Shown: positions 1 through 64,000 of the stretch, in pieces
Layout of the letters: every line of letters starts with the position of its first letter
Numbering within the stretch: the first letter of the stretch is position 1
Origin: an uncultured virus (IMG/VR IMGVR_UViG_3300024935_000002)
Taxonomy: Duplodnaviria > Heunggongvirae > Uroviricota > Caudoviricetes
Length of the DNA stretch: 64,000 nucleotides
IMG/VR virus record: IMGVR_UViG_3300024935_000002
Reading direction: 5' to 3' (one strand)
Notes under the pieces: generated by a model
Seen by the model: the letters and a program-made list of their open reading frames with translations, nothing else
Database searches by the model: none
Told to the model about the DNA's origin: nothing
Position numbers and translations under genes: made by a program

Positions 1-135
1 GGCTGCACCGAGGGCGCTGACGCCCTACGCCAGTGGGCCCAGGCCAAGGAGTCCGGCCTGTACCAGCCATCCGAAGACGGATACGGCACCGACGACGAAT
101 TTGTAATGCCGCCAGATCCCGACTGGCGCACATGA
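1..135 (+). CDS. terL: Terminase large subunit, C-terminal fragment (partial)
   Basis: Frame 1 reads GCTEGADALRQWAQ...DWRT*; xxGADAxR resembles the terminase nuclease C-terminal motif; lies immediately upstream of the portal. Confidence 0.7.
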   Translation, partial: GCTEGADALRQWAQAKESGLYQPSEDGYGTDDEFVMPPDPDWRT

Positions 136-145
136 GGCGACGACC

Positions 146-2443
146 ATGAACGCTACCCAACGCACCCATACCATCGAAGAGCTGCAGGACGGCCGCGACG
201 AGCCCATCACCCGGGAAGAGTACGCCTCCATCGTGCGCGAGAGCCTGGCCCAGCCGCCATGGCGCGCCCAGGCCGACAAGGAGGCGGACTACGCAGACGG
301 CAACCAGCTGAGCACCGAACTGCTGCGTAAGTTGCAGTCCATGGGCATCCCGCCCGCCAAGGAAAACATCATTGGCCCCGCCATCCGTGCCGTGTGTGGC
401 TTTGAGGCCAAGACGCGCACCGACTGGCGCGTGACGCCGGACGGCGACCCGGGCGGCCAGGACGTGGCCGATGCGCTGAACTTCAAGCTGAACCAGGCCG
501 AGCGCCACTCCAAGGCGGATCGCGCGCTGTCGGCTGCGTTCAAGCCCGCCAGCGCCGTGGGCATCGGTTGGGTAGAGGTTGCGCGCGCCAGCAACTCCCT
601 GGAGTTCCCCTACAAGTGCCGCTACATCCACCGCAATGAAATCTGGTGGGACATGAAGGCCATCGAGCCCGACCTGTCGGACGCTCGCTGGCTCTTCCGC
701 CGCCGCTGGATCAGCCGCACCCGCGCCGCGCGCATGTTCCGCGATCACGCCACGATCATCATGAACGGGGCGGACAAGTGGATCGCGGAGTTCGGCATCC
801 AGGAGCTGGAGGGCGGACAGTCCACCGGCCTGCACGCTGCCGCCGAGGCACACCGGGCGTGGACCACGGTGGAGGACGCCTACTACAACGAGGAAAACAA
901 GACCGTCTGTATCACGGAGCTGTGGTACCGGCGCTGGGTGACGACCGTGATGCTCAAGATGAAGGACGGGCGCGCGGTGAAGTACGACCCGGCCAACGAG
1001 CTGCACCAAGCCGCGCTGTCGCTGGGCCGTGGCAAGCTGGTGGAGGAACTGCTGCCCGTGGTGCGCCGCAGCTACTGGATGGGCCCGCATTGCCTGTTCG
1101 ATGGCCCGAGCCCGTACCCACATCCGCACTTCCCCTATGTGCGCGTCATGGCCGCCCAGGAAGACCTGACCGGTATTCCCTTCGGGCTGGTGCGCGACAT
1201 GCTTTTCCCGCAGGACAACCTCAACAGCACGATTTCCAAGCTGCGCTGGGGCATGTCGGCGGTGGAGACGATCCGCACCAAGGGCGCCGTGGCCATGCCG
1301 GATGCGCAATTCCGGCAGATGGCCTCACGTGTTGATGCCGACTTTGTGCTCGACCCTGAGCACTTTCAGAATTTCCCCAATGGCGCGAAGTTCGAGCGCA
1401 AGCGCGACTTCCAGCTCAACGCGCAGCACTTCCAGCTCATGCAGGACTCGCGCGCGGCTGCTGCTGGTGTGTCGGGCGTCACACCGTCGTTCCAGGGCCA
1501 GCAAGGCACGGCAACCAGCGGCGTGCAGGAGCAGACCCAGGTAGAGCAGTCCCAGGTGTCGCTGGCCGACCTCATGGACAACTTCAAGGATGCCCGCGCC
1601 CTGGTGGGTGAAATGCTGATGGCCCTCATCATCGAGGACATCGGCAAGGAGGAAACGGTGGTGGTGATCGAGGGCGACGTGCTCAACCCGCCCCGCACAG
1701 TGGTGCTCAACAGCCCCGAGGTGGACCCGCACACCAACATCGTGCTCCTGAGCAATGACGTGCAGCGCACGCGCCTCAAGGTGGCCTTGGAGGATGTGCC
1801 CAGCTCCAGCAGCTTCCGCGCCCAGCAGCTCAACGCGCTGTCCGAGTCGATCAAGGCCGCCACGCCCGAGATCCAGCAGGTTGTGATGCCGTTCATGATC
1901 GACCTGATGGACTTGCCCCGCAAGAAGGAAGTGGTGGAGGCCATCCGCAACGCCCAGGGCCAAGCCGATCCCGAGGCCATCCGTAACCAGGTCAAGCAGG
2001 AGCTGATGCACGACCTCAAGGAGCGCGAGGTGGCCATGAAGGAGGCCGAGAGCGAGGCGCGCATTAAACAGCTGATGGCCCAAGCGGTGCAAACCGGCGT
2101 GCAAGCTGCGTTCTCTGCTATGCAAGCAGGAGCGCAGGTGGCGCAGATGCCCATGATCGCGCCCATCGCGGACAAGGTTATGCAGGGCGCTGGATACCAG
2201 CCGCCCAACCCCGGTGGCGTGGACCCGAATTTCCCTACCCCGGGCGTTACGGCCGCCATGAACATCAAGAGCCCATACATCCAGGGCGGTGGCGGTGCTG
2301 CGGCTTCGCCAGAGGCCGAGGCGCAGGGTGCGCCAGCCGTGCGCGAGAACACCAGCCCGGAATTCCCGCCCGTGCCACAAGAGGCAGGGCAGGGCATGCA
2401 GGGGATCGAGACACCCGCCCTTGCCGACAATCTGCCGCAGTGA
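146..2443 (+). CDS. Portal protein (P22/933W-like), 765 aa
   Basis: Size, position after terL, ENIIGP/IGWVEV/DLSDARW motifs and coiled-coil C-terminal barrel. Confidence 0.85.
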   Translation: MNATQRTHTIEELQDGRDEPITREEYASIVRESLAQPPWRAQADKEADYADGNQLSTELLRKLQSMGIPPAKENIIGPAIRAVCGFEAKTRTDWRVTPDGDPGGQDVADALNFKLNQAERHSKADRALSAAFKPASAVGIGWVEVARASNSLEFPYKCRYIHRNEIWWDMKAIEPDLSDARWLFRRRWISRTRAARMFRDHATIIMNGADKWIAEFGIQELEGGQSTGLHAAAEAHRAWTTVEDAYYNEENKTVCITELWYRRWVTTVMLKMKDGRAVKYDPANELHQAALSLGRGKLVEELLPVVRRSYWMGPHCLFDGPSPYPHPHFPYVRVMAAQEDLTGIPFGLVRDMLFPQDNLNSTISKLRWGMSAVETIRTKGAVAMPDAQFRQMASRVDADFVLDPEHFQNFPNGAKFERKRDFQLNAQHFQLMQDSRAAAAGVSGVTPSFQGQQGTATSGVQEQTQVEQSQVSLADLMDNFKDARALVGEMLMALIIEDIGKEETVVVIEGDVLNPPRTVVLNSPEVDPHTNIVLLSNDVQRTRLKVALEDVPSSSSFRAQQLNALSESIKAATPEIQQVVMPFMIDLMDLPRKKEVVEAIRNAQGQADPEAIRNQVKQELMHDLKEREVAMKEAESEARIKQLMAQAVQTGVQAAFSAMQAGAQVAQMPMIAPIADKVMQGAGYQPPNPGGVDPNFPTPGVTAAMNIKSPYIQGGGGAAASPEAEAQGAPAVRENTSPEFPPVPQEAGQGMQGIETPALADNLPQ

Positions 2444-2452
2444 GTCCGACCG

Positions 2453-2490
2453 GCATAGGGCTATGGCATTCCTAGGGTGGCACTGAGCAT
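2453..2490 (+). promoter_or_regulatory. Late promoter motif copy 1 (GCATAGGGC-N23-GAGCAT)
   Basis: One of eight intergenic copies with identical spacing. Confidence 0.65.
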
Positions 2491-2517
2491 CGAACCCTCA
2501 TCAACCCAGGAGTGTTC

Positions 2518-3057
2518 ATGCCACCCAATCCACAAACGCCCAGCCTCGAAGCTATCGAGGAGAAGGTGAACAGCGTCATCAATGCCGCCATGAGTCGCGC
2601 CATCAGCGAGCGCGACAGACTGGTTCAGTCGTACCAGGGTGCGATCAAGTCTGCCGATGCCCTGTCGGAGCGCGTGAAAGGCGTCGAGCGTCGTATTGAT
2701 GACCTGGAGCGCAACGCAGCCAACGTAGAGGCGGGCTCTCTGCAATTCGTAGCCGAGCTGAAAGAAGAAGTTGGTGCCCTGCGCTCCATTCTCGCCAAGG
2801 TGAACGACCAGGACGCGCAGCAGTTTGTGGATTTGGTGGGCAAGCCCGTGCGCATCGTTGGCGGCAAGCAAGACATGGTGGCAGCCGGGCTGGATGACGA
2901 TGGCCTCATGGTCTGTGTGTACGAGCGCTTCATGGAGCATTCCTACTCGGAAATCATCACCGTCGCGGTACCGCCCGCCGTGCTGACACTCGTTTCGGGC
3001 AAGAAGGAAGTAACGCCCGCTGCGAAGACCGCCCGCAAGGCTGGGAGCGCAAAGTGA
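2518..3057 (+). CDS. Hypothetical coiled-coil protein
   Basis: AGGAG RBS before ATG 2518; phage-like codon usage. Confidence 0.7.
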   Translation: MPPNPQTPSLEAIEEKVNSVINAAMSRAISERDRLVQSYQGAIKSADALSERVKGVERRIDDLERNAANVEAGSLQFVAELKEEVGALRSILAKVNDQDAQQFVDLVGKPVRIVGGKQDMVAAGLDDDGLMVCVYERFMEHSYSEIITVAVPPAVLTLVSGKKEVTPAAKTARKAGSAK

Positions 3058-3287
3058 TGGGCCCCGAACTGCGTCTGAGCATTGACGTGACAGTGACCGG
3101 TAGCACCGAGGGGGCGCACGTCGCTCCATTCGTCAATGACGCGCTGCAGGAGCTGGTCAACCGCATGGACTTCCGCGCAGGGACCATTCAGCCAGGCCGC
3201 GCAATCTGCCACGTGCGTGACCACAACGATGTGCAGGTCACTGTGGATGTGTACCCGCTGCGCATCTGTGGTCGCCGCCCGGCATAG
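3054..3287 (+). CDS. Hypothetical protein
   Basis: GTGA overlap with the upstream stop. Confidence 0.55.
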   Translation: MMGPELRLSIDVTVTGSTEGAHVAPFVNDALQELVNRMDFRAGTIQPGRAICHVRDHNDVQVTVDVYPLRICGRRPA

Positions 3288-3319
3288 GGCGCAGCGATCC
3301 GGCGCCGTGGCTTGACCAT
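3282..3319 (+). promoter_or_regulatory. Late promoter motif copy 2 (GCATAGGGC-N23-GACCAT)
   Basis: Conserved motif and spacing. Confidence 0.65.
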
Positions 3320-3383
3320 GAGGCCCTACCCGCAACGGTCAGGGTTTCGCCGCAGCCACGGCACCATCACAGGAGTTCCAGCT

Positions 3384-3674
3384 ATGTCCCGCACTTCTCG
3401 CCTTTTCGCCATCGCCGCCATTGCCTGCGTAGCCGCAGCCGGCGCCTTCGTTTCGGCTGCCGTTGCCTCTCGCGACTACGTGGTGGCCGCCGTGCACCGC
3501 GCCTGGGACTTCGTGCTCGATGGCTTCCGCATGAGTGTGGAAGTGCAGCGGGCAAGCCCGAGCCAGGACAAGCCGCGCGTGAAGCTGGTGGCGGCCAAGG
3601 CCTTCATCATGCGCATGGCCAAACGCGAGCGCCCAAACGTGACCCCGCTGTGGCGTATGTGCCCGTCCACATAA
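3384..3674 (+). CDS. Small protein with hydrophobic N-terminus
   Basis: AGGAG RBS; signal/TM segment LFAIAAIACVAAAGAFV. Confidence 0.65.
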   Translation: MSRTSRLFAIAAIACVAAAGAFVSAAVASRDYVVAAVHRAWDFVLDGFRMSVEVQRASPSQDKPRVKLVAAKAFIMRMAKRERPNVTPLWRMCPST

Positions 3675-3694
3675 GCGCCCACCGCGAACCCCAG

Positions 3695-3721
3695 AAAGCC
3701 GCCCACTGAGGCGGCTTTTTT
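3695..3721 (+). terminator. Rho-independent terminator
   Basis: AAAGCCGCC-CACTGA-GGCGGCTTTTTT. Confidence 0.8.
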
Positions 3722-3732
3722 GCGCCTACCCA

Positions 3733-3770
3733 GCATAGGGCAGAGGGTTTTTGCCACACCTGGGAATACT
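3733..3770 (+). promoter_or_regulatory. Late promoter motif copy 3 (GCATAGGGC-N23-AATACT), head operon
   Basis: Directly after a terminator, upstream of scaffold and capsid genes. Confidence 0.75.
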
Positions 3771-3934
3771 TGTTCCAAGCCCCCCGCTGTGAAGCGCCGG
3801 GCGAAACCGCACCGCTGTGAAGCGGCGCATATCCCGCAGCAGGAGAGCGGAAAGCCGGGGCGATGGCCCTGGCCAACCCTCGACCGCATGCCCAGTCAGG
3901 CCCAGCCGGATAGCTGGGATGGAGCACGCAGCAA

Positions 3935-4978
3935 ATGGCACTCACACCTGCCGAACTTCTTGAAAAGGCCCTCAGCGGCGAGTCGTTGGATGACGATGGC
4001 GCTGGCGAAGGTACGACCACCACCACGACCACCCAGGAAGACCCCAAGGACAACAACGCCGAAGGCGCAGCGGATGCTGCCAAGACCGGCGCGGCTGACC
4101 AGGGCAAGGCCACGGGCGGCGCTGGTACCACCGAAGACGACGAGCCCAAGGGCGCGCCGATTGCCAGCAAGTCTGGCGCTTACACCATTCCCTACGAGAA
4201 GTTGGAGCAGTCACGCGAGCGCGTGAAGTCTCTGGAAGGTGAAAACGAGTCCCTGCGCGCACAGCTGGCTGAGCTGAACGCCAAGCAGCAGGCGAACCTG
4301 GAACAGGCCGAGGACAAAGCCCAAGCCCGAGCGGATGCCGGGAAGGCGCAGACCCAGGCCGACCAGAACCTTGAAGCCGCGAAGACCGCCATGGGGCAGG
4401 GTGTGGATGCATCCCTGTTCGGTGACTTCTCGGAGGAAGGCATCGCCAAGGGCATCGCCGCCCTGATGGGGCGCACCCGCGAGGAGCTGCGTGAGGAACT
4501 TCGCGCCGAGCTGCGCGAAGAAGCCGCCCGCGAGTTGAAGCCTATCAAGGACCGCGAGGCCAAGGAGGTCAAGGACGAGCACTACGGCGCGATCTACGAA
4601 AAGCATCCCGATGCCAACGAGATCGTGCAGTCGGTTGAGTTCAAGGCCTGGGTCAACGGCTTGCCGGGCTTCCAGCGCGGCGCCGTGGATGCGGTGCTCC
4701 ACCCGGAAACGGGCGGCACTGCTGCGCAAGTTATCGAAGTTTTTGACACGTTCAAGGCGCAGACCGGTATGGCCGCAGCGCCTGCCGCTCAGGACAAGGG
4801 CAAGGCACCGGAGGTGCAACGCCGCGTCCCCAACTCGCTGTCGGAGATCGCGGGTGAGCAGCACCAGGACATCGCCCAACAGGTTCTGGCTTCGGCCGGT
4901 ACCAACCCCAATGCGCTCCTGGAGCGCATGCAAGACATGTCGCCCGAGCAGATCGAGCGCGTGATGAACGCCGTTTAG
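3935..4978 (+). CDS. Scaffolding protein
   Basis: Acidic disordered N-terminus, coiled coil, immediately before the capsid gene. Confidence 0.7.
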   Translation: MALTPAELLEKALSGESLDDDGAGEGTTTTTTTQEDPKDNNAEGAADAAKTGAADQGKATGGAGTTEDDEPKGAPIASKSGAYTIPYEKLEQSRERVKSLEGENESLRAQLAELNAKQQANLEQAEDKAQARADAGKAQTQADQNLEAAKTAMGQGVDASLFGDFSEEGIAKGIAALMGRTREELREELRAELREEAARELKPIKDREAKEVKDEHYGAIYEKHPDANEIVQSVEFKAWVNGLPGFQRGAVDAVLHPETGGTAAQVIEVFDTFKAQTGMAAAPAAQDKGKAPEVQRRVPNSLSEIAGEQHQDIAQQVLASAGTNPNALLERMQDMSPEQIERVMNAV

Positions 4979-5035
4979 TTTTTGAAACCGGGCCGCTCGT
5001 GATGAGCCGCCCCCGTCCCATTGAAGGAGGTCACT

Positions 5036-6331
5036 ATGACCATGAACAGCCACGTACCGGCCGGTTCCGATAAGGCGCAGTTTGTCCAGTCTGCCGGCAT
5101 GTTTGCCCTGGCCGAAAACCGCCTGTCGCGCCTTGGCCAACTCTCCGGTCCTCTGCCCAAGGGCGAGGGCAAGGTCGCGGAAATGATCCGCAAGCAGTCC
5201 AGCTCCGATTTTCCCATCGTGAAGTGCATGGACTTGTCTCGCGGCATGGGTGATGAGGTGGAATTCCACTTCGTTCAGCCGTCGAAGCGCCGCCCCATCA
5301 TGGGCTCGCGCATGGCCGAGGGTAAGGGCAAGGGCTTCGCATACGACAAGGCCCGCACCCGCGTTGACCAGGCGCGTATCCCCGTGAAGTTGGGTGACAC
5401 CATGACGAACCTGCGTTCGGCTGTGGACTTCACCAAGCTGGCACGCCCGGTGGCACAGGCCGATGCCAATGCCTATCTCGATCAGTCGATCCTGACTCAC
5501 GTGGCCGGTGCTCGTGGCTTCCACGACAACATCGAGTGGCGCCTGCCCACCGAGGACGATCCCGAGTTCGCAGAGCTGCTGGTGAACCCTGTCAAGGCAC
5601 CCACCAAGAACCGCCACTACATGGCGGACGGCACCAACGGCATCAAGTCCTTCACCGTGAGCGCTGGCGAGGCATCGCTGGCAACCACTGACGACCTGAA
5701 CATGACCGTGGTGGACGCGATCCGCACGCTCATCGAGTCCATTGCGATGCCACCTCCCGCCGTGAAGATTCCCGGCGACGTGGCTGCCGAGGATGAGCCT
5801 TTGCGCGCTCTGCTGCTGTCCCCAGCGCAGTACCACGCCTTCTCGCAGGACGATGCTTTCCGCAAGTTCCAGGTGGCGGCCCTCAACCGCGCATCGAACG
5901 CGAAGCGTCACCCCCTGTTCCTGGGCGAGGCTGGTCTGTGGAACGGCATTCTGCTGCTCAAGCAGCCCAAGCCGGTGCGCTTCTATGCGGGCAACACCAT
6001 CCGCTACGCCAACAGCTTCACCTCGGAAGCTGAAAGCTCGTGCGTGGTGCCTGCGTCGTTCACCAACACCCACGCGGTGGACCGCGCCATCCTGCTGGGT
6101 GGTCAGTCGCTGATGCAAGCCTTCGCGGCCTCTGGCCTGTCGGGCATGCCGTTCTTCTGGAACGAAGAAACCTTCGACCACAAGGACAAGCGCGAACTGA
6201 TGATCGGCGTGATCCAGGGTCTGCAGAAGGTGCGCTTTGCGGTGGACCAGGGCGACGGTACCAAGCACTGGACCGACATCGGCCCTATGGCCATCGACAC
6301 CGTGGTGAAGCTCATCCCGGGCGAACGCTGA
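5036..6331 (+). CDS. Major capsid protein (N4 gp56/DUF4043-like)
   Basis: AAGGAGG RBS; DLSRGMGDEV and HPLFLGEAGLWNGILL motifs; about 430 aa. Confidence 0.85.
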   Translation: MTMNSHVPAGSDKAQFVQSAGMFALAENRLSRLGQLSGPLPKGEGKVAEMIRKQSSSDFPIVKCMDLSRGMGDEVEFHFVQPSKRRPIMGSRMAEGKGKGFAYDKARTRVDQARIPVKLGDTMTNLRSAVDFTKLARPVAQADANAYLDQSILTHVAGARGFHDNIEWRLPTEDDPEFAELLVNPVKAPTKNRHYMADGTNGIKSFTVSAGEASLATTDDLNMTVVDAIRTLIESIAMPPPAVKIPGDVAAEDEPLRALLLSPAQYHAFSQDDAFRKFQVAALNRASNAKRHPLFLGEAGLWNGILLLKQPKPVRFYAGNTIRYANSFTSEAESSCVVPASFTNTHAVDRAILLGGQSLMQAFAASGLSGMPFFWNEETFDHKDKRELMIGVIQGLQKVRFAVDQGDGTKHWTDIGPMAIDTVVKLIPGER

Positions 6332-6397
6332 TAGGCCACGCGGGGCGCCACGTGCGCCCCGCCCCCATCCCCCTCAATTCAAGAACGGAGGCCACCC

Positions 6398-6877
6398 ATG
6401 GCAACCATCAAAGTCAAGAGCGTCGGCTACGGCGTACACCTGGGCAATACGCCCTGGGGCAATCTCACGGCGCTGCGCTATGTCGTCAAAACCGGCGCTA
6501 CTGGCGCCGTCATCAACTCCGACTCCACTGCGGCCATTGCTGCCAATGACATCGTGAACCTGGGCCATCTGCCCTCCGGTTTCCGTTTCATTGACAGCCA
6601 GGTCACTGTGGTGACGGGCATGAAGGCCACTGCCACCGGCGACTTGGGCTTTGCCTACAAGGACGGAGTGGATGACGCCGCTGTGCCGCAGGACGCGGAC
6701 TACTTCGGCGCCGGCCTGGCTATCGCCACCGCAGCCCGTCTGCGCAATGCGACCACCAACCCCAGCATTGTCCTGCCGAAGGATGCCAATCTGCTGCTGA
6801 CCGTCAAGACGGTGGGCAACGACAAGGCTTCGGAAATCGAAGTCGTGATCTACGGCATTGCCGAAGGCGTGAAGTAA
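6398..6877 (+). CDS. Probable capsid decoration/cement protein
   Basis: Beta-rich 159 aa directly after the capsid gene, GGAGG RBS. Confidence 0.55.
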   Translation: MATIKVKSVGYGVHLGNTPWGNLTALRYVVKTGATGAVINSDSTAAIAANDIVNLGHLPSGFRFIDSQVTVVTGMKATATGDLGFAYKDGVDDAAVPQDADYFGAGLAIATAARLRNATTNPSIVLPKDANLLLTVKTVGNDKASEIEVVIYGIAEGVK

Positions 6878-6925
6878 GGAACGGCGGGCCGGGAAACCGG
6901 CCTGTCTCCTTTTCTGGAGGCTCCA

Positions 6926-7381
6926 ATGAAATTTGAGTTGATCCGCTACGAGGGCACATCCCCGTACACCGACCGTACCCCCATGCGCAACGCTTGGGAG
7001 CCGGGCGAGGAAAAGCTGGTGTCCGAGGTGGATGCCAAGTTGCTGATGCGCTACCTGGAGTTCAAGCGCGTGCCCGCTGTCGCCAAGAAGGCCGCCAAGG
7101 CTGAGAAGTCCGACAAGACGAGCACGGAGCCGACCTCCAAGACCGATGACAGCAACGCCGCTGCCCTGGCCCAGGCCCAAAAGGCAACCACTGAGCAGCA
7201 GCTGCGCGAGAAGCAGGCCAGCGAGCAGATCGAGGCGACGCTGCTGGAGGTGTCGCACATGACCAAGAACGCCTTGTCGGACTTCGCCAAGGCGAACTAC
7301 GGCGTGGTGCTGGACATGAAGAACAAGGCCGATGACCTGCGCAACCAGGTCACGGCACTGGTGCAGGGCGGGCTCAACTGA
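6926..7381 (+). CDS. Hypothetical virion-region protein
   Basis: GGAGG RBS, operon position. Confidence 0.6.
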   Translation: MKFELIRYEGTSPYTDRTPMRNAWEPGEEKLVSEVDAKLLMRYLEFKRVPAVAKKAAKAEKSDKTSTEPTSKTDDSNAAALAQAQKATTEQQLREKQASEQIEATLLEVSHMTKNALSDFAKANYGVVLDMKNKADDLRNQVTALVQGGLN

Positions 7382-8076
7382 TGACGCTGGCCGATTTGAT
7401 CCGCCGCTTCCGCGTTCTGGCGGAAGACAAAGTGAAGCCGTACCTGTGGTCTGACGAAGACATCACGGACTGGCTGAACGATGCCCAGGCCCAAGCCGCC
7501 GTGCGTGGCCGCCTGCTGGTGGAGGATGCAAACCCGGCCATTTGTGAGGTGGCGGTCGTAGCGGGCCGCCATACCTACAAGCTGCACCCCACGGTGTACG
7601 AGCTGGTGCGTACCGGATTCCGTCCTACCGCTGCAGGTGGGCGCCCTTGCAAGTTCTCGCTCAAGTCGCGGGAGTGGCTGGACGCCAACTACCCGGAGTG
7701 GCGCGATGCCGACGACTGGCAGTACACCCGGGATGAGCAGCGCTACCTGGTGCAAAACGACACTTCGGTGCGCATCGTGCCGGTGCCAGGTGAGGACGGC
7801 ATGCTGACCATTGAGGCCTACCGCCTTCCTCTCAAGAAGCTGACCGCCGACAACGATACCGCTTCCCCCGAGATCCATGCCGCGCACCACGAGCACCTGA
7901 TTCAGTGGGCTCTGCACCGGGCTTTCAGCGTACCCGATTCCGAGGTGTACGACCCAGTGCGCGCGGAGAAGGCCGAGCGCGCGTTCACCGCGTACTTTGG
8001 CCCGATGCCGGACAGCGACATGCGCCGCGTCACTCGTGAGGATGTCCCGCACCACAACGAGGCGATTTTGCCGTGA
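7381..8076 (+). CDS. Probable head-tail adaptor
   Basis: MTLADLIRRFR...YLWSDEDITDWLNDAQ N-terminus typical of adaptor proteins. Confidence 0.65.
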   Translation: MTLADLIRRFRVLAEDKVKPYLWSDEDITDWLNDAQAQAAVRGRLLVEDANPAICEVAVVAGRHTYKLHPTVYELVRTGFRPTAAGGRPCKFSLKSREWLDANYPEWRDADDWQYTRDEQRYLVQNDTSVRIVPVPGEDGMLTIEAYRLPLKKLTADNDTASPEIHAAHHEHLIQWALHRAFSVPDSEVYDPVRAEKAERAFTAYFGPMPDSDMRRVTREDVPHHNEAILP

Positions 8077-8132
8077 GCCCTGCGCGCGGCTGACTGACAC
8101 ACCCACCCATTCTTTCCATCGAAGGAAACGCC

Positions 8133-8540
8133 ATGTCCAACGACGTTTACATCAAGGGTGCGAATCGCATCCTCAAGGGTCAGATCAATTTCGAGGCTGA
8201 CACCATCAAAGTAGCGCTGGTGAGCAGCGGCTATGCCCCCTCTCTGGCCGTCCACGAGTTCCTTTCGGATCTGGGCGCCAACACCATCGGCACCAACCAG
8301 ACCTTGGCAAACAAGGCGGTGGCCAACGGCACCGTGGATGCGGATGACCCGGTGTGGTCTGCCATTGCGGCGGGCAGCACCGCCAAGGCGCTGGTGATCT
8401 ACAAGGACACCGGCGTGGCGGGCACTTCGCCTTTGCTGTTCTACATTGACGAGGTGACGGGCTTCCCGCTGTCCACCAACGGCGGCGACATCGCCCCTCA
8501 GTTCGACAACGGCCCGTTGAAGATCTACTCGCTGGTGTAA
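8133..8540 (+). CDS. Virion structural protein
   Basis: DTIKVALV...DADDPVW pattern seen in phage tail proteins. Confidence 0.6.
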   Translation: MSNDVYIKGANRILKGQINFEADTIKVALVSSGYAPSLAVHEFLSDLGANTIGTNQTLANKAVANGTVDADDPVWSAIAAGSTAKALVIYKDTGVAGTSPLLFYIDEVTGFPLSTNGGDIAPQFDNGPLKIYSLV

Positions 8541-8550
8541 GAGGGCGGCC

Positions 8551-9741
8551 ATGCCCTTGACCCCAACCACCTGGGACGCCAGCGGCGCAGGCCCGAATGC
8601 CGCTATCTCGGGCGGCGGGCTGATTTACTCGACCTCCAACTACTACGCCAACGGTGTCCGCACCGTGGCGGGTACGGACGAGGGCGCTTGGTATTGGGAA
8701 TACACGCTCGACCTGTTCCCCTCGGGCTCCACATTGAAGATCGGCGTAGATGCCGATTCGGCCTCCGAGTCGGGCCTGTTTTGGTCCGGCAGTGTCAGCA
8801 CCCTCGATGAGGGCGACGTGCTGGGCTTCGCCTTCGATGTGGCTGCCAGCACCCTGGTGGTGACACGCAACGGCACGGTGTGGAAAACGCTGACCAGCGT
8901 TACCCGTGAGCCCGGAGTGCCGCCAGCTTGGGGCCCCTGTATCGCTCAGGTGGATGCATCCGGCGCGGTGCAGATCACTGCCAATTTCGGTGGGTCGGCC
9001 TTTGTGGGCACGGTCCCCGCAGGCCATGAGGCGGGCTTTGGATCGTCTGACCCCGTGCTGCTGGTGACGGGCTTCAAGAGCGCGGCCCTGGGCACCCCCA
9101 CCATTGACTACCCACCCATCATTTCAGGGTTCAAGTCGGCCAGCTTTGGCAGCCCGCGCCTGGTGCAAAAGGGCGATGTGTCTGGGCTGCAGGCCGCATC
9201 AGCATTTGGCCGCGTGGTGCTGCGCACCAACCAGGGCGCCAATGTGCGGGGATTCAAGACTGGCCGCTTCGGCTGGATCTCGGTCCCCGGTGGCGTGACC
9301 GGACCCACCAACCAGGCGGGCTATGTGGCGGGCATTCGTGGCAGTGCTTTTGGCGCTGTGGCTATGTCGGCCGTGGTAGAGCCCGAAGTCACAGGCCTGC
9401 GCAGTGGCTCGTTCGGCCCCGTGCGGGTTGCGCAGATCCTGCCAGTGCAGGGACTGCAGGCGGGGGCCTTTGGTGTTGTCGGCCTGGCGATGGCGGGCGC
9501 CGTCAAGCCCGTGCACCGTGGTGCCCTGGGGCGGCCTACCGCCGTCCTGATCCAGCCCGTAGCGGGGTTCTCTGGCGGTGCATTGGGCAAGCCACGGGCC
9601 TTTGCCAGCTCATCCCACGAGGTCAGCGGGTTTGGTGGCGGCCAGCTGGGAGCCGTCACCGGGCGCTGGACATATCGCGCATTTCCTGTCGTCGGGCGCG
9701 GCCGCTTTGGCCGCATTGTTCTGGGGAGCCTTCCATGCTGA
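8551..9741 (+). CDS. Tail/spike protein: SPRY-like N-terminal domain plus Gly-rich repeats
   Basis: GAWYWEYT and GDVLGFAFD SPRY motifs, then repeated VxGFxxxxFGxP units. Confidence 0.6.
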   Translation: MPLTPTTWDASGAGPNAAISGGGLIYSTSNYYANGVRTVAGTDEGAWYWEYTLDLFPSGSTLKIGVDADSASESGLFWSGSVSTLDEGDVLGFAFDVAASTLVVTRNGTVWKTLTSVTREPGVPPAWGPCIAQVDASGAVQITANFGGSAFVGTVPAGHEAGFGSSDPVLLVTGFKSAALGTPTIDYPPIISGFKSASFGSPRLVQKGDVSGLQAASAFGRVVLRTNQGANVRGFKTGRFGWISVPGGVTGPTNQAGYVAGIRGSAFGAVAMSAVVEPEVTGLRSGSFGPVRVAQILPVQGLQAGAFGVVGLAMAGAVKPVHRGALGRPTAVLIQPVAGFSGGALGKPRAFASSSHEVSGFGGGQLGAVTGRWTYRAFPVVGRGRFGRIVLGSLPC

Positions 9742-10907
9742 CGCTGGAGAAGTTTTCGGGCATCAACAACGTGGTGCCGCAGGAGCGGCTGGACACCACG
9801 GATCTGACCGTGGCCACGAACGTGGACATTGGGCTCACGGGCGAGGTGTGGCGGCGCGGCGGGTATTCAGTGGCGACCGATGGGTGCCACAAGAACGTGC
9901 ATGAAGGCGTGGGCTTCAAGCTGGCCACCGCAGAAGGCGCTTTGGTGGGCATCGCGCCCGATAGCGCGAAGACTGTCCTGCACCCAGCCCTGGGCGGTGC
10001 GCGGGTCTGGTACTGCAATTTTCCCGATGGGCGTACGGCGTTCTCCAACGGCCTGGTCCGCGGACTCACCGATGGCAAGGTGGCGACCGAGTGGGGTGTG
10101 CCAGAGCCTGACAGGGCAGGGGCCGCATCGCCCGTGGCCGGCGCATTGCACCCCGGCGAGTATCGCTACGTCCTTACCTATGTGCGCCTGCTCGATGGCC
10201 TCGAAGGCGCTGGCCTGTGGAGCGCGCCGGTGCAATTGCCCGATGGAGGCATCCTGTTGATGAACCTGCCCCAGCGGGAGGGCTACAAGATCAACGTGTA
10301 CCTCACCGGCGCCAACGGCACATCCGCGCACCTGGCGGGCAGCACGCTGACCAACAGTTTCAGCTACCTGGGCGCCAATGACGCGCTCGTGACCCCATAT
10401 GCCACGGACGGGCTGGTGCCTGCGCCTGCGGGTATCTGCCTGGCCTTTTGGCGCGGCCGGGCCCTCATCGCGGTGGGCAAGGTGCTCTATGCCTCGCGCC
10501 CGCACCAGTGGGAACTGTTCGACCCTCGCAAGGACTTCAAGCAGTTCAGCTCCGACATCACCCTGGTGGAGCCCGTCAAGAGCGGGATCTACGTGGGGAC
10601 AGGCACCGAGCTGGCATTCCTGGGCGGTGTGGACTTCGACTCTCTGGCCTATGACAAGGTCATGGACGGGCGTGTGGTTCTGGGCTCTGGTGTTTCGGTG
10701 AGCGGCGATCAGGTCAAGGCGGGTGACGGTACCGGGGCTGGCCGGGCCATGATGTGCATTGCTGGCGGCGAGATCGTGGCCGGGTTCGATGGCGGCACGC
10801 TCTCGCACCTGAGCGCCAACCGGTACACCACCGACGTGCGCGAGGTCGCGGCCACCTTCCGCAAGGTCAACGGCATCCCGCAGTACATCGCGGTGGCCCA
10901 GCAATGA
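9735..10907 (+). CDS. Tail structural protein (nozzle-like)
   Basis: FSGINNV start, beta-rich, tail operon position. Confidence 0.55.
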   Translation: MLTLEKFSGINNVVPQERLDTTDLTVATNVDIGLTGEVWRRGGYSVATDGCHKNVHEGVGFKLATAEGALVGIAPDSAKTVLHPALGGARVWYCNFPDGRTAFSNGLVRGLTDGKVATEWGVPEPDRAGAASPVAGALHPGEYRYVLTYVRLLDGLEGAGLWSAPVQLPDGGILLMNLPQREGYKINVYLTGANGTSAHLAGSTLTNSFSYLGANDALVTPYATDGLVPAPAGICLAFWRGRALIAVGKVLYASRPHQWELFDPRKDFKQFSSDITLVEPVKSGIYVGTGTELAFLGGVDFDSLAYDKVMDGRVVLGSGVSVSGDQVKAGDGTGAGRAMMCIAGGEIVAGFDGGTLSHLSANRYTTDVREVAATFRKVNGIPQYIAVAQQ

Positions 10908-12991
10908 GCCAGCTCACGCCCAACAACTGGATGACGCTGGAGGGCGCGCCCGTGACCGGCGCCACCCCGCCGCGCCTGATCGTGGTTGAGGGCGTGATGA
11001 CCGACCGACAGCATGCGCTGGTGATCCATGAGTACACCACCTTCTGCCTGCGCAAGACGACTTCCATTTGTGAGCACTTGACCGAGAACCGTGTGCTTGC
11101 GGACGGTACGCGCGTGTTCATGGAGTCCATTCAGGGCAAGGACCGGGTGAAGGTGTGGCCTGCCGCAACGGTGGCCGGTGGTGGGAAGGCCTTCATTGCC
11201 GTGCCGGCCTACGTGAATCTGGGGTTCGCGCCGATCTTTGATCGCCCGGTCATCGACCTGAGCGGTGATGAAAAGCCGCCGTACCCAGAAGAGCCAGAGT
11301 TTGACCTCCCCTTTCCGGTGCAGCAGTTCGCGCCCATCGTGCGCGTACGGTTCAGCCAGGAATACGGGGCGGTGGTGTCTTTCCCCGAGGCGCCGGGTAG
11401 CTTCTTTCGGAACATCACCTATCGCTCCGCCATCACCGCAGGCGGCGAAGAGACCTATTCGCTGGATGGCTCGCTCACCTGGACCAGCTCCATCCTGTTC
11501 GACCTGGTGAATGCGCCGCTCGTGCCCATGGCGTTGCCAGACCCTGAGAACCCGGACAAGTTCTACAGCGCGGAATACAACAATGCCGGCGCCAACCCGG
11601 ACGACTTCACACCAGGGGAAAACCTTGGGCCTTATTCCAACGTCTATTTCTTCATTCGCACGGGGGCGAACGCATTTTCTGGCGCAACGCAGTACAAGGA
11701 TTTCGTGCCCGGCGGAGCGACCGGGATTGCCGTGTCGGTGTCTGCTGCGCTGTGGACTGAATACCAGTCGCAGGAGGCCGCCGCCGCAGCCCTGAATGCA
11801 ATCTACGAGGCGGCCTACTTGGCTGCCGTGGAGGCCTGGGGCATTGCGCACGAAGAGTGGCTGGCCACCACCTACCAGGCGTGGCTGGATGCCTGCCAGG
11901 CCATTGACGATATGTACCCACCTCTGGGCCCGTACCCGGGCATGGCCGAGCTGCGTGCCGAGCAGCGGGCAATCCAGCTGATTGCGTTGCGCAATTGGCT
12001 GGACGGTGGCGTGCAGAGCAGCCCGCACCTGGCTGCGCGCATGCTGGAGTTCCCATGGAATATTGCGACCAAGCCTGCCAGCACGCTGCCCACCTTGGGC
12101 GAGGTGACGGCATCGGGCCCGAATGGCGATGACATCGACCGCTATCTCGATTTCACCGTGATGGGCGCTGATCGCCTCGCCACGGTCCCTGACCCGATCA
12201 CCGACAACCCCATCGACGAGGCCCAGTTTGGGCACGACGCTCCGCACCCCCTGGGGCGCGATTTCGCCATGCCCAAGTGCCTGTTTGGCTGGGTGGCGAA
12301 CGGCACCTATCAGCGGTTTGCCGCCTACCGCGCGTTCCACAACGCTGAGCCGCCCGAGGTGCGTCCCCACGACCTGAGCACCATCGCGTTTGACGTGCGC
12401 TCGCAATATGACCAGTTCCTGGCTGCGGGCGTGGTGCGCGCCACCACCAACGACGCCCGGGTGAACTCCGATGGGTATGTGCCGCCAGGCACGCGGCTCA
12501 CTGTGGTGCACCTGGAATACGAGGTTTTCGATCTGTTCACGGGGCTGTGGATCTGGACGCCGTGCTTTGACATCCGCCGCTTCGATTCGCTATGGATCGC
12601 CAGCCTGGGCCGGTACACCATGCCGCCCGCGCCTGTGCCGCCCGATGGTGCCGACCGGCCGCGCCGTGTGCGCGTGCGCAAGGTGCAGACGCTGCGGCGC
12701 AAACCCGACATGACCTGGAGCGTCCCCGAGCTTGTGGACCCCAAGAAGCTCAAGGACGAAGGGGTGTGGGACAAGGAAGTGCTGGCGGGCACGGGCAACA
12801 ACCCGTTCGCCGTGGTCATTTTCGAGGGCCTGCCGCCAACCGCTTTCCCCATCGCCAACGGCGTGTTATCGCCGCCGCTGTGGAGTGGCGACCTCAAGAT
12901 CATCCGCGAGCTGCTGGCGCAGGAGTGGGATGGCAGTCTCAACATTCCGCCGCTGGTTGCCCACGCGCTGGACATCACCAAGAAGGTTTGA
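10904..12991 (+). CDS. Tail-associated protein
   Basis: ATGA overlap with the upstream stop; long ORF with phage codon usage. Confidence 0.6.
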   Translation: MSQLTPNNWMTLEGAPVTGATPPRLIVVEGVMTDRQHALVIHEYTTFCLRKTTSICEHLTENRVLADGTRVFMESIQGKDRVKVWPAATVAGGGKAFIAVPAYVNLGFAPIFDRPVIDLSGDEKPPYPEEPEFDLPFPVQQFAPIVRVRFSQEYGAVVSFPEAPGSFFRNITYRSAITAGGEETYSLDGSLTWTSSILFDLVNAPLVPMALPDPENPDKFYSAEYNNAGANPDDFTPGENLGPYSNVYFFIRTGANAFSGATQYKDFVPGGATGIAVSVSAALWTEYQSQEAAAAALNAIYEAAYLAAVEAWGIAHEEWLATTYQAWLDACQAIDDMYPPLGPYPGMAELRAEQRAIQLIALRNWLDGGVQSSPHLAARMLEFPWNIATKPASTLPTLGEVTASGPNGDDIDRYLDFTVMGADRLATVPDPITDNPIDEAQFGHDAPHPLGRDFAMPKCLFGWVANGTYQRFAAYRAFHNAEPPEVRPHDLSTIAFDVRSQYDQFLAAGVVRATTNDARVNSDGYVPPGTRLTVVHLEYEVFDLFTGLWIWTPCFDIRRFDSLWIASLGRYTMPPAPVPPDGADRPRRVRVRKVQTLRRKPDMTWSVPELVDPKKLKDEGVWDKEVLAGTGNNPFAVVIFEGLPPTAFPIANGVLSPPLWSGDLKIIRELLAQEWDGSLNIPPLVAHALDITKKV

Positions 12992-12994
12992 ACC

Positions 12995-13429
12995 ATGACC
13001 ACCATCGTCATGAACACCCTCACCGGCGCGGTGAGTGAGTACGACTGGGATTTCCAGTCCATCACGCCCACCCACGCAGGTTCTGCTGTGGCGCTCTACG
13101 AGCTGGGCGGTGACACCGACGCCGGGCGACCCATCGACGCCACGATCACCACCCCCAAGCGGGTGTGGGGCGAAACCACCAAGAGCCTGATGGCGGGCGT
13201 CTATTTCGCCATGCAGAGCGCGGGTAACGGGGTGCTGCAGGTGCACACACCGAGCGATACCTATTCCTATCCGGTGCAGTCCCTGCCTGATGGCGTTTCG
13301 CGTGGCGTGCCTGGGCGTGGCATCCGCGAGAACTACCTGGGGTTCTCCTACAAGAACGTGGCCGGTGCCTTCTTCCGCATCGACCGCATGGAGATCCCTT
13401 CCATCAAAACGAAATCTCGGAGGCTCTAA
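12995..13429 (+). CDS. Virion structural protein
   Basis: Operon position, 144 aa. Confidence 0.55.
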   Translation: MTTIVMNTLTGAVSEYDWDFQSITPTHAGSAVALYELGGDTDAGRPIDATITTPKRVWGETTKSLMAGVYFAMQSAGNGVLQVHTPSDTYSYPVQSLPDGVSRGVPGRGIRENYLGFSYKNVAGAFFRIDRMEIPSIKTKSRRL

Positions 13430-15277
13430 ATGGCCAGCGCAGCAGAACTTGTCAACAACACCTTCGCCCTCGCCCAGGGCTATGCGCAGAGCGCGCAGCA
13501 AAACCTGACGTCTTTTGCTGATCGCCTGAAGAACGCGATCTACACCCCGCCTACCCTGAGCGTCACATGGACAACGCTGGGGGCGCCCACGCTCGCGGCC
13601 ATGCCCACGGCGCCGACGATGCCCACCATCAATTTTGATCCGGGCATTCTGGGCAACGCGCCGAGCCTGTTCAACGAGGACGCGCCGAGCTTGGCGATTT
13701 CGGACTTCACGGACGATGCGCCGGTCCTGATCCTGCCCACCGCCCCGGCCATCAGCTATGGAGACATCCCGGCTGTGCCCTCTATTGGGACGGTGGCGGT
13801 CCCAGATGCGCCCATGGTGAGCATGCCTGCCGTGCCCACCTACGTGAGCATCAATGCCGTGCCCTTCGGCGGCATCGACCTGCACGACGAATGGCTCGAC
13901 AGCTTGGGCGACCGGCCTACGCTGGAGCTGGCCGCGCCCACGCCGTATTCCTACGCGCGAGGGCCTGAGTACGCCTCCGAGCTGCTGGACAAGCTGAAAT
14001 CGGTGCTTGATGCCCGCATGAGCGGTGGCACCGGCTTGGACCCTGCGGTGGAGCTGGCCATCTGGGACCGCGCGCGCGGCCGCGAGACGCAGATTGCCTT
14101 GGCCAACGTGGCTGAGGTGATGCGCACCAGTGAATCTTTCGGTTTCTCCTTGCCCACGGGGGTGCTGGCGGCCCAGCTGCGCGATGCCCAGCGGGACTAC
14201 TACGACAAGCTCTCCGGTCTGTCCCGCGACATTGCCATCAAGCAGGCGGACCTGGAGCAGGAGAACCTGAAATCCGCCATTGCAGCCGGCATGCAGCTGG
14301 AGCAGCAGCTGATTACCTACTCCTACCAGATGGAGCAGCTGTCTTTCGAGGCCTCCAAAGCCCTGGCCGACAACGCCATCCAGATCCACAACGCGGCCAT
14401 TGAGCAATTCAAGGGGCTGCTGCAGGGCTACCAGACCTACGCCAGCGTCTACAAGACCATCATCGACGGCCAGCTGGCCAAGGTGGAGGTGTTCAAGGCG
14501 CAGCTGCAGGGTGAGCTGGCCAAGGCCGAGATCAACAAGGTGCTGGTGGAGCAGTACAAGGCCCAGATCGAGGCCGGCATGTCGCAGGTCAAGATTTACG
14601 AGGCCCAGGTGGGCGCGGCCAAGACCCTGGTGGAGTTGGAGCAGGCCAAGATCGGCGCGGCGGGCGAGCAGATCCGTGCCTACGTGGCCCAGGTCAACGC
14701 CGAAACCTCCAAGGTCGAAGCGTACAAGGCCAGCGTGCAGGCTGAGGCGACCAAGATCGACATTTGGAAGACCAAGGCGCAGGTGTACGGCATCCGGGTG
14801 GGGGCGCAGGCCGAGCACTCGCGCGCGCTGATCTCGCGCTACCAGGCCCTGATTTCTGCCAAGACGGGGGAGTGGGAAGGCTACCGGGCCCGCGTGCTGG
14901 CCGAAAGCACCCGTATCGAGGCGCTGGGCAAGCAGTCCGGGGCGCTGCTCGATGGCTTCCGCGCACAAACCCAGGCGCTCAGCGCACAGGCCGAGCTGCA
15001 GACCAAGGTCTGGGAATCCAACATGAAGCAGTACGAGGCGGGCGTTCAGGTGGCGATGCAGGCCGCCAAGATCAACAACGACGCGGCCATCCAGACCAAC
15101 AACGCGCGCCTCGATGCGGCCAAGGCCGGCACGCAGGTGTACGCACAGCTCACGTCGAGCGCCTACAGCATGATGCACGCGAACGCGGGCATCAGCGGCA
15201 GCGCGTCCATGGGGGTGAGCTACAGCTACAGCGGTGATGTGACCGGTACGGTACCGGCGATCTCTTCGCCGGGCTAA
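13430..15277 (+). CDS. Virion protein: Pro-rich N-terminus, long helical repeat C-terminus
   Basis: Repeats such as YKAQIEA and YEAQVGA. Confidence 0.6.
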   Translation: MASAAELVNNTFALAQGYAQSAQQNLTSFADRLKNAIYTPPTLSVTWTTLGAPTLAAMPTAPTMPTINFDPGILGNAPSLFNEDAPSLAISDFTDDAPVLILPTAPAISYGDIPAVPSIGTVAVPDAPMVSMPAVPTYVSINAVPFGGIDLHDEWLDSLGDRPTLELAAPTPYSYARGPEYASELLDKLKSVLDARMSGGTGLDPAVELAIWDRARGRETQIALANVAEVMRTSESFGFSLPTGVLAAQLRDAQRDYYDKLSGLSRDIAIKQADLEQENLKSAIAAGMQLEQQLITYSYQMEQLSFEASKALADNAIQIHNAAIEQFKGLLQGYQTYASVYKTIIDGQLAKVEVFKAQLQGELAKAEINKVLVEQYKAQIEAGMSQVKIYEAQVGAAKTLVELEQAKIGAAGEQIRAYVAQVNAETSKVEAYKASVQAEATKIDIWKTKAQVYGIRVGAQAEHSRALISRYQALISAKTGEWEGYRARVLAESTRIEALGKQSGALLDGFRAQTQALSAQAELQTKVWESNMKQYEAGVQVAMQAAKINNDAAIQTNNARLDAAKAGTQVYAQLTSSAYSMMHANAGISGSASMGVSYSYSGDVTGTVPAISSPG

Positions 15278-15315
15278 AGGAGCCAGGCACTTGTTTTCCA
15301 GCAACCGCAAACCCT

Positions 15316-15353
15316 GCATAGGGCTTTGCGGGCCCCTGGCTGGTGTCAACAAT
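15316..15353 (+). promoter_or_regulatory. Late promoter motif copy 4 (GCATAGGGC-N23-AACAAT)
   Basis: Conserved motif and spacing. Confidence 0.75.
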
Positions 15354-15379
15354 TCCGGCAGATGAATAAAGGAGTCCCC

Positions 15380-17143
15380 ATGCGAGGCTTTCAACCCAAT
15401 ATGGGCGCGATGAAGCGCCACAAGAAGGCGGCGGGCCAGCACTACGCCAACGGCGGCATGGTTCGCGGACCCGGTACCGGCACTTCCGACGAGGTGCCCG
15501 ACGAGGTTCCACCCGGCACGTACATCATGCCGGCCGACTCCACCGCCGAAATGGGCGAGGAAGCGCTGGAGTCCATGGGCAAGAAGCCCATGCTGCCCGG
15601 CGAAGAGGCGGCCGAGGGCGAGGTGCCGGTGAGCCTGAGCAATGGGGAGTTCAAGCTGCCGCCAGAGCAGGTGCATGCTGTGGGCGTGCAAGCATTGGAA
15701 GCCATGAAGAACGCTACGCACAAGCCGGTGCGCGGCTTCGCCCCCCAGGCACAGCCGGAAGAGCCCCGCCAATTCTTTGCCAACGGGGGCCTTGTGCAGG
15801 ACGAGGAAAAGCAGCGCTTGGCCAATCAGACGGCCATGTACGTGCGCGGCGCGCAGGAGTCGGCCGCCACTCGCCCAGCAATGCCGCCCAGTCCACCGCA
15901 GGCAGCCACCACGAGCCAGATTGCACCCACCCCTGCACCAGCCGCCGCTGGCTTTATGCCTGGCACGCGCGCCGTGTTCAACGAGTCCGGCAAGGCCATC
16001 GGTGATCTTGCCAAGCAAGGGCGGTATGGCGCAGCCGCTGGGGAAACCGCACGCGCTGCACTGGCCTACGCGCCGGCTGTTGTTGATGACGTGGTGGGCG
16101 GCGCGCTCCGTGCTGTGGCGCCTACGGTCGTAGATGCCGGCAAGCAGTTCTTTGGTACTGCAGGCACGTCCATGGCACAGGCGCCAGCCCCTAGCGTCAC
16201 GGCCAAGCCGGCTGCCATGCCCATGCCTTCGGCGTCTCCCGCACAGGCGCAGCCTGCTACTGCGGCCACAGCACCGGTAGGGGAGCCCGCCGCCACGCCC
16301 GCCGCACAGCCACTCGCTGGAGGCCCGATTTCTGCGCAGAACAACGCAGCGGCGGAAGCGCTCTCTGCGCCCCGTGCAGTTGGCTTCGCGCCTGGCGTGG
16401 CCTCAACGGCGCCTACTGCTCAGGTGGCGGCCCCTGTTGTCCGCAATTCCACCAATGATTGGGCTGCACGCAACGCGATTCGCAGCGCGCAAGTGTCCGC
16501 CAGCTCGATCACCAACGATCCGTCGCGCATTGGCGCACGTGCCGCTGCGCTCAGCCCTGACAACCTGGCCTTTCAGGCAGCGCTCAAAAATGACCAGGTG
16601 CTGCAGCTGGCCCAGCCAGGAATGGACTTGGCCGCCATGCGCGAGAACTCTGCGCTCCAGCGAGAAGGCATGCAGCAGTCCGGTGCTGACCAGCGTTCGG
16701 CACGCGGTTTTCAGATCGACAACCGCCGAGCGGCCGTCGAGGAAAAGCGCGCCGCAACCGAGGCGGAGGCACGTGGCTTTGACATTCGCCAGGGTTACCG
16801 CCAGGAGAAACTGAGCGAGCGTTACGACGCTGCAAAGACGCCCGAGGAAAAGGCCGCCATCGCACAGCAGATCCGCGATCTGTCCGGCAAGCAGACGGAA
16901 TCGCCATGGAAACTCCAGGTGACGCCGACCACGAAGAATGCTGATGGGTCCACTACCGAGGGTAGTGTGATCCGCTACAACCAGCAGACGGGTGCGGTTG
17001 AGCGTGTGGATGCGGGGCAGGGGGGACGTGCAGGAAGCCCTGCGCCACATGATGCTTCGCAGCGTCGGGTTGGCACGACTTACGCCCTGCCAAATGGGAA
17101 GATGGGCCAGTGGACGGAAAAGGGCTGGCTCCTGGTTGGCTAG
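15380..17143 (+). CDS. Probable internal virion (DNA ejection) protein
   Basis: AAGGAG RBS; GPGTGTSD/LSNGEF motif known from tape-measure-type proteins; Ala/Gln-rich; precedes the giant virion protein. Confidence 0.6.
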   Translation: MRGFQPNMGAMKRHKKAAGQHYANGGMVRGPGTGTSDEVPDEVPPGTYIMPADSTAEMGEEALESMGKKPMLPGEEAAEGEVPVSLSNGEFKLPPEQVHAVGVQALEAMKNATHKPVRGFAPQAQPEEPRQFFANGGLVQDEEKQRLANQTAMYVRGAQESAATRPAMPPSPPQAATTSQIAPTPAPAAAGFMPGTRAVFNESGKAIGDLAKQGRYGAAAGETARAALAYAPAVVDDVVGGALRAVAPTVVDAGKQFFGTAGTSMAQAPAPSVTAKPAAMPMPSASPAQAQPATAATAPVGEPAATPAAQPLAGGPISAQNNAAAEALSAPRAVGFAPGVASTAPTAQVAAPVVRNSTNDWAARNAIRSAQVSASSITNDPSRIGARAAALSPDNLAFQAALKNDQVLQLAQPGMDLAAMRENSALQREGMQQSGADQRSARGFQIDNRRAAVEEKRAATEAEARGFDIRQGYRQEKLSERYDAAKTPEEKAAIAQQIRDLSGKQTESPWKLQVTPTTKNADGSTTEGSVIRYNQQTGAVERVDAGQGGRAGSPAPHDASQRRVGTTYALPNGKMGQWTEKGWLLVG

Positions 17144-17586
17144 CGCTTCGCCGGAAAGCCGACTTCCTCGTCAGACAAATACTTTGGTGGCTGCTGCGAC
17201 TGGACCGGAACCTCTTGTCGCGGTCCTTGTTCTGTTGCCAGCGGGGAAGCCCTCTGTGTCCTTGTTCCATTTCCGGTGCTGAGGGCGACAGTGAGCAAGA
17301 TGCCGAGGATTGGCATGGCCACCACGGCACGGGCGGCCCACTTCCAAATTGCCGGCCCGGTGTATCTCCCGGCTGAACGCCAGAGCCCGATGTACCAGGC
17401 CAGCATGTAGGCAAACATCATCAGTGCCCAGACTTGATACAGCCCAGGGCTGATCCCTCTGAGGCCTCCAAGTGCCATGCCTGCAGCAGCCCCAGCCACA
17501 ATGCCGTGCAGCCAGAACATTCTGGCGAGCGGTATTTCTCCTGACACGAATGCGGCTATTGGGTTGCGTTGCGCTGTCGCGGCCAT
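17140..17586 (-). CDS. Three-TM membrane moron, candidate superinfection exclusion protein
   Basis: AGGAGG RBS, own extended -10 (TGaTACAGT), three hydrophobic segments, polar C-tail ending KYLSDEEVGFPAKR. Confidence 0.7.
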   Translation of the reverse strand: MAATAQRNPIAAFVSGEIPLARMFWLHGIVAGAAAGMALGGLRGISPGLYQVWALMMFAYMLAWYIGLWRSAGRYTGPAIWKWAARAVVAMPILGILLTVALSTGNGTRTQRASPLATEQGPRQEVPVQSQQPPKYLSDEEVGFPAKR

Positions 17587-17622
17587 AGTGCTCTCCTCCT
17601 AGCGGGACTGTATCAGGGAGCC

Positions 17623-17652
17623 AAAAACGACAAAGCCCGCCGAGGCGGGCTT
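17623..17652 (-). terminator. Terminator hairpin
   Basis: Inverted repeat AAGCCCGC/GCGGGCTT with a T tract on the minus strand. Confidence 0.7.
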
Positions 17653-17670
17653 CAACAGAAGCAAACAAAG

Positions 17671-17934
17671 CTAGAAAGCGGACTCCTGCACTTCATTGTT
17701 CGCGGACATTGTCAATTTTGACTTTATTCCATTGGACTTGCTTTGGAGTGCGCGCTGGGCCCAAACAACGAGTGGGCTTCTTTCCACTCGTGCCTCTTCG
17801 CGCTGTTGATTCTCTGCGAAGGTCTTGTAGATCGAGCGATTTGTGCGATCGCCAGCCTCTGAATCAAGGTCTTTCAGTGACACGACACGCGTCGGCTTCT
17901 CAGAAGCCAGAACATCATTCAATGTGATCATCAT
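17671..17934 (-). CDS. Small hypothetical protein in the moron operon
   Basis: AAGGAG RBS; directly downstream of the Ntn-like gene. Confidence 0.6.
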   Translation of the reverse strand: MMITLNDVLASEKPTRVVSLKDLDSEAGDRTNRSIYKTFAENQQREEARVERSPLVVWAQRALQSKSNGIKSKLTMSANNEVQESAF

Positions 17935-17949
17935 TCTGCTCCTTCAACA

Positions 17950-19218
17950 TCAATCCAGGGAGCGGCTAAGCCTCGTAGCATACCTCAAGTTCAAATCGGG
18001 CTCGAAGTAGTGTTTACGCTTGATCCATACCAAGCCCTCTGTCTTTGTGATCGCCGCTACGTCAATCGGACCGCCAACCGATTCTGAGGGTGATGTTACG
18101 CGCTCCTTCAATGACTCCAAGCCGAGAAGTGATTCCGCAAGATGGGCCATTTCTGAAATGCTGAGCGACTGAATCACTGATATCAGAGGATGAAAGTTTC
18201 GCTTCCAGTTCTCTGCCTTCCATTCACTCGTGAAGCGGCTGTGGCAATCGTCTGTGATGGTTGCAACAAGGGCAGGGGGCACCTCAATGCCCGCCGCCGA
18301 CAGCTGCTCGAAAACATTGCCAAGGGCATTTCGACTTTGGGTACCAATGATTGAGGCCAGAGATGATCCGAAGCCATCAGTGAACATGTCAATCATGGAC
18401 GTCTGGGCGAGCGGTTGGATCATGGCCGTTCCATCGCGATCAACTTCGTAGGTATTTTTCTTCTCATGACAAAGTTCATCGCCAATATGCCCGAACACCT
18501 CGTACTGCTCATATGCGGGATAAATCTGATCTTCGCCATACCCTGCAACGACGACGCCTGTGTTTCCAAGAAGCATCGACGGGGCGCAGTAACGTAGTCG
18601 ATGGCCCATTTCTGCTAGTTGGACAGGATTTACTCCTTCAAGCGCAGGAACCACCGCTACTTGTTCGGCGGCTCTTTGACTCCAAGTTTTCAGGTCTGTC
18701 AGCACTTCCTCCAAACGGGCTCTGGAAAGTGATTGGTGAATTCCCCTGTCCGTAAGCAACTGGTCCAATTTGATTGCCGCTCGATTCCACATCACGGCCC
18801 GGTCAGCGGGACTGACATTCGCCTCAAATATCCCCTTTTCATAGGCCCGCGCCTCTTGCAGCAAGAGCGCTATCGCGTTGTCAAACTGGTCAGTTATCCA
18901 ATTTTTGCGCGTCTCTACTGGGAAGAGCTTGTTGTTAGAACTCAGGTACGAGAAAAGTGCCGCTCCGTACTCAGCGAGCGTGTTGAACTTCGCGCCGTCG
19001 ATATGCGCTCTAAATAGCTTTAAAGCTACTTCCCAGGGCACAGTGTCCACTGAGGCGCTCCCATAGATGGCTGCGGCCACGTTGCCGTGTTTACTCAGTT
19101 CGAAGATTTTGTTGGCAGATTTTGAATATCTCGGGTGCTCGCCGCCCGAGGTCGTCACCGCGCTATCGGCGCCAATCACGATTGCACGCTTGTTGAGAAT
19201 AAGCACTTCACTGGTCAC
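17950..19218 (-). CDS. Proteasome-beta/HslV-like Ntn hydrolase with large insertion (moron)
   Basis: GTG start after AGGGAG gives (M)TSEVLILNKRAIVIGADS..NKIF..IYG, and C-terminal SVGGPIDV; lower GC than flanks. Confidence 0.65.
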   Translation of the reverse strand: MTSEVLILNKRAIVIGADSAVTTSGGEHPRYSKSANKIFELSKHGNVAAAIYGSASVDTVPWEVALKLFRAHIDGAKFNTLAEYGAALFSYLSSNNKLFPVETRKNWITDQFDNAIALLLQEARAYEKGIFEANVSPADRAVMWNRAAIKLDQLLTDRGIHQSLSRARLEEVLTDLKTWSQRAAEQVAVVPALEGVNPVQLAEMGHRLRYCAPSMLLGNTGVVVAGYGEDQIYPAYEQYEVFGHIGDELCHEKKNTYEVDRDGTAMIQPLAQTSMIDMFTDGFGSSLASIIGTQSRNALGNVFEQLSAAGIEVPPALVATITDDCHSRFTSEWKAENWKRNFHPLISVIQSLSISEMAHLAESLLGLESLKERVTSPSESVGGPIDVAAITKTEGLVWIKRKHYFEPDLNLRYATRLSRSLD

Positions 19219-19280
19219 GAGCATCTCCCTGGTCATTTCTCCTCAAGGTAGCGTACCAGAGCAACACAGTTCGTCCCCCA

Positions 19281-19318
19281 GCATAGGGTTAGGGCTCTGG
19301 TGAAGGGCAGGCCATCCT
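19281..19318 (+). promoter_or_regulatory. Late promoter motif copy 5 (GCATAGGGT-N23-CATCCT), probably leaderless
   Basis: ATG 19325 lies 7 nt after the hexamer. Confidence 0.75.
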
Positions 19319-19324
19319 GGGGGG

Positions 19325-22300
19325 ATGAACCCTCAGCATCTGAATGACCAACAAGTAGGCCTTGGCGCACCAACTGCAGACAGCACCAAACCTAAAGCTG
19401 ACAACAAATTCCTGAGTGATGCCGAAGCTGGCTTTGAGCCGCCATCCCGTGGCTTCAAAGGCTGGGCAGGCGACGCGCTAGGGGTTGTGGCTCGTGGCGC
19501 TATCTCTGTGCCAGAGGCTGCTGTGGGTCTGCTCGACATCCCCACTGGCGGCGCAGTCGGCAAGGCTCTGGAGAACGAGGGTGGGGCTGTTGGCCTGCGG
19601 TTCAAGCAGGCCAAAGAGGCTGCAAGCGATCTGTTCGACTCGGACGCCACCAAGCAGCAGAACCAGCAATTTCAGCAAGCCGATGGCATCGTAGAGAAGG
19701 CCAAGGTTGCCCTCTCCAACCCGAGTATGGTTGTCCGTGCTATTGGGGAGTCCGTTCCATCCATGGTCGCGGGTGGCGTCGCTGCGCGAGGCCTCATGGC
19801 CGCTACGAAGCTGGGCCAAATGGGCGCCCAGGGTGCGGCTCTGGCAGGTGCCGCCGGTGAGGGCATCACCATGGCGGGCTCTGCGGCCGAGCAGATCCGC
19901 CAGGAAACGAAAGATGGGCTTCTGACCCCTGAGCAGGCGGGGCTGGCGGCTGCAACGGGCGTAGTCGGTGGCGCCATGAGCGCTTTGGGCGGCCGCGTGG
20001 CCAACAAGTTGGGTATCGGTGACGCCGAAACCATGCTGGCCCAGGGCACCAAGGGTATGGCGAAGCAGAACGCCGACGATGCCGCTACCGCCGCCGTCAA
20101 TCCTCTGGTGCAGCAAGCGGCTGCCAAGAGCATTCCGCGCCGCGTGATTGAGGGCGCAATCTCCGAGGGTTTCCTGGAAGAGCTGCCGCAGTCCGTGGCC
20201 GAGCAGATTTTCCAGAACGTGGCGCTTGGCAAGGACTGGCTGACGGATGTGGATTCCGCAGCGGTCATGGGCGTGCTGTCGGGTGGTGCAATGGGTGGCG
20301 CGGCTTCCGGCTATCACGGCTTCAAGCAACCTAAAGCGGAACCAGGTGCGTCGCCTTCCGAGCAATCTGGTGCAGCACCCACTGACACCGGCGCCGCGCC
20401 GCCTAACCTCGGCATGGAGCGTATCCAGCAGGCATTTGCCGCCCAACTGGCGGCGCTGCAGCAGCAGGAGCAAGGCGACCCCAACGTGCCCCAGACCGTG
20501 CCGCCCGATGGCGCTGCAGCGCTGGCGCAGCAGCAGGCCAAGGCCGCCGAGCAGCGCCAGGCCGCCATGGACGCTTCGCGCGCAGTGCAGAGTCCTGACG
20601 ATGAGATTTATCAGTCCACCGGTGCGACCGTGCCGCGCTCCGTGGCCATGGGCTTGGACCCTGCTGCCGGCCCGCTGTCGGCCAGTGCCGCGCTGGCTGT
20701 CGATACCGGCGCCTCAGACCAAGTGCAGCAGGCCCCTGCGCTGGCCCAGGCTGCCGAGGTGGCGCAAAAGCAAGGCAAAAAGCCTGCCCAAGGGGATCAA
20801 AAACAAGAGCAGCCAGCGCTTACTCAGCAAGGCGTAAACCAGGAAACGGGCGAAATTTCGCAGGACTCGCCCATGGAGAGCTGGAGCGATGCCCAGTTGT
20901 CCAACACCTTCCGGGGCGCTCAGTCGCGCGAGGTCCGCATGCAACTGGCCCAGGAGCTGGGCCGCCGGCGTGCGCTGCGTGAGCAGCAGGAGCTGCAGGC
21001 CGAGCTGGATGCAGAGCAGCGCGCCAGCGTGCCCGGCGCAGAGCGCGCCGATGCCGCTTTTGCCTCCCTCACCGAAGACGCCGGCCCGGTACCGACCGAT
21101 TTGACCATTCCCGCAACCACAGAAGGAAACCGCAATGGCCCTCAAGCCGCCCAAGCCCAGCAAGGTAGCGCGCAACCGTCGCAAGTCGGAGCAGCGCCAG
21201 CAGTCGCACTTGGAGCACCAGATGCTCAAGGACGCCCAGGCGCGAATGGCGCGCAGCAAGCAGCCGCTGCAGGCCTGACCGATGGCGCCCCGACTGCGAA
21301 CCCTGGAGCGCAAGCAGCGCCAGCGGCAGGCCCGGAAGCTCAGGCGCCAAGCGGCAAAGTCGAAGCGCTGCGCCAGCAACTGCGCGACGTAGAGGCCAAG
21401 ATCCTCGGTGCTTCCCCGCCCGCGATGGGTCAGGGCGGCGGCGACATCGAGGGGGCCATGAAAAGCCGCAAAGTGCCCGTGACCCTCAAAGCGCAGCGCA
21501 AGAAGCTGGTGGATCAGGTACGCGCGGCACAAGAGTCCGAGGTGAAAACCTTTGCGCCCGAGACAGGGACGTTGGGCATCCCGCGCGAAGAAATGCCGCA
21601 GGTGCCCACGCAATCGCACGGCGGTCTGGTCAAGCACCTGAACGCCCAGGGTATCGCGCACGAAACCACAACGGTGAATGCAGCGGACCTGAAACCCACG
21701 CAGGCGGAATACTCGCCCGCCAAGGTGGAGGCCGCCAAGGCTGCCACCGGGGACCGTGCCGTGATCGTGTCCAGCGATGGGCATGTGATCGACGGGCACC
21801 ACCAAGCCATGGCAGCGGCCGAGGAAGGCAAGCCCGTTAAAGCCATCGTGCTGGATGCACCGGTGGAGCAGGCGCTAGAGGCGCTGAAGAACTCGCCGAG
21901 CGCTCTGGGAAATGAAGAGAATAAGGCCCCGGCGCCTGATAATGTTGCCTCGATTGCTACGAAAAGCGCAGCAAAGAAAAAGGCTGACGAGGCCGCGCCC
22001 GCTGCTCCCACGGAGCCCAAGAAGGACGCTAAGCGCGGCATCCTGGCCAAGAAAGCAGCAGCGGAAGAGGCTGCGCGTGCCGACTATTTCAGCCCTGGGA
22101 ACATCGTCAAGAGCTACGGCGGCCACGACCGCGTGGTGTCTTATCTGCCTGCGGACCAAGACGGGCGCTGGAGCGTGACAGTGCGCCAGGTGCGGCCCCA
22201 GGACGGTAAGTGGATCGATGTTCCAGGCCTGCGCGAGCGCACCCACGCCACCCCGCCTGATGCTCGCGAGTTGAAGGCTGGGCCTGTTTCCCGCGCTGCA

Positions 22301-25300
22301 GTGGCAGAACCGGCGCGATTGGTGCCAGGGCCAGATGCTCAGGACCAGGCCACTGAGCCGGTGCCAGCGGTGGCCAGCGTGCCCACAGACCGCATCACCG
22401 ACTTCGGCGAGAAGATCGGCGGCGCGCGCAAGGACCAGGCCGCCACCAAGGGCGCGAAGGCCGCACGGCCGCGCAGCGCGGATGAGCGCCCCGCCTGGGC
22501 ACGTCGGTATGAGGTCAGCCAGATCGCCAAGAGCAACCGCGTGGGAGAAGAAGGGCGCTGGGTAGTGCATGACACGCGCCGCCTCGATGCTTTCAAGCAG
22601 CCGCGCCAGATGGGGCGCGAATCCTACGCAACGAAGGAAGAGGCCGAGCAGGCCGTGCCGCTGTTGGCGGTCAGCCAGAAACATCGCGTGGTGCCTGCGC
22701 GCGGTGACGGCGCGGGATATGAGATCTGGCGGGACGTGAGCGACCGCAAGCGCGTGAAGGTGGTGGACCAAGTGTTCCCCACGCGCGAAGCCGCTCTGGA
22801 GCACATGGTGGCCAACGCGCAGGCCATCATTGAAACGAACACCACATTTGGCGAAGCGGATCTGCCGCGCCCGCCTTCGGACCAGCGTATTGGCGCGGAG
22901 CGCCGCACGGGCGACGCGCGGGACAGCGATTTCATGGAGGTATTTGGCTTTCGAGGCGTGGAGTTCGGCAACTGGAACAACCAGCAAGAACGTCAGGAGC
23001 TTCTGAACGATGCCTACGATGGGCTGCTGGACCTGGCCGAGGTGATGGACGTGCCCCCGCGCGCGATCAGCCTGAACGGAGAGTTGGCGCTGGCGTTTGG
23101 AGCCCGTGGCCACGGGCTGAGCGGCGCCCGCGCGCACTACGAGCTGGACAAGGTGGTCATCAACCTGACCAAGATGAACGGCGCCGGCTCACTTGCGCAT
23201 GAGTGGTTTCACGCCTTGGATCACTACTTCGGCCGCCAGGACGGCAAGGCCCCTGCCGAGTGGGTGGTGGCCAAGGACGGAACTCGCTCACTGCAGGTGC
23301 ACGACGCACCAGAAGACGACATGGCCAGCGGCGGCACGCGCGGCGAGCGCTCTGGGATGCGCCCAGAACTGCGCGAAGCATTCGCGGAAGTGATGCGCAC
23401 GATTGCGCGCAAGGCAGAGGCCTATGTTGAGGACACAGCGCGCGCCGACCGCTTTGTGGCCGCAGCCCGGGAAGAGGTGAAGCGGCGCCTCGACGGCATC
23501 CGCTCCGACCTGGCTCGCGACCTGGACAGCCGGTATTACAAGCGCCACAACAAAGCCGCCACGGCGGATCAGCTTGCCGAGTTCGACTCGGTGGCCGAGA
23601 AGATCGTCGCGGGAGAGTCGCTGGAGCTGCGGGTGGAGTCCAAGGGCACTGGCCGCTCCATCAGCGCTGGAATCCGCTGGACCAATGACGCGCTCAACCG
23701 CCTGAGTGCTGTGATGAAGGCGGTGCGGGGCCGCCAGGGCTTCTCAGCCGACCAGGACGGCCCACTGGACCGACTGCGCGGCGTTATGCAGAACTACAGC
23801 GCGCGCTTGAAGATGCTGGCCGACGCGCAAGACGCGACGGAGAAGAGCCGCGCTGTGCCTACTGAGTTCGTCATGAACGCCAAGGAGCTGGATCAGGGCC
23901 GTGGGCAGGACTACTGGACCCGCCCGCACGAGTTGGCGGCACGGGCCTTCCAAGGCTATGTGGAAGACAAGATCGCCGAGCGGGGTGGACGCAGTCCCTT
24001 CTTGAACTATGGCCCTGAAAACGCTGCCATTCCCACCCCCTGGGGTTTCAAGCGGCCTTTTCCTGCTGGCGCCGAGCGGGTGGCAATCAACAAGTCTCTG
24101 GACAAGTTGGTGGATGTCATCCAAACCCGTGAGGGCGAAAGCGGGGGCGTAGCACTGTTCCGCCGCGAGGGCTCCGAAAAAGTAGAGCGGGCGGCCGAGT
24201 TCGACGTTGAATCGTTCCTCAAGGTGATGGGGCGCTCGTCGGCCTACTCCGAGGCCGCGCAGCGCCAAGCCATCGACTCTGTTACCGCCACCGTGGATGC
24301 CATCCGCACTGCCTGGGGCCCGAACGCACCCGAGGTGGTGGTGGCCTTCGACATGCAGGACGAGCGCATTCCCGAGGCGGCCCGCAAGGCCGACCTGCGC
24401 CAGCGCAGCGGCGGTGCACGCGGAGCGCCCGAGGGCTTCTACTACCGTGGCAAGGCCTATCTGATGGCCTCTCGCCTGAACACGCCCAACGATGCGGCGC
24501 GCGTGCTGTACCACGAGGTGCTGGGCCACCACGGGCTGCGCGGCAAGTTCGGCCGCGACCTGGACCAGGTGCTGAACCAGATCGCCACCATGCGCAAAGC
24601 CGAGGTGGCCGCCAAGATGCGGGAATACGGCCTGCGCGGGGTGAACAGCCTGAGCGTGCGCGAGGCGGCCGAGGAGGTCCTGGCAGAAATGGCCGAGAAG
24701 AATCCGCAGCTGCCATTCGTGCAGCGGGCGATTTCCGCCATCCGCAACTTTCTGCGCCAGCATGTCCCGGGCTTCCAGAGCCTGCGCCTGACGGACAACG
24801 ACATCATTCAGGCGTACATCCTGCCAGCACGCGGCTGGGTGGTGCGCGGTGGCCCCGATGGTGGCCCCGGTGGTGGGCTTGGCTTCTCTCGTGCCGATGA
24901 AACCCCGCTGCGCCCGGCATCCACATTCACCGAAGCGCGTGAGGCGGCCCAGGAATTCCAGGGTAAGGCTCTGACCAATGAGGCAACGGGGCTGCGGGCA
25001 AATGTGTCTCGCAATACGCTGGACAAGATGCTCAGTCGCAAAGCGGTGGAGAAGTCGGCCAGCGCCCAGGCGCAGTCTCGCGCGGTGGCAAACCTCGACC
25101 GCCTGTACCAAGACGCAATCTTCGGGTGGAGCAAGGAAGACCGGGACGGGAACACCAATGTTCGGGCGGTGCACCGCTTTTTTGTGCCCATGGCCATGGA
25201 TGGGCGCATGCTGATGGCGAAGCTCACCGTGAAAGAAACGGTGGACGCCAATCATGCCAATCCGCTCTACACGGTGGAGGCGGTGGATTTCAACGAAAAA

Positions 25301-28300
25301 TCCCCCGCAGCTGTGTGGGTGGACGCATCTGCCAAAGCCGATGGCATTGACCTGACTTCCATCCGCTCTGCGAGGGACGTTCTCAGTCTAGCGCAGGAGA
25401 TTGAGCAGCGCAACGCCGAGGATGACGGCGGTGCGTTGTTCAGTCGCTCCAAGATGGCAGACATCGGAGGGTCCGCGATGGGGCAGTTGCAGGAGGCCAT
25501 GACCCATCCTGGCAAGGTGTCTCTGTGGGACAAGACCGTGGGCACCATGCGCAACCTGGCCGAGCGCTCGCCGGTGTTCAAGCCGGTGTACGAGGCGGCG
25601 CAGCGCTTCATTGATGACGTGTCCATGCTGGGCAACGACGCTGCCGACCGCGCGCCGCGCTTGCTGCCCCGGGTGGAGACGCTGGCCGACCTCAAGAAAA
25701 AACCGATCACGGCCGCCGACAACCAGGCCGTGGCCAAGCCACTGTTTGAGGGCACGCTGCTGTGGGCGCGCGATGTGGACGGCACGCCCGTGACCACCGA
25801 GGCCCTGAATGCGAAGTACCGCAACACCACGCCCGACGAGAAGGCGCAAATCCTGCTGCGCACCGGGAAGATTCAGGAGCAGATGCTCAAGGCGTGGCGC
25901 GGCCTGCCGGTGGATCAGTACAACACCATCATCGATAACAAATTTGATAGCACTATCCTCAAGCCGGGCGTGATCTGGAGTGAAAAAGAGCTGAAAGAAT
26001 TGTTCGGCCTGAACGCCCAGCAGGTGAGCCTGTACCAGGAGGCACGCGCCGCGATTGATCGCTCGCTGGACATGACCGCACGTGCCGACATGCTGCGCGC
26101 CATGGGCGCCGGATATGCCGATCTGCGCGAGGCGGTCCTGGCCCAAGCCACCGTGGAAGACGCGATGGTGCTCATCACGGACACGCTGCAGGCCGAGGCC
26201 CGGGAGTTCCCCGATCAGGCCGACCGCATCCTGCGCCTGAACAACGCCGTGGTGAAAAGCTACGAACGCGCCAAGGCGCTGATGGATGCGGGCTACGCGC
26301 CGCTGTCGCGCTTTGGCCGCTACACCGTGGACGTGGTGGGCAAGGACGGCACACGCGAGTATTTCGGCATGTTTGAGTCTATGTACGAGTCCAACAAGAT
26401 GAAGGCCGCCATGGTGAAGGAATTCCCGGGCGCCACCATCACCCAGGGCACCATGAGCGACGAGGCATTCAAGCTGTTCCAGGGCATCACCCCGGAGAGC
26501 TTGGAGCACTTCGGCGAAATGCTGGGCCTGAGCGGTGAGGGCACGGACCCGAAGGACAAGGCATTCCAGGCCTATCTGCAGCTGGCGAAGAACAACCACA
26601 GCGCGCTCAAGCGCCTGATCCACCGCAAGGGCATCAGCGGATACAGCGAGGACGTGGGCCGGGTGCTGGCGAGCTTTGTGTACTCCAATGCCCGCCTGGC
26701 GGCCGGGGGCCTGAACGCGGGCACGCTGGAAGCCGCCATCGAGGGCATCCCGAAGGAGCAGGGCGAGCTGCGCGATGTGGCCATGGGCCTGCGCAGCTAC
26801 ATCCAAGATCCCCAGGAGGAAGGCCAAGCCGTGCGCGGCATGTTGTTCGCGCAGTACCTGGGCGGCTCCGTGGCTTCGGCCATGGTCAACATGACCCAGC
26901 CATTTCAGATCACCATGCCCTGGCTGTCCCAGTTCGGGGGCATGCGCAGCGCAGCCTCGCACCTGGCTGCTGCAGTGCGCGACATGACCCGCCGCAACAG
27001 CTACGAGCCAGACCTTGCCAAGGCGCTGCAAACGGCCGAGGCCGAGGGCATCGTGTCGCCCCAGGAAATCCACCAGCTGATGGCGCAGGCCCGGGGCGCG
27101 GGTTCGCTGCGCACCGGTGACGGTACCAAGCTGGGCGACGCCCGCGCTGCGGCGGCCAACAACTGGGAGCGCGTCAAGGTGGCATGGGGCCAGCCCTTCG
27201 CCCTGGCCGAGCAGTTCAACCGGCGCAGCACCTTCATCGCCGCCTACCGCATCGCCAAGGAGCAGGGCATGGCCGATCCGGCGAAGTTTGCCGAGCGCGC
27301 AGTGCAGGAAACGCAGTTCGTGTATTCCAAGGCCAACAAGCCGAAGTGGGCACGCGGCACCATCGGCGGCACGCTATTCACCTTCAAGACCTATTCGGTC
27401 AGCTATCTGGAGCTGATGCACCGCATGTGGACTCAGGGAGGCCCCGAGGGCAAGCGTGCTGTGGGATGGGCCGTGGCCATGCTGCTGCTGATGGGTGGTG
27501 CTGGTGGCCTGCCGTTCATGGAAGACGCCGAGGATCTGATCGACGGCGCCGGCCAGCTCATGGGCTACAACATCAGCACCAAGCACTGGCGCAAGCAGGC
27601 GCTGCGCGATGTGGTGGGCAAGGAGCTGGCCGACTTCATGGAGCAGGGCGTGTCCGGCTTGCCTGGCGCCCCCATCGACGTGTCTGGCCGCCTGGGCATG
27701 GGCAACCTGATCCCCGGTACCGGACTGCTGCTGTCCAAGCAGAACCGCGAGCGCGATCTGCTGGAGGTGGCGGGGCCTGCGGGCGACCTGGTGGCTCGCG
27801 GCTTCACGGGGGCACGCAAGGTGCTGACGGGCGACGTAGCCGGCGCGGCGCTGGAGGTGTCCCCAGCGGCGGTGCGCAACTGGGCCAAGGGCATCGACAT
27901 GGGGACCAGTGGCATCTACAAGGACGCCAAGGGCTACAAGGTCATTGACACCACGCTGGATGAGGCAATTGCGAAGTTCGCGGGCTTCCAGCCCAAGAGC
28001 GTGGCCGAGGTACAGGAGGCCAACTCCTTCATGCAGCGCTCCAAGAGCTTCTACATCCAGACCAGCAATGACATCAAGGCGCAGTGGGCGCAGGCTGTCT
28101 TTGAGAAGGATGACGATGCCCTACAGCGGGTGCGTGACCGCCTGGCCGCCTGGAACCGGAACAACCCGGACCAGACCATCGTGGTGAAGATCCCAGACGT
28201 GATGAAGCGGGTGCGCGAAATGGGCAAGGACCGCACTGCACGGATCGCAGACACGGCACCCAAGGCGCTGCGCCAGCAGATGCGGGATATGGCACGAGAG

Positions 28301-28309
28301 AACGGGTAA
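19325..28309 (+). CDS. Giant polyvalent virion/ejection protein (ParB-like, LPD1/metallopeptidase, second zincin, LPD3-like, PLxRFG), 2994 aa
   Basis: [45 protein letters not shown] and YAPLSRFG motifs. Confidence 0.8.
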
Positions 28310-28313
28310 CCCG

Positions 28314-28351
28314 GTATAGGGTTTGTCCACATGCCCTGCAGCCGGAAAACT
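28314..28351 (+). promoter_or_regulatory. Late promoter motif copy 6 (GTATAGGGT-N23-AAAACT)
   Basis: Conserved spacing; ATG 28359 follows. Confidence 0.75.
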
Positions 28352-28358
28352 GCAGGGC

Positions 28359-28703
28359 ATGAACACGCCGATCAAGAGCAACCTCACGATCTACAAGCGC
28401 GGCACTTACAGAAAGCGCTGGCGCTGGAAGACGCCTAGCGGGACCCCTGTGGACCTGACAGGGTGCGGAGCGCGTATGCAGATCCGTTCTGATGAAGGCG
28501 CACTGCTGCTCGATTTGACCGCCTTCATCACTCTCGGCGGTGTGAATGGAACAGTGGACCTCGTTATCCCTGATGAAGACACCGGCGCTATCGAGTGGGA
28601 GAGCGGCATCTATGACTTGCTGATTGACCATCCAGGCGGCGATGTCACTCCGTTTGCCGCTGGCAGCGTAGGCATCCGCGAAGGTTCAACCCATGTCGTC
28701 TAA
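28359..28703 (+). CDS. Tail-fibre-associated Ig-like protein
   Basis: PVDLTGCGARMQIR...GIYDL pattern. Confidence 0.6.
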   Translation: MNTPIKSNLTIYKRGTYRKRWRWKTPSGTPVDLTGCGARMQIRSDEGALLLDLTAFITLGGVNGTVDLVIPDEDTGAIEWESGIYDLLIDHPGGDVTPFAAGSVGIREGSTHVV

Positions 28704-29043
28704 CTGCGCTTGCGTTGAGGAAGTGCTGACCGATGTCGTCATCGACGAGGTTGAAAGCACTGTCGTTGACGAGGTTGAGATTACGGAGGTTGTGGCTGTT
28801 GCAGAGCAGGGCCCCCCAGGACCTCCTGGCCCGCCGGGACCAGCTGGCGGTGCCACATACACCCACACGCAGGCAATCCCTTCCGCTGTCTGGACAGTGG
28901 CTCACAACTTGTCGCGGCGCCCTTCCGTCGCGGTCACTGACCACCTGGGCAATCTGCTCGCCGCTGACGTTCTGTATGTGGACGCCGACATCGTGCAGGT
29001 TACCCACGGGGCGCCCTACATCGGCTACGCCTACTGCAACTGA
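28693..29043 (+). CDS. Short collagen-like fibre protein
   Basis: QGPPGPPGPPGPAG and YTHTQ...WTVAHNL. Confidence 0.65.
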   Translation: MSSNCACVEEVLTDVVIDEVESTVVDEVEITEVVAVAEQGPPGPPGPPGPAGGATYTHTQAIPSAVWTVAHNLSRRPSVAVTDHLGNLLAADVLYVDADIVQVTHGAPYIGYAYCN

Positions 29044-29054
29044 GGAATCAGACC

Positions 29055-29780
29055 ATGAAAATTACCAATATCTTTGACGCCAACGGCAACCGCCTGGCGA
29101 ATTTGCAGGACGCTGTGAACCCGCAAGACGCGGTGACGAAGGCCCAGCTCGATGCCCAGGCCCAGGGCTTCAAGTGGAAAGAGCCAGTGCGCGCGGCAAC
29201 CACGGCCAACATCACCCTGTCGGGCGCCCAGACCATCGATGGCGTGAGCGTGGTGGCTGGGGACCGCGTGCTGGTGAAAGACCAGTCCAGCGGCTCCGCC
29301 AACGGCATCTACGTGGCAGCCTCGGGCAGCTGGACCCGTGCCACCGACTTCGATATTGCCGCCGAGGTGCTTGGAGCCACGGTGTTCGTGTCCGAGGGCA
29401 CCACCAACGGCAACGCCCAGTTCAAGATGACCACCGATGCGCCCATCACGCTGGGCACTACGGCGCTGGTCTGGGTGCAGGTGGGCGGAGGCACCAGCTA
29501 CACGGCAGGGCTGGGCATTGCCGCCATCACTGGCGGCGTGATTGCCATCGACACTGCGGTGGTGGCGCGCAAAGTGGGTGCGACTGTTGGTGACGGCACC
29601 GCCACGACCATCACCGTCACCCACAACCTGAACACCAAGGACGTTTCCGTGAGCGTGCGAGAGGTCAGTAGCGATGCCGGTGTGCTGTGCGACTGGGTGG
29701 CCAATGGGGTCAACACGATCCAGCTCACTTTCTCCACAGCGCCAACCGTTGGTCAATATCGCGTCTTTGTGGTGGCCTGA
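29055..29780 (+). CDS. Tail/head fibre protein
   Basis: DAVTKAQLD, LSGAQTIDGV, GDRVLVKDQ, NGIYV motifs. Confidence 0.7.
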   Translation: MKITNIFDANGNRLANLQDAVNPQDAVTKAQLDAQAQGFKWKEPVRAATTANITLSGAQTIDGVSVVAGDRVLVKDQSSGSANGIYVAASGSWTRATDFDIAAEVLGATVFVSEGTTNGNAQFKMTTDAPITLGTTALVWVQVGGGTSYTAGLGIAAITGGVIAIDTAVVARKVGATVGDGTATTITVTHNLNTKDVSVSVREVSSDAGVLCDWVANGVNTIQLTFSTAPTVGQYRVFVVA

Positions 29781-30400
29781 TGAAGCACGTCGGCGCCAAT
29801 CTCTCGTTCGATAAGGGCTATGTGATGTCTGGCCCGAATGTGCTCGTGGCCAACAAAGTGCTCACAGGCACGCTACTGCCATTCGCCGGGAATTGGTACC
29901 GGCTGTGCTCCATGTCGAACTCAAACGCTGGCTACATGGCCGAGTTCTACCTGGTCATCCCGACGCGCCATGTGATGCTGAAAGTGACGTTTGCAAAAAC
30001 CACGCAGGGCGCTGCTTACGGCTCCGGCATCCTCAAAGTGGAACTGCTCGGCTCGTACAACTACGGTCACGCGCATCCGTATCTTTGGCGCGTCGTTGAC
30101 AACGGCACCAACGGCCAGACGTTTGTTGACATCCGCTTTCCGAATGCCGATGGCACCAGTTCATTCGCCTACCAGGTGCACCTACTGGCATCGATCCAGA
30201 ACGGCACGGCCATCGATTTTCCGCTTAGCTCGCAAGGGTCGGGGGTTGGCTCGGGCATTCTGAACTTCGGGGTCAGCATGGGCTCCGGTGCCGGGGAGGG
30301 GTGGACATCGCAGCAGGTGACGCTCAACGCAACAAATGGCGCCTATGAGGCATTGAGCAACACATTTGCCCGCACTGTCGGGACCGCATCTGGGTACTGA
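29780..30400 (+). CDS. Probable receptor-binding/fibre tip protein
   Basis: TGATG overlap; beta-rich; precedes the chaperone gene. Confidence 0.5.
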   Translation: MKHVGANLSFDKGYVMSGPNVLVANKVLTGTLLPFAGNWYRLCSMSNSNAGYMAEFYLVIPTRHVMLKVTFAKTTQGAAYGSGILKVELLGSYNYGHAHPYLWRVVDNGTNGQTFVDIRFPNADGTSSFAYQVHLLASIQNGTAIDFPLSSQGSGVGSGILNFGVSMGSGAGEGWTSQQVTLNATNGAYEALSNTFARTVGTASGY

Positions 30401-30402
30401 CC

Positions 30403-31008
30403 ATGATCCTCATTGATGTACTCAAGAGCGATGACCCGCCATCCATTGAACTAGTTTGGAGCACTGCCGAGGGGGAGTTGCGCCACGGCTACTCCAATTC
30501 GGCCATGAGACAACTGCGCGCCGTGCTGGGCGATCAGGCTGCTCCATACGAGGCACTGATTGCAGAGGTGGAGGCGTCCTATGTCTCGCCGCCAATCGAG
30601 CAGCGCCGCGCCGCAGCCTGGGAGGCCATCAAAGCCGAGCGCGACCGCCGCGCTGCCCTGGGCGTCAAGGTCGGGGCGCACTGGTTCCACAGCGACGAGA
30701 AGAGCCGCATCCAGCAGCTCGCGCTGACCTCGGCCACGCTCGTGATTCCGCCCGGGCTGCAGTGGAAGACGCTGACGTTCGTCCCCCAACCCGTGTTTGT
30801 GGTGATGACCCGTGATCTGGCAATCCAGATCGTGCAGGCCACGGCGGCCAGCGACTCAGCCATTTTCATGGCGGCTGAGATCCACCGGATGACCATGGAA
30901 GCGAGCCCAGACCCGGGCAGCTACGACTACAGCGGGGGTTGGCCCGCATCTATCGAGGACGAAGCAAATGACGCAGGTTTCCAGTTCGACGCCGCCCGGT
31001 CGGCTTAA
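30403..31008 (+). CDS. DUF4376-like tail fibre assembly protein
   Basis: WEAIKAERDRR...GAHWFHSD...WKT...YDYSGGWP. Confidence 0.7.
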   Translation: MILIDVLKSDDPPSIELVWSTAEGELRHGYSNSAMRQLRAVLGDQAAPYEALIAEVEASYVSPPIEQRRAAAWEAIKAERDRRAALGVKVGAHWFHSDEKSRIQQLALTSATLVIPPGLQWKTLTFVPQPVFVVMTRDLAIQIVQATAASDSAIFMAAEIHRMTMEASPDPGSYDYSGGWPASIEDEANDAGFQFDAARSA

Positions 31009-31333
31009 ACGCATCGCTGCACTGGCTCTCGCCTACGGGCAGCAGGTGTTCATTGGCGTGGATCAGCTCGTCAATGCCCTGATCCCGCCGCTGGACGGCA
31101 CTGTGAGCTACGCGGACGAAACGCTGTCTGCGCGCGCGTACCGCGCTCACCGCGACGGGAAGGTGCTGGGCAAGTTGTTCATGCCCATCATCAACCTCCT
31201 GTTCTTTTGGCAGGGCCCGGACCATTGCAAGAACGCCTACACCAAGGAGTTCGACCGCAAGAACTACCCGAGCGAGTACCACCCGCCGAACCAGCCGCGC
31301 TACACCTCGCGCAGCAGCGGTACCCCTTCGTAG
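30968..31333 (+). CDS. Conserved phage membrane protein
   Basis: IGVDQLVNAL...DETLSARAYR...DHC motif. Confidence 0.65.
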   Translation: MTQVSSSTPPGRLKRIAALALAYGQQVFIGVDQLVNALIPPLDGTVSYADETLSARAYRAHRDGKVLGKLFMPIINLLFFWQGPDHCKNAYTKEFDRKNYPSEYHPPNQPRYTSRSSGTPS

Positions 31334-31355
31334 CGCCTTTCATTCTGTCCGCCCT

Positions 31356-31393
31356 GTATAGGGTTGGGACAACTGGGGTCGCGCCGGAATGAT
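31356..31393 (+). promoter_or_regulatory. Late promoter motif copy 7 (GTATAGGGT-N23-AATGAT), lysis operon
   Basis: Conserved motif upstream of the holin. Confidence 0.75.
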
Positions 31394-31401
31394 CCATGGT
31401 C

Positions 31402-31671
31402 ATGAAAGACCAGATCCTGCACCCCGAAAACGCCATGACGGCCAAGACCATCGTCAACTGGCTGGCCGCCTTCCTTGGAATTGGCACCTTCCTTGGCGTT
31501 GTGAACCTTGCTGTGGGCGTTTTGTCCGCTGCCTGGTTGACGGTGCAGATTTACGGCTACATCAAGCACGAGCTGCCGATGAAGCGCATGCGCCAGCAGA
31601 TCATGCGGCGCGAGCTGGAGCGCGGCGCAACACAGCCCGCCGAGCTTGGTGAGCTGGGGGCCGACAAGTGA
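31402..31671 (+). CDS. Holin/pinholin
   Basis: Two hydrophobic segments, charged C-tail, upstream of the endolysin. Confidence 0.65.
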   Translation: MKDQILHPENAMTAKTIVNWLAAFLGIGTFLGVVNLAVGVLSAAWLTVQIYGYIKHELPMKRMRQQIMRRELERGATQPAELGELGADK

Positions 31672-32306
31672 GCCGCGTTCCCGCCCAGCTGCGCAACGGC
31701 CTGGCCGCCCTGGTCATGCTGATGGGAGCCGGTGGCGGGGCCTACTACGTGGACGAGGCCGCCACCCGCGAGGCTAACACCAACGCCTACATCCAGGCAG
31801 TGGCCGCAGACCCCGAGGTGTCTGATGCCATCCGCATCGCCATGGTCATGGCGAGCTTCTACGAATCCAGCAACCGGCACATCGGCGTGCCCTACGTGGA
31901 CAAGCTGGGAAAGGGCCAGCCGCTCACCGTCTGCAATGGCCTGACGGGGCCCGAGGTGGTGGCGGGGCGCACCTACACCCCCGCCGACTGCTACCGGCTG
32001 GAGAAGCGCCGCTACATCGACTACGAGGTCGAAGCCAAGCGCCTGCTGACCTACTGGGACAGCTATGACCCGTTCCAGAAGGCTACGTTTTTGGACTTCA
32101 TCCACAACAAGGGCAGCGGTTCGCTGGAGTTCAGCACCATGCGCCGCAAGGCCAATGCCGGGGACTGGGTAGGCGCCTGCCGAGAAAACACCCGCTGGAA
32201 CCGTGGGACGGTGCAGGGCGTTTCCACCGTGCTGCCAGGCCTGCAGCTGCGCGGCGATTCCAACGACGAGATTTGCCGCACATGGCGCATCGGAGTGCAG
32301 AAATGA
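31668..32306 (+). CDS. SAR endolysin (GH24 lysozyme)
   Basis: Gly/Ala-rich N-terminal anchor; E...PYVD...TVCNGLT; GLQLR. Confidence 0.85.
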   Translation: MSRVPAQLRNGLAALVMLMGAGGGAYYVDEAATREANTNAYIQAVAADPEVSDAIRIAMVMASFYESSNRHIGVPYVDKLGKGQPLTVCNGLTGPEVVAGRTYTPADCYRLEKRRYIDYEVEAKRLLTYWDSYDPFQKATFLDFIHNKGSGSLEFSTMRRKANAGDWVGACRENTRWNRGTVQGVSTVLPGLQLRGDSNDEICRTWRIGVQK

Positions 32307-32575
32307 AACTCGATGTACTCATTTGTATTGTTTTGCTCAGTGTAATGAGCACTGGCTGCACTGTGCTCCAGGCTGGCACCACGCACAGCGCCTGTGAGCT
32401 GCTGCAGACCGCCTCGACCGAGGCCGACCTGGCACCTGCCTGGTATCTGCGCGCAGGCGAGGTGCTTGAGGCCTGCGGCCAGGACCGCGCGAAGGCCGAA
32501 GCGGCAGTCCGCGCCTGCTATGCAGAGGCCCGCAACGGCTACCGCGACAGCAAGGAATGTGAGGCCCAGCCGTGA
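32303..32575 (+). CDS. Lipoprotein in lysis cassette
   Basis: MKLDVLICIVLLSVMSTGC lipobox; ATGA overlap. Confidence 0.6.
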   Translation: MKLDVLICIVLLSVMSTGCTVLQAGTTHSACELLQTASTEADLAPAWYLRAGEVLEACGQDRAKAEAAVRACYAEARNGYRDSKECEAQP

Positions 32576-32709
32576 TGACCAAGCTCCGCGATTGGGCCCT
32601 GAAATGGGTTGGAACGTTTCTGTTCCTGGTGTGGGAAGGCGGTTTGCGGCTTCGCGGGAAGTGGCGCCGTAGTGCGTTGCGCGCTCGCTTCTTTGGGGGT
32701 GCGCAGTGA
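32575..32709 (+). CDS. 44-aa Trp/Arg-rich cationic peptide (not in ORF track)
   Basis: [49 protein letters not shown] and GTGA coupling on both sides. Confidence 0.55.
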   Translation: MTKLRDWALKWVGTFLFLVWEGGLRLRGKWRRSALRARFFGGAQ

Positions 32710-33269
32710 ACCTCACCCTCATCACCCACCTGATCGTCGCGACGGTGGCCGCTGCTGCTGCCTGGTTCTACCAGGGCGCACAGATGGATGCGGCCGTGGC
32801 CAAGCTCAATGCCGAGCACGCAGCGCAGGAGTCGGAGCGCCACCGCGTTGCGCTGGATGACGCCCGCGACACCTTCCGCAAGGGCGAGATCCACGCCCGC
32901 AACCAACAGGAGATAGCCGATGCCCACGCTGCCCAAGAAAAGCGCCGCCTTACTCGCCTTGCTGCTGCCGCTGCTGACGGTGAGCGGCTGCGCAAACAAG
33001 TCACTGAATACGCCGCCACCTGTGGTGGGGGAGAAGCCGACAGCCCAGCCGTTGCCCTCCAGCGTTGCCGGGATCGCGCCGCCACCCTCGGGGTTCTATA
33101 CGGAGAAGCTGACAGCCAGGCGGAAGCGTTCGCAGGAGCTGCTGAACAGCACGCCGATGAAGTCCGCACCCTGATGCTCGTTGTCAAGAACGACCGCACC
33201 CTGCTGTCACCGCCCGGTGGCCTTGGCCTGAAAGCCCCGCCCCGGCCGGAAGCCGGGTCAACACCCTGA
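32706..33269 (+). CDS. Rz-like i-spanin
   Basis: N-terminal TM followed by coiled coil. Confidence 0.75.
   Translation: MNLTLITHLIVATVAAAAAWFYQGAQMDAAVAKLNAEHAAQESERHRVALDDARDTFRKGEIHARNQQEIADAHAAQEKRRLTRLAAAAADGERLRKQVTEYAATCGGGEADSPAVALQRCRDRAATLGVLYGEADSQAEAFAGAAEQHADEVRTLMLVVKNDRTLLSPPGGLGLKAPPRPEAGSTP
32920..33174 (+). CDS. Rz1-like o-spanin embedded in +1 frame
   Basis: LLPLLTVSGC lipobox, Pro-rich, GGAG RBS. Confidence 0.75.
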   Translation: MPTLPKKSAALLALLLPLLTVSGCANKSLNTPPPVVGEKPTAQPLPSSVAGIAPPPSGFYTEKLTARRKRSQELLNSTPMKSAP

Positions 33270-33276
33270 GAACACC

Positions 33277-33765
33277 ATGAACTCAATGAATTTTGGAATG
33301 GCCCTCGAAGCCATCAAGGCTGGCAAGCGCATCGCCCGCACCGGCTGGAACGGCAAGGGCATGTTCGTGTACCTCGTTCCACCCGCGAGCTATCCCGTGC
33401 AGACGGGCGCCGCGAAGGCGCACTTTGGTGATGGCGCGCTGGTTCCCTACAACGCCTACATGGCGATCAAGAACGTGGACAACACGGTCAGCACCTGGGT
33501 GCCCAGCGTGAATGATTGCCTCGCATCCGACTGGGGCGTTGTGGGCGAAAGCGAGCAGGCGGCCAGCACCGTGCTGCCCCACCAGCAGCGCGTGATTGAT
33601 GAGAAGGCCGCCCGCGACGGCGAAATCACCCGCCTCAATGCCTTCATCGGCGGCAATGCCATGTTCACCACGTTGCCTGCCGACGAACAGGCCCGCCTGC
33701 GCCGCCAGCTCGATGTGATGCGCGAGCTGTCCGTGATTCTGGGCGAGCGCATCGCCGCTTTCTAA
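33277..33765 (+). CDS. DUF2829 (Tad2-like) domain fused to a crAss001_48-like helical domain
   Basis: MNFGMALEAIKAGKRIARTGWNGKGMF...WVPSVNDCLASDW followed by PHQQRVIDEK...ILGERIAAF. Confidence 0.75.
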   Translation: MNSMNFGMALEAIKAGKRIARTGWNGKGMFVYLVPPASYPVQTGAAKAHFGDGALVPYNAYMAIKNVDNTVSTWVPSVNDCLASDWGVVGESEQAASTVLPHQQRVIDEKAARDGEITRLNAFIGGNAMFTTLPADEQARLRRQLDVMRELSVILGERIAAF

Positions 33766-33791
33766 CCACCCGCCACCACCGAGAGCAAACC

Positions 33792-34523
33792 ATGACTGCA
33801 ACCCGTGAAATGCCAAAGTACCAGTGCCACAAGCAAGTGTGGGCATTGAAGATCAAGACCGTGGCCGTCCATGCGAGTGGCGACGCTGCAGTGAGTGATG
33901 CCGATTTTGTGGCATCCGATGCATTCCAGGGCGCGCACCTGGTCCCTGCCGAGGAGGGCTACGCGCCGGTCCATGTGTCGGCCGACTGGTTCCGCAAGCA
34001 CAAGCCCGAAGCAGGCGGCTACTACGTGGTCTACGAGGATGGCTATAAGTCGTACTCGCCTGCTTCGGCCTTCGAGTCCGGCTACACCTCCCGCGCCGCA
34101 GGCACCACCAAGCTCCCCGTGATGGACCCAGGCCCCGACTCCCTGGAGCGCGAGATCCAGGCCAAGGCCGACAAGGGCCCTCGCGTGACGCCTGCAGCGC
34201 TGCAGGCAGAGATCGTCAGCGAGTTCTATTTCACTGCCTTTGACGGCGTTGTGGGATCAGCTGCCAAGGTGAAAGCCAGTTCGCCATTGGTCATGGTGGA
34301 ATTGGCCATGGTGGAGTACGAAGAGAAAGCCGAACCCAGCTTGAACCTACTGACCTTCTGCGTCCTGGTGCTGCGCAACGGCTTCACCGTCATCGGCCAC
34401 AGCGCCGTCGCCAGCCCAGAGAACTTCAACAAGGAAATCGGGGAGCGCATCGCCCGCGAGAACGCCGAGCGCGAAATCTGGCCCCTGCTGGGCTTCCGCC
34501 TGCGCGACGAGCTGGCACGCTGA
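33792..34523 (+). CDS. Uncharacterised GYYVVYEDGY domain fused to a Gp49/Gp66 (Acb4-like) domain
   Basis: PRVTP...EFYFTA...LTFCVLVLRNGFTVIGHSAVASPENFNKEIG...IWPLLGF. Confidence 0.7.
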   Translation: MTATREMPKYQCHKQVWALKIKTVAVHASGDAAVSDADFVASDAFQGAHLVPAEEGYAPVHVSADWFRKHKPEAGGYYVVYEDGYKSYSPASAFESGYTSRAAGTTKLPVMDPGPDSLEREIQAKADKGPRVTPAALQAEIVSEFYFTAFDGVVGSAAKVKASSPLVMVELAMVEYEEKAEPSLNLLTFCVLVLRNGFTVIGHSAVASPENFNKEIGERIARENAEREIWPLLGFRLRDELAR

Positions 34524-34540
34524 AAACCAGAGCGCCAATG

Positions 34541-34580
34541 AAAAAGCCCCGCCGCAGTGATGCGGGCGGGGCTTTCTTTT
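34541..34580. terminator. Bidirectional terminator ending the late arm
   Basis: AAAAAGCCCCGCC...GGCGGGGCTTTCTTTT between convergent genes. Confidence 0.8.
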
Positions 34581-34605
34581 GGTAGGCAGGCGAGTTGAAT
34601 GCAGC

Positions 34606-35214
34606 CTATTTTTCAAAGAAATAGCCGCTGCGCCGATAGCAAACACTCTTCTTCGAAGGACCTAGGTTCGTGATCGAAACCGCCGTCTTAGCGCTGCCTT
34701 CCTTGGGGTATCCGACCGCACACACGCCAAATTTATAGCTGTAGATGCTCTGCGTCCAAGCGGTTGCAATGAATAACAGCCCGTAGAAGCGCTCATCAGA
34801 GGAGAAGATCGCTGCAGCATCTGTTTCTCTCGCGGGAAGCCTGAGTTTGGTCTTAAGAAGGTCAATGTCTTCCGGGCTCACCGAATCGCGAAAGTTGTCG
34901 AATTTGCGAACGGGGAATAAATTCTGGTTGTACGGATCACCGCTCACATTCGGGAAATTCGTGATCGCACCTGGATAGAAAATATCCATCACGGCGTCTC
35001 CTGTCTCTGTCTCTGACAGGAAAACTGTGGAGGAATCCACCGACTCAAGTGCGTTGACGATGGTGCACACCGTAACTGGGTTCTCTTTGGTGGCCACTCC
35101 GGACGAACTTACGTTAGACAGAATTCCTGTCCGATTTTCATAGGGATAGCAGCCTGATTGCGCCATGACACAGCCAGCAGCGGCTCCAAGCAGAGCGGTA
35201 ATGATTCGCTTCAT
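34606..35214 (-). CDS. Exported moron protein
   Basis: GGAGGAG RBS, signal peptide MKRIITALLGAAAGCVMA, low GC. Confidence 0.65.
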   Translation of the reverse strand: MKRIITALLGAAAGCVMAQSGCYPYENRTGILSNVSSSGVATKENPVTVCTIVNALESVDSSTVFLSETETGDAVMDIFYPGAITNFPNVSGDPYNQNLFPVRKFDNFRDSVSPEDIDLLKTKLRLPARETDAAAIFSSDERFYGLLFIATAWTQSIYSYKFGVCAVGYPKEGSAKTAVSITNLGPSKKSVCYRRSGYFFEK

Positions 35215-35239
35215 TAGTCTCCTCCAAGTATTTGGTGTT

Positions 35240-35563
35240 TCAGGTGGGCATCTTGTCGTAGTCAGCCAGCGGCATTTCCGAGCCGTCATGCGCCACCAGC
35301 ACGCCAGCCGTTGAGTCCGATACTTCAATAGAGCGGTCATTGAACTTGGTCTTGTCCACCTTGTAGGCGCTCCCCATGGATGAGGCGCCGTAGAGGCGGC
35401 AAAGGGCCAAGTCCTCGGCTTGCTTATGGGTCAGAACCAGCTTTTGCGGTGTCTTGCCTGGGTGCTTGGCCCAGTGCACGCGGAAGGCGTTGGACACGCG
35501 GCGATGGAGTTCACCCATGCCGGGATGGTGTGGGGGGAGGTCAACGATGTTTTGGGCTGCCAT
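35240..35563 (-). CDS. Hypothetical protein
   Basis: 107-aa ORF downstream of int. Confidence 0.55.
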   Translation of the reverse strand: MAAQNIVDLPPHHPGMGELHRRVSNAFRVHWAKHPGKTPQKLVLTHKQAEDLALCRLYGASSMGSAYKVDKTKFNDRSIEVSDSTAGVLVAHDGSEMPLADYDKMPT

Positions 35564-35602
35564 GGGTGGAGATTGTCCATGGTCCAGAGGGGATGCCTAA
35601 GC

Positions 35603-36880
35603 TCATGCAGCTCTGCGCAGGCGAACTACGTTTGCCCCGCCATCCCGGTTTGGTGGGGCGCTGTTCTCGCAGGACACAAGGTAGTCAGCCCACAGTTTCA
35701 GGGCCCTGCGACGCTCCGGTATTTCCTCCCGCACGTCATAGACCCCCTCCATGCCCTTAAGCGTGTGGTTCAGGGCAATCTCGGAGATTTCGCGCGACAC
35801 CCCCATGTTCATCAGGTGGCCCTTGGCCGTGCTGCGCGTGTCGTGGGGGGTGAATTTGCGGATGTCCATGTCGCCGCGCTCAAACGCGCGCCGCAGCGCC
35901 GCCCATAGCGTGGTGCGGCCGATAGGCACATCGCCCAGCTCCTTGGAGCGGTCGGCGCGGCGAGTGGGCAGCACGTACACGGAGTCGCCAGACAGGGCGA
36001 TCAGCTCGTGGAACCAGTCAACGACGACAGGCGCGAGGGGCACCAGAAAGCCTGCGCGGGTTTTGACGGACTCTGCTGGCACCCACCAGGTGCCCGCTTC
36101 CAGATCCAGGTGCTCCTTCTTGGCCTTGACCAGCTCCACCCCGCGCACGCAGGTGGCCAGCAGGATGCGGAAGGCCAGGGCGTTCTCGCGGCCAATGAAG
36201 TCGATACCTGGCAGCAGGGACTGCAGCTCCTTGTTCTCCAGCATGACGCGCTGGCGTGTCTTGGGGCGGGGGCCCTTGATCGCGGACAGCTTGATCCCGG
36301 TGCACGGGTTTGCCGCAATGAGCGTCAGCCCGCAGGCATGGTCGAGCACCTTGGAGATAGAGGTGAGCAGTCGCTTTGTCATCAGCCAGGTCCGGCCGCT
36401 CTCCTTGAGGACGTTCACGACATCAATGCTGCTCACCTTGTCCACCTGCCAGGAGCCCAGGCGCGGCAGGATCACCTGATCGATGTCCGCATTGCGGTAG
36501 TAGATGGTGTCCTCGGCAAACACGTCTGGCCGGAGCACCTTCTCGCGGTAGTCGGCTATCAGGTCACGCACGGTCCACGCCGCCGCAGTGCGCGATTTGC
36601 GCTCCTGCTTTTCTGCCGCAGGATCGGCGCCCCCGTCAATCGAGGCGCGCAGCGCGCGGGCCTTCTCGCGGGCGGCTGCCAGTGTCACGTCTGGGTAGCC
36701 GCCAATGGTCAGTTCGCGCCGGCGCCCGCCCTGGACGCGATACCGGAGCACCCAGGCGGCGGTGCCGCCTTTGGAGAGTGTGAACGTCAGCCCGTCACCG
36801 TCCGACTTGGCGACAGCCTCACCTTTCGAGATCCAGCGCTTGATCTGTATGTCGGTGAGCGTGTGACTGATTTTGGGCAT
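35603..36880 (-). CDS. int: Tyrosine integrase (P4-like with arm-binding domain)
   Basis: SDGDGL arm domain; TCVRGVEL, HDTRST, LNH and GVY catalytic motifs. Confidence 0.92.
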   Translation of the reverse strand: MPKISHTLTDIQIKRWISKGEAVAKSDGDGLTFTLSKGGTAAWVLRYRVQGGRRRELTIGGYPDVTLAAAREKARALRASIDGGADPAAEKQERKSRTAAAWTVRDLIADYREKVLRPDVFAEDTIYYRNADIDQVILPRLGSWQVDKVSSIDVVNVLKESGRTWLMTKRLLTSISKVLDHACGLTLIAANPCTGIKLSAIKGPRPKTRQRVMLENKELQSLLPGIDFIGRENALAFRILLATCVRGVELVKAKKEHLDLEAGTWWVPAESVKTRAGFLVPLAPVVVDWFHELIALSGDSVYVLPTRRADRSKELGDVPIGRTTLWAALRRAFERGDMDIRKFTPHDTRSTAKGHLMNMGVSREISEIALNHTLKGMEGVYDVREEIPERRRALKLWADYLVSCENSAPPNRDGGANVVRLRRAA

Positions 36881-36911
36881 CGGCAGTCCTTTTTTTGGGT
36901 AGCTAGGAGTG

Positions 36912-37157
36912 TAGCTACCCACCTGGCTACCCGAATTTCATGCGCCAATAGGAATCAGCGTGAGACACTCTGAGTCAAAAAAACCAATGAAAACAACGGC
37001 TTGCGATGCTTGGTGAGACGTTGTGATCCACTCTGAAACACTAATTGAAATTCCAGGTGGCAATTTGCATTGGTGAGAAAACCTTTTTTGAATCAACGTG
37101 TTGCGTTGGTTGTGTTGGGATTTTTGCGGCTGGCTACCCAGCTAGCTACCCGAATTT
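36912..37157. other. attP: paired arm sites, IHF sites and core
   Basis: TRGCTACCC pairs at 36912/36924 and 37131/37143, each pair followed by GAATTT; IHF consensus AATCAACGTGTTG at 37091-37103. Confidence 0.8.
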
Positions 37158-37187
37158 ATTGCCCTTGGCGAACCGTGCGCCGTGGGC

Positions 37188-37385
37188 CTACTTGGCATTG
37201 TCGCCTGCCCGGGATGCCAGGTAGTCGTGGATGCTTTTCGCCGTGATCCGGCTGGCGCGCTTGCCGACTTTCACCAGCGTCAAGTGCTTGTCGTTGACCA
37301 GCCGGTAGATGGTCGAGCGGGAGACATCGAGCTTTTCGGCGGCACGGTTGATCTGATAGGCGAGTTGGTGTTGTGCGGTGTTCAT
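37188..37385 (-). CDS. xis: Excisionase (HTH)
   Basis: AAEKLDVSRSTIYRLV...VKVGKRASRI, adjacent to attP. Confidence 0.8.
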   Translation of the reverse strand: MNTAQHQLAYQINRAAEKLDVSRSTIYRLVNDKHLTLVKVGKRASRITAKSIHDYLASRAGDNAK

Positions 37386-37603
37386 GCTGTGCTGGCTCCT
37401 TGCATTTCACGGGGTTGGCACGAACTGGCGGGCAGGGCGAAATACGCGGCGCCCGCTGCTGTCGGCTTGTGGTCGATTCCTTGGAGCAAGCCCTTGCGGT
37501 GCAGGGCCTGCAGGGTGCGGTGGTCTTTGGAGGGCTGTTGCCCCACCGTGGCCCGCCATAGCGCGTTGCGCTGGGCAGGCGAGAGGGAGGGGCGCGTGGT
37601 CAT
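37382..37603 (-). CDS. Hypothetical protein
   Basis: Coupled by ATGA overlaps. Confidence 0.55.
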   Translation of the reverse strand: MTTRPSLSPAQRNALWRATVGQQPSKDHRTLQALHRKGLLQGIDHKPTAAGAAYFALPASSCQPREMQGASTA

Positions 37604-38055
37604 GGCGACAGACCCATTTCCCGCAGGTGGCGGTCGGCGGATGCATTGATGGCTGTGGCCACCGCCGCGCGTGCCTCGCGCTCCAGCTTGGGCAGGAAGT
37701 CGGCACGCTGGGCTGCTAGAAGGCGCAGGCCGGCTTGAACATCAGGGTGCATGTCCAGGTAGTCCACGCCAGGGTTCAAGAACAGATTCTTGTCGTAGCA
37801 GATGACGCCGCACATGCCGAAGATCACCCGGCCGGCGAATCCCGGAGCAGTGCGCAGCAAGTCGGATAGGCTGTTGTATAGCGCCCGCAGGTGGTTCACG
37901 TCCTCGCAGTCGAAGTCCCCATCCAGATCGTTGATGCGATCCGGGCAGTCGCAGTTGGGCCACGGCCCGCCGAAGCGTCCGTCTATTGCGTCAAGCACGC
38001 CCAGCAGCGACATGCCAGCGTCAAGGTCGCGCGTGGAGGGTTTTGCCATCTTCAT
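37600..38055 (-). CDS. Hypothetical protein
   Basis: Coupled by ATGA overlaps. Confidence 0.6.
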   Translation of the reverse strand: MKMAKPSTRDLDAGMSLLGVLDAIDGRFGGPWPNCDCPDRINDLDGDFDCEDVNHLRALYNSLSDLLRTAPGFAGRVIFGMCGVICYDKNLFLNPGVDYLDMHPDVQAGLRLLAAQRADFLPKLEREARAAVATAINASADRHLREMGLSP

Positions 38056-38573
38056 GCTGCACCGCCTTCCTGCGCAAAGGGCTTCATAAAGACTAGCCAG
38101 TGGGTCATTCCCCGGCGCCCGCTGACCTGCCCAAAAAGAGGCCTCGCGGGCGTGGTGGCCAGCACCTCGGCCAGCTTCACCTGCGTTTCGTTCCACTTGA
38201 AGACCAGCACTCCACCGGGTTCCAGCACGCGGAAACACTCAGCAAAGCCTTGGCGCATGTCGTCGCGCCAGTCCTGCCCCAGCTTCCCGTACTTCGCGGC
38301 CAGCCAGCTGCGGGGGCCTGCGCGCACCACATGCGGCGGGTCGAACGCCACCAACTTGAAACTGCAGTCTGGGTAGGGCAGAGCCCGGAAGTCCAGCAGC
38401 ACATCGGGCTCAATGCGCAAGGTGCGCGTGCCGTCATCGCGGTGCGAGCGGTCGGTGACGGTGATCGTCTCGCGGCGCTGATCGCCAAAGACTGCCCGGG
38501 GATCAGCTTTGTCGAACCACATCATTCGACTGCCGCAGCATGGGTCCAGGACGTGGACAGATTCTTGATTCAT
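38052..38573 (-). CDS. Small SAM-dependent (amino-)methyltransferase
   Basis: VLDPCCGSRMMW and VAFDPPH motifs. Confidence 0.8.
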   Translation of the reverse strand: MNQESVHVLDPCCGSRMMWFDKADPRAVFGDQRRETITVTDRSHRDDGTRTLRIEPDVLLDFRALPYPDCSFKLVAFDPPHVVRAGPRSWLAAKYGKLGQDWRDDMRQGFAECFRVLEPGGVLVFKWNETQVKLAEVLATTPARPLFGQVSGRRGMTHWLVFMKPFAQEGGAA

Positions 38574-38776
38574 GGTTTCTTCCCTGTTGGCCGCTTCCGC
38601 AGCCAGGTGAAATGCGGGGGCATCCCCGCTGCTTGATAGGTGGCCCACAGCGGCGCCCCGGTGGGGCAGCGCTGCAGGTGGTTGGGGTTGGCGCCGGCCG
38701 CGCGACAGGTGGGGCAGATGGCGTGGTGTGCCTGGTAGGCCTTGTCTGCGGCGTTCCAGTCGGGGGCTGTCGTCAT
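38570..38776 (-). CDS. Small Cys/His protein
   Basis: HHAICPTC...RCP, coupled. Confidence 0.55.
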   Translation of the reverse strand: MTTAPDWNAADKAYQAHHAICPTCRAAGANPNHLQRCPTGAPLWATYQAAGMPPHFTWLRKRPTGKKP

Positions 38777-40530
38777 GCGGCTTTGCGCATCGCGCCGTTG
38801 GCCGCCTCGGAGTAGTTGGCTGCCACGATCAGCCGCATGGGCAATGGGCTGACGCTGTTCCCGGCCATCCGCACCTGGGCTGTCTTCGTGAGCTTCTTGC
38901 CGCTGGATGTGCGGTCGATCACGTAGTCAGGCGGGAAGTCCTGGGCGTTGTAAAGCTCGCGCGGGGTGAGCATGCGCAGCGTGATGTCCACGATCACCCA
39001 GGGCTCGCCCTTGAGCCATACCGTCACCAGCGCCAGGCGGTCGTGCGTGGTGATGGTGGTCATGGGGTCGCGCGGGTCTGCCCACTGACCTCCGCTGGCG
39101 TGGTAGCGCATCAGGAAGGCAGCGCAGCGCAGGGCATCCGCCTCGTCCTCCTTGCCCAGCTCGTACTGCACCAGGGCGTGGTGTTCGCCGCCTGCTGATA
39201 CCACCGGCACCGGGTCGCGCGCATCGCGGCCGATGCTGTGCTTGCGCAGCGTGGTGAGGTGGGCCACGGCCAGTTGCTGCTGGCTGCCGCTGGTGGTGAT
39301 GGTCGATACCCCGTTGCGCAGGTCGCGGGCGTGCACGGTGTTATGTCCGCCGTTGGCTTGCACCATGAAGGCGGTTGCCAAGCTCTGGCCGCCGCCGCTG
39401 GCAGTGACCGTGCCCACGGGGCCCTGCACGTCGTTCACCCCGTAGCTGCGGCGCTTGCTGTCGCCGGAGCCTTCGCCGTGGCCAGCCTGCACGAGGTAGG
39501 CAGATGCCACCGCATGCTTGATGCCGCCCGCCACCATCGTGCCGATGGCGGATTGAATGTCCATGGCGCGCGGGGCCTGGCCCTCTGCCTCACCATAGCC
39601 AGTCTGCACCAGCGTGTGGGCCGCGCCTTCCACGATGAACGGGTCTTTGCTCTCCAGCACGAACCGCTTCATGCCGTAGGCAATGCGCCGCATGGTGGCC
39701 TCGGCCAGCTCCTTTTTGCGGCCGAAGATGCTGGTGCCCGGGATGCTCCAGTCGATGCACTCGGCGGCCTGCTTGTACGGCTTCTGCTTGCCTGTGGGGT
39801 TCTTGGCGTGGGTCAGCTCAGGCCACACGATGGGCAGGCCATCGCACCGGGCGATCATGTAGAGCCGGGTGCGCGTGCTGCGGCAGCCCACCTTGGCATT
39901 GCAGATCACCCGCCACTCCACCTTGTAGCCCATGGCCCGTAGGCCCTCCACAAAATGGTTCCAGTTCTTGCCCTTGCGCGTGGGGTCGGGCACCAGGAAT
40001 TGATTGCCCCGTGGAACCACCTCGCCCGGATCGGCCACGCGGTAGGTGGTCTTGCCGTTGGCGCAGGTGATCTTGTCCAGGGTGATGACGCGGCCGGTGG
40101 CGGGGTCGCGCTTTGCCACCAGCGGGGACCACTGCAGCATCTGCTCGACGTTCTCCAGCGTGATGACATCGGGCCGGGTCTTGCCTGCCCAGCGGTGCAC
40201 CATCCAGGCCAGTGAGCGGATCTCCTGGCTGCGCGGCTGGCCGCCCAGGGCCTGGCTGTGGTGGGTGCAGTCCGGTGATGCGTGCAGCAGACCCACGGCC
40301 TCACCGCGCGTGACGGCCAGAGGATCAACCCGGCGAATGTCTTCCCGGTAGTGCCGGGTCTGCGGGTGGTTGATCTCGTGCATGCCAATGGCGTCGGCGT
40401 CGTGGTTGATCGCCACATCGACATGCCGGCCAATGGCCTGTTCGATGCCGGTGCTGGCGCCGCCGCCACCGGCAAAGAGGTCGATCACCAGCTTGGCGGA
40501 AAGCGCCAGGATGAATTGGGGGGTAAGCAT
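38773..40530 (-). CDS. DNA cytosine-5 methyltransferase
   Basis: DLFAGGGG, SPDC, LENV, RTRLY, GNSV motifs. Confidence 0.9.
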   Translation of the reverse strand: MLTPQFILALSAKLVIDLFAGGGGASTGIEQAIGRHVDVAINHDADAIGMHEINHPQTRHYREDIRRVDPLAVTRGEAVGLLHASPDCTHHSQALGGQPRSQEIRSLAWMVHRWAGKTRPDVITLENVEQMLQWSPLVAKRDPATGRVITLDKITCANGKTTYRVADPGEVVPRGNQFLVPDPTRKGKNWNHFVEGLRAMGYKVEWRVICNAKVGCRSTRTRLYMIARCDGLPIVWPELTHAKNPTGKQKPYKQAAECIDWSIPGTSIFGRKKELAEATMRRIAYGMKRFVLESKDPFIVEGAAHTLVQTGYGEAEGQAPRAMDIQSAIGTMVAGGIKHAVASAYLVQAGHGEGSGDSKRRSYGVNDVQGPVGTVTASGGGQSLATAFMVQANGGHNTVHARDLRNGVSTITTSGSQQQLAVAHLTTLRKHSIGRDARDPVPVVSAGGEHHALVQYELGKEDEADALRCAAFLMRYHASGGQWADPRDPMTTITTHDRLALVTVWLKGEPWVIVDITLRMLTPRELYNAQDFPPDYVIDRTSSGKKLTKTAQVRMAGNSVSPLPMRLIVAANYSEAANGAMRKAA

Positions 40531-40589
40531 CGTTGCTCCAGAAACGAAAAACCCCGCATGAGCGGGGCTGTGTTGTGGGGTGGGGCCTG

Positions 40590-40802
40590 TCAGGGCGCGG
40601 GCGTCGGCTGGGCCAGTCGGGTGCGGGCGGCAGCGAGGATGGGCTGATGCGATGGCCAGTGAGGCACTGAGCTACACGAAGCCAGAGCATCGGCCAGGTC
40701 TTTGATGAGTGCCTCATCCTGCTTTCGCTGGTCATTGAGGCCTGAGATCGTGCAGTCGTCGCAACCGAACGAGAGAGGCATCCCGTGTTTACAGACTGCC
40801 AT
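40590..40802 (-). CDS. Hypothetical protein
   Basis: Short ORF in the early operon. Confidence 0.5.
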   Translation of the reverse strand: MAVCKHGMPLSFGCDDCTISGLNDQRKQDEALIKDLADALASCSSVPHWPSHQPILAAARTRLAQPTPAP

Positions 40803-41505
40803 CGCGCGCCCCCTTCCCGCTGTTGGCGGCTTCGATAACGGACTGGGCATGCTTTCGCATTTCTGCGCGCCCCTGTTCGGGCATGTGCTCCCACGGGTAG
40901 TCCATGCACTCGGCCAGCTTCTTGGCGGCTGCAGTTGTCTGCTCAGGTGTCAGCGCCCCCCGTACTGGCGTAGGCTTACTTGGGTGCGCGACAGGCAATG
41001 GCGAATGCTTCGGCTTTGCTGCCTGCTTGGCCCGGATCTTGGCCACCAGCTCGGGCACACTGATGCGCGACAGCTCCACCTCCCCGGCATCGTGCATGTC
41101 CAGACCGTTGGCGAGGCAGAGCGCAGCCAGCGTGACCATCACGCCTCCGACTTCCTGCGGTGGATCGCCAACGGGACGGCCAAACACGTAGTCAACCAGC
41201 TGGTGCGCCTCGCTGGCCGTGCACCCCAGGGCCTGCACCAGTTCCAGAGATTCCTCCAGAAACCGGTGGTTGCGCTCTGTGCGGTCTGCCGCGATCTCGG
41301 CGCCGAAGCACTCCAGCAGCCACGGCTGCACGCGCTGCTGGAAAGTTGCCCCAGCGGACTGTTCGCCCCAGCGAGTGATGGCCGCCTGCATTGCTCGGAA
41401 TATGCGCGGTGTGGTGATGGGCTGGGCTTTCCCGGTGAGTTCGCCATTTGCCTCGCGGTAGATTGCAGCCAACTCCCCGTAGGTCGGTTTTTTGGGGCCG
41501 GTCAT
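40789..41505 (-). CDS. MazG-like nucleotide pyrophosphohydrolase domain protein
   Basis: RFLEESLELVQA...QEVGGVMVTL all-alpha motif. Confidence 0.55.
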   Translation of the reverse strand: MTGPKKPTYGELAAIYREANGELTGKAQPITTPRIFRAMQAAITRWGEQSAGATFQQRVQPWLLECFGAEIAADRTERNHRFLEESLELVQALGCTASEAHQLVDYVFGRPVGDPPQEVGGVMVTLAALCLANGLDMHDAGEVELSRISVPELVAKIRAKQAAKPKHSPLPVAHPSKPTPVRGALTPEQTTAAAKKLAECMDYPWEHMPEQGRAEMRKHAQSVIEAANSGKGARDGSL

Positions 41506-41597
41506 TTGAGACTCCAAAAGATGATTGCAAGAGCCACCAGCCCGCAGATAGGACTGACGATGTACGTGCCGATTGCTTGCACAAGTTCAATGGACAT
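41502..41597 (-). CDS. 31-aa membrane peptide (not in ORF track)
   Basis: MSIELVQAIGTYIVSPICGLVALAIIFWSLK; GAGG RBS; ATGA overlap. Confidence 0.55.
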   Translation of the reverse strand: MSIELVQAIGTYIVSPICGLVALAIIFWSLK

Positions 41598-41620
41598 TGG
41601 TGGTCCTCGTGTTGAGCGGT

Positions 41621-42208
41621 TTATTGATGCTTGAAAAGACGGCTCTGAATCCGTTTGTTCTCGGCCTCGATCATTGGCTTGGCGATGGAACGCATTTCTG
41701 TGGCGTCACGGCAAGCCCACCAGGCAACCATGCATTCCACGGTGTCGTAGTCGGTGGTGGTGATGTCAGAGAACGCATCCCAATCCACTCGGCGGTCAAA
41801 GGACGTGGACACGAAAGCATCAGACTTCGCCAGCATTGCCTCGATGGTGCGGATGCCACCATCGACACCGCGATGGCGCCTGTTTTCCAGCGCCCAGGCC
41901 ATCAGGAAACGCCCTTCGGCGCTGGTCGATGGACTGCTCTGAACGCCGATAGTCAGCATCTGCTCGGCAGCGTGCGTGAAGCCGCTCCCGCAGTTGCATC
42001 CCATGAAAGTCATGAACGACGCGCACACCGAGGCCTCGCGCTGGCCAACACTACTGCCCGTGCTCCAGAGGATGGTGTGCAGGCGGTTTGGATCGGCGGC
42101 CATGTAGTCCTGCCATAGCTGCAGATAGATACCCTCTCCTGGTGTGCCAGCGCGCGGCGGGCGGATCGGTGTGTGCACCAGTTCCAGCAGTTCGCCTTGC
42201 TCGCTCAT
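41621..42208 (-). CDS. Hypothetical protein
   Basis: Coupled ORF. Confidence 0.6.
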   Translation of the reverse strand: MSEQGELLELVHTPIRPPRAGTPGEGIYLQLWQDYMAADPNRLHTILWSTGSSVGQREASVCASFMTFMGCNCGSGFTHAAEQMLTIGVQSSPSTSAEGRFLMAWALENRRHRGVDGGIRTIEAMLAKSDAFVSTSFDRRVDWDAFSDITTTDYDTVECMVAWWACRDATEMRSIAKPMIEAENKRIQSRLFKHQ

Positions 42209-42945
42209 GACGTGCCTCCGGGTTGCGCGGACAGGGCGCGGCGCGCCGATTCCTCGCCCTGCGTCCAGTGCATGCCCATGGCGTTGCTGATCGCGTTGAA
42301 CGCCCGATCCTGCGCCACGCCGCCATGCTGCCGAGTGTCCAGCGCATAGTGGTAGTCGCGGATTGCCTGCTCAATTGCAGTGATTCGCGCATCCACCGCA
42401 TCTGCCGTTGCTGGCTGTGGTGCGGCACGGGCTGCGCGGTCGGCGTCAACGTAGGCGCGCATCTGGGTGTATGTGAAGCCAGAGGAATGCGCAGCGCCAT
42501 CGGACTTTGCATTCACGCGCCATGGCATGCCGAGGTCAGGCTCAGGCAGCGGCGGGTAGTCGCGCTCCCCCTCCTGCCCCGGCTGGGCTGGCGCAGGGGA
42601 TGGGCTGGGCTGGGGTGCTGCGGCGAGCGCGGCTTTCAGGCCAGCACGGCACGCATCGCGCACGGTGTTGGTGTGTAGGGCGCCAATGCTCGGACCACCC
42701 CAATAACGGTCGGCTTCTTCGCATGCGCGCCGCTGGGCCTGCAGGTAGGCTTCCACCATCGCATCGCTAGGCACCCCTGCCTGCGCTGCGCTGAGTGCCT
42801 CGACCTGGGCGTGGAGGCGGCGCAGTTCGTCTGCCGCAACCTTGGAAGTCAGATGGTCAGGTCTTTCTTTGCGCACGAACGGGTCAATAGCATCAGCCAG
42901 TCGCAGCGCTTCCGGCAGTTCTGCCGATACGGTGGTGTTGGTCAT
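42205..42945 (-). CDS. Hypothetical mosaic early protein
   Basis: EALRLAD and YTQMRAY modules common in phage early genes. Confidence 0.6.
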   Translation of the reverse strand: MTNTTVSAELPEALRLADAIDPFVRKERPDHLTSKVAADELRRLHAQVEALSAAQAGVPSDAMVEAYLQAQRRACEEADRYWGGPSIGALHTNTVRDACRAGLKAALAAAPQPSPSPAPAQPGQEGERDYPPLPEPDLGMPWRVNAKSDGAAHSSGFTYTQMRAYVDADRAARAAPQPATADAVDARITAIEQAIRDYHYALDTRQHGGVAQDRAFNAISNAMGMHWTQGEESARRALSAQPGGTS

Positions 42946-42948
42946 GGC

Positions 42949-43254
42949 TCAATCCTTGGAAAAGCGAGACAGAAACATGCTCGCGCTGGTGTCGATGTTG
43001 TTGGTGCGGCAGTAGCGGATCAGGTTGATCGCCAAGCTGTCGAAGTTGGGGGTCGCGCGGGCTGCGTACTGGATGATTCTGAAAGCGAGGCCTGTTTCTG
43101 GCGGTGACGCTTCGGTGCGCCCGATCTGACCAGGCGCCCACTCAGCGACAGCTAAAAACGGCATCCCAAGTTCCTCGCAGCGCTTGCCAAGCGCGAGCAG
43201 GGCCGGGGCGATTTCTTCGTCGTAGGCCTTCTCGTTGTCCTTGAGTTCACCCAT
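42949..43254 (-). CDS. Hypothetical protein
   Basis: GGAG RBS. Confidence 0.55.
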   Translation of the reverse strand: MGELKDNEKAYDEEIAPALLALGKRCEELGMPFLAVAEWAPGQIGRTEASPPETGLAFRIIQYAARATPNFDSLAINLIRYCRTNNIDTSASMFLSRFSKD

Positions 43255-43507
43255 TCCGCTCTCCCTCAGTAGATGAAGCAGGGGGGAGGGGCTTCATGGC
43301 CGAGTCGATTGCCTTTGCAACGCTGTACAGGCACGAATCACACAGATCGAACTTGCGTGTTGCGTCGGCGCAGGCATGACCGTGCATGTCCAGCGCGTGG
43401 GCATTGAGCGTTAGCTTCCCCTCTTGGCGAGAGTTGCCCCGATCCATCGTGACGCCGCAGCGGTCGCAGGTCTTGATGGTTTGCGCTGGAATGGTCTTGG
43501 TACTCAT
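43247..43507 (-). CDS. Zn-finger-like small protein
   Basis: CDRC...DLCDSC. Confidence 0.55.
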   Translation of the reverse strand: MSTKTIPAQTIKTCDRCGVTMDRGNSRQEGKLTLNAHALDMHGHACADATRKFDLCDSCLYSVAKAIDSAMKPLPPASSTEGERNG

Positions 43508-44634
43508 GATTTCTCCAGAGGGCCCAGCGGCCAGGGGTCAACGATTTCGATGATTTCGGACAGCGTGTCGTTGGCATTCGGGCCGTCTGGTGGCAGGTAG
43601 CGCTGCACCGCAGCCAGCACCTTGCACAATGCGGCTTCTGCAATCTGCTCACGCCCCGCTGCTACTGCAGGCTGTTGTGGGGCGGCGAGCGCTGCACGGT
43701 CGCGCCATGCGGCCCAAAGTTGGCGCGTGTTCATTGCCCGTGGGTCGATGTTGCCGCCTTGCTCAGCATCGCTCCGATAGCCCTTCCCATCCCACGTTGC
43801 GCACAGAGCCCAGCAGTGCCCACGCATCCATGCCTCAAAAAGCAGGCGCTCGGCGTCCGTGGCCGGGGCGCCCTTCGCGCCCATGTCGTAGGCCTGCTGC
43901 TCTGTTGGGGCTGCCTGGGTGGAGCATTCGGGGCAGGGTACGCCGCCTTCGTCCGGCTGGTGGTAGCTCGGACCACCGATCATGCCGTTGTCGTTGCAGG
44001 TCGCGCAAACCGCAGAGCCTCCATGCCCGGCACGCATGCGCGCCAGTACGATCCTGGCGTCGTTGATCGCCTGCTTTTGCACCTCTCCGGTACAGCGCTG
44101 CGCCGTATAGAGCAGGGTGTGCAGCAGCTGCAGCTCGGCCCCGGTCGTACCGCCCGCGTTGGCCGCCAGCGACTGCAGGAACGGCAGCAGCTTCGCCTCG
44201 GGCATGGTGCCTGTTTCAATGGTCGGGCCATGGAACTCGCCACCATAGGCAATCCAGAGCGCGCGCACCACGCCCTCGCTGGGCATTGCCCGCGCTGTGC
44301 GGTCTGCGTCGATGGCAGCTTTGGCAATTTCCGCCACTCGCTCACCATCCTCCGCTACTAGGCGGAAGTCATCGCTGCTCATGGTGCCGTGGCTCCACGC
44401 TTGCCAGACGCGCGTGCAGTCGTAGGCATCGCCCAGGGCGGTCGCCACCGCATCGGTGACGTGCTCCGGCAGTTCGTCGGGAGCTGCCCCCAGTTTGATC
44501 ACTGGCCGCGATAGTGCATCGGCCGCCTGCTGCATCAGCGGAATCAGGTCGGCCAGTGGGTAGCTCTTGGCGCGCACCGATGTGCAGGCGTCGCGCAGGC
44601 GCTGGGCCAGATCATGGTTCGTTGTGGTGGTCAT
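43504..44634 (-). CDS. Hypothetical mosaic early protein
   Basis: Coupled ORF with CATC...CPEC. Confidence 0.6.
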   Translation of the reverse strand: MTTTTNHDLAQRLRDACTSVRAKSYPLADLIPLMQQAADALSRPVIKLGAAPDELPEHVTDAVATALGDAYDCTRVWQAWSHGTMSSDDFRLVAEDGERVAEIAKAAIDADRTARAMPSEGVVRALWIAYGGEFHGPTIETGTMPEAKLLPFLQSLAANAGGTTGAELQLLHTLLYTAQRCTGEVQKQAINDARIVLARMRAGHGGSAVCATCNDNGMIGGPSYHQPDEGGVPCPECSTQAAPTEQQAYDMGAKGAPATDAERLLFEAWMRGHCWALCATWDGKGYRSDAEQGGNIDPRAMNTRQLWAAWRDRAALAAPQQPAVAAGREQIAEAALCKVLAAVQRYLPPDGPNANDTLSEIIEIVDPWPLGPLEKS

Positions 44635-45284
44635 CAGAATCCTCTCCGTGTCTGTTCGCGGCCCAAGAAGCTGTAGCCAAGGGCATCGGCAAAGTGACTG
44701 CGTGGTGTGTCGGGGTACATGCGCTGAGTGCGTTCCACGCCCGTCCCGCGCTCGTATTCGGCGGCCAGAATTTCAAGCGCCAGCTTGGCCGTGCGCTCCG
44801 TGGCTTCCATGGCGGCGATCAGGGCGCGCTCACCTGCGATGCGCGACTCGATCACGTCCAGGTACACGTTGCGCTCGGTCTTGGGCTTCACGCGGTCGCG
44901 CTGGGCCTCAAGGCGCCTGATGGACTGGCGTGCTATGGAGGTCTTCATAGCGGCACCGGCGCGGCCGGCCTGCAGCGCTTCGCGCACACCTTCCACAGGG
45001 TCATCCTTGTTGATGTCCACCGCCTCCGCGAACAGTTTGCGGATCAGCTCTCGGGCGCCTTCTTCCTCGGTTGTGGCCTGGCCGTCTTCCCCGGCGTCGT
45101 ACCGTGCGCGCCGGGCGGGGTCGGTCAGAACGTCCTTGGCTGCGTTCAGGGCCTGCATGCGCTCATGGCTTCCGCCACGGTCTGGGTGTGCGTGGCGCGC
45201 GGCGCGGCGGTATGCCCGCTTGATGTCGTCCAAGCTGGCATCAGGTGCCACGCCCAGCGTGGCGTAGTGATCGGGGCGGCTCAT
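44634..45284 (-). CDS. J-domain (DnaJ-like) protein
   Basis: DHYATLGV...IKRAYR...HPDRGG...LTDPARRARYD. Confidence 0.85.
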   Translation of the reverse strand: MSRPDHYATLGVAPDASLDDIKRAYRRAARHAHPDRGGSHERMQALNAAKDVLTDPARRARYDAGEDGQATTEEEGARELIRKLFAEAVDINKDDPVEGVREALQAGRAGAAMKTSIARQSIRRLEAQRDRVKPKTERNVYLDVIESRIAGERALIAAMEATERTAKLALEILAAEYERGTGVERTQRMYPDTPRSHFADALGYSFLGREQTRRGF

Positions 45285-45871
45285 ACCCGCAGCAGGCTCG
45301 CAGCCAATCGGTCGAAGGCGGGGGAGGGTGTCTCGCCCAGCTTCTTCATGATCGTGGACAGCTCGCGCACGAGGATGGCCTGTGGGTCTTTGGGTTCGTG
45401 CCAGAGCGCTGGCTCCTGCACGTTCAGAGTGGTCATCACCAGCTTCATGTCTGCCTCGGTCACAGCGGTACCGACATGCTGCGCGGCCTGCAACGTCAGC
45501 CCTTCCAGGCTGGAGAACGCGGACATTTTTTGGCCTTTGAGCCATTCGCAGGCGCGGTAGAAGGCAACGGGATCGAGCGCGGCTTGGGCGGTGGTTTTGG
45601 TCATGGTGATGGCGTCGGGTTTGGGGGTGGTTCGATTGGTGGTGACGGGCAATGGCAGGGCGTTTTCGCGGGCGAAGCGCTTCATGGCGCTCAGCTCGTT
45701 CAAGTCGCCGCGTGCGTCGCTGCGTGTGCCCATGCTGATGCTGAAAACGCGCTCCGCGCCGTTCTCTGCCAGGCACAGCAGCGTGGCCCGGTTGGCTTTG
45801 CGCTCGTAGCGCACGGGGGAAAGGCCGGCTTGCTCGGCCATGGTGTGGATGTCTCTCTGTCGTCGTTCCAT
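45281..45871 (-). CDS. Hypothetical protein
   Basis: GGAG RBS, coupled. Confidence 0.6.
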   Translation of the reverse strand: MERRQRDIHTMAEQAGLSPVRYERKANRATLLCLAENGAERVFSISMGTRSDARGDLNELSAMKRFARENALPLPVTTNRTTPKPDAITMTKTTAQAALDPVAFYRACEWLKGQKMSAFSSLEGLTLQAAQHVGTAVTEADMKLVMTTLNVQEPALWHEPKDPQAILVRELSTIMKKLGETPSPAFDRLAASLLRV

Positions 45872-45957
45872 GGGTTCTCCAGGCAATCAGGACAGAGCGC
45901 CGCGCGCCCTGTGCTCATGGCCCGGCCTGCCCGCGGGTGGCGGGCGGGGCTTGGGGT

Positions 45958-46764
45958 TTAGGTGTTGGGGGTGCCGTTGAGGATCGGCAGCTTGGTTTCG
46001 TCAGCGATCTGCTTGCGCAGCTCTGCCACGGCGGCCTCGATGGTCTTGTGCGGGCGGATCAGTTCGATCCACATGGTCAGGCGGCCACCGTCTTGAATGC
46101 GGTAGCGCAGGCGCACATTCAGCTGCCACTTGGCGCCGTTTTCAAACACCGGGATGCCGATGATGAATTCCTCGGGCACCTTGAGCTGACCCTTCTGCGC
46201 GGTGCCCTGAACGTCTTCCTCGTAGGTGAACTGGTGCGAGCCGTCCGACAGGCGGATGGCGCTGGCGAAGTTCACCTTCTTCTTGGCTTCCAGGGTGCGG
46301 CAGATTTCCAGCAGGGTGGCGCCGTCCGGGTTCACCACGTCCACCAGGTTGTTTTCGATGAACTGGGCCAGCTCCACCTGGGACTTGTGAACGCCGTTCA
46401 TGCCGTTCCATGCCTTCCACTCGGGCGACAGCGGCGCGTTGTAGCGCGCACGGTGGTCGCCCCAACCGGCTTCGGCGCCGATGTGGTTGAACACGGCGGT
46501 GAAGGTTGGCGGGTCGATGGTGCTGAACAGGCGCGTTCTGCTTTCCGCCTTTTGGTCGTTGACCACGGCGATGAAGCTCTCTGCGTCGTTCAGCGTGGTG
46601 GTGCCCTTTTTGCGGGTCGGCGCTGGGAGCAGGTGAGACAGCTCCTTGAATTCATAGCCCTCGGGCAGGATGAATCCGGGGGTGCCAGCAAACTGGTAGC
46701 CGCCCTGATTGCACGCGGCCAGCTCGTCGCGGGCTTCGGTTTCAGTTTTCTCTTGTTGTCCCAT
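45958..46764 (-). CDS. DUF2303 (YfdQ-like) protein
   Basis: SPEWKAW...FIENN...IPVFENG motifs. Confidence 0.75.
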   Translation of the reverse strand: MGQQEKTETEARDELAACNQGGYQFAGTPGFILPEGYEFKELSHLLPAPTRKKGTTTLNDAESFIAVVNDQKAESRTRLFSTIDPPTFTAVFNHIGAEAGWGDHRARYNAPLSPEWKAWNGMNGVHKSQVELAQFIENNLVDVVNPDGATLLEICRTLEAKKKVNFASAIRLSDGSHQFTYEEDVQGTAQKGQLKVPEEFIIGIPVFENGAKWQLNVRLRYRIQDGGRLTMWIELIRPHKTIEAAVAELRKQIADETKLPILNGTPNT

Positions 46765-46803
46765 GGGTTTTCTCCTGGTTGGAACGGGTTGATGGAATGG
46801 GGA

Positions 46804-47220
46804 TCAGTGGACGGCGCGCAGGGGTTGCGCGTCGTCGGCGGCGGGCGCCGTGCGCAGCTCGGTTCGAGCGGCGGCTTCCTGGTCGGCGGTGCGCAGGCCG
46901 TCCAGCGTGGTTTGGCGGGGGTTCTCGCGCTGCAGGTTGTTGTCAGGCGTGGCGAACATGAGGGTCTTGCCGCGCGTGGGCTGCGGTACTTTGGCCTTCA
47001 CATCGGCCTCCAGCTCCACCTGGCCGGTGGTGCCGATGGGTTTCAGCTTGACTTTGATGGTCAGCTCACCAGCTTTGCCGGTCTGCGTGGCCGCGTGCAC
47101 GATGTCCTGCAGCGCGTCGGTGGCTTCCTGCTCCAGGTTGCCGAAATCCAGCTGCTTGAAGAAGTCGGTGAACGGCTTGCGCTTGGTCTGCAGCGTGGGC
47201 GATTTGAGTGTGGTACTCAT
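46804..47220 (-). CDS. YfdP-like partner of DUF2303
   Basis: TGKAGELTIK...FATPDNNL..ENPRQ. Confidence 0.65.
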   Translation of the reverse strand: MSTTLKSPTLQTKRKPFTDFFKQLDFGNLEQEATDALQDIVHAATQTGKAGELTIKVKLKPIGTTGQVELEADVKAKVPQPTRGKTLMFATPDNNLQRENPRQTTLDGLRTADQEAAARTELRTAPAADDAQPLRAVH

Positions 47221-47287
47221 GGGTCACTCCAAAAAAATGGCCCGCACAGTGGCGGGCCGGTTGCGGGAATGGGGCGGCGGCGAGGGC

Positions 47288-47779
47288 TTACTTGCCTGCC
47301 AGGGTGGCGAAGGTGGACAGCGCGGCGAGAACGGTGTTCTCCACGTAGCGGATGCCGCTCATGGTGGCGGCGGCCTTGGGGAAGGTGTTCACCGGCTGCT
47401 CGCCCAACTTGCGCACGTTGATGATGAAAGCGGCTGCCAGCAGGCGGGTGTGGCCTTCCAGGCTGTCAGGGTCGAAGCCGGGCTTGGCCATGCCCACCAG
47501 CTCGGCCACATCGGGCGGGATCTCGACAGCGGCGCTGACGTGTCGGTGCTCGGTTTCTTCTGCCGCTTCAGCGGCGGCATTCACCTTCTGCTCGCCCGCC
47601 GTGGTCGGGTGGCAGGCGTCGCAGGTGGGGTCATCGCACTTGGCTGACAGCAGTTCCTTGAGGCCAGGGGGAAGACCATCGGCACCAGGGGCGGTGTCGG
47701 GAATGGAGGCGATGATGTCTGCCAGCAGCAGGGCTGCCAGCATGGCGCTCATGGGAGGGCGGGTAGAGGTTGCGGACAT
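47288..47779 (-). CDS. Hypothetical protein
   Basis: AGGAG RBS. Confidence 0.55.
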   Translation of the reverse strand: MSATSTRPPMSAMLAALLLADIIASIPDTAPGADGLPPGLKELLSAKCDDPTCDACHPTTAGEQKVNAAAEAAEETEHRHVSAAVEIPPDVAELVGMAKPGFDPDSLEGHTRLLAAAFIINVRKLGEQPVNTFPKAAATMSGIRYVENTVLAALSTFATLAGK

Positions 47780-47842
47780 TGAGGTTCTCCTTGAGATAGG
47801 CAAAAAAAGACCCGCAGAGGGCGGGCCGGTGGGGTGGTGAGA

Positions 47843-48127
47843 TCAGTGTTTCTTGGCCCGGCTTGCGCGCTGGTCGTCGTAACCAGAGAACAAAGGGTTC
47901 AACTGCTGGCGCAGGTCTATCCGCTCATCCAGGGCTACACCAGCGCAAGCCATTGCAGAGCCAGCGGCATACAGCACGCCGTAGAGAGCGGTGAATACGC
48001 CATGTGCGTCAGAGCACTCGTTCATCAGGTCAATGACCTTGTCAGCCAGATCGCCTGCGCCGCCAGTCTTGATTTCTTTGGTAGCGCGGTGCACACCGGG
48101 CTTGTTCGGGTCAGTCGTGTCGCTCAT
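47843..48127 (-). CDS. Hypothetical protein
   Basis: AGGAG RBS. Confidence 0.55.
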   Translation of the reverse strand: MSDTTDPNKPGVHRATKEIKTGGAGDLADKVIDLMNECSDAHGVFTALYGVLYAAGSAMACAGVALDERIDLRQQLNPLFSGYDDQRASRAKKH

Positions 48128-48219
48128 GGATGCTCCTTGGGGCATGAGAAAGCCCGCACGCGGCGGGCTTTGGTGGTGTTGGGTGCTGGAGTGAAAGGTC
48201 TGGATCGGTCCCGGGATAG

Positions 48220-49329
48220 TTACGCGGCTGCCTTAGCCTGCACGGCCTCGATGTGGCGCACCATGGCGGCCAGGATCAGAGGGAAATCGGCCTCGCGGTA
48301 CACGCCATGGGCGCCCACCTTGCCAGCAGGTTCAAAGCCCAGGATGCGCAAGCCCTCGGCGCTGGTGGTGATGGCGCCGCCCAGGCGCTCATTGATCGTG
48401 CCCAGCTTGAGGCCGGGAGCTGCTGCTTCCTGAACAGGCGCGGGCGCGGGGGCGTTGCGGGCGGCGGCCCAACTGCTCACGCGCTGGCGGGCCGGGGCGA
48501 GCGGGTCAACTTGCTCGGCCGCAGGCTGCACTATCTGATCTGCGGTGGGCCCACCCCATGGCTCTACCTCGAACGCCGTGTAATCCGCGGCTGGTGCTGC
48601 TGCGGGTGGCTCCACCGGGGCAGGGGCTGGCGCGGGTGCCTGGGCGGCCAGCTTGGCGCGGGCTTCTTCAAGTTCTTTTTGCAGGCGGGCGTTTTCGATA
48701 CGGGTCTTTTCGCTCTCGACCATGGCCAGCAGGCGCTGCACGGTGGCGAGGCATGCTGCCTCGGCTTCCTTGGCGAATTCCTCCCATTCCTCGCCAAAGG
48801 TCATTGCGCCCAGGGTGGCAATGGCGTTCTCGATCACTTCCACCGGCTGGCCCTCGGCCTGCTCCACGTAGGCCTTGAGCTGTTCGATGTTGGCGCGATG
48901 GGCGCCGACACGCTCGGCCTCCTCGCGGTCGCGCTCGGCCTTCTCATCGGCCTTGCGCTTTTCCTCGGCCTTGATCTGGGCATCAATGGCATCTTCGACC
49001 GGCTTCACGATGGCGATCAGGCGCTCCACTTCGTCGCCCATCACCTTCTTGAGTTCGTTCACGTCCGCTTTCACGGAGGCCTCGGTGCGGGTCAGCATGC
49101 GCCGGCCGTTGTCGCGCAGATCCGCGCGGGCCGCCTTAGCGTCGGCCATGCCCTTTGAGTCGGCTACGCTGTAAACCACGTCGCGGTACTTCTCCGCCAT
49201 GGCGGTCAGCCCTGCCTCGGTGTCCTTGAACTGGGCCAGCACCGTGTCCTTGATGGACATAGGCTTGGCCGCGATGTTGGTGGCCTGCTGTTGCGCCACG
49301 GCGGTGGTGGGGGTTGCGGTTTCAGTCAT
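48220..49329 (-). CDS. Coiled-coil protein of the recombination module
   Basis: Helical, downstream of the exonuclease. Confidence 0.6.
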   Translation of the reverse strand: MTETATPTTAVAQQQATNIAAKPMSIKDTVLAQFKDTEAGLTAMAEKYRDVVYSVADSKGMADAKAARADLRDNGRRMLTRTEASVKADVNELKKVMGDEVERLIAIVKPVEDAIDAQIKAEEKRKADEKAERDREEAERVGAHRANIEQLKAYVEQAEGQPVEVIENAIATLGAMTFGEEWEEFAKEAEAACLATVQRLLAMVESEKTRIENARLQKELEEARAKLAAQAPAPAPAPVEPPAAAPAADYTAFEVEPWGGPTADQIVQPAAEQVDPLAPARQRVSSWAAARNAPAPAPVQEAAAPGLKLGTINERLGGAITTSAEGLRILGFEPAGKVGAHGVYREADFPLILAAMVRHIEAVQAKAAA

Positions 49330-49338
49330 GAAATCTCC

Positions 49339-50073
49339 TCAGAAAAGGGTTGGCAGCAGCACGCGCGAGGCGGCTGTGCTGGAAAGTTGTGGGGGTGGGG
49401 TGACAACCTTGGCCTGAACGTCGATCACGTCCATGCGGTGTGTGTCGTCAAACTCGCGGATCAGCTGCTCGTAGTACGCGCTGGCAGCCTCACAGCGGTG
49501 GCGGATGAGCGATTCCTTCTGGAAGTCGCGTTCAATGACCCAGGTGGTCAATCGGTGCTGTGGCGGGATGTGGTCAACCAGGTGCTGATCCATGGGCTCG
49601 TTGCGGATCAGCTCGTGCGGGGTGTTCACCATCACGTAGTTCACTTCCCACTCGTCGGCATCCCAGAGCATCATGTAGCCGCGCATTTGCCAGTCGTAGA
49701 GCGGGTCGATGGCGTCAACGGTCCATGCCGGGAAGGTCTTGAGGGACCATGGTGCTTTGATGTCGTGCCCACGGCGCCGGGGAGCGTCGAACAGGTCGCA
49801 CTCGCCGGTGATCCACTCGTTGCGGCGGCGCTCGGTGTTCTTCGCCAGATTCAGGCCGCGCACCTTGTTCAGCAGGGCGATGGCGGTGTTCTCCACCGCA
49901 ATGCCCTTGTCGGTTTCCTTGCTGGACACCTCAAACTCCACGCTGAACAGTTCTTCCTTGACCAGCTGGCGGATGTAGGAGCGCGCGCCCATGGACAGAT
50001 CGCCCTCGGCCCTGGTGCGCGGCTCCGTCATCAGGTGACCCAGGCTGGAGCAGCGGAAACGAATGTCACGCAT
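49339..50073 (-). CDS. YqaJ/lambda-exonuclease-like nuclease
   Basis: RCSSL, KGIAVE, GECD, DIKAPW, WQMRGYM. Confidence 0.75.
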   Translation of the reverse strand: MRDIRFRCSSLGHLMTEPRTRAEGDLSMGARSYIRQLVKEELFSVEFEVSSKETDKGIAVENTAIALLNKVRGLNLAKNTERRRNEWITGECDLFDAPRRRGHDIKAPWSLKTFPAWTVDAIDPLYDWQMRGYMMLWDADEWEVNYVMVNTPHELIRNEPMDQHLVDHIPPQHRLTTWVIERDFQKESLIRHRCEAASAYYEQLIREFDDTHRMDVIDVQAKVVTPPPQLSSTAASRVLLPTLF

Positions 50074-50905
50074 GGGCACGTCGCGTCTGTTGCGGGTCAG
50101 CGGGCAGGCTGTTGCCGTGCTGGGTGATGATTTGCATCAGCGACTGGTAGCCCTCAAAGTCCTTCGCATCCTGGAAGGTCTTTCGGGCTTGGCGCATCAC
50201 GTCGGTGAGCACTGCGCGCGTCTTGGTGGATTTGACCTTCTCGGTCCACTGCTCCAGCATCGTTTTTTCGGGCCCCTGGCCGTTGCCAGCGCTGTTCCCG
50301 TCGTCGTCGTCCTCGCCAACGGCCACGTTGAAGATGTCTTTGAGCAAGTAGCGTTTGGCGTAGGTCTTGCCTGAGCCCACGGCGTGCGTTTTGGTCATCA
50401 CGTCGCCGCCCTTGGCTCCCTTGCCATCTGCAGGTATGTCGCACCGGTAAGTGCGGGTATGACCGGCGATGTGCGACACATAGCAAAGCACCCGGATATG
50501 ACCGTCAGGCGCTCCATCGGCCTGGTCAAAGCTCAAGGCAAACCCATGGCTTGTGTAGATCGGCCGGATGTGGCGGTCCAGCTGTGCATAGGAGGCGTAA
50601 AGGCTGCGGGTCTGCGGGTTGACGGCATCTGCAGACACACGGCCCATGCGGCTTTGGGCTGCGGCCATGGCCGCGTTGAATTGCTGCTCAGCATCCCGAG
50701 CTGCGATGTGCTCGTGCATTCCGAGCAGCCTCTCCATCTTCTCTATGTTCACACTGGGGTCGTGTGCTGCGGAAATGATGGCCTGCGTCAGCGCCGAAGA
50801 ATCAGAGCGGGTCACCTCGGTGGAGCGTTGCTGCACGGGGGTCGGATGCGTTTCAAGGGGCGTCAATGTCAGCCCATCGGCGGTTGCAGTTGCGGCATCG
50901 TTCAT
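50066..50905 (-). CDS. erf: ERF-family ssDNA annealing protein
   Basis: GSGKTYAKRYLL...GEDDDDG. Confidence 0.85.
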   Translation of the reverse strand: MNDAATATADGLTLTPLETHPTPVQQRSTEVTRSDSSALTQAIISAAHDPSVNIEKMERLLGMHEHIAARDAEQQFNAAMAAAQSRMGRVSADAVNPQTRSLYASYAQLDRHIRPIYTSHGFALSFDQADGAPDGHIRVLCYVSHIAGHTRTYRCDIPADGKGAKGGDVMTKTHAVGSGKTYAKRYLLKDIFNVAVGEDDDDGNSAGNGQGPEKTMLEQWTEKVKSTKTRAVLTDVMRQARKTFQDAKDFEGYQSLMQIITQHGNSLPADPQQTRRAHA

Positions 50906-50912
50906 GTGAACC

Positions 50913-51011
50913 TCACGGAATGAATGGTTGGTGAACCCAGGCCATGTAGAAGGCCAGGGCAGCGGCGTGGAAAAAGAACAGGGCGGCGGCCAGGAGCAGG
51001 ACTGTTTTCAT
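50913..51011 (-). CDS. 32-aa hydrophobic peptide
   Basis: MKTVLLLAAALFFFHAAALAFYMAWVHQPFIP, ATGA overlap. Confidence 0.5.
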   Translation of the reverse strand: MKTVLLLAAALFFFHAAALAFYMAWVHQPFIP

Positions 51012-51229
51012 GGCTTCTTCCACTGCACCCAGGCGCCACGCAGATAGACAGCGCTGTAGGCGACGGATAGGGCCAGCAGGCCCCAGGCCGATGACTGCAG
51101 CGCAAAGGTGATCCAGAAAGGCTGCCCGCACAGGCCTACGATGGGCGCCCAGCGCCGGGCTCGCGCGTTGTTTCCCGTGGCCATGTAGAGGGCGGTCAGC
51201 CCGAAGAATGCGAGGGCGAGCTGGATCAT
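51008..51229 (-). CDS. Small membrane protein
   Basis: Hydrophobic; GLCGQPFW motif. Confidence 0.6.
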   Translation of the reverse strand: MIQLALAFFGLTALYMATGNNARARRWAPIVGLCGQPFWITFALQSSAWGLLALSVAYSAVYLRGAWVQWKKP

Positions 51230-51411
51230 TTGGAGCTACCCCAGACATGCCGTGTGCACACCGGGCAGATGACGAACCAACGGGCGCCATCGCGTGGATC
51301 TGGTGACCACTGCACCTCGGAGTGCTTGAATTCCAGCTCGCTCTTGCAGTGGCCGCAGGTTTCGCGGTGAATCTGCTCGTCTGGCAGCTTGCCTTGCTTG
51401 ATGACCTTCAC
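51226..51411 (-). CDS. Zn-ribbon protein
   Basis: CGHC...CPVC; GTGA overlap. Confidence 0.55.
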   Translation of the reverse strand: MKVIKQGKLPDEQIHRETCGHCKSELEFKHSEVQWSPDPRDGARWFVICPVCTRHVWGSSK

Positions 51412-51992
51412 GGCAGCCTCCGAAACTCGACTACCCACACCCAGGGGTTGGCGTCCCAGCTGCCTGGACCGTTGATGGATTCCCACAGCGCGCGAAACAT
51501 GGCGCGCGGGATCGTCTCGCCTGGGGCGCTGGTCATGGGGCAGCCGATGGCGGATGGCAGTGCGCCACAGCCCTCGTCAACGCAATCGGCGTCGCTGATG
51601 TCCTGCAGCCGCTCCACGCGCACGCGGGTGATTTCCAGGGTGATGCGGCTGACCCAGCGGGGCATGAACATGCTCGGGCGCAGCTTCCCGAATCCAGGCT
51701 GGTGCGGGGCGTCGGCCTCGTACCAAATGCGATGTGCCGGGGTCAGCTCGCGTGGTGGCAGGTGATCCACGGCAGAAACTGTGCGCCACGCCTCACGCAC
51801 CCGTAAGCGGTCGCCGGGGACGCCGTAGGGGCACATTGCATTTTCGGGCAGCGCCACGAACTCAGGCGTGAAGCCATCGCGTTCAAGCCAGTCCAGGGCT
51901 GCGCCTTTCACGATCCGCCGCGTCATCAACTTGATGTCGCTCAGCGTGGCGCGCACCATTGGCACTTTGAAGGGAAGGGGGCGCTCTTTCAT
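51408..51992 (-). CDS. ASCH/PUA-like phage protein
   Basis: MVRA..K.MTRR, GDRLRVREAW, NPWVWVVEF. Confidence 0.7.
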   Translation of the reverse strand: MKERPLPFKVPMVRATLSDIKLMTRRIVKGAALDWLERDGFTPEFVALPENAMCPYGVPGDRLRVREAWRTVSAVDHLPPRELTPAHRIWYEADAPHQPGFGKLRPSMFMPRWVSRITLEITRVRVERLQDISDADCVDEGCGALPSAIGCPMTSAPGETIPRAMFRALWESINGPGSWDANPWVWVVEFRRLP

Positions 51993-52237
51993 GGCTGCAC
52001 GCCCCGCGCCACCATTCCGGCTGCAACATCAGCGCGAGCGCGGCGCTCGGGCGTCCAAAGGTCGGGGCGCTCTTGCTGCGCCTGTGCCAGTGCATCCCGC
52101 AGGTTTGCAGCGTTGTCGGCCTCGGATTCCCAGTCTGCGGGGCCGTCCAGCAGGTAGCTGCCGCCCAAGAGATACGAGGTCAACAGAACTGCTGCGGCGA
52201 TACAGAAAAAAGCCTTGAGGTTTTCAAAGGGGGGCAT
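51989..52237 (-). CDS. Hypothetical membrane-anchored protein
   Basis: N-terminal hydrophobic segment, coupled. Confidence 0.55.
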   Translation of the reverse strand: MPPFENLKAFFCIAAAVLLTSYLLGGSYLLDGPADWESEADNAANLRDALAQAQQERPDLWTPERRARADVAAGMVARGVQP

Positions 52238-52416
52238 CAGGGTTCTCCTTGTTCAAGTGCGTCCGGGTCCAGATCCGCGCCAATGGCCGCAGCCTCTCTC
52301 TGGCGCTGGGTGGCGGCTTCATTGCGGCGCTTGGTTTCAGCCTGTGCTTCCTGGGATGCGGCAAGGGCATCGCGGCTGGTGCTGGTGAAGTGCGGGGAGT
52401 TGATGGGGTCGATCAC
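52237..52416 (-). CDS. Hypothetical protein
   Basis: GTG start, coupled. Confidence 0.45.
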   Translation of the reverse strand: MIDPINSPHFTSTSRDALAASQEAQAETKRRNEAATQRQREAAAIGADLDPDALEQGEP

Positions 52417-52652
52417 TTCTCGCTCCCAAAGCCGCGCACGGTGATTTGCAGGTTCTCGCCGTATCTCTGCACCGAGAAATCCTTTTCGATCAGGGCGATA
52501 CACATGGCTCCAACCCGCTCGCGGATGGCCTTCTCTGCTTGCGCTACTGCCTGTTGAATGGCGGGCTCTGCCGCGCGCTGCATTTCGGCCGACATTTCCG
52601 CTTTCAGGCGTGCCAGTGCGTTGTCGGCGTGGATGAATGTCTTCGTGCTCAC
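52413..52652 (-). CDS. Hypothetical protein
   Basis: GTG start, coupled. Confidence 0.5.
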   Translation of the reverse strand: MSTKTFIHADNALARLKAEMSAEMQRAAEPAIQQAVAQAEKAIRERVGAMCIALIEKDFSVQRYGENLQITVRGFGSEK

Positions 52653-52846
52653 GACCACACCCCCATGTGCGCGTTGTGCTGGACCTGATCGACCAGCGCG
52701 CGGTGGTAGCGGGGATCGCTGGCCTCCAGTGCCGCCACATCGGCCCAGGCCTTGCTGCGCAGGCGCTGCAGCTCCTGCTCGGAAATCGGCGGCGGTGCGC
52801 CAGGGATGCGCAGCAGCGGCTGCACAGTGGTGTGTACGTTTTGCAT
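52649..52846 (-). CDS. Hypothetical protein
   Basis: GGAGG RBS. Confidence 0.5.
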   Translation of the reverse strand: MQNVHTTVQPLLRIPGAPPPISEQELQRLRSKAWADVAALEASDPRYHRALVDQVQHNAHMGVWS

Positions 52847-53023
52847 TGCGCCTCCTGGGCGTAAAAAAGCCCGCGTGGTGCGGGCTGGGGAGAAAAAACC
52901 GCTGCCCTTGCGGGGCCTGCCGGGGGAACACAAAGGAGGGAGGGAGGAGACACCCCCGGCGCGGTTGGAAAGGTTCGGGACGTGTCCCACCAATGCCCCG
53001 CACGCGAGGCATGGATGGTTGTG

Positions 53024-53134
53024 TCAGGTGCGGCGGCGGCGCTCCACCCACCGGCCAAGGCGATAGGCCGCGTAGAAGATCGCAGCCGTCCAGGCGGCCA
53101 GCCCACCGCCTATCAGCGTGGTGATGAGCGCCAT
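53024..53134 (-). CDS. 36-aa TM peptide with Arg tail (not in ORF track)
   Basis: MALITTLIGGGLAAWTAAIFYAAYRLGRWVERRRRT. Confidence 0.45.
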   Translation of the reverse strand: MALITTLIGGGLAAWTAAIFYAAYRLGRWVERRRRT

Positions 53135-53137
53135 TGG

Positions 53138-53557
53138 CTACTTGCCGATGCGGGGGACGGGGAAGGGCGCTTGCGAATTGCAGGTTCCGTTTTGCTTCGC
53201 AAGGTTGGTGTTCTTGTCGAAGTCTTCCTTGCGGTAGCAGCCCACGCTTTGCGAGAACGTGGAGCACATCAGCACCGTCTTGTCCACCTGCTTGCCTTCG
53301 ACACGCATGATGGACAGCTCTGCCCAGCCGTCGCCCTGGGGGCAGTTGGGCGATTGCATGTCGTCGCTGCGGCTCACGATGGTGAAGTCCGAGGTGAAAC
53401 GCGGGTTCTGCGCCTTGTAGAGCGCCGCGTTGAACTCGGCATTGGCCTTGGCCGTCTGCCGGGCTTCTTCCAGCCGGTCGAACGGCACTTCTTTGTCGCC
53501 GCACGCGGCCATGGCCATGGCTGCGACAGCTGCCAAGGCGATCAGGGAGGTCTTCAT
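53138..53557 (-). CDS. Early lipoprotein
   Basis: MKTSLIALAAVAAMAMAAC lipobox; AAGGA RBS. Confidence 0.7.
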   Translation of the reverse strand: MKTSLIALAAVAAMAMAACGDKEVPFDRLEEARQTAKANAEFNAALYKAQNPRFTSDFTIVSRSDDMQSPNCPQGDGWAELSIMRVEGKQVDKTVLMCSTFSQSVGCYRKEDFDKNTNLAKQNGTCNSQAPFPVPRIGK

Positions 53558-54106
53558 ATGGTTCCTTGTCAAACGCCGCTGGGGCAGGCGGCAACAAACC
53601 CCGCGCATGACCTGCCCGCAGGGCATGCACTGGTTCTGTTGTCAAAGGGAGGAATGGGTGGGCTACTCGCCGGGGGATTCACGCACCGTCCAAAGTTTGT
53701 GAAGTGGCTTTTGCCCGTATGGATTGATGGCGGCGCCATCACGACGGTGGGCTGGTGCTCTCTTTCCGCTTGATCCTGCGGCGAGTCACATTGCTCCAAT
53801 CCACCTGCGTGATGGCCCTCTTGCGAGGGCATCCCGGCATCTGGTAGCCGTGTCGCTGCATCAACATGCAGCACCGTTTCCGTGGTGTCAGCCCCTTGCG
53901 GGGTTCCCATCCCGTTTACCGCGCTTCGGCGGACTGGGAACCGCCTCGGATCTCGGCGGCGCATAGCTTCGGCCCATGCCCGAAGGTGCTCTTTCGCCGG
54001 ACGAAGGCCCCGCAGGTGGGGCCAGCAACATCGGCGTGCATTTTTTGAAAGAGCCTCCGGTGTGCGCCGATCCACCCACCTGAGCCGTTGTTGACGGCGT
54101 AGGCGA

Positions 54107-54156
54107 AATATAACAAGTGTTGATTGTGCGGTCAACAAGTGTTTTTAACATTCGTT
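54107..54156 (-). promoter_or_regulatory. PL promoter with OL operators
   Basis: TTGACC-17-TATATT on minus strand; AACAAGTGTT at 54112 and 54134, AACATTCGTT at 54147. Confidence 0.8.
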
Positions 54157-54199
54157 GATTTCATTGAATTTCGGGAAACTATCGGCTCAGACGGGCAAC

Positions 54200-54222
54200 A
54201 AAAAACCGCCTCACGGGCGGTT
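54200..54222 (-). terminator. Terminator of the cI operon
   Basis: AACCGCC hairpin followed by a T tract on the minus strand. Confidence 0.7.
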
Positions 54223-54256
54223 GTGTTGTGGCAACGAGTTGTGGGCCTCTGGGCGC

Positions 54257-54550
54257 CTATCGGCGGTCTTTTCGGCACTCTCTCACATCTACCAAGGTCT
54301 TAAAGCGGTGGTCCTCTCTCGTGATCCACTGCATGTTGTTGGGCCTGTCAGCACCTCCAGCACATAGCGCAATCACATGATCCACATGCCACCCCGGACA
54401 GGCGCCGCGCGTGCGGCCAGTGGCTGGGCACGGGTGCTCGGCGCGGAACGCGCGCACCTGGGAACGGTCGCGCTCTGTTCTTGCGCCAGCCATCTGTGGC
54501 CATGCGCAAAGCACAGCGAACAGCATGAGTGTCGGTTTTGCCAGGCTCAA
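54257..54550 (-). CDS. Signal-peptide HNH-like protein co-transcribed with cI
   Basis: TTGA overlap with the cI stop; signal peptide; VDHVIAL..GGAD..NNMQW. Confidence 0.65.
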   Translation of the reverse strand: MSLAKPTLMLFAVLCAWPQMAGARTERDRSQVRAFRAEHPCPATGRTRGACPGWHVDHVIALCAGGADRPNNMQWITREDHRFKTLVDVRECRKDRR

Positions 54551-55305
54551 TACTGTTCGCTGCGCCACACCGTCAGTACCTTGCCCAAAATCTCGAAATG
54601 CGGATTCTTGGGTGACATAGGGTAAGGGGGGTAGTCCGGGTTCTTGGAAATGATATTCAGCATCACGCCGTCCCCATGAGGGTCTGGCACACGCTGGATC
54701 ATTTTGATAAACCCTTCGTCACCGACGCGGAAGAAATATACGCCCTCGTGGGTCACGGTCTTCACGCCAATGTCCACCAGCAGCGGGTCGCCGGGGTTGA
54801 ACATGGGCCGCATGGATGGCCCAAAGCCAGTAACGATGCAGAGGTTGCGAACGCCAGTATGGGATGGAACATTCAGGCGCAGCCAATCGTGAGACACGCG
54901 CCAACTCTTGATGATGCCTGGCTGGTCGTCCAGCATCAGGCGCCCGGTGGTGTCCATGCCGCCACCCGTATCGTACTCGGCGATGACCAAATCAGGAGGG
55001 GCGCCCGGTGCTCCAGACGGAGCCTCGTGAGGTGCTGGTGCTGGAGCAAGGATGTTGGTGGCCACTCCTTGTGAATCCAGCGCGGCAGCGGGGATCATGC
55101 TGCCCAACTCTGAGCGCAGCCATTCATGGCTGATCTTGTCCGCAGGGAAGCCGCGAATCAGATCCTCCTTGTAGTTTGTCCTGTCACTGCCGCGCGTAGT
55201 TATCGCGCTGATCGTCGGCATAGCAACGGAGGTGCGGCCCGCAAGGTCAGAAGGGCCCCAACCCAAGTGTTTTAAGGCTGCATCCAGCCGCTCTCCGAAT
55301 TTCAT
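54547..55305 (-). CDS. cI: CI-like repressor (HTH plus S24 peptidase)
   Basis: N-terminal HTH; GPSMRP and FIKMI autocleavage motifs. Confidence 0.9.
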   Translation of the reverse strand: MKFGERLDAALKHLGWGPSDLAGRTSVAMPTISAITTRGSDRTNYKEDLIRGFPADKISHEWLRSELGSMIPAAALDSQGVATNILAPAPAPHEAPSGAPGAPPDLVIAEYDTGGGMDTTGRLMLDDQPGIIKSWRVSHDWLRLNVPSHTGVRNLCIVTGFGPSMRPMFNPGDPLLVDIGVKTVTHEGVYFFRVGDEGFIKMIQRVPDPHGDGVMLNIISKNPDYPPYPMSPKNPHFEILGKVLTVWRSEQY

Positions 55306-55311
55306 TGCTCT

Positions 55312-55395
55312 AGCCTAAAACAAATGTTGAAAACAAGGGTTGATGCCTAAATCAACAAGTGTTATTCTCAAGGGATGAGTAACACAACACCTGTT
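55312..55395. promoter_or_regulatory. OR region: PR and operators
   Basis: TTGATG-17-TATTCT; AACAnnTGTT-type palindromes at 55319, 55332, 55354 and 55386. Confidence 0.8.
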
Positions 55396-55647
55396 GATGC
55401 ATTGATCGAAGCGGTGAAGCTCGCTGGCGGTCAATCTGCGCTGGCCGAAAAGCTGTCAGCACTGGCGCCCAGCCCGGTTTCCCAGGCTCGGGTTTGGAAC
55501 TGGGTCAACCGCGATCAGCGAGCGCCAGCAGAAATGTGCCCGTTCATTGAGCGCCTGACCGGAGTTCAGTGCGAGCGCTTGCACCCTGATGTCGATTGGG
55601 CGTACTTGCGCAACGGAGCCGCCACACAAGCGAAGGAGGCCGCGTAA
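55375..55647 (+). CDS. cro: Cro-like (YdaS) regulator
   Basis: GGQSALA..VSQARVWNW...LHPDVDW, divergent from cI. Confidence 0.85.
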   Translation: MSNTTPVDALIEAVKLAGGQSALAEKLSALAPSPVSQARVWNWVNRDQRAPAEMCPFIERLTGVQCERLHPDVDWAYLRNGAATQAKEAA

Positions 55648-56064
55648 ATGGCCGACTCCTTGAACCGCCAAGAGCAGGACATTGCGGACCAGATCCGCGC
55701 ACTGCTGGCCCAGCTCCCCCCCGATGGCGTGACTCGCGTTCTCGCGGACGTTGAGGAACACCTCGACGCCGAAGCCCAAGATGGGCCAGTGTTTGCCCGT
55801 GGACGCCCCCACGGCCCCATGGGCAAGCTGGACACCCCCATCAAGACCTGGCTGGACGAAGGCACCGCAGAGCTGTTCTCCCGCAAGGCGGCCATGCGCC
55901 ACCAGGAGGCCTCCGCAGCGCTGCGCGACTGCGCCTACGCATGGGTGCATGGCAAAACCTACACGTTGATGGCGGCTGAAAAAGCATTGCATGACGCTGA
56001 TGCTATGGACATTCGTGAGCAGATGGCAGTGCCATTTGCGGGCCGCGAAATCGGAGGGCGCTGA
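55648..56064 (+). CDS. Hypothetical regulator (cII position)
   Basis: AAGGAGG RBS; position only. Confidence 0.55.
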   Translation: MADSLNRQEQDIADQIRALLAQLPPDGVTRVLADVEEHLDAEAQDGPVFARGRPHGPMGKLDTPIKTWLDEGTAELFSRKAAMRHQEASAALRDCAYAWVHGKTYTLMAAEKALHDADAMDIREQMAVPFAGREIGGR

Positions 56065-56255
56065 TGAGCCTCTGGAACCGCGCAAAGCCCTTGAATCAAC
56101 CGCCCGGCTTTCGCCGCGTAGGGCACACCAACACACATTCCGCGCTGGCTGACACGCCGGAGCACCACGCGGCGCGTGCTCTGCAGGCTGCACAGCACGG
56201 GCGCGAGCTGGCTGTGAGCCGCCAGGGCGGACGCCGCGCCGTGGTGCGGGGGTAG
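56064..56255 (+). CDS. Hypothetical protein
   Basis: TGATG overlap. Confidence 0.45.
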   Translation: MSLWNRAKPLNQPPGFRRVGHTNTHSALADTPEHHAARALQAAQHGRELAVSRQGGRRAVVRG

Positions 56256-56261
56256 GGACTG

Positions 56262-57317
56262 ATGAGCCTTTTGTTCAGCAAAGACGAAATCCTGCTGGTG
56301 AACCGCAAGCTCGCGGCCCTCATCGGCTTGAATGAGGCCATCGTGCTCCAGCAGATCCACTACTGGATCAAGAAGAAGGGTGGCGGGGTTGAGCACGCCG
56401 GTAGCCGCTGGGTTTTCAACTCCCTGGAGCGCTGGCACGAGCAGTTCCCATTTTGGTCGCAAGACACGATCAAGCGCACGCTTGCCGCCCTCAAATCCAA
56501 GGGGCTGGTGAAGGTCGAAAAGCTGTCCGAAGTCGGCCGCGACCGGACCAACTACTACACCATCGACTACGCGCAAATTGCACTGATGGAAGCGGGCAAT
56601 TTGCACCAATGCATCGGTGCAAATTGCACCAATGGAACAGGGCAATCTGCACCGATGGAACAGGGCAAGTTGCACCAATCGATCAGTGCAAATTGCACCG
56701 ATGACTGTATAGATACAAAGACTACTACAAAGACTACTACAAAGAATATTACGACCAAGGCTGACGCCGTGGTCGAGCCGATGCGGGTGACGGACAAGAA
56801 GGGTGTCGTCCATGAAATCCCTGCCGATCTGCGCTACCCCGGCAGCAAGACCAAAACCCACGACGCATGGTGCGCCTACGCCATCGCGTACCACACCCGC
56901 TACGGCGCATGGCCCGTGTGGAATGCCACCGTGGCCGGTCAGGTGAGCCAGTTCATCGACCGCGTGGGCGTCGAGCGCGCCCCCCGCGTGGCTTACCACT
57001 ACGTCGCCAAGGTGCAGGAGCCTTTCGTGGTCAAGCAGATGCACCCCGTAAAGCTGCTGCTGTCGGACGCAGAGAAGTGGGCAACCCAGTGCCAAACCGG
57101 CACCGCTGGTGGGCCCCCAGCGCCTGACGCACCCACCGAAACCTTTGCCCAGCGCGCTGCCCGCCAGCGCATGGAGGAAGTCGCCCCGGGCGTTGCCCGC
57201 AAGGCCCCCGGCGCAGAGAGCGGCTTTGAGGCTGCCCAGCGCTTCATGGCTGGAGGGCCGGTCATCGACGTTCAGGCGCGCGAGGCCGCGCCGCGCATTG
57301 AAGGAGCAGCAGCATGA
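56262..57317 (+). CDS. Replication initiator
   Basis: IGLNEAIVLQQIHYW wHTH, RTNYYTIDY, internal iterons. Confidence 0.85.
   Translation: MSLLFSKDEILLVNRKLAALIGLNEAIVLQQIHYWIKKKGGGVEHAGSRWVFNSLERWHEQFPFWSQDTIKRTLAALKSKGLVKVEKLSEVGRDRTNYYTIDYAQIALMEAGNLHQCIGANCTNGTGQSAPMEQGKLHQSISANCTDDCIDTKTTTKTTTKNITTKADAVVEPMRVTDKKGVVHEIPADLRYPGSKTKTHDAWCAYAIAYHTRYGAWPVWNATVAGQVSQFIDRVGVERAPRVAYHYVAKVQEPFVVKQMHPVKLLLSDAEKWATQCQTGTAGGPPAPDAPTETFAQRAARQRMEEVAPGVARKAPGAESGFEAAQRFMAGGPVIDVQAREAAPRIEGAAA
56573..56750 (+). repeat. Replication origin: six 23-bp-periodic iterons and AT-rich 12-bp tandem
   Basis: GCAAnYTGCACYRAT at 56573, 56596, 56619, 56642, 56665 and 56688, then TACAAAGACTAC repeats. Confidence 0.85.
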
Positions 57318-57784
57318 CAAGCCCTGAATTCATGGTCGTCATCGACGCCATTTTCGACAAGCTCACTGTGCGCTATGGCCACGAGTGGCTGCGCCAGTGG
57401 GATGGCATGGACATGGCATTCGTCAAAGCCGACTGGGCCGAGGAACTGAGCGGCTACGCCAACAACCTGGAGCCGCTTCGGTACGCCCTGCGCCACCTGC
57501 CGGAGCGCTGCCCTACGAACGTGGGCCAGCTCAAGAAGATCGCCAACCTGTGCCCACCGCCCGTGTTCAAGGCGCTGCCCGCGCCCAAGGCGGATGAGGC
57601 GGTGGTGTCGGCGCAGGTGGCAAAGCAACTGGAACTCAAGCAGGCGCTGGCGCCCAAGGCCGACGAGAAGGGCTGGGCCCGCACCATCGTTCAGCGCGCC
57701 GAGGCCGGAGACAAGATCCTGCCGTTCACGCTGCAGAGCGCACGCCAGGCCCTGGGCCTGGAAGGGCGGGCAGCATGGCAGTGA
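57314..57784 (+). CDS. Replication accessory protein (P position)
   Basis: Coupled to the initiator. Confidence 0.55.
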   Translation: MTSPEFMVVIDAIFDKLTVRYGHEWLRQWDGMDMAFVKADWAEELSGYANNLEPLRYALRHLPERCPTNVGQLKKIANLCPPPVFKALPAPKADEAVVSAQVAKQLELKQALAPKADEKGWARTIVQRAEAGDKILPFTLQSARQALGLEGRAAWQ

Positions 57785-58104
57785 GCAATTTCATGCAGGA
57801 GGCCAACGCCATCGCTGCCACGCTGCGCGGTAAGGCCCCGTTGCGAGGCAAGGCCAAGCCACCGGGCCGTCGTGCGCCGGACGGCCAGCCAACGCCTCGC
57901 AACCTGGATGTGCTGGCATACGCACGCGAATTCTTCGCTGAGAACGATCAGTTGCCGACCATCAAGTGCATCCGTGAGCACTTCGGCTGGGTGTCGGACG
58001 GTGCGGCCGACTTCCACGTGCAGGCGCTGATCCGCCACGGCAAGCTGGAGCGCAACGTGCTGGGCAAGTTGCGCTTCGCCCGCGAGAAGGGCGGTGCACA
58101 GTGA
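57781..58104 (+). CDS. LexA-type wHTH protein
   Basis: LPTIKCIREHFGW...FHVQALIRHGKL. Confidence 0.6.
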   Translation: MSNFMQEANAIAATLRGKAPLRGKAKPPGRRAPDGQPTPRNLDVLAYAREFFAENDQLPTIKCIREHFGWVSDGAADFHVQALIRHGKLERNVLGKLRFAREKGGAQ

Positions 58105-58637
58105 GAACCATTGAAGAGATCAAGGGCCGCTGCGTCATCACTGAGGACGGGCACTGGCTGTGGCGCGGCGCTCTGCGCCATGACGGCCGCCCCAATATCT
58201 ACGCGCCGGACTACACCCGCGCCGATGGAGGAATGCGGACCCAGTGCGGCATGCGCGCGGTATGGCATTGCCTCAACGAGCAGGCCGTGCCGGAGGGCTA
58301 TCGCGTGTTTGGTACCTGCGATGAGCTTGCCTGCTGCAACCCGGCACACATCAAGTGCACAAAGGTGGCCGACTATGGCGCCTGGCTGCAGCGCACAGGT
58401 AAGTTGAAGGGGCAGACAAATCGCATCCTTGCGAATCGGGCGATAGGGCGCCAGCGGGCTCTCCTGAACCCGGAGCAGATCCTGTACGTGCAGACGAGCA
58501 AGAAGACCGGCGTTGAGCTGGCCGAGGAACTGGGGGTGAGCACTTCGGTGTTGAGCAAGTATCGCCGGGGTGAATCCATCGCGGTGCGTGCGGACAACGG
58601 GCTGTTTTCTGCCCTGATCGCAGGAGGCCGCCCATGA
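58101..58637 (+). CDS. HNH-like plus HTH protein
   Basis: HWLWRG, CDELACCNPAH, C-terminal HTH. Confidence 0.6.
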   Translation: MRTIEEIKGRCVITEDGHWLWRGALRHDGRPNIYAPDYTRADGGMRTQCGMRAVWHCLNEQAVPEGYRVFGTCDELACCNPAHIKCTKVADYGAWLQRTGKLKGQTNRILANRAIGRQRALLNPEQILYVQTSKKTGVELAEELGVSTSVLSKYRRGESIAVRADNGLFSALIAGGRP

Positions 58638-59062
58638 GCCTGATTCTTGGCATGGACCCCGGCGCCAGCACGGGCGTGGCGCATTTTGTGGACGGCCAGC
58701 TCGTGCACCTGGACACCATCAAGCCAGTGGAGATCGAGCGCACGATCCGCGAAATGATGCCTGCGCGCGTGGTCTTTGAGGACTCGCGCCTGGAGACTCG
58801 CACCTGGAACGCGCGCACCAAGGGTGCCTACGGCGCAGCGCTGGCCACCGCGCGCAGCCTGGGGCAGGTCGATGCATGGTGCCGCCTCATTACGGAGGTG
58901 TGCAGTGAGCTGGGTGTGCCGGCGCACGGCATCAGCCCAACGGCCAAGGGCCCGAAGCGCGGGGCCGAGAACTTCGCCGTCTACACGGGCTGGACGCACA
59001 GCAGCAACCAGCATGAGCGCGATGCGGCCATGGTGGCGTGGCCATACAGGAGCGCCCGGTGA
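58634..59062 (+). CDS. RuvC-like resolvase
   Basis: ILGMDPGASTG, VFE, HERDA. Confidence 0.7.
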   Translation: MSLILGMDPGASTGVAHFVDGQLVHLDTIKPVEIERTIREMMPARVVFEDSRLETRTWNARTKGAYGAALATARSLGQVDAWCRLITEVCSELGVPAHGISPTAKGPKRGAENFAVYTGWTHSSNQHERDAAMVAWPYRSAR

Positions 59063-59268
59063 AGTGCGCTTTCTGCAATCGCCCCATGCTGGCCGCCGCT
59101 GTGTTTGTCGGCGCTCTGCCCATTGGGCCCACCTGCGCGCGCAAGGCTGGCTTGCTGGAGCTGGCGCGCAAGAAGTCGGGCGTGCTGCGCCTGGGGCGTC
59201 CGAGCGCGGGCCTTCGCCGCCCGGACCCGCAGACCCTGGATCTGTTCGCGGAGGTCGGTCATGAATGA
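59059..59268 (+). CDS. Small Cys protein
   Basis: CAFC...GPTC. Confidence 0.55.
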   Translation: MKCAFCNRPMLAAAVFVGALPIGPTCARKAGLLELARKKSGVLRLGRPSAGLRRPDPQTLDLFAEVGHE

Positions 59269-59644
59269 CGAGTTCACTGTCATCGAGGCCATCGACCACA
59301 TGCGGGAACTCATTGAAGCGGAGCTACGTGCGCCGCGTAAGCCCTTTGTTCTGGTCATCCCGCCGCAACTTGCCGTGGACATGGCCCGCGAGGTGGACCG
59401 TACTGCCATCGCCGAATTCACGCGTGACGAGGACGGGGTAGCCCTGGTGCGAGTCCTCCAAGTGCGCGACCGCGATGCGCTGACCGATGGCGAACGGGAT
59501 TTGTTGGGGTTCGTGAACGGATTGCACTTCACCGAGTTGAAGCCGATCAGCCCCCTCGTGTATCGCGCCCCGCGCCTCAATCCCAAAGACCACATGGCCC
59601 ACCTTCGCAAGGTTACGGGCCAGGACTGGAGGGGCCGCCGATGA
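59261..59644 (+). CDS. Hypothetical protein
   Basis: GGAGG RBS. Confidence 0.55.
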   Translation: MNDEFTVIEAIDHMRELIEAELRAPRKPFVLVIPPQLAVDMAREVDRTAIAEFTRDEDGVALVRVLQVRDRDALTDGERDLLGFVNGLHFTELKPISPLVYRAPRLNPKDHMAHLRKVTGQDWRGRR

Positions 59645-59973
59645 GCGAAACCGTGGACCCACAGCGCGCCGTCGATTTCCTCATCGAGCACTCGCGCAAA
59701 TACGCCCAGGCCAAGGCCGACCGCGTGCACCTGGAGCACTTCCGCAAGAGCAAGAAGGCGCTGCTGATGAACGCCTGCCAGGAAAAAGCCGTGGCGGCCC
59801 GCGAGCAGTACGCCTACAGCCACCCCGAATACATCGCGCTGCTCGAAGGCCTGCGCGAGGCCGTGCGCGTGGAGGAAGCACTGCGCTGGCGCCTGACCGC
59901 CGCACAGCTCCGTGTTGAGGTGTGGCGCAGCGAGAACGCCAACAACCGCCGCTTGGAAGGAGCCACCCGGTGA
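59641..59973 (+). CDS. Conserved helical phage protein
   Basis: REQYAYSHPEY motif, coupled. Confidence 0.6.
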   Translation: MSETVDPQRAVDFLIEHSRKYAQAKADRVHLEHFRKSKKALLMNACQEKAVAAREQYAYSHPEYIALLEGLREAVRVEEALRWRLTAAQLRVEVWRSENANNRRLEGATR

Positions 59974-60227
59974 CAGAGAACGAGAAGACCCTGGCCCGCG
60001 CTCTGGCCGCGTGCTGCTTCAAGCCCGGCATCGGTACCAAGCGCTTCGCCAAGGACATGGCAGCACGCGCCGCGCTGCCCGATGCCCAGGCGCTCACGCC
60101 CGCCCAGCGCCGCTACCTGCTCACGGCCACCGTGCGGTACCGCCGTCAGATTGCCGGTGACGTGGTGGCCCTGGCCGAACGCGAGCTGGAGGCAGATGCC
60201 CTGTCCGATGGGGGTGTGCCGTGCTGA
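59970..60227 (+). CDS. Hypothetical protein
   Basis: GTGA overlap. Confidence 0.5.
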   Translation: MTENEKTLARALAACCFKPGIGTKRFAKDMAARAALPDAQALTPAQRRYLLTATVRYRRQIAGDVVALAERELEADALSDGGVPC

Positions 60228-60751
60228 CCCGTCGTACCCCCCTCAAGCGCACGGCCATGGCCCGCACGATATTCAAGACCCGTTCCCTAGGTCCATCGGT
60301 CTTCATGCTTCGGGACCAGCGCCTGGAAGAACGCGCAGCGCGCGCCATGGCTTCGGCCACTCCGCGAGCTTCGGTGATTGCCTGCGCGGTCGCCTGCTCC
60401 ACTCCCGTGCTCAAAGACACCCCGCTGCGCAGCGAGAAATACCGCCGCGCCGTGGCCAGCCTGCCGTGCGCGCACTGCCAGGTCGCAGGCTACAGCCAGC
60501 ACGCCCACGAGAACGCGGGCAAGGGCAAAGGCCAGAAGGTGGACGACCGCCGCGCCATGCCCCTGTGCTGCACCCGCCCCGGCATCGAGGGCTGCCACGT
60601 TGCTTTCGACCAGTACCGCCTGGTGACCGGTGGCCGTGAGGCGCATGTGGCACTGGGCCGCGCCATGGCTGCCCAGACCCGCCACCAGCTCAACACCATG
60701 GGCCTTTGGCCCGCAGGAATCCCGCAGTTCACCGAAGACGAGGAAGCATGA
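60221..60751 (+). CDS. DUF968-like HNH-type protein
   Basis: LPCAHC..HAH..GKG.GQKVDD..MPLC...CH. Confidence 0.65.
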   Translation: MLTRRTPLKRTAMARTIFKTRSLGPSVFMLRDQRLEERAARAMASATPRASVIACAVACSTPVLKDTPLRSEKYRRAVASLPCAHCQVAGYSQHAHENAGKGKGQKVDDRRAMPLCCTRPGIEGCHVAFDQYRLVTGGREAHVALGRAMAAQTRHQLNTMGLWPAGIPQFTEDEEA

Positions 60752-61350
60752 CCGAAACCACCCAGCAACAGATTGCCACCCCAGGGGCTGAGCCCATCGA
60801 GCCCACGAAGCCGATCCCGAGCACGGAGCGCGTGTACTGCGCGGTGCGCGACCTGCGGAGTGTGGATCAGATCGCCACGCGCGAGACGGTGGCCGAGCTC
60901 ACCGGGCTGAAACTGTCCATCGTGGACGACCGCCTGCGCGCGCTGGTCGATGACAACCGCCTCAAGCGCCTGCTGCGTGGCATTTACGAGCTGGTGGAGA
61001 CTTACCCGCCAAAGCGCAACATCAGCAAGACGATCCTGGATAGCGGCTACGTGATGATCGAAATCACGGGCCGCAAGGGCGTCCCCGATGTCGTGCTCCA
61101 CCTGACGCCGGACGAGGACCGTGCCCTGTCCATGCTGTCCGTGGGCTCTGCGGGGCAGGCCATCCTCATCAACAGCACCAACCAGCACCTCTATCTGGCG
61201 ACCGAGCTGGCGGCCAAGGTGGAGGCGCAGGGCCGCGAGCTGAAATCCATGCGCGATTTGCTGCAAGGGAAGCTGGACGCGCGCCAGCAGGATCTGTTGG
61301 GCTTCACCGGCCCCGAAGACGCCGTTTTTCGTGAAGGGACCAAGGCATGA
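60748..61350 (+). CDS. wHTH DNA-binding protein, candidate late regulator
   Basis: TRETVAELTGLKLSIVDDRL...RGIY. Confidence 0.55.
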   Translation: MTETTQQQIATPGAEPIEPTKPIPSTERVYCAVRDLRSVDQIATRETVAELTGLKLSIVDDRLRALVDDNRLKRLLRGIYELVETYPPKRNISKTILDSGYVMIEITGRKGVPDVVLHLTPDEDRALSMLSVGSAGQAILINSTNQHLYLATELAAKVEAQGRELKSMRDLLQGKLDARQQDLLGFTGPEDAVFREGTKA

Positions 61351-62063
61351 ACACGCTGATGACCATGGCCGCAGGCCAGCCACTGACGATGAGCACGCGG
61401 GAGATCGCCGCGCTCACGGGCAAGGAGCACCGCAACGTGCTGCGCGATGCGCGCGCCATGCTGGTGGAACTTCACGGCCCCCGGGGGGTGCTCAAATTTG
61501 AGCAGACCCACCGTGACATCCAGAACGGACAGCTTTACCCCATCCTGGCGCTGCCCAAGCACGAAACGCTGGTGCTGGTGTCCGGCTACAGCCTGCAGCT
61601 GCGCAGCCGCATCATTGCTCGCTGGCAGGAGCTGGAGGATGGGCAGGGCGTCCCCAAGACCTTCGCCCAGGCCCTGCGCCTGGCTGCCGAGCAGCAGGAG
61701 CAGATTGAACTGCAGCAGGCCGCGCTGGAGGCAGCCCGCCCGAAGGTGGTGTACGCCGACGCCATGCTGAACTCGGACGGCACGGTGCTGGTCCGTGACG
61801 CGGCCAAAACCATCGGCGTGCCCGTGCGCAAGCTGGAGAAGGCTTTGCGCCAGAAGGGCGTGATCCTGCCCGACAACGCCCCGGCCGCGCGCTACGTGGC
61901 CCAAGGCTACTTCAAGGAATCGCTGCACACCTTCGACACGAACACGCGCGGGCGCCAGCTCAGCCGCGTGGCGCGCGTGACCGGGCGGGGCCTAGAGTTC
62001 CTGCGCCGGTTTGTGGAGCGCCATGCTGATCTGTTCTCCCAAGCGCCGCGTGCGAGCGTTTGA
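61347..62063 (+). CDS. Rha/KilAC antirepressor
   Basis: MSTREIAALTGKEHRNVLRD, PKTFAQALRLAA, RPKVVYAD. Confidence 0.85.
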   Translation: MNTLMTMAAGQPLTMSTREIAALTGKEHRNVLRDARAMLVELHGPRGVLKFEQTHRDIQNGQLYPILALPKHETLVLVSGYSLQLRSRIIARWQELEDGQGVPKTFAQALRLAAEQQEQIELQQAALEAARPKVVYADAMLNSDGTVLVRDAAKTIGVPVRKLEKALRQKGVILPDNAPAARYVAQGYFKESLHTFDTNTRGRQLSRVARVTGRGLEFLRRFVERHADLFSQAPRASV

Positions 62064-62145
62064 AAAAAGAAATACGGAAAACAGTTGACTGAGTTGATTT
62101 GGGTAATACATAATTCAATCACACCAACCCCAAGGAGTGATTGAA

Positions 62146-62469
62146 ATGGAAATGCAAATTGGCAAGGGCCGCGACGGCTGGGAAGCAAAGACCGCTATCG
62201 AAATGGGAGCGGCAAACCGCGTGCTGATCGTGAGCACTGGCAAGACGAATGGCGGAATGGTCACGCGCGCAGTGGTCAACACCGACAACAAAGACGGGTT
62301 CCTGACCTGGGATATGTTTGGCGACTACAGCGCCCGCACGGTCTACAAGGGCGCGCGCTGCACTGAAAAGACGGTGCGCGAGCTGCACCAGTTGGCCCTG
62401 AGCAAGATCGAGGAAACCCTGGCCGCCGCGCGCGCCCACTACGCGGCCAAGGAAGGCGCCGCAGCATGA
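62146..62469 (+). CDS. Hypothetical protein
   Basis: Own AT-rich upstream region with TTGACT/CATAAT. Confidence 0.6.
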   Translation: MEMQIGKGRDGWEAKTAIEMGAANRVLIVSTGKTNGGMVTRAVVNTDNKDGFLTWDMFGDYSARTVYKGARCTEKTVRELHQLALSKIEETLAAARAHYAAKEGAAA

Positions 62470-62729
62470 ACAAACAACGCCGCACCAAACTGGCCGAGCT
62501 GCGCGACCGCATGAGCGAGCTGCAGGATCAAGCCAGCACGCTCATGACCGACCTGCAGGATGTTCTCAACGAGGAACAGGACTACCTGGACAACATGCCA
62601 GAGAGCCTGCAGGAGGGGGAGAAGGGTCAGAAGGCCCAAGCCGCCATCGACCTCATGGAAAACATCATCAGCGGTATCACCGAGTTCACCGACCTGGACA
62701 CCGATGATCTCGACGCAGCCGCGGAGTGA
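62466..62729 (+). CDS. Conserved acidic helical phage protein
   Basis: MNKQRR...EEQDYLDNMPESLQ. Confidence 0.65.
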   Translation: MNKQRRTKLAELRDRMSELQDQASTLMTDLQDVLNEEQDYLDNMPESLQEGEKGQKAQAAIDLMENIISGITEFTDLDTDDLDAAAE

Positions 62730-62740
62730 AGGAGCCCGCC

Positions 62741-63055
62741 ATGCCTATCGACTTCTCAAACCTGTTCAACGCCGCCCGCGAGCAGATCGCGGAGCGCATC
62801 CAGAACATCCGCGATGACCGGCACAACTTTTACACCCAGGAAGACCTGGAATCCGCCGAGCTGGAGCGGTCCCGCATCGAGCAGGAAATCGCCGCCGTGA
62901 CCAAGACGCTTGATCTTGCGAGCGTGGCCTGTGCTGCCCTGGAGAACATCATGTTGGACCCCAAGGCCCGCAACGCCATGACCACCGGGGACCAGCAAGG
63001 CCGGGACAAACTGGCCGACGAGCTGCGCGCCCACCTTGACGCCATTGGAGCTTGA
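62741..63055 (+). CDS. Hypothetical protein
   Basis: AAGGAG RBS. Confidence 0.55.
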   Translation: MPIDFSNLFNAAREQIAERIQNIRDDRHNFYTQEDLESAELERSRIEQEIAAVTKTLDLASVACAALENIMLDPKARNAMTTGDQQGRDKLADELRAHLDAIGA

Positions 63056-63059
63056 CACC

Positions 63060-63557
63060 ATGACCATCACCCACACATCCACACGCCTCACGCATCGCGC
63101 CAACGGCAATGCCAACAGCTACACCCTGCTGGACGACCAGGGCGAGTGGTTCATGAGCATGCTGGTGAACGGCAGACAGATGGAAGCCCGCCAGCAGGCC
63201 AACCTGCGCCGCTTGGCCGCGTGCTGGAACGCTTGCGAGGGAATCAGCACCGAAGCCCTGGAGACTGGGCCGGGCATGCTGGCCGCATTCCAGAGCGAGC
63301 AGGACCGCGCCGATAGAGCCGAGCGCACCCTGGAGCAAGCCCAACCCACCGGCCAGCGCCACTACGCCGTGACCGGCCGCCTGCGCGGCGACGATGAGGA
63401 CACCCTGTTGCTGCTGACCGCCGAGAACCACGACCAAGCCGCCGAGGGGTTCAAGACCGAGTTGCGCGCCATCCGCAACGTGGACCCAGATGATCCGTAC
63501 AGCGCCGAAATCTTCATCGGCGCCGTGGTGTGGAGCGCCACGCCCATCCAGGAATGA
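63060..63557 (+). CDS. Hypothetical protein
   Basis: GGAG RBS; ANLRRLAACWNACEGI motif. Confidence 0.6.
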   Translation: MTITHTSTRLTHRANGNANSYTLLDDQGEWFMSMLVNGRQMEARQQANLRRLAACWNACEGISTEALETGPGMLAAFQSEQDRADRAERTLEQAQPTGQRHYAVTGRLRGDDEDTLLLLTAENHDQAAEGFKTELRAIRNVDPDDPYSAEIFIGAVVWSATPIQE

Positions 63558-63581
63558 CTGCCACCCAGTAGGATTGCGCCC

Positions 63582-63767
63582 ATGACGACCGAGAGCAAAC
63601 CCAAGCGCCCACCCAACGACCGAGGCCAGGGCCGAAAGCCCAAGCCCGCCGAAGAGCTCAAGGTTGTTGTGCCACTACGCCTGAGCCCAGCGCACAAGGC
63701 AAAGCTCAAAGCCCTGGGCGGCGCCGAGTGGGTGCGTACCAAGCTGGACGAGCTACCAGACCAGTAA
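63582..63767 (+). CDS. Ribbon-helix-helix DNA-binding protein
   Basis: RGQGRKP...VPLRL...LGGAEWVR. Confidence 0.65.
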   Translation: MTTESKPKRPPNDRGQGRKPKPAEELKVVVPLRLSPAHKAKLKALGGAEWVRTKLDELPDQ

Positions 63768-63803
63768 CCCACACCACCCCCAGGCCGCCCACTGCGCGGC
63801 CCA

Positions 63804-63841
63804 GCATAGGGTTAGGCCAATCCCCCATGCCCCGGAAGACT
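63804..63841 (+). promoter_or_regulatory. Late promoter motif copy 8 (GCATAGGGT-N23-AAGACT)
   Basis: Conserved motif before the last ORF. Confidence 0.75.
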
Positions 63842-63848
63842 CCCGGGC

Positions 63849-64000
63849 ATGGCCAAACCCCCAGCGGGCAAGAAGTCCGCACCCCCCAGTAAGAAGACCC
63901 CCACCAAGCCTGCAGCCCCCAAGAAGGCCGCAGGCTCAGTCACGCCTGCGCGCAAGGCAGCACCGGCCAAGAAGGCGCCCGCAGCAAGCGCCAAGCCTCC
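63849..64000 (+). CDS. Probable terminase small subunit N-terminus (partial), Lys/Ala/Pro-rich
   Basis: MAKPPAGKKSAPPSKKTPTKPAAPKKAA... open to the window end; would precede terL on the circle. Confidence 0.5.
   Translation, partial: MAKPPAGKKSAPPSKKTPTKPAAPKKAAGSVTPARKAAPAKKAPAASAKP

Follow-up and report, generated by a model that had tools for sequence, protein, structure and literature searches.

The phage encoded in the window (the whole stretch of DNA analysed, 64 kb) carries genes for an integrase, an S24 repressor and an antirepressor and is therefore regarded as temperate. The region considered here extends from an upstream virion protein gene into the gene for a giant internal virion protein and comprises the following features:

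15380..17143, plus strand: upstream virion/ejection-type protein, phrog_11341, 587 aa from ATG (PHROG match 2.2e-72)
17057..17140, plus strand: C-terminal mini-domain of the upstream protein (last 28 aa, ...RRVGTTYALPNGKMGQWTEKGWLLVG), the proposed motif receptor
17140..17586, minus strand: open reading frame for the 148-aa carrier protein, family A, with three membrane helices and a disordered 42-aa tail
17155..17184, minus strand: tail motif of class 1, KYLSDEEVGF; PAKR and the stop codon come next
17631..17654, minus strand: terminator-like hairpin with a T-run, between the 87-aa and 148-aa genes
17671..17934, minus strand: open reading frame of the 87-aa gene, part of a separate low-GC accessory cassette, outside the putative decoy
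17950..19236, minus strand: 428-aa gene of the same low-GC cassette, phrog_5990
19325..28309, plus strand: open reading frame for the giant 2994-aa internal virion protein, with LPD1 and LPD3, a relative of H66 gp60
19334..19363, plus strand: N-terminal motif of the giant protein, copy 1
19406..19435, plus strand: N-terminal motif of the giant protein, copy 2

The upstream protein was listed as a 605-aa open reading frame starting from TTG at 15326, and is referred to below as the 605-aa protein; the true start is probably the ATG at 15380, where the sequence begins with MRGFQP... as in the relatives. In addition to phrog_11341, it produces weak tape-measure-like matches, and its homologues occupy the same position in LKA5, 8P and USP_25 and in 75 of the 81 loci. 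In the AlphaFold2 model, the C-terminal mini-domain forms three short strands (pLDDT ~80) behind a linker with pLDDT <50. H66 gp60, the relative of the giant protein, has been described as a protein of the IVP-D/T7 gp16 type that has intracellular domains fused to it (Hardies et al. 2016, PMC4819975). The low-GC cassette recurs at ~96% identity in other metagenomes, with different flanks, and the 87-aa protein has no family match in Pfam, PHROGs, PADLOC or NCBIfam.

The 148-aa gene lies on the strand opposite to the late operon and is convergent with the 605-aa gene, the stop codons of the two genes overlapping. A strong ribosome-binding site (AGGAGG...ATG), which is also kept in locus L004, precedes the gene, and the hairpin (17654-17631 on the minus strand) lies upstream, ~45 nt from the gene start; the sequence preceding the gene showed no sigma-70-like promoter, so that, of the promoter and ribosome-binding site of its own that the preliminary description attributed to it, the latter is confirmed and the former is not. 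The protein itself has no match in Pfam, PHROGs, PADLOC or NCBIfam, and a comparison of the 148-, 87- and 428-aa proteins with the PADLOC models, allowing E up to 0.1, yielded 0 families. The AlphaFold2 model, with helices at residues 20-39, 47-74 and 79-104 (pLDDT 77-89) and pLDDT <50 for residues 107-148, bears out the three transmembrane segments and the flexible tail that had been proposed. An inner-membrane location is predicted from the three helices, and the hydrophobic N-terminal 105 aa are kept in 12 relatives. A periplasmic location of the tail is predicted from the basic loop, RSAGRYTGPAIWKWAAR, between helices 2 and 3 and from the signal peptide of another carrier family (family C, see below). 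The protein ends in ...QQPPKYLSDEEVGFPAKR (minus-strand ORF 17140-17586), and the motif that was said to form this end is close to it but not terminal, four residues (PAKR) coming after.

The tail motif and the two related motifs at the N-terminus of the giant protein are found at the positions and with the sequences originally reported. The tail motif is identical to copy 2 in 7 of 10 residues, the codons differ as had been noted (for Ser, the tail has TCT and the giant gene AGT) and the two sequences are on opposite strands; accordingly, the likeness does not stem from duplication of DNA. In the six frames of the window, the loose pattern [FYHLWMIV]L[STN]D.[EQD].G[FLIMVYW] has 3 occurrences, exactly at the three named sites, but given that it was composed after these sites had been seen, the comparative test provides the stronger proof. 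The 7-mer score of the window tail, 26, is above the 95th but not the 99th percentile of the non-cognate scores.

A short N-terminal motif is present in two copies on the giant proteins of all 58 unique relatives, and these motifs were sorted into 13 unrelated classes, using patterns drawn up by the analyst after reading the sequences. The accessory proteins encoded beside these genes, predicted to be exported, belong to three unrelated carrier families, two of them membrane-anchored and one with a signal peptide: family A (3 membrane helices; the window and locus L004r), family B (2-3 membrane helices; 7 loci) and family C, the largest (a cleavable-looking signal peptide; 14 loci). The accessory genes are mostly convergent with the 605-aa gene, and, for 22 of 23 carriers, the coding strand is opposite to that of the giant gene. 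Among the 21 database members of family C, identity is 75-91% in the body, and the tails differ by class. All 12 family A members consist of the conserved three-helix membrane part and a variable tail that holds a motif of the giant-protein repertoire, as assigned with tail class patterns composed after the tails had been read; in two of them, P0005 and P0008, the tail is, respectively, the same as in the window and contains KYLTDEEVGF. The only other locus found to encode a 148-aa homologue, L004, has an unrelated tail, SQITEFLGE, which matches the N-terminus of its own giant protein (SQIDDFLAG...SQIDTFLDA). In L082, the carrier holds RYLTDEEAGF and RYYTDEEMGI, and the giant protein has KYFSDEEMGI. 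A further case comes from the Pseudomonas aeruginosa phage LKA5 and six relatives, where a signal-peptide protein of 116 aa, for the most part unannotated, has KKPWEEY... at its end, a match to the head of their giant protein (SKPWEEF/EKPWEEF).

For the quantitative comparison, carriers were picked by domain homology alone, and 29 non-redundant carriers were set against 1150 non-cognate comparisons. The cognate tail score exceeded the 95th percentile for 23 of the 29 carriers and the 99th for 17 (binomial p 4.6e-27 for the latter), counts that are not fully independent because the loci represent related phages; the matching of accessory-protein tails to giant N-termini across related phages, for which the preliminary description had proposed to look, is thus observed. 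The match repeats in 17-18 combinations of carrier family and class, and in a six-frame scan of the whole gaps, 12 of 41 exceeded the 99th percentile (p 6e-15). Among the six carriers below the 95th percentile, L051 and L083 are without any cognate motif, and L004r, L065, L117 and L048 show a weaker likeness by eye. No decoy was found in the inserts at this place in L042 (class 1, like the window), L067, L069, L086, L108, L112, L115, L116, L118 and L121, and five loci contain truncated carriers (L070, L071, L072, L076 and L079).

Many tails carry more than the cognate motif. Two or more classes are represented in 15 of 41 family C tails and in 3 of 12 family A tails, with three classes each in P0030 and P0046, and motifs of foreign classes were detected in L057 (classes 10 and 7), L074 (7 and 3) and P0008 (11 and 1). 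By their sequences, such tails would fit defence against other phage types and not a role in the phage's own assembly.

The class of the giant motif and the type of the C-terminal ~28 aa of the 605-aa protein change together, 1:1, in line with the earlier prediction of a three-way cassette of domain, decoy and motif: nearest neighbours by mini-domain agree in class in 57 of 57 cases, and in 55 of 57 when only dissimilar backbones are compared (label permutation, 0 of 5000). The 13 classes form 30 combinations with backbones, the mini-domain of each class being found on 2-4 different backbones, and the agreement holds across gaps of 0-7 kb between the 605-aa and giant genes. The mini-domain type of the window is also present in L042 and, in a diverged form, in L082, and the giants of both are of class 1. 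In the ancestral arrangement, which has no gap, the two gene ends adjoin, and the joint variation of mini-domain and giant motif could therefore, taken by itself, reflect linkage; it is for the matching tails, located 2-7 kb from the start of the giant gene on conserved carriers, that selection is needed. As far as sequence comparison goes, the motif mimicry is real and selected.

We consider it fairly probable that the 148-aa protein serves to display, from a membrane anchor, a periplasmic, type-specific decoy peptide, which would block the assembly of the DNA-entry conduit of superinfecting phages. The clade consists of temperate, P22/F116-like short-tailed phages with the giant as an injected protein. 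Under this scenario, upon infection, the mini-domain would dock the N-terminal motif of the giant in the periplasm, joining parts of the DNA-entry conduit. The N-terminal part of T7 gp16 acts in the periplasm. A lysogen would fill its periplasm with copies of the motif; with its mini-domain taken up by these copies, an incoming phage of the same class would be left with an incomplete conduit, and its DNA would be kept out. Because the decoy would be exported, virion assembly of the resident phage in the cytoplasm would proceed undisturbed, and a contest of exclusion and escape, in the manner of an arms race, would have given rise to the many classes and multi-motif tails.

Two alternatives retain some plausibility, and we regard both as unlikely, to the same degree. 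The first is that the carrier is a sensor, whereby the exported motif captures the ejected protein of a kin phage and signals a change in the resident phage, for instance in lysis timing, as in T4 lysis inhibition, or by induction, with no physical barrier to entry. The exported cognate motif and its co-varying partner are accommodated by this possibility as readily as by the decoy, and the conserved bodies of families B and C are of considerable size (~190 aa in the latter) and might serve as an output part. However, the window's carrier consists of three helices and a tail, with no other domain; the tail is the only thing that the three unrelated carriers have in common and therefore seems alone to be the active part; and tails with foreign motifs are better explained by defence. 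The second alternative is that the binding partner of the motif is a factor of the host envelope on which the giant depends, with exported copies occupying or regulating this factor and rivals excluded via the host, in which case the mini-domain would not be the receptor. Docking of the motif to the mini-domain is proposed from their co-variation, part of which could stem from linkage, the two adjoining in the gap-free phages. Nevertheless, at least 13 unrelated classes among phages of closely related hosts, each with its own phage-encoded mini-domain on 2-4 backbones and the class kept across gaps of up to 7 kb, are difficult to reconcile with a host partner.

A packaging or assembly tag, by which the 605-aa protein would recruit motif bearers into the virion, the small proteins being the phage's own cargo or assembly helpers, appears highly improbable. 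A motif and mini-domain pair could also serve virion assembly, and the internal head proteins of T4 have N-terminal targeting peptides. Yet the carriers have signal peptides or membrane helices and so exit the cytoplasm, the site of head filling; 22 of 23 are encoded opposite to the late operon; and foreign motifs would be useless for self-assembly. Chance likeness, or a relic of DNA rearrangement without function, may be dismissed: the window taken alone would allow it (7 of 10 residues, a score short of the 99th percentile), but the pattern is unique in the window, with the tail on the other strand and in other codons, and the repetition in 17-18 family-by-class combinations (p 4.6e-27), the gap scan and the 57/57 co-variation contradict it.

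The closest functional parallel to the proposed decoy is SieA of phage P22, to which the preliminary description had compared the 148-aa protein. The sieA gene directly follows the last ejection-protein gene (gene 16) on the opposite strand, in convergent orientation, and the 148-aa gene has the same geometry; gene position and the predicted inner-membrane type are thus shared, whereas homology and mimicry are not. The 148-aa protein was ruled out as a SieA homologue (BLASTP E 4.1; no PHROG, Pfam or NCBIfam match), and when SieA was compared by 8-mers with gp7, gp20 and gp16, no likeness exceeded that of shuffles; with no homology, the comparison is limited to function and gene position. Escape mutations from SieA map to C-terminal parts of the ejection proteins gp16 and gp20 (Leavitt et al., mBio 2024, PMC10883804). 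According to the parts of that paper considered here, two of three very different SieA types share a target range, and mimicry is not among the proposals made in those parts; in the carriers described here, by contrast, the class of the tail goes with that of the target.

HK97 gp15 and T4 Imm and Sp are small phage or prophage envelope proteins that stop DNA entry or receptor use. The same applies to the TP-J34 lipoprotein Ltp (PMC3952083) and T5 Llp (10.64898/2026.03.26.714494). In the portions of the literature surveyed, none of these is described as copying a peptide of the excluded phage's injected protein and, unlike the carriers discussed here, they are not known to have modular, class-switching tails. 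The T7 internal virion proteins gp14, gp15 and gp16 are ejected and joined end to end across the envelope (PMC8605104, PMC8954989), and the giant of the window belongs to the IVP-D (gp16) lineage as delineated by Hardies et al. (2016, PMC4819975). In the sections of the T7 literature covered, we found no description of a polymorphic pair of docking peptide and mini-domain, and the 605-aa protein differs further in having no shown homology to gp15. The periplasmic effector of HXS also arrests phage DNA entry (Li et al., Nat Commun 2026, PMC13128918) but, as presented in the parts of the report used here, is host-encoded, radical-SAM-matured and of broad range, with electrostatic DNA binding as the proposed mode of action and no class-specific peptide copy.

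More distant analogies can be drawn with eukaryotic viruses and with toxins. In short-linear-motif mimicry by eukaryotic viruses, a short disordered peptide competes for a binding domain, and in polymorphic toxin/immunity cassettes, matched and rapidly switching pairs arise under conflict. The difference here is that a phage would export a copy of its own peptide, and those of rivals, against its kin, and that the pair would be that of key and lock rather than toxin and immunity. In the literature searched, we found no description of class-specific peptide-decoy exclusion as suggested by these comparisons.

Superinfection exclusion at the DNA-entry step is a known phenomenon but, to our knowledge, how it works has for the most part yet to be established, P22 SieA included. 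If the decoy reading is correct, the sequence itself would state the mechanism, namely competitive display of the invader's own docking peptide. A broader interpretation, on which we are evenly divided, is that a swappable key-and-lock pair, formed by the giant's peptide and the neighbour's mini-domain in at least 13 versions, joins the entry conduit, and that prophages export single- or multi-key decoys on three unrelated carriers, thereby excluding defined sets of rivals: an 'exclusion code', combinatorial and readable, that an arms race would have shaped. The findings would then show how two ejected proteins of these phages are joined, and would explain why the junction between their genes is a hot spot for accessory genes and is polymorphic. 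Cultured phages, namely LKA5 and its six relatives, offer a direct test of the decoy reading. The specificity of exclusion would be legible from ~10 residues, such that a 10-residue tail swap would re-program it, and cross-exclusion among prophages, that is, which lysogen excludes which phage, would become predictable from sequence.

The window covers nearly the entire genome of a short-tailed temperate phage, which also encodes an SU10-type adaptor, a lysozyme, an ERF recombinase and an antirepressor. Its structural genes share 66-79% DNA identity with those of the F116/LKA5-group Pseudomonas phages and of phages 8P and USP_25. The genes that concern us here are the following.

146-2443: P22-like portal
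13430-15277, plus strand: 615-aa coiled protein (phrog_10969)
15326/15380-17143, plus strand: 605/587-aa protein (phrog_11341; weak tape-measure-like matches)
17140-17586, minus strand: 148-aa protein, the carrier of the proposed decoy
17671-17934, minus strand: 87-aa protein of the low-GC cassette
17950-19236, minus strand: 428-aa protein of the low-GC cassette (phrog_5990)
19325-28309, plus strand: 2994-aa giant protein with LPD1 and LPD3 domains
35603-36922, minus strand: integrase
54547-55305, minus strand: S24 repressor

In LKA5, 8P and USP_25, the giant gene directly abuts the homologue of the 605-aa gene, with no gene in between. The GC content is ~52% in the 87- and 428-aa genes, ~61% in the 148-aa gene and ~64% in the surroundings. 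A further protein, encoded at 33277-33765 on the plus strand, combines a Tad2-like (anti-Thoeris) domain (E 3.4e-25) with a fused crAss001_48-related domain.

According to the preliminary description, the C-terminal tail of the 148-aa membrane protein resembles the beginning of the giant protein. This likeness is confirmed: the tail (...KYLSDEEVGFPAKR) contains KYLSDEEVGF at 17155-17184, the related motifs of the giant are located at 19334-19363 and 19406-19435, seven of ten residues are identical between tail and giant, and the serine codons differ, all as described. A loose motif pattern, applied to all six frames of the whole window, occurs three times, at exactly these sites. The three membrane segments are also supported by prediction: AlphaFold2, supplied with an alignment of 12 relatives, places helices at residues 20-39, 47-74 and 79-104 (pLDDT 77-89), followed by disorder at residues 107-148. 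A basic loop, RSAGRYTGPAIWKWAAR, is indeed present between helices 2 and 3, so that the positive-inside rule predicts the tail to be outside the cytoplasm. The ribosome-binding site attributed to the gene is strong and conserved, but the promoter of its own was not confirmed, as a scan revealed no sigma-70-like site before the 148-aa gene; a terminator-like hairpin ~45 nt upstream of the gene is ascribed to the 87/428-aa cassette. The 148-aa protein has no match in Pfam, PHROGs, PADLOC or NCBIfam.

Loci are denoted here by L-numbers. Those encoding relatives of the giant were fetched from IMG/VR, first 37 and then the best 80 of 125 encoding stretches. In this analysis, 81 giant N-termini were readable, L095 and L110 being doubtful, and 74 loci, in which both the 605-aa end and the giant start could be read, yielded 58 unique pairs. 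Single-linkage clustering of gapped local alignments was discarded, having merged all N-peptides via low-complexity linkers; instead, we relied on explicit class patterns, drawn up after reading the peptides, and on nearest-neighbour tests. The patterns define 13 classes, namely LSDxExGF (class 1, that of the window), NxFDQFD, NPFxDPxY, PWExx[YFW], NWxDFxP, S[YF]E[DE]A, SEIDxIL, KPFxGxLD, WWKxGA, WLDxxS, FDPxTA, WGENDK and IDWxxG; a fourteenth, DLFDEFG, comes from L081, in which the 605-aa end is unreadable. The class motif is present in exactly two copies in all 58 N-peptides (unique pairs, best 80 of 125 loci).

Two loci have unusual giant gene starts. The giant of L095 (IMG/VR record of 65195 bp; giant start near 9917) has a head reading MGRVRVSTASNWW..., its near-identical relatives have MADTSKPWEEF..., and the difference looks like a frameshift or an error of sequencing in the motif region. 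In L082, a second ORF located ~1 kb before the giant gene has the N-terminus GMTEQNTP (8808-8831, plus strand), like the MSEQNTP head of the giant, and could have arisen by partial duplication of the start of that gene.

The mini-domain proposed to receive the motif, comprising the 28 C-terminal residues of the 605-aa protein, was expected to vary together with the motif, and this is the case: the partner that is closest in this 28-residue stretch belongs to the same motif class in 57/57 loci (one singleton class omitted), and in 55/57 when partners are restricted to those with dissimilar preceding 42 residues. The observed separation was reached in none of 5000 label permutations. In gap-free phages, linkage alone could keep the mini-domain and the motif together because the 605-aa end and the giant start adjoin; the two genes lie between -1 and 7003 bp apart, and the 13 classes form 30 class-by-backbone combinations (best 80 of 125 loci). 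With respect to the co-variation of mini-domain and motif, the class 1 mini-domain is found in the window, on another backbone in L042, and in a diverged form (RQIGTIYAMPNGQAARWTSDGWELT) in L082, paired with the giant motif KYFSDEEMGI. A small unit rich in strands, G.VY....G....W.G..[WF], is shared in the alignment of several mini-domain types. In the AlphaFold2 model of the window's mini-domain, three short strands (pLDDT ~80) follow a low-confidence linker. A complex prediction pairing the C-terminal 90 aa of the 605-aa protein with the N-terminal 50 aa of the giant scored 0.15 (mark 0.34) and is counted neither for nor against binding.

The stretch most similar to the cognate N-peptide, sought in the DNA between the 605-aa and giant genes, repeatedly proved to be the tail at the C-terminus of an ORF, in most cases one that is encoded on the opposite strand and converges with the 605-aa gene. 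By clustering, 23 such tail-bearing proteins (best 80 of 125 loci) fall into three families: family A (the window and L004r); family B (7 loci), with 2-3 membrane helices and, in L043 (the locus of G001, the nearest virus record), an internal motif, NHFDQFD; and family C (14 loci), with an N-terminal signal-peptide-like segment ending in ...A-ADYATCLLDK and forms of ~210 aa and ~120 aa. All these carriers except one (22/23) are encoded on the strand opposite to the giant gene.

For an unbiased test, carriers were found by body homology only and the leftover tails were then scored, using 29 non-redundant carriers with an intact body (four truncated ones, L070, L071, L076 and L079, lie outside this set) and 1150 different-class comparisons. 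Homologous carriers do match their cognate giants, as the preliminary description had anticipated: 7-mer scores exceed the 99th percentile in 17 of the 29 (p 4.6e-27) and the 95th in 23. Among the six carriers below the 95th percentile, L004r, L065, L117 and L048 show a likeness by eye only, and L051 and L083 show none. A noisy six-frame scan of the whole gap surpassed the 99th percentile in 12/41 unique loci with an insert of at least 400 bp (p 6e-15), one of the 12 matches (L082) being another ORF rather than a tail. At some loci, including L042 of the window's own class, the insert contains no decoy.

Several further variants were observed at this junction. The family C carriers of L070, L071, L072, L076 and L079 (~3640-5410, locus coordinates) end after ~50 residues; they belong to SEIDDIL-class phages, lie inside accessory islands of 5.7-6.3 kb and look like decayed decoys. 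The mosaic 374-aa carrier of L037 (960-2084, minus strand) combines a membrane part distantly related to family A (37% identity), a middle domain resembling its counterpart in the G001 family B protein and, at the C-terminus, a piece similar to the end of the family C body; the cognate NPFADPNYG is internal. Another recurrent accessory gene at the 605-aa/giant junction encodes a secreted Cys-rich DUF4124 protein without a motif tail (L005/L042, 4189-4800 in L005 coordinates; also L041 and L030). We rejected the idea that a periplasmic PDZ domain or a tail-specific protease recognizes the tail, because the motif usually lies 2-10 residues from the end and is internal in L043 and L037.

A large protein collection contains 12 family A relatives, the window's own included; none was found in phage records (tblastn), IMG/VR or species-representative genomes, and a single metagenome locus (L004) was recovered. 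In the 12 relatives, the first ~105 residues are conserved and the tails are of unrelated kinds (KYL[ST]DEEVGFPAKR; GKPC[ST].ITEFLGECKRQP; NLKPF.GKLDGEK; [FL]DPSTARKVE; GPWKKY or GPWLRY), with two or three kinds in a row on several tails. In L004, the sole fetched locus with DNA around a family A gene, the carrier tail is ...CSQITEFLGECKRQP and the giant N-terminus is MSQIDDFLAGKAAQPAQKSQIDTFLDAAPP; therefore, tail and giant have switched together. The L004 605-aa homologue likewise differs from that of the window in its final ~35 residues. At the place of the 87/428-aa cassette, L004 has a different accessory gene (6082-6990, minus strand), whose 302-aa product matches STAS and histidine-kinase-like ATPase families weakly, in every case below the Pfam cut-offs. 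No family A protein is present in G001, which has instead the family B carrier with the cognate motif inside.

The tails are diverse beyond the fetched loci. A family C query (precomputed Pfam label PF28034) retrieved 41 proteins from the collection, with bodies up to 91% identical and differing tails. At least one motif of the giant repertoire is present in 39/41 family C tails (of the two misses, one tail was wrongly cut in the analysis and one is truncated) and in 12/12 family A tails, and at least two classes in 15/41 and 3/12, respectively, with three classes in 3 tails, these counts being descriptive only because the relaxed patterns used are post hoc. The motifs occur at a density of 37 per 1000 residues in the tails, compared with 0.12 in the bodies and 0.11 after shuffling of the tails. 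The tail GKPC.QITEFLGECK is common to families A and C (database proteins P0006 and P0040), which indicates that tails move between carriers, and the tails of L057, L074 and L065 have added motifs foreign to the resident phage, which argues for action on other phages.

A carrier is also present in a cultured phage. In the P. aeruginosa phage LKA5 (L003, KC900378.1), a 116-aa ORF without annotation (2319-2669, minus strand) is located between the homologues of the 615- and 605-aa genes, in the opposite orientation. The encoded protein has a signal peptide, belongs to the short form of family C and has the C-terminus ...EEKKPWEEYQNLQKDNQP, the tail KKPWEEYQNLQKDNQP of which matches the giant head, MADTSKPWEEF...GEKPWEEF. 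This ORF is found in 10 phage records, representing 7 phages; the CDS under the match is unannotated in 7 of the 10, and 2 further records have no annotation at all.

The two-gene low-GC cassette (17671-19236, minus strand) adjoins the carrier gene. In sequencing runs, relatives share window positions 17498-19287 at ~96% identity and have other letters in place of 19287-19441, uncovered parts being uninformative in this comparison. The cassette was found again in groundwater, rhizosphere and water metagenomes, and these ~96% identical copies with different flanks suggest that it is a mobile accessory module. It is perhaps a defence gene pair; the 428-aa protein has a faint N-terminal likeness to the proteasome beta subunit (E 0.59). 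A contig from an RNA library, in which DNA is possible, is identical to 17691-17928 in the 87-aa gene (depth 2.3) and provides no evidence of transcription of the 148-aa gene.

Taken together, the comparisons demonstrate mimicry, its class-wise co-variation, a co-varying mini-domain, predicted export signals and a temperate lifestyle. Under the decoy model, the mini-domain would dock the motif while the ejected proteins build a conduit, and exported motif copies would compete with an incoming giant, so that DNA entry would be stopped; export would keep the decoy apart from the phage's own cytoplasmic assembly. The N-terminal part of T7 gp16 acts in the periplasm. H66 gp60, which belongs to the lineage of the giant, is assigned to IVP-D (T7 gp16 family) by Hardies et al. 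(2016, PMC4819975), who describe it as fused to domains working inside the cell.

By function and gene position, the closest known system is P22 SieA, as described in PMC10883804, which does not propose mimicry. SieA is not homologous to the 148-aa protein, and a search of SieA for mimicry of gp7, gp20 and gp16 was negative. HXS, described in PMC13128918, is a periplasmic system encoded by the host and proposed to bind DNA. Our literature search yielded no description of the motifs, PF28034 or decoy-type exclusion; absence in print is not proven, because most subscription journals are outside that search. Within the reach of sequence comparison, the decoy model is supported, and these carriers would represent a candidate form of superinfection exclusion with a new mechanism, one that may be read from sequence.
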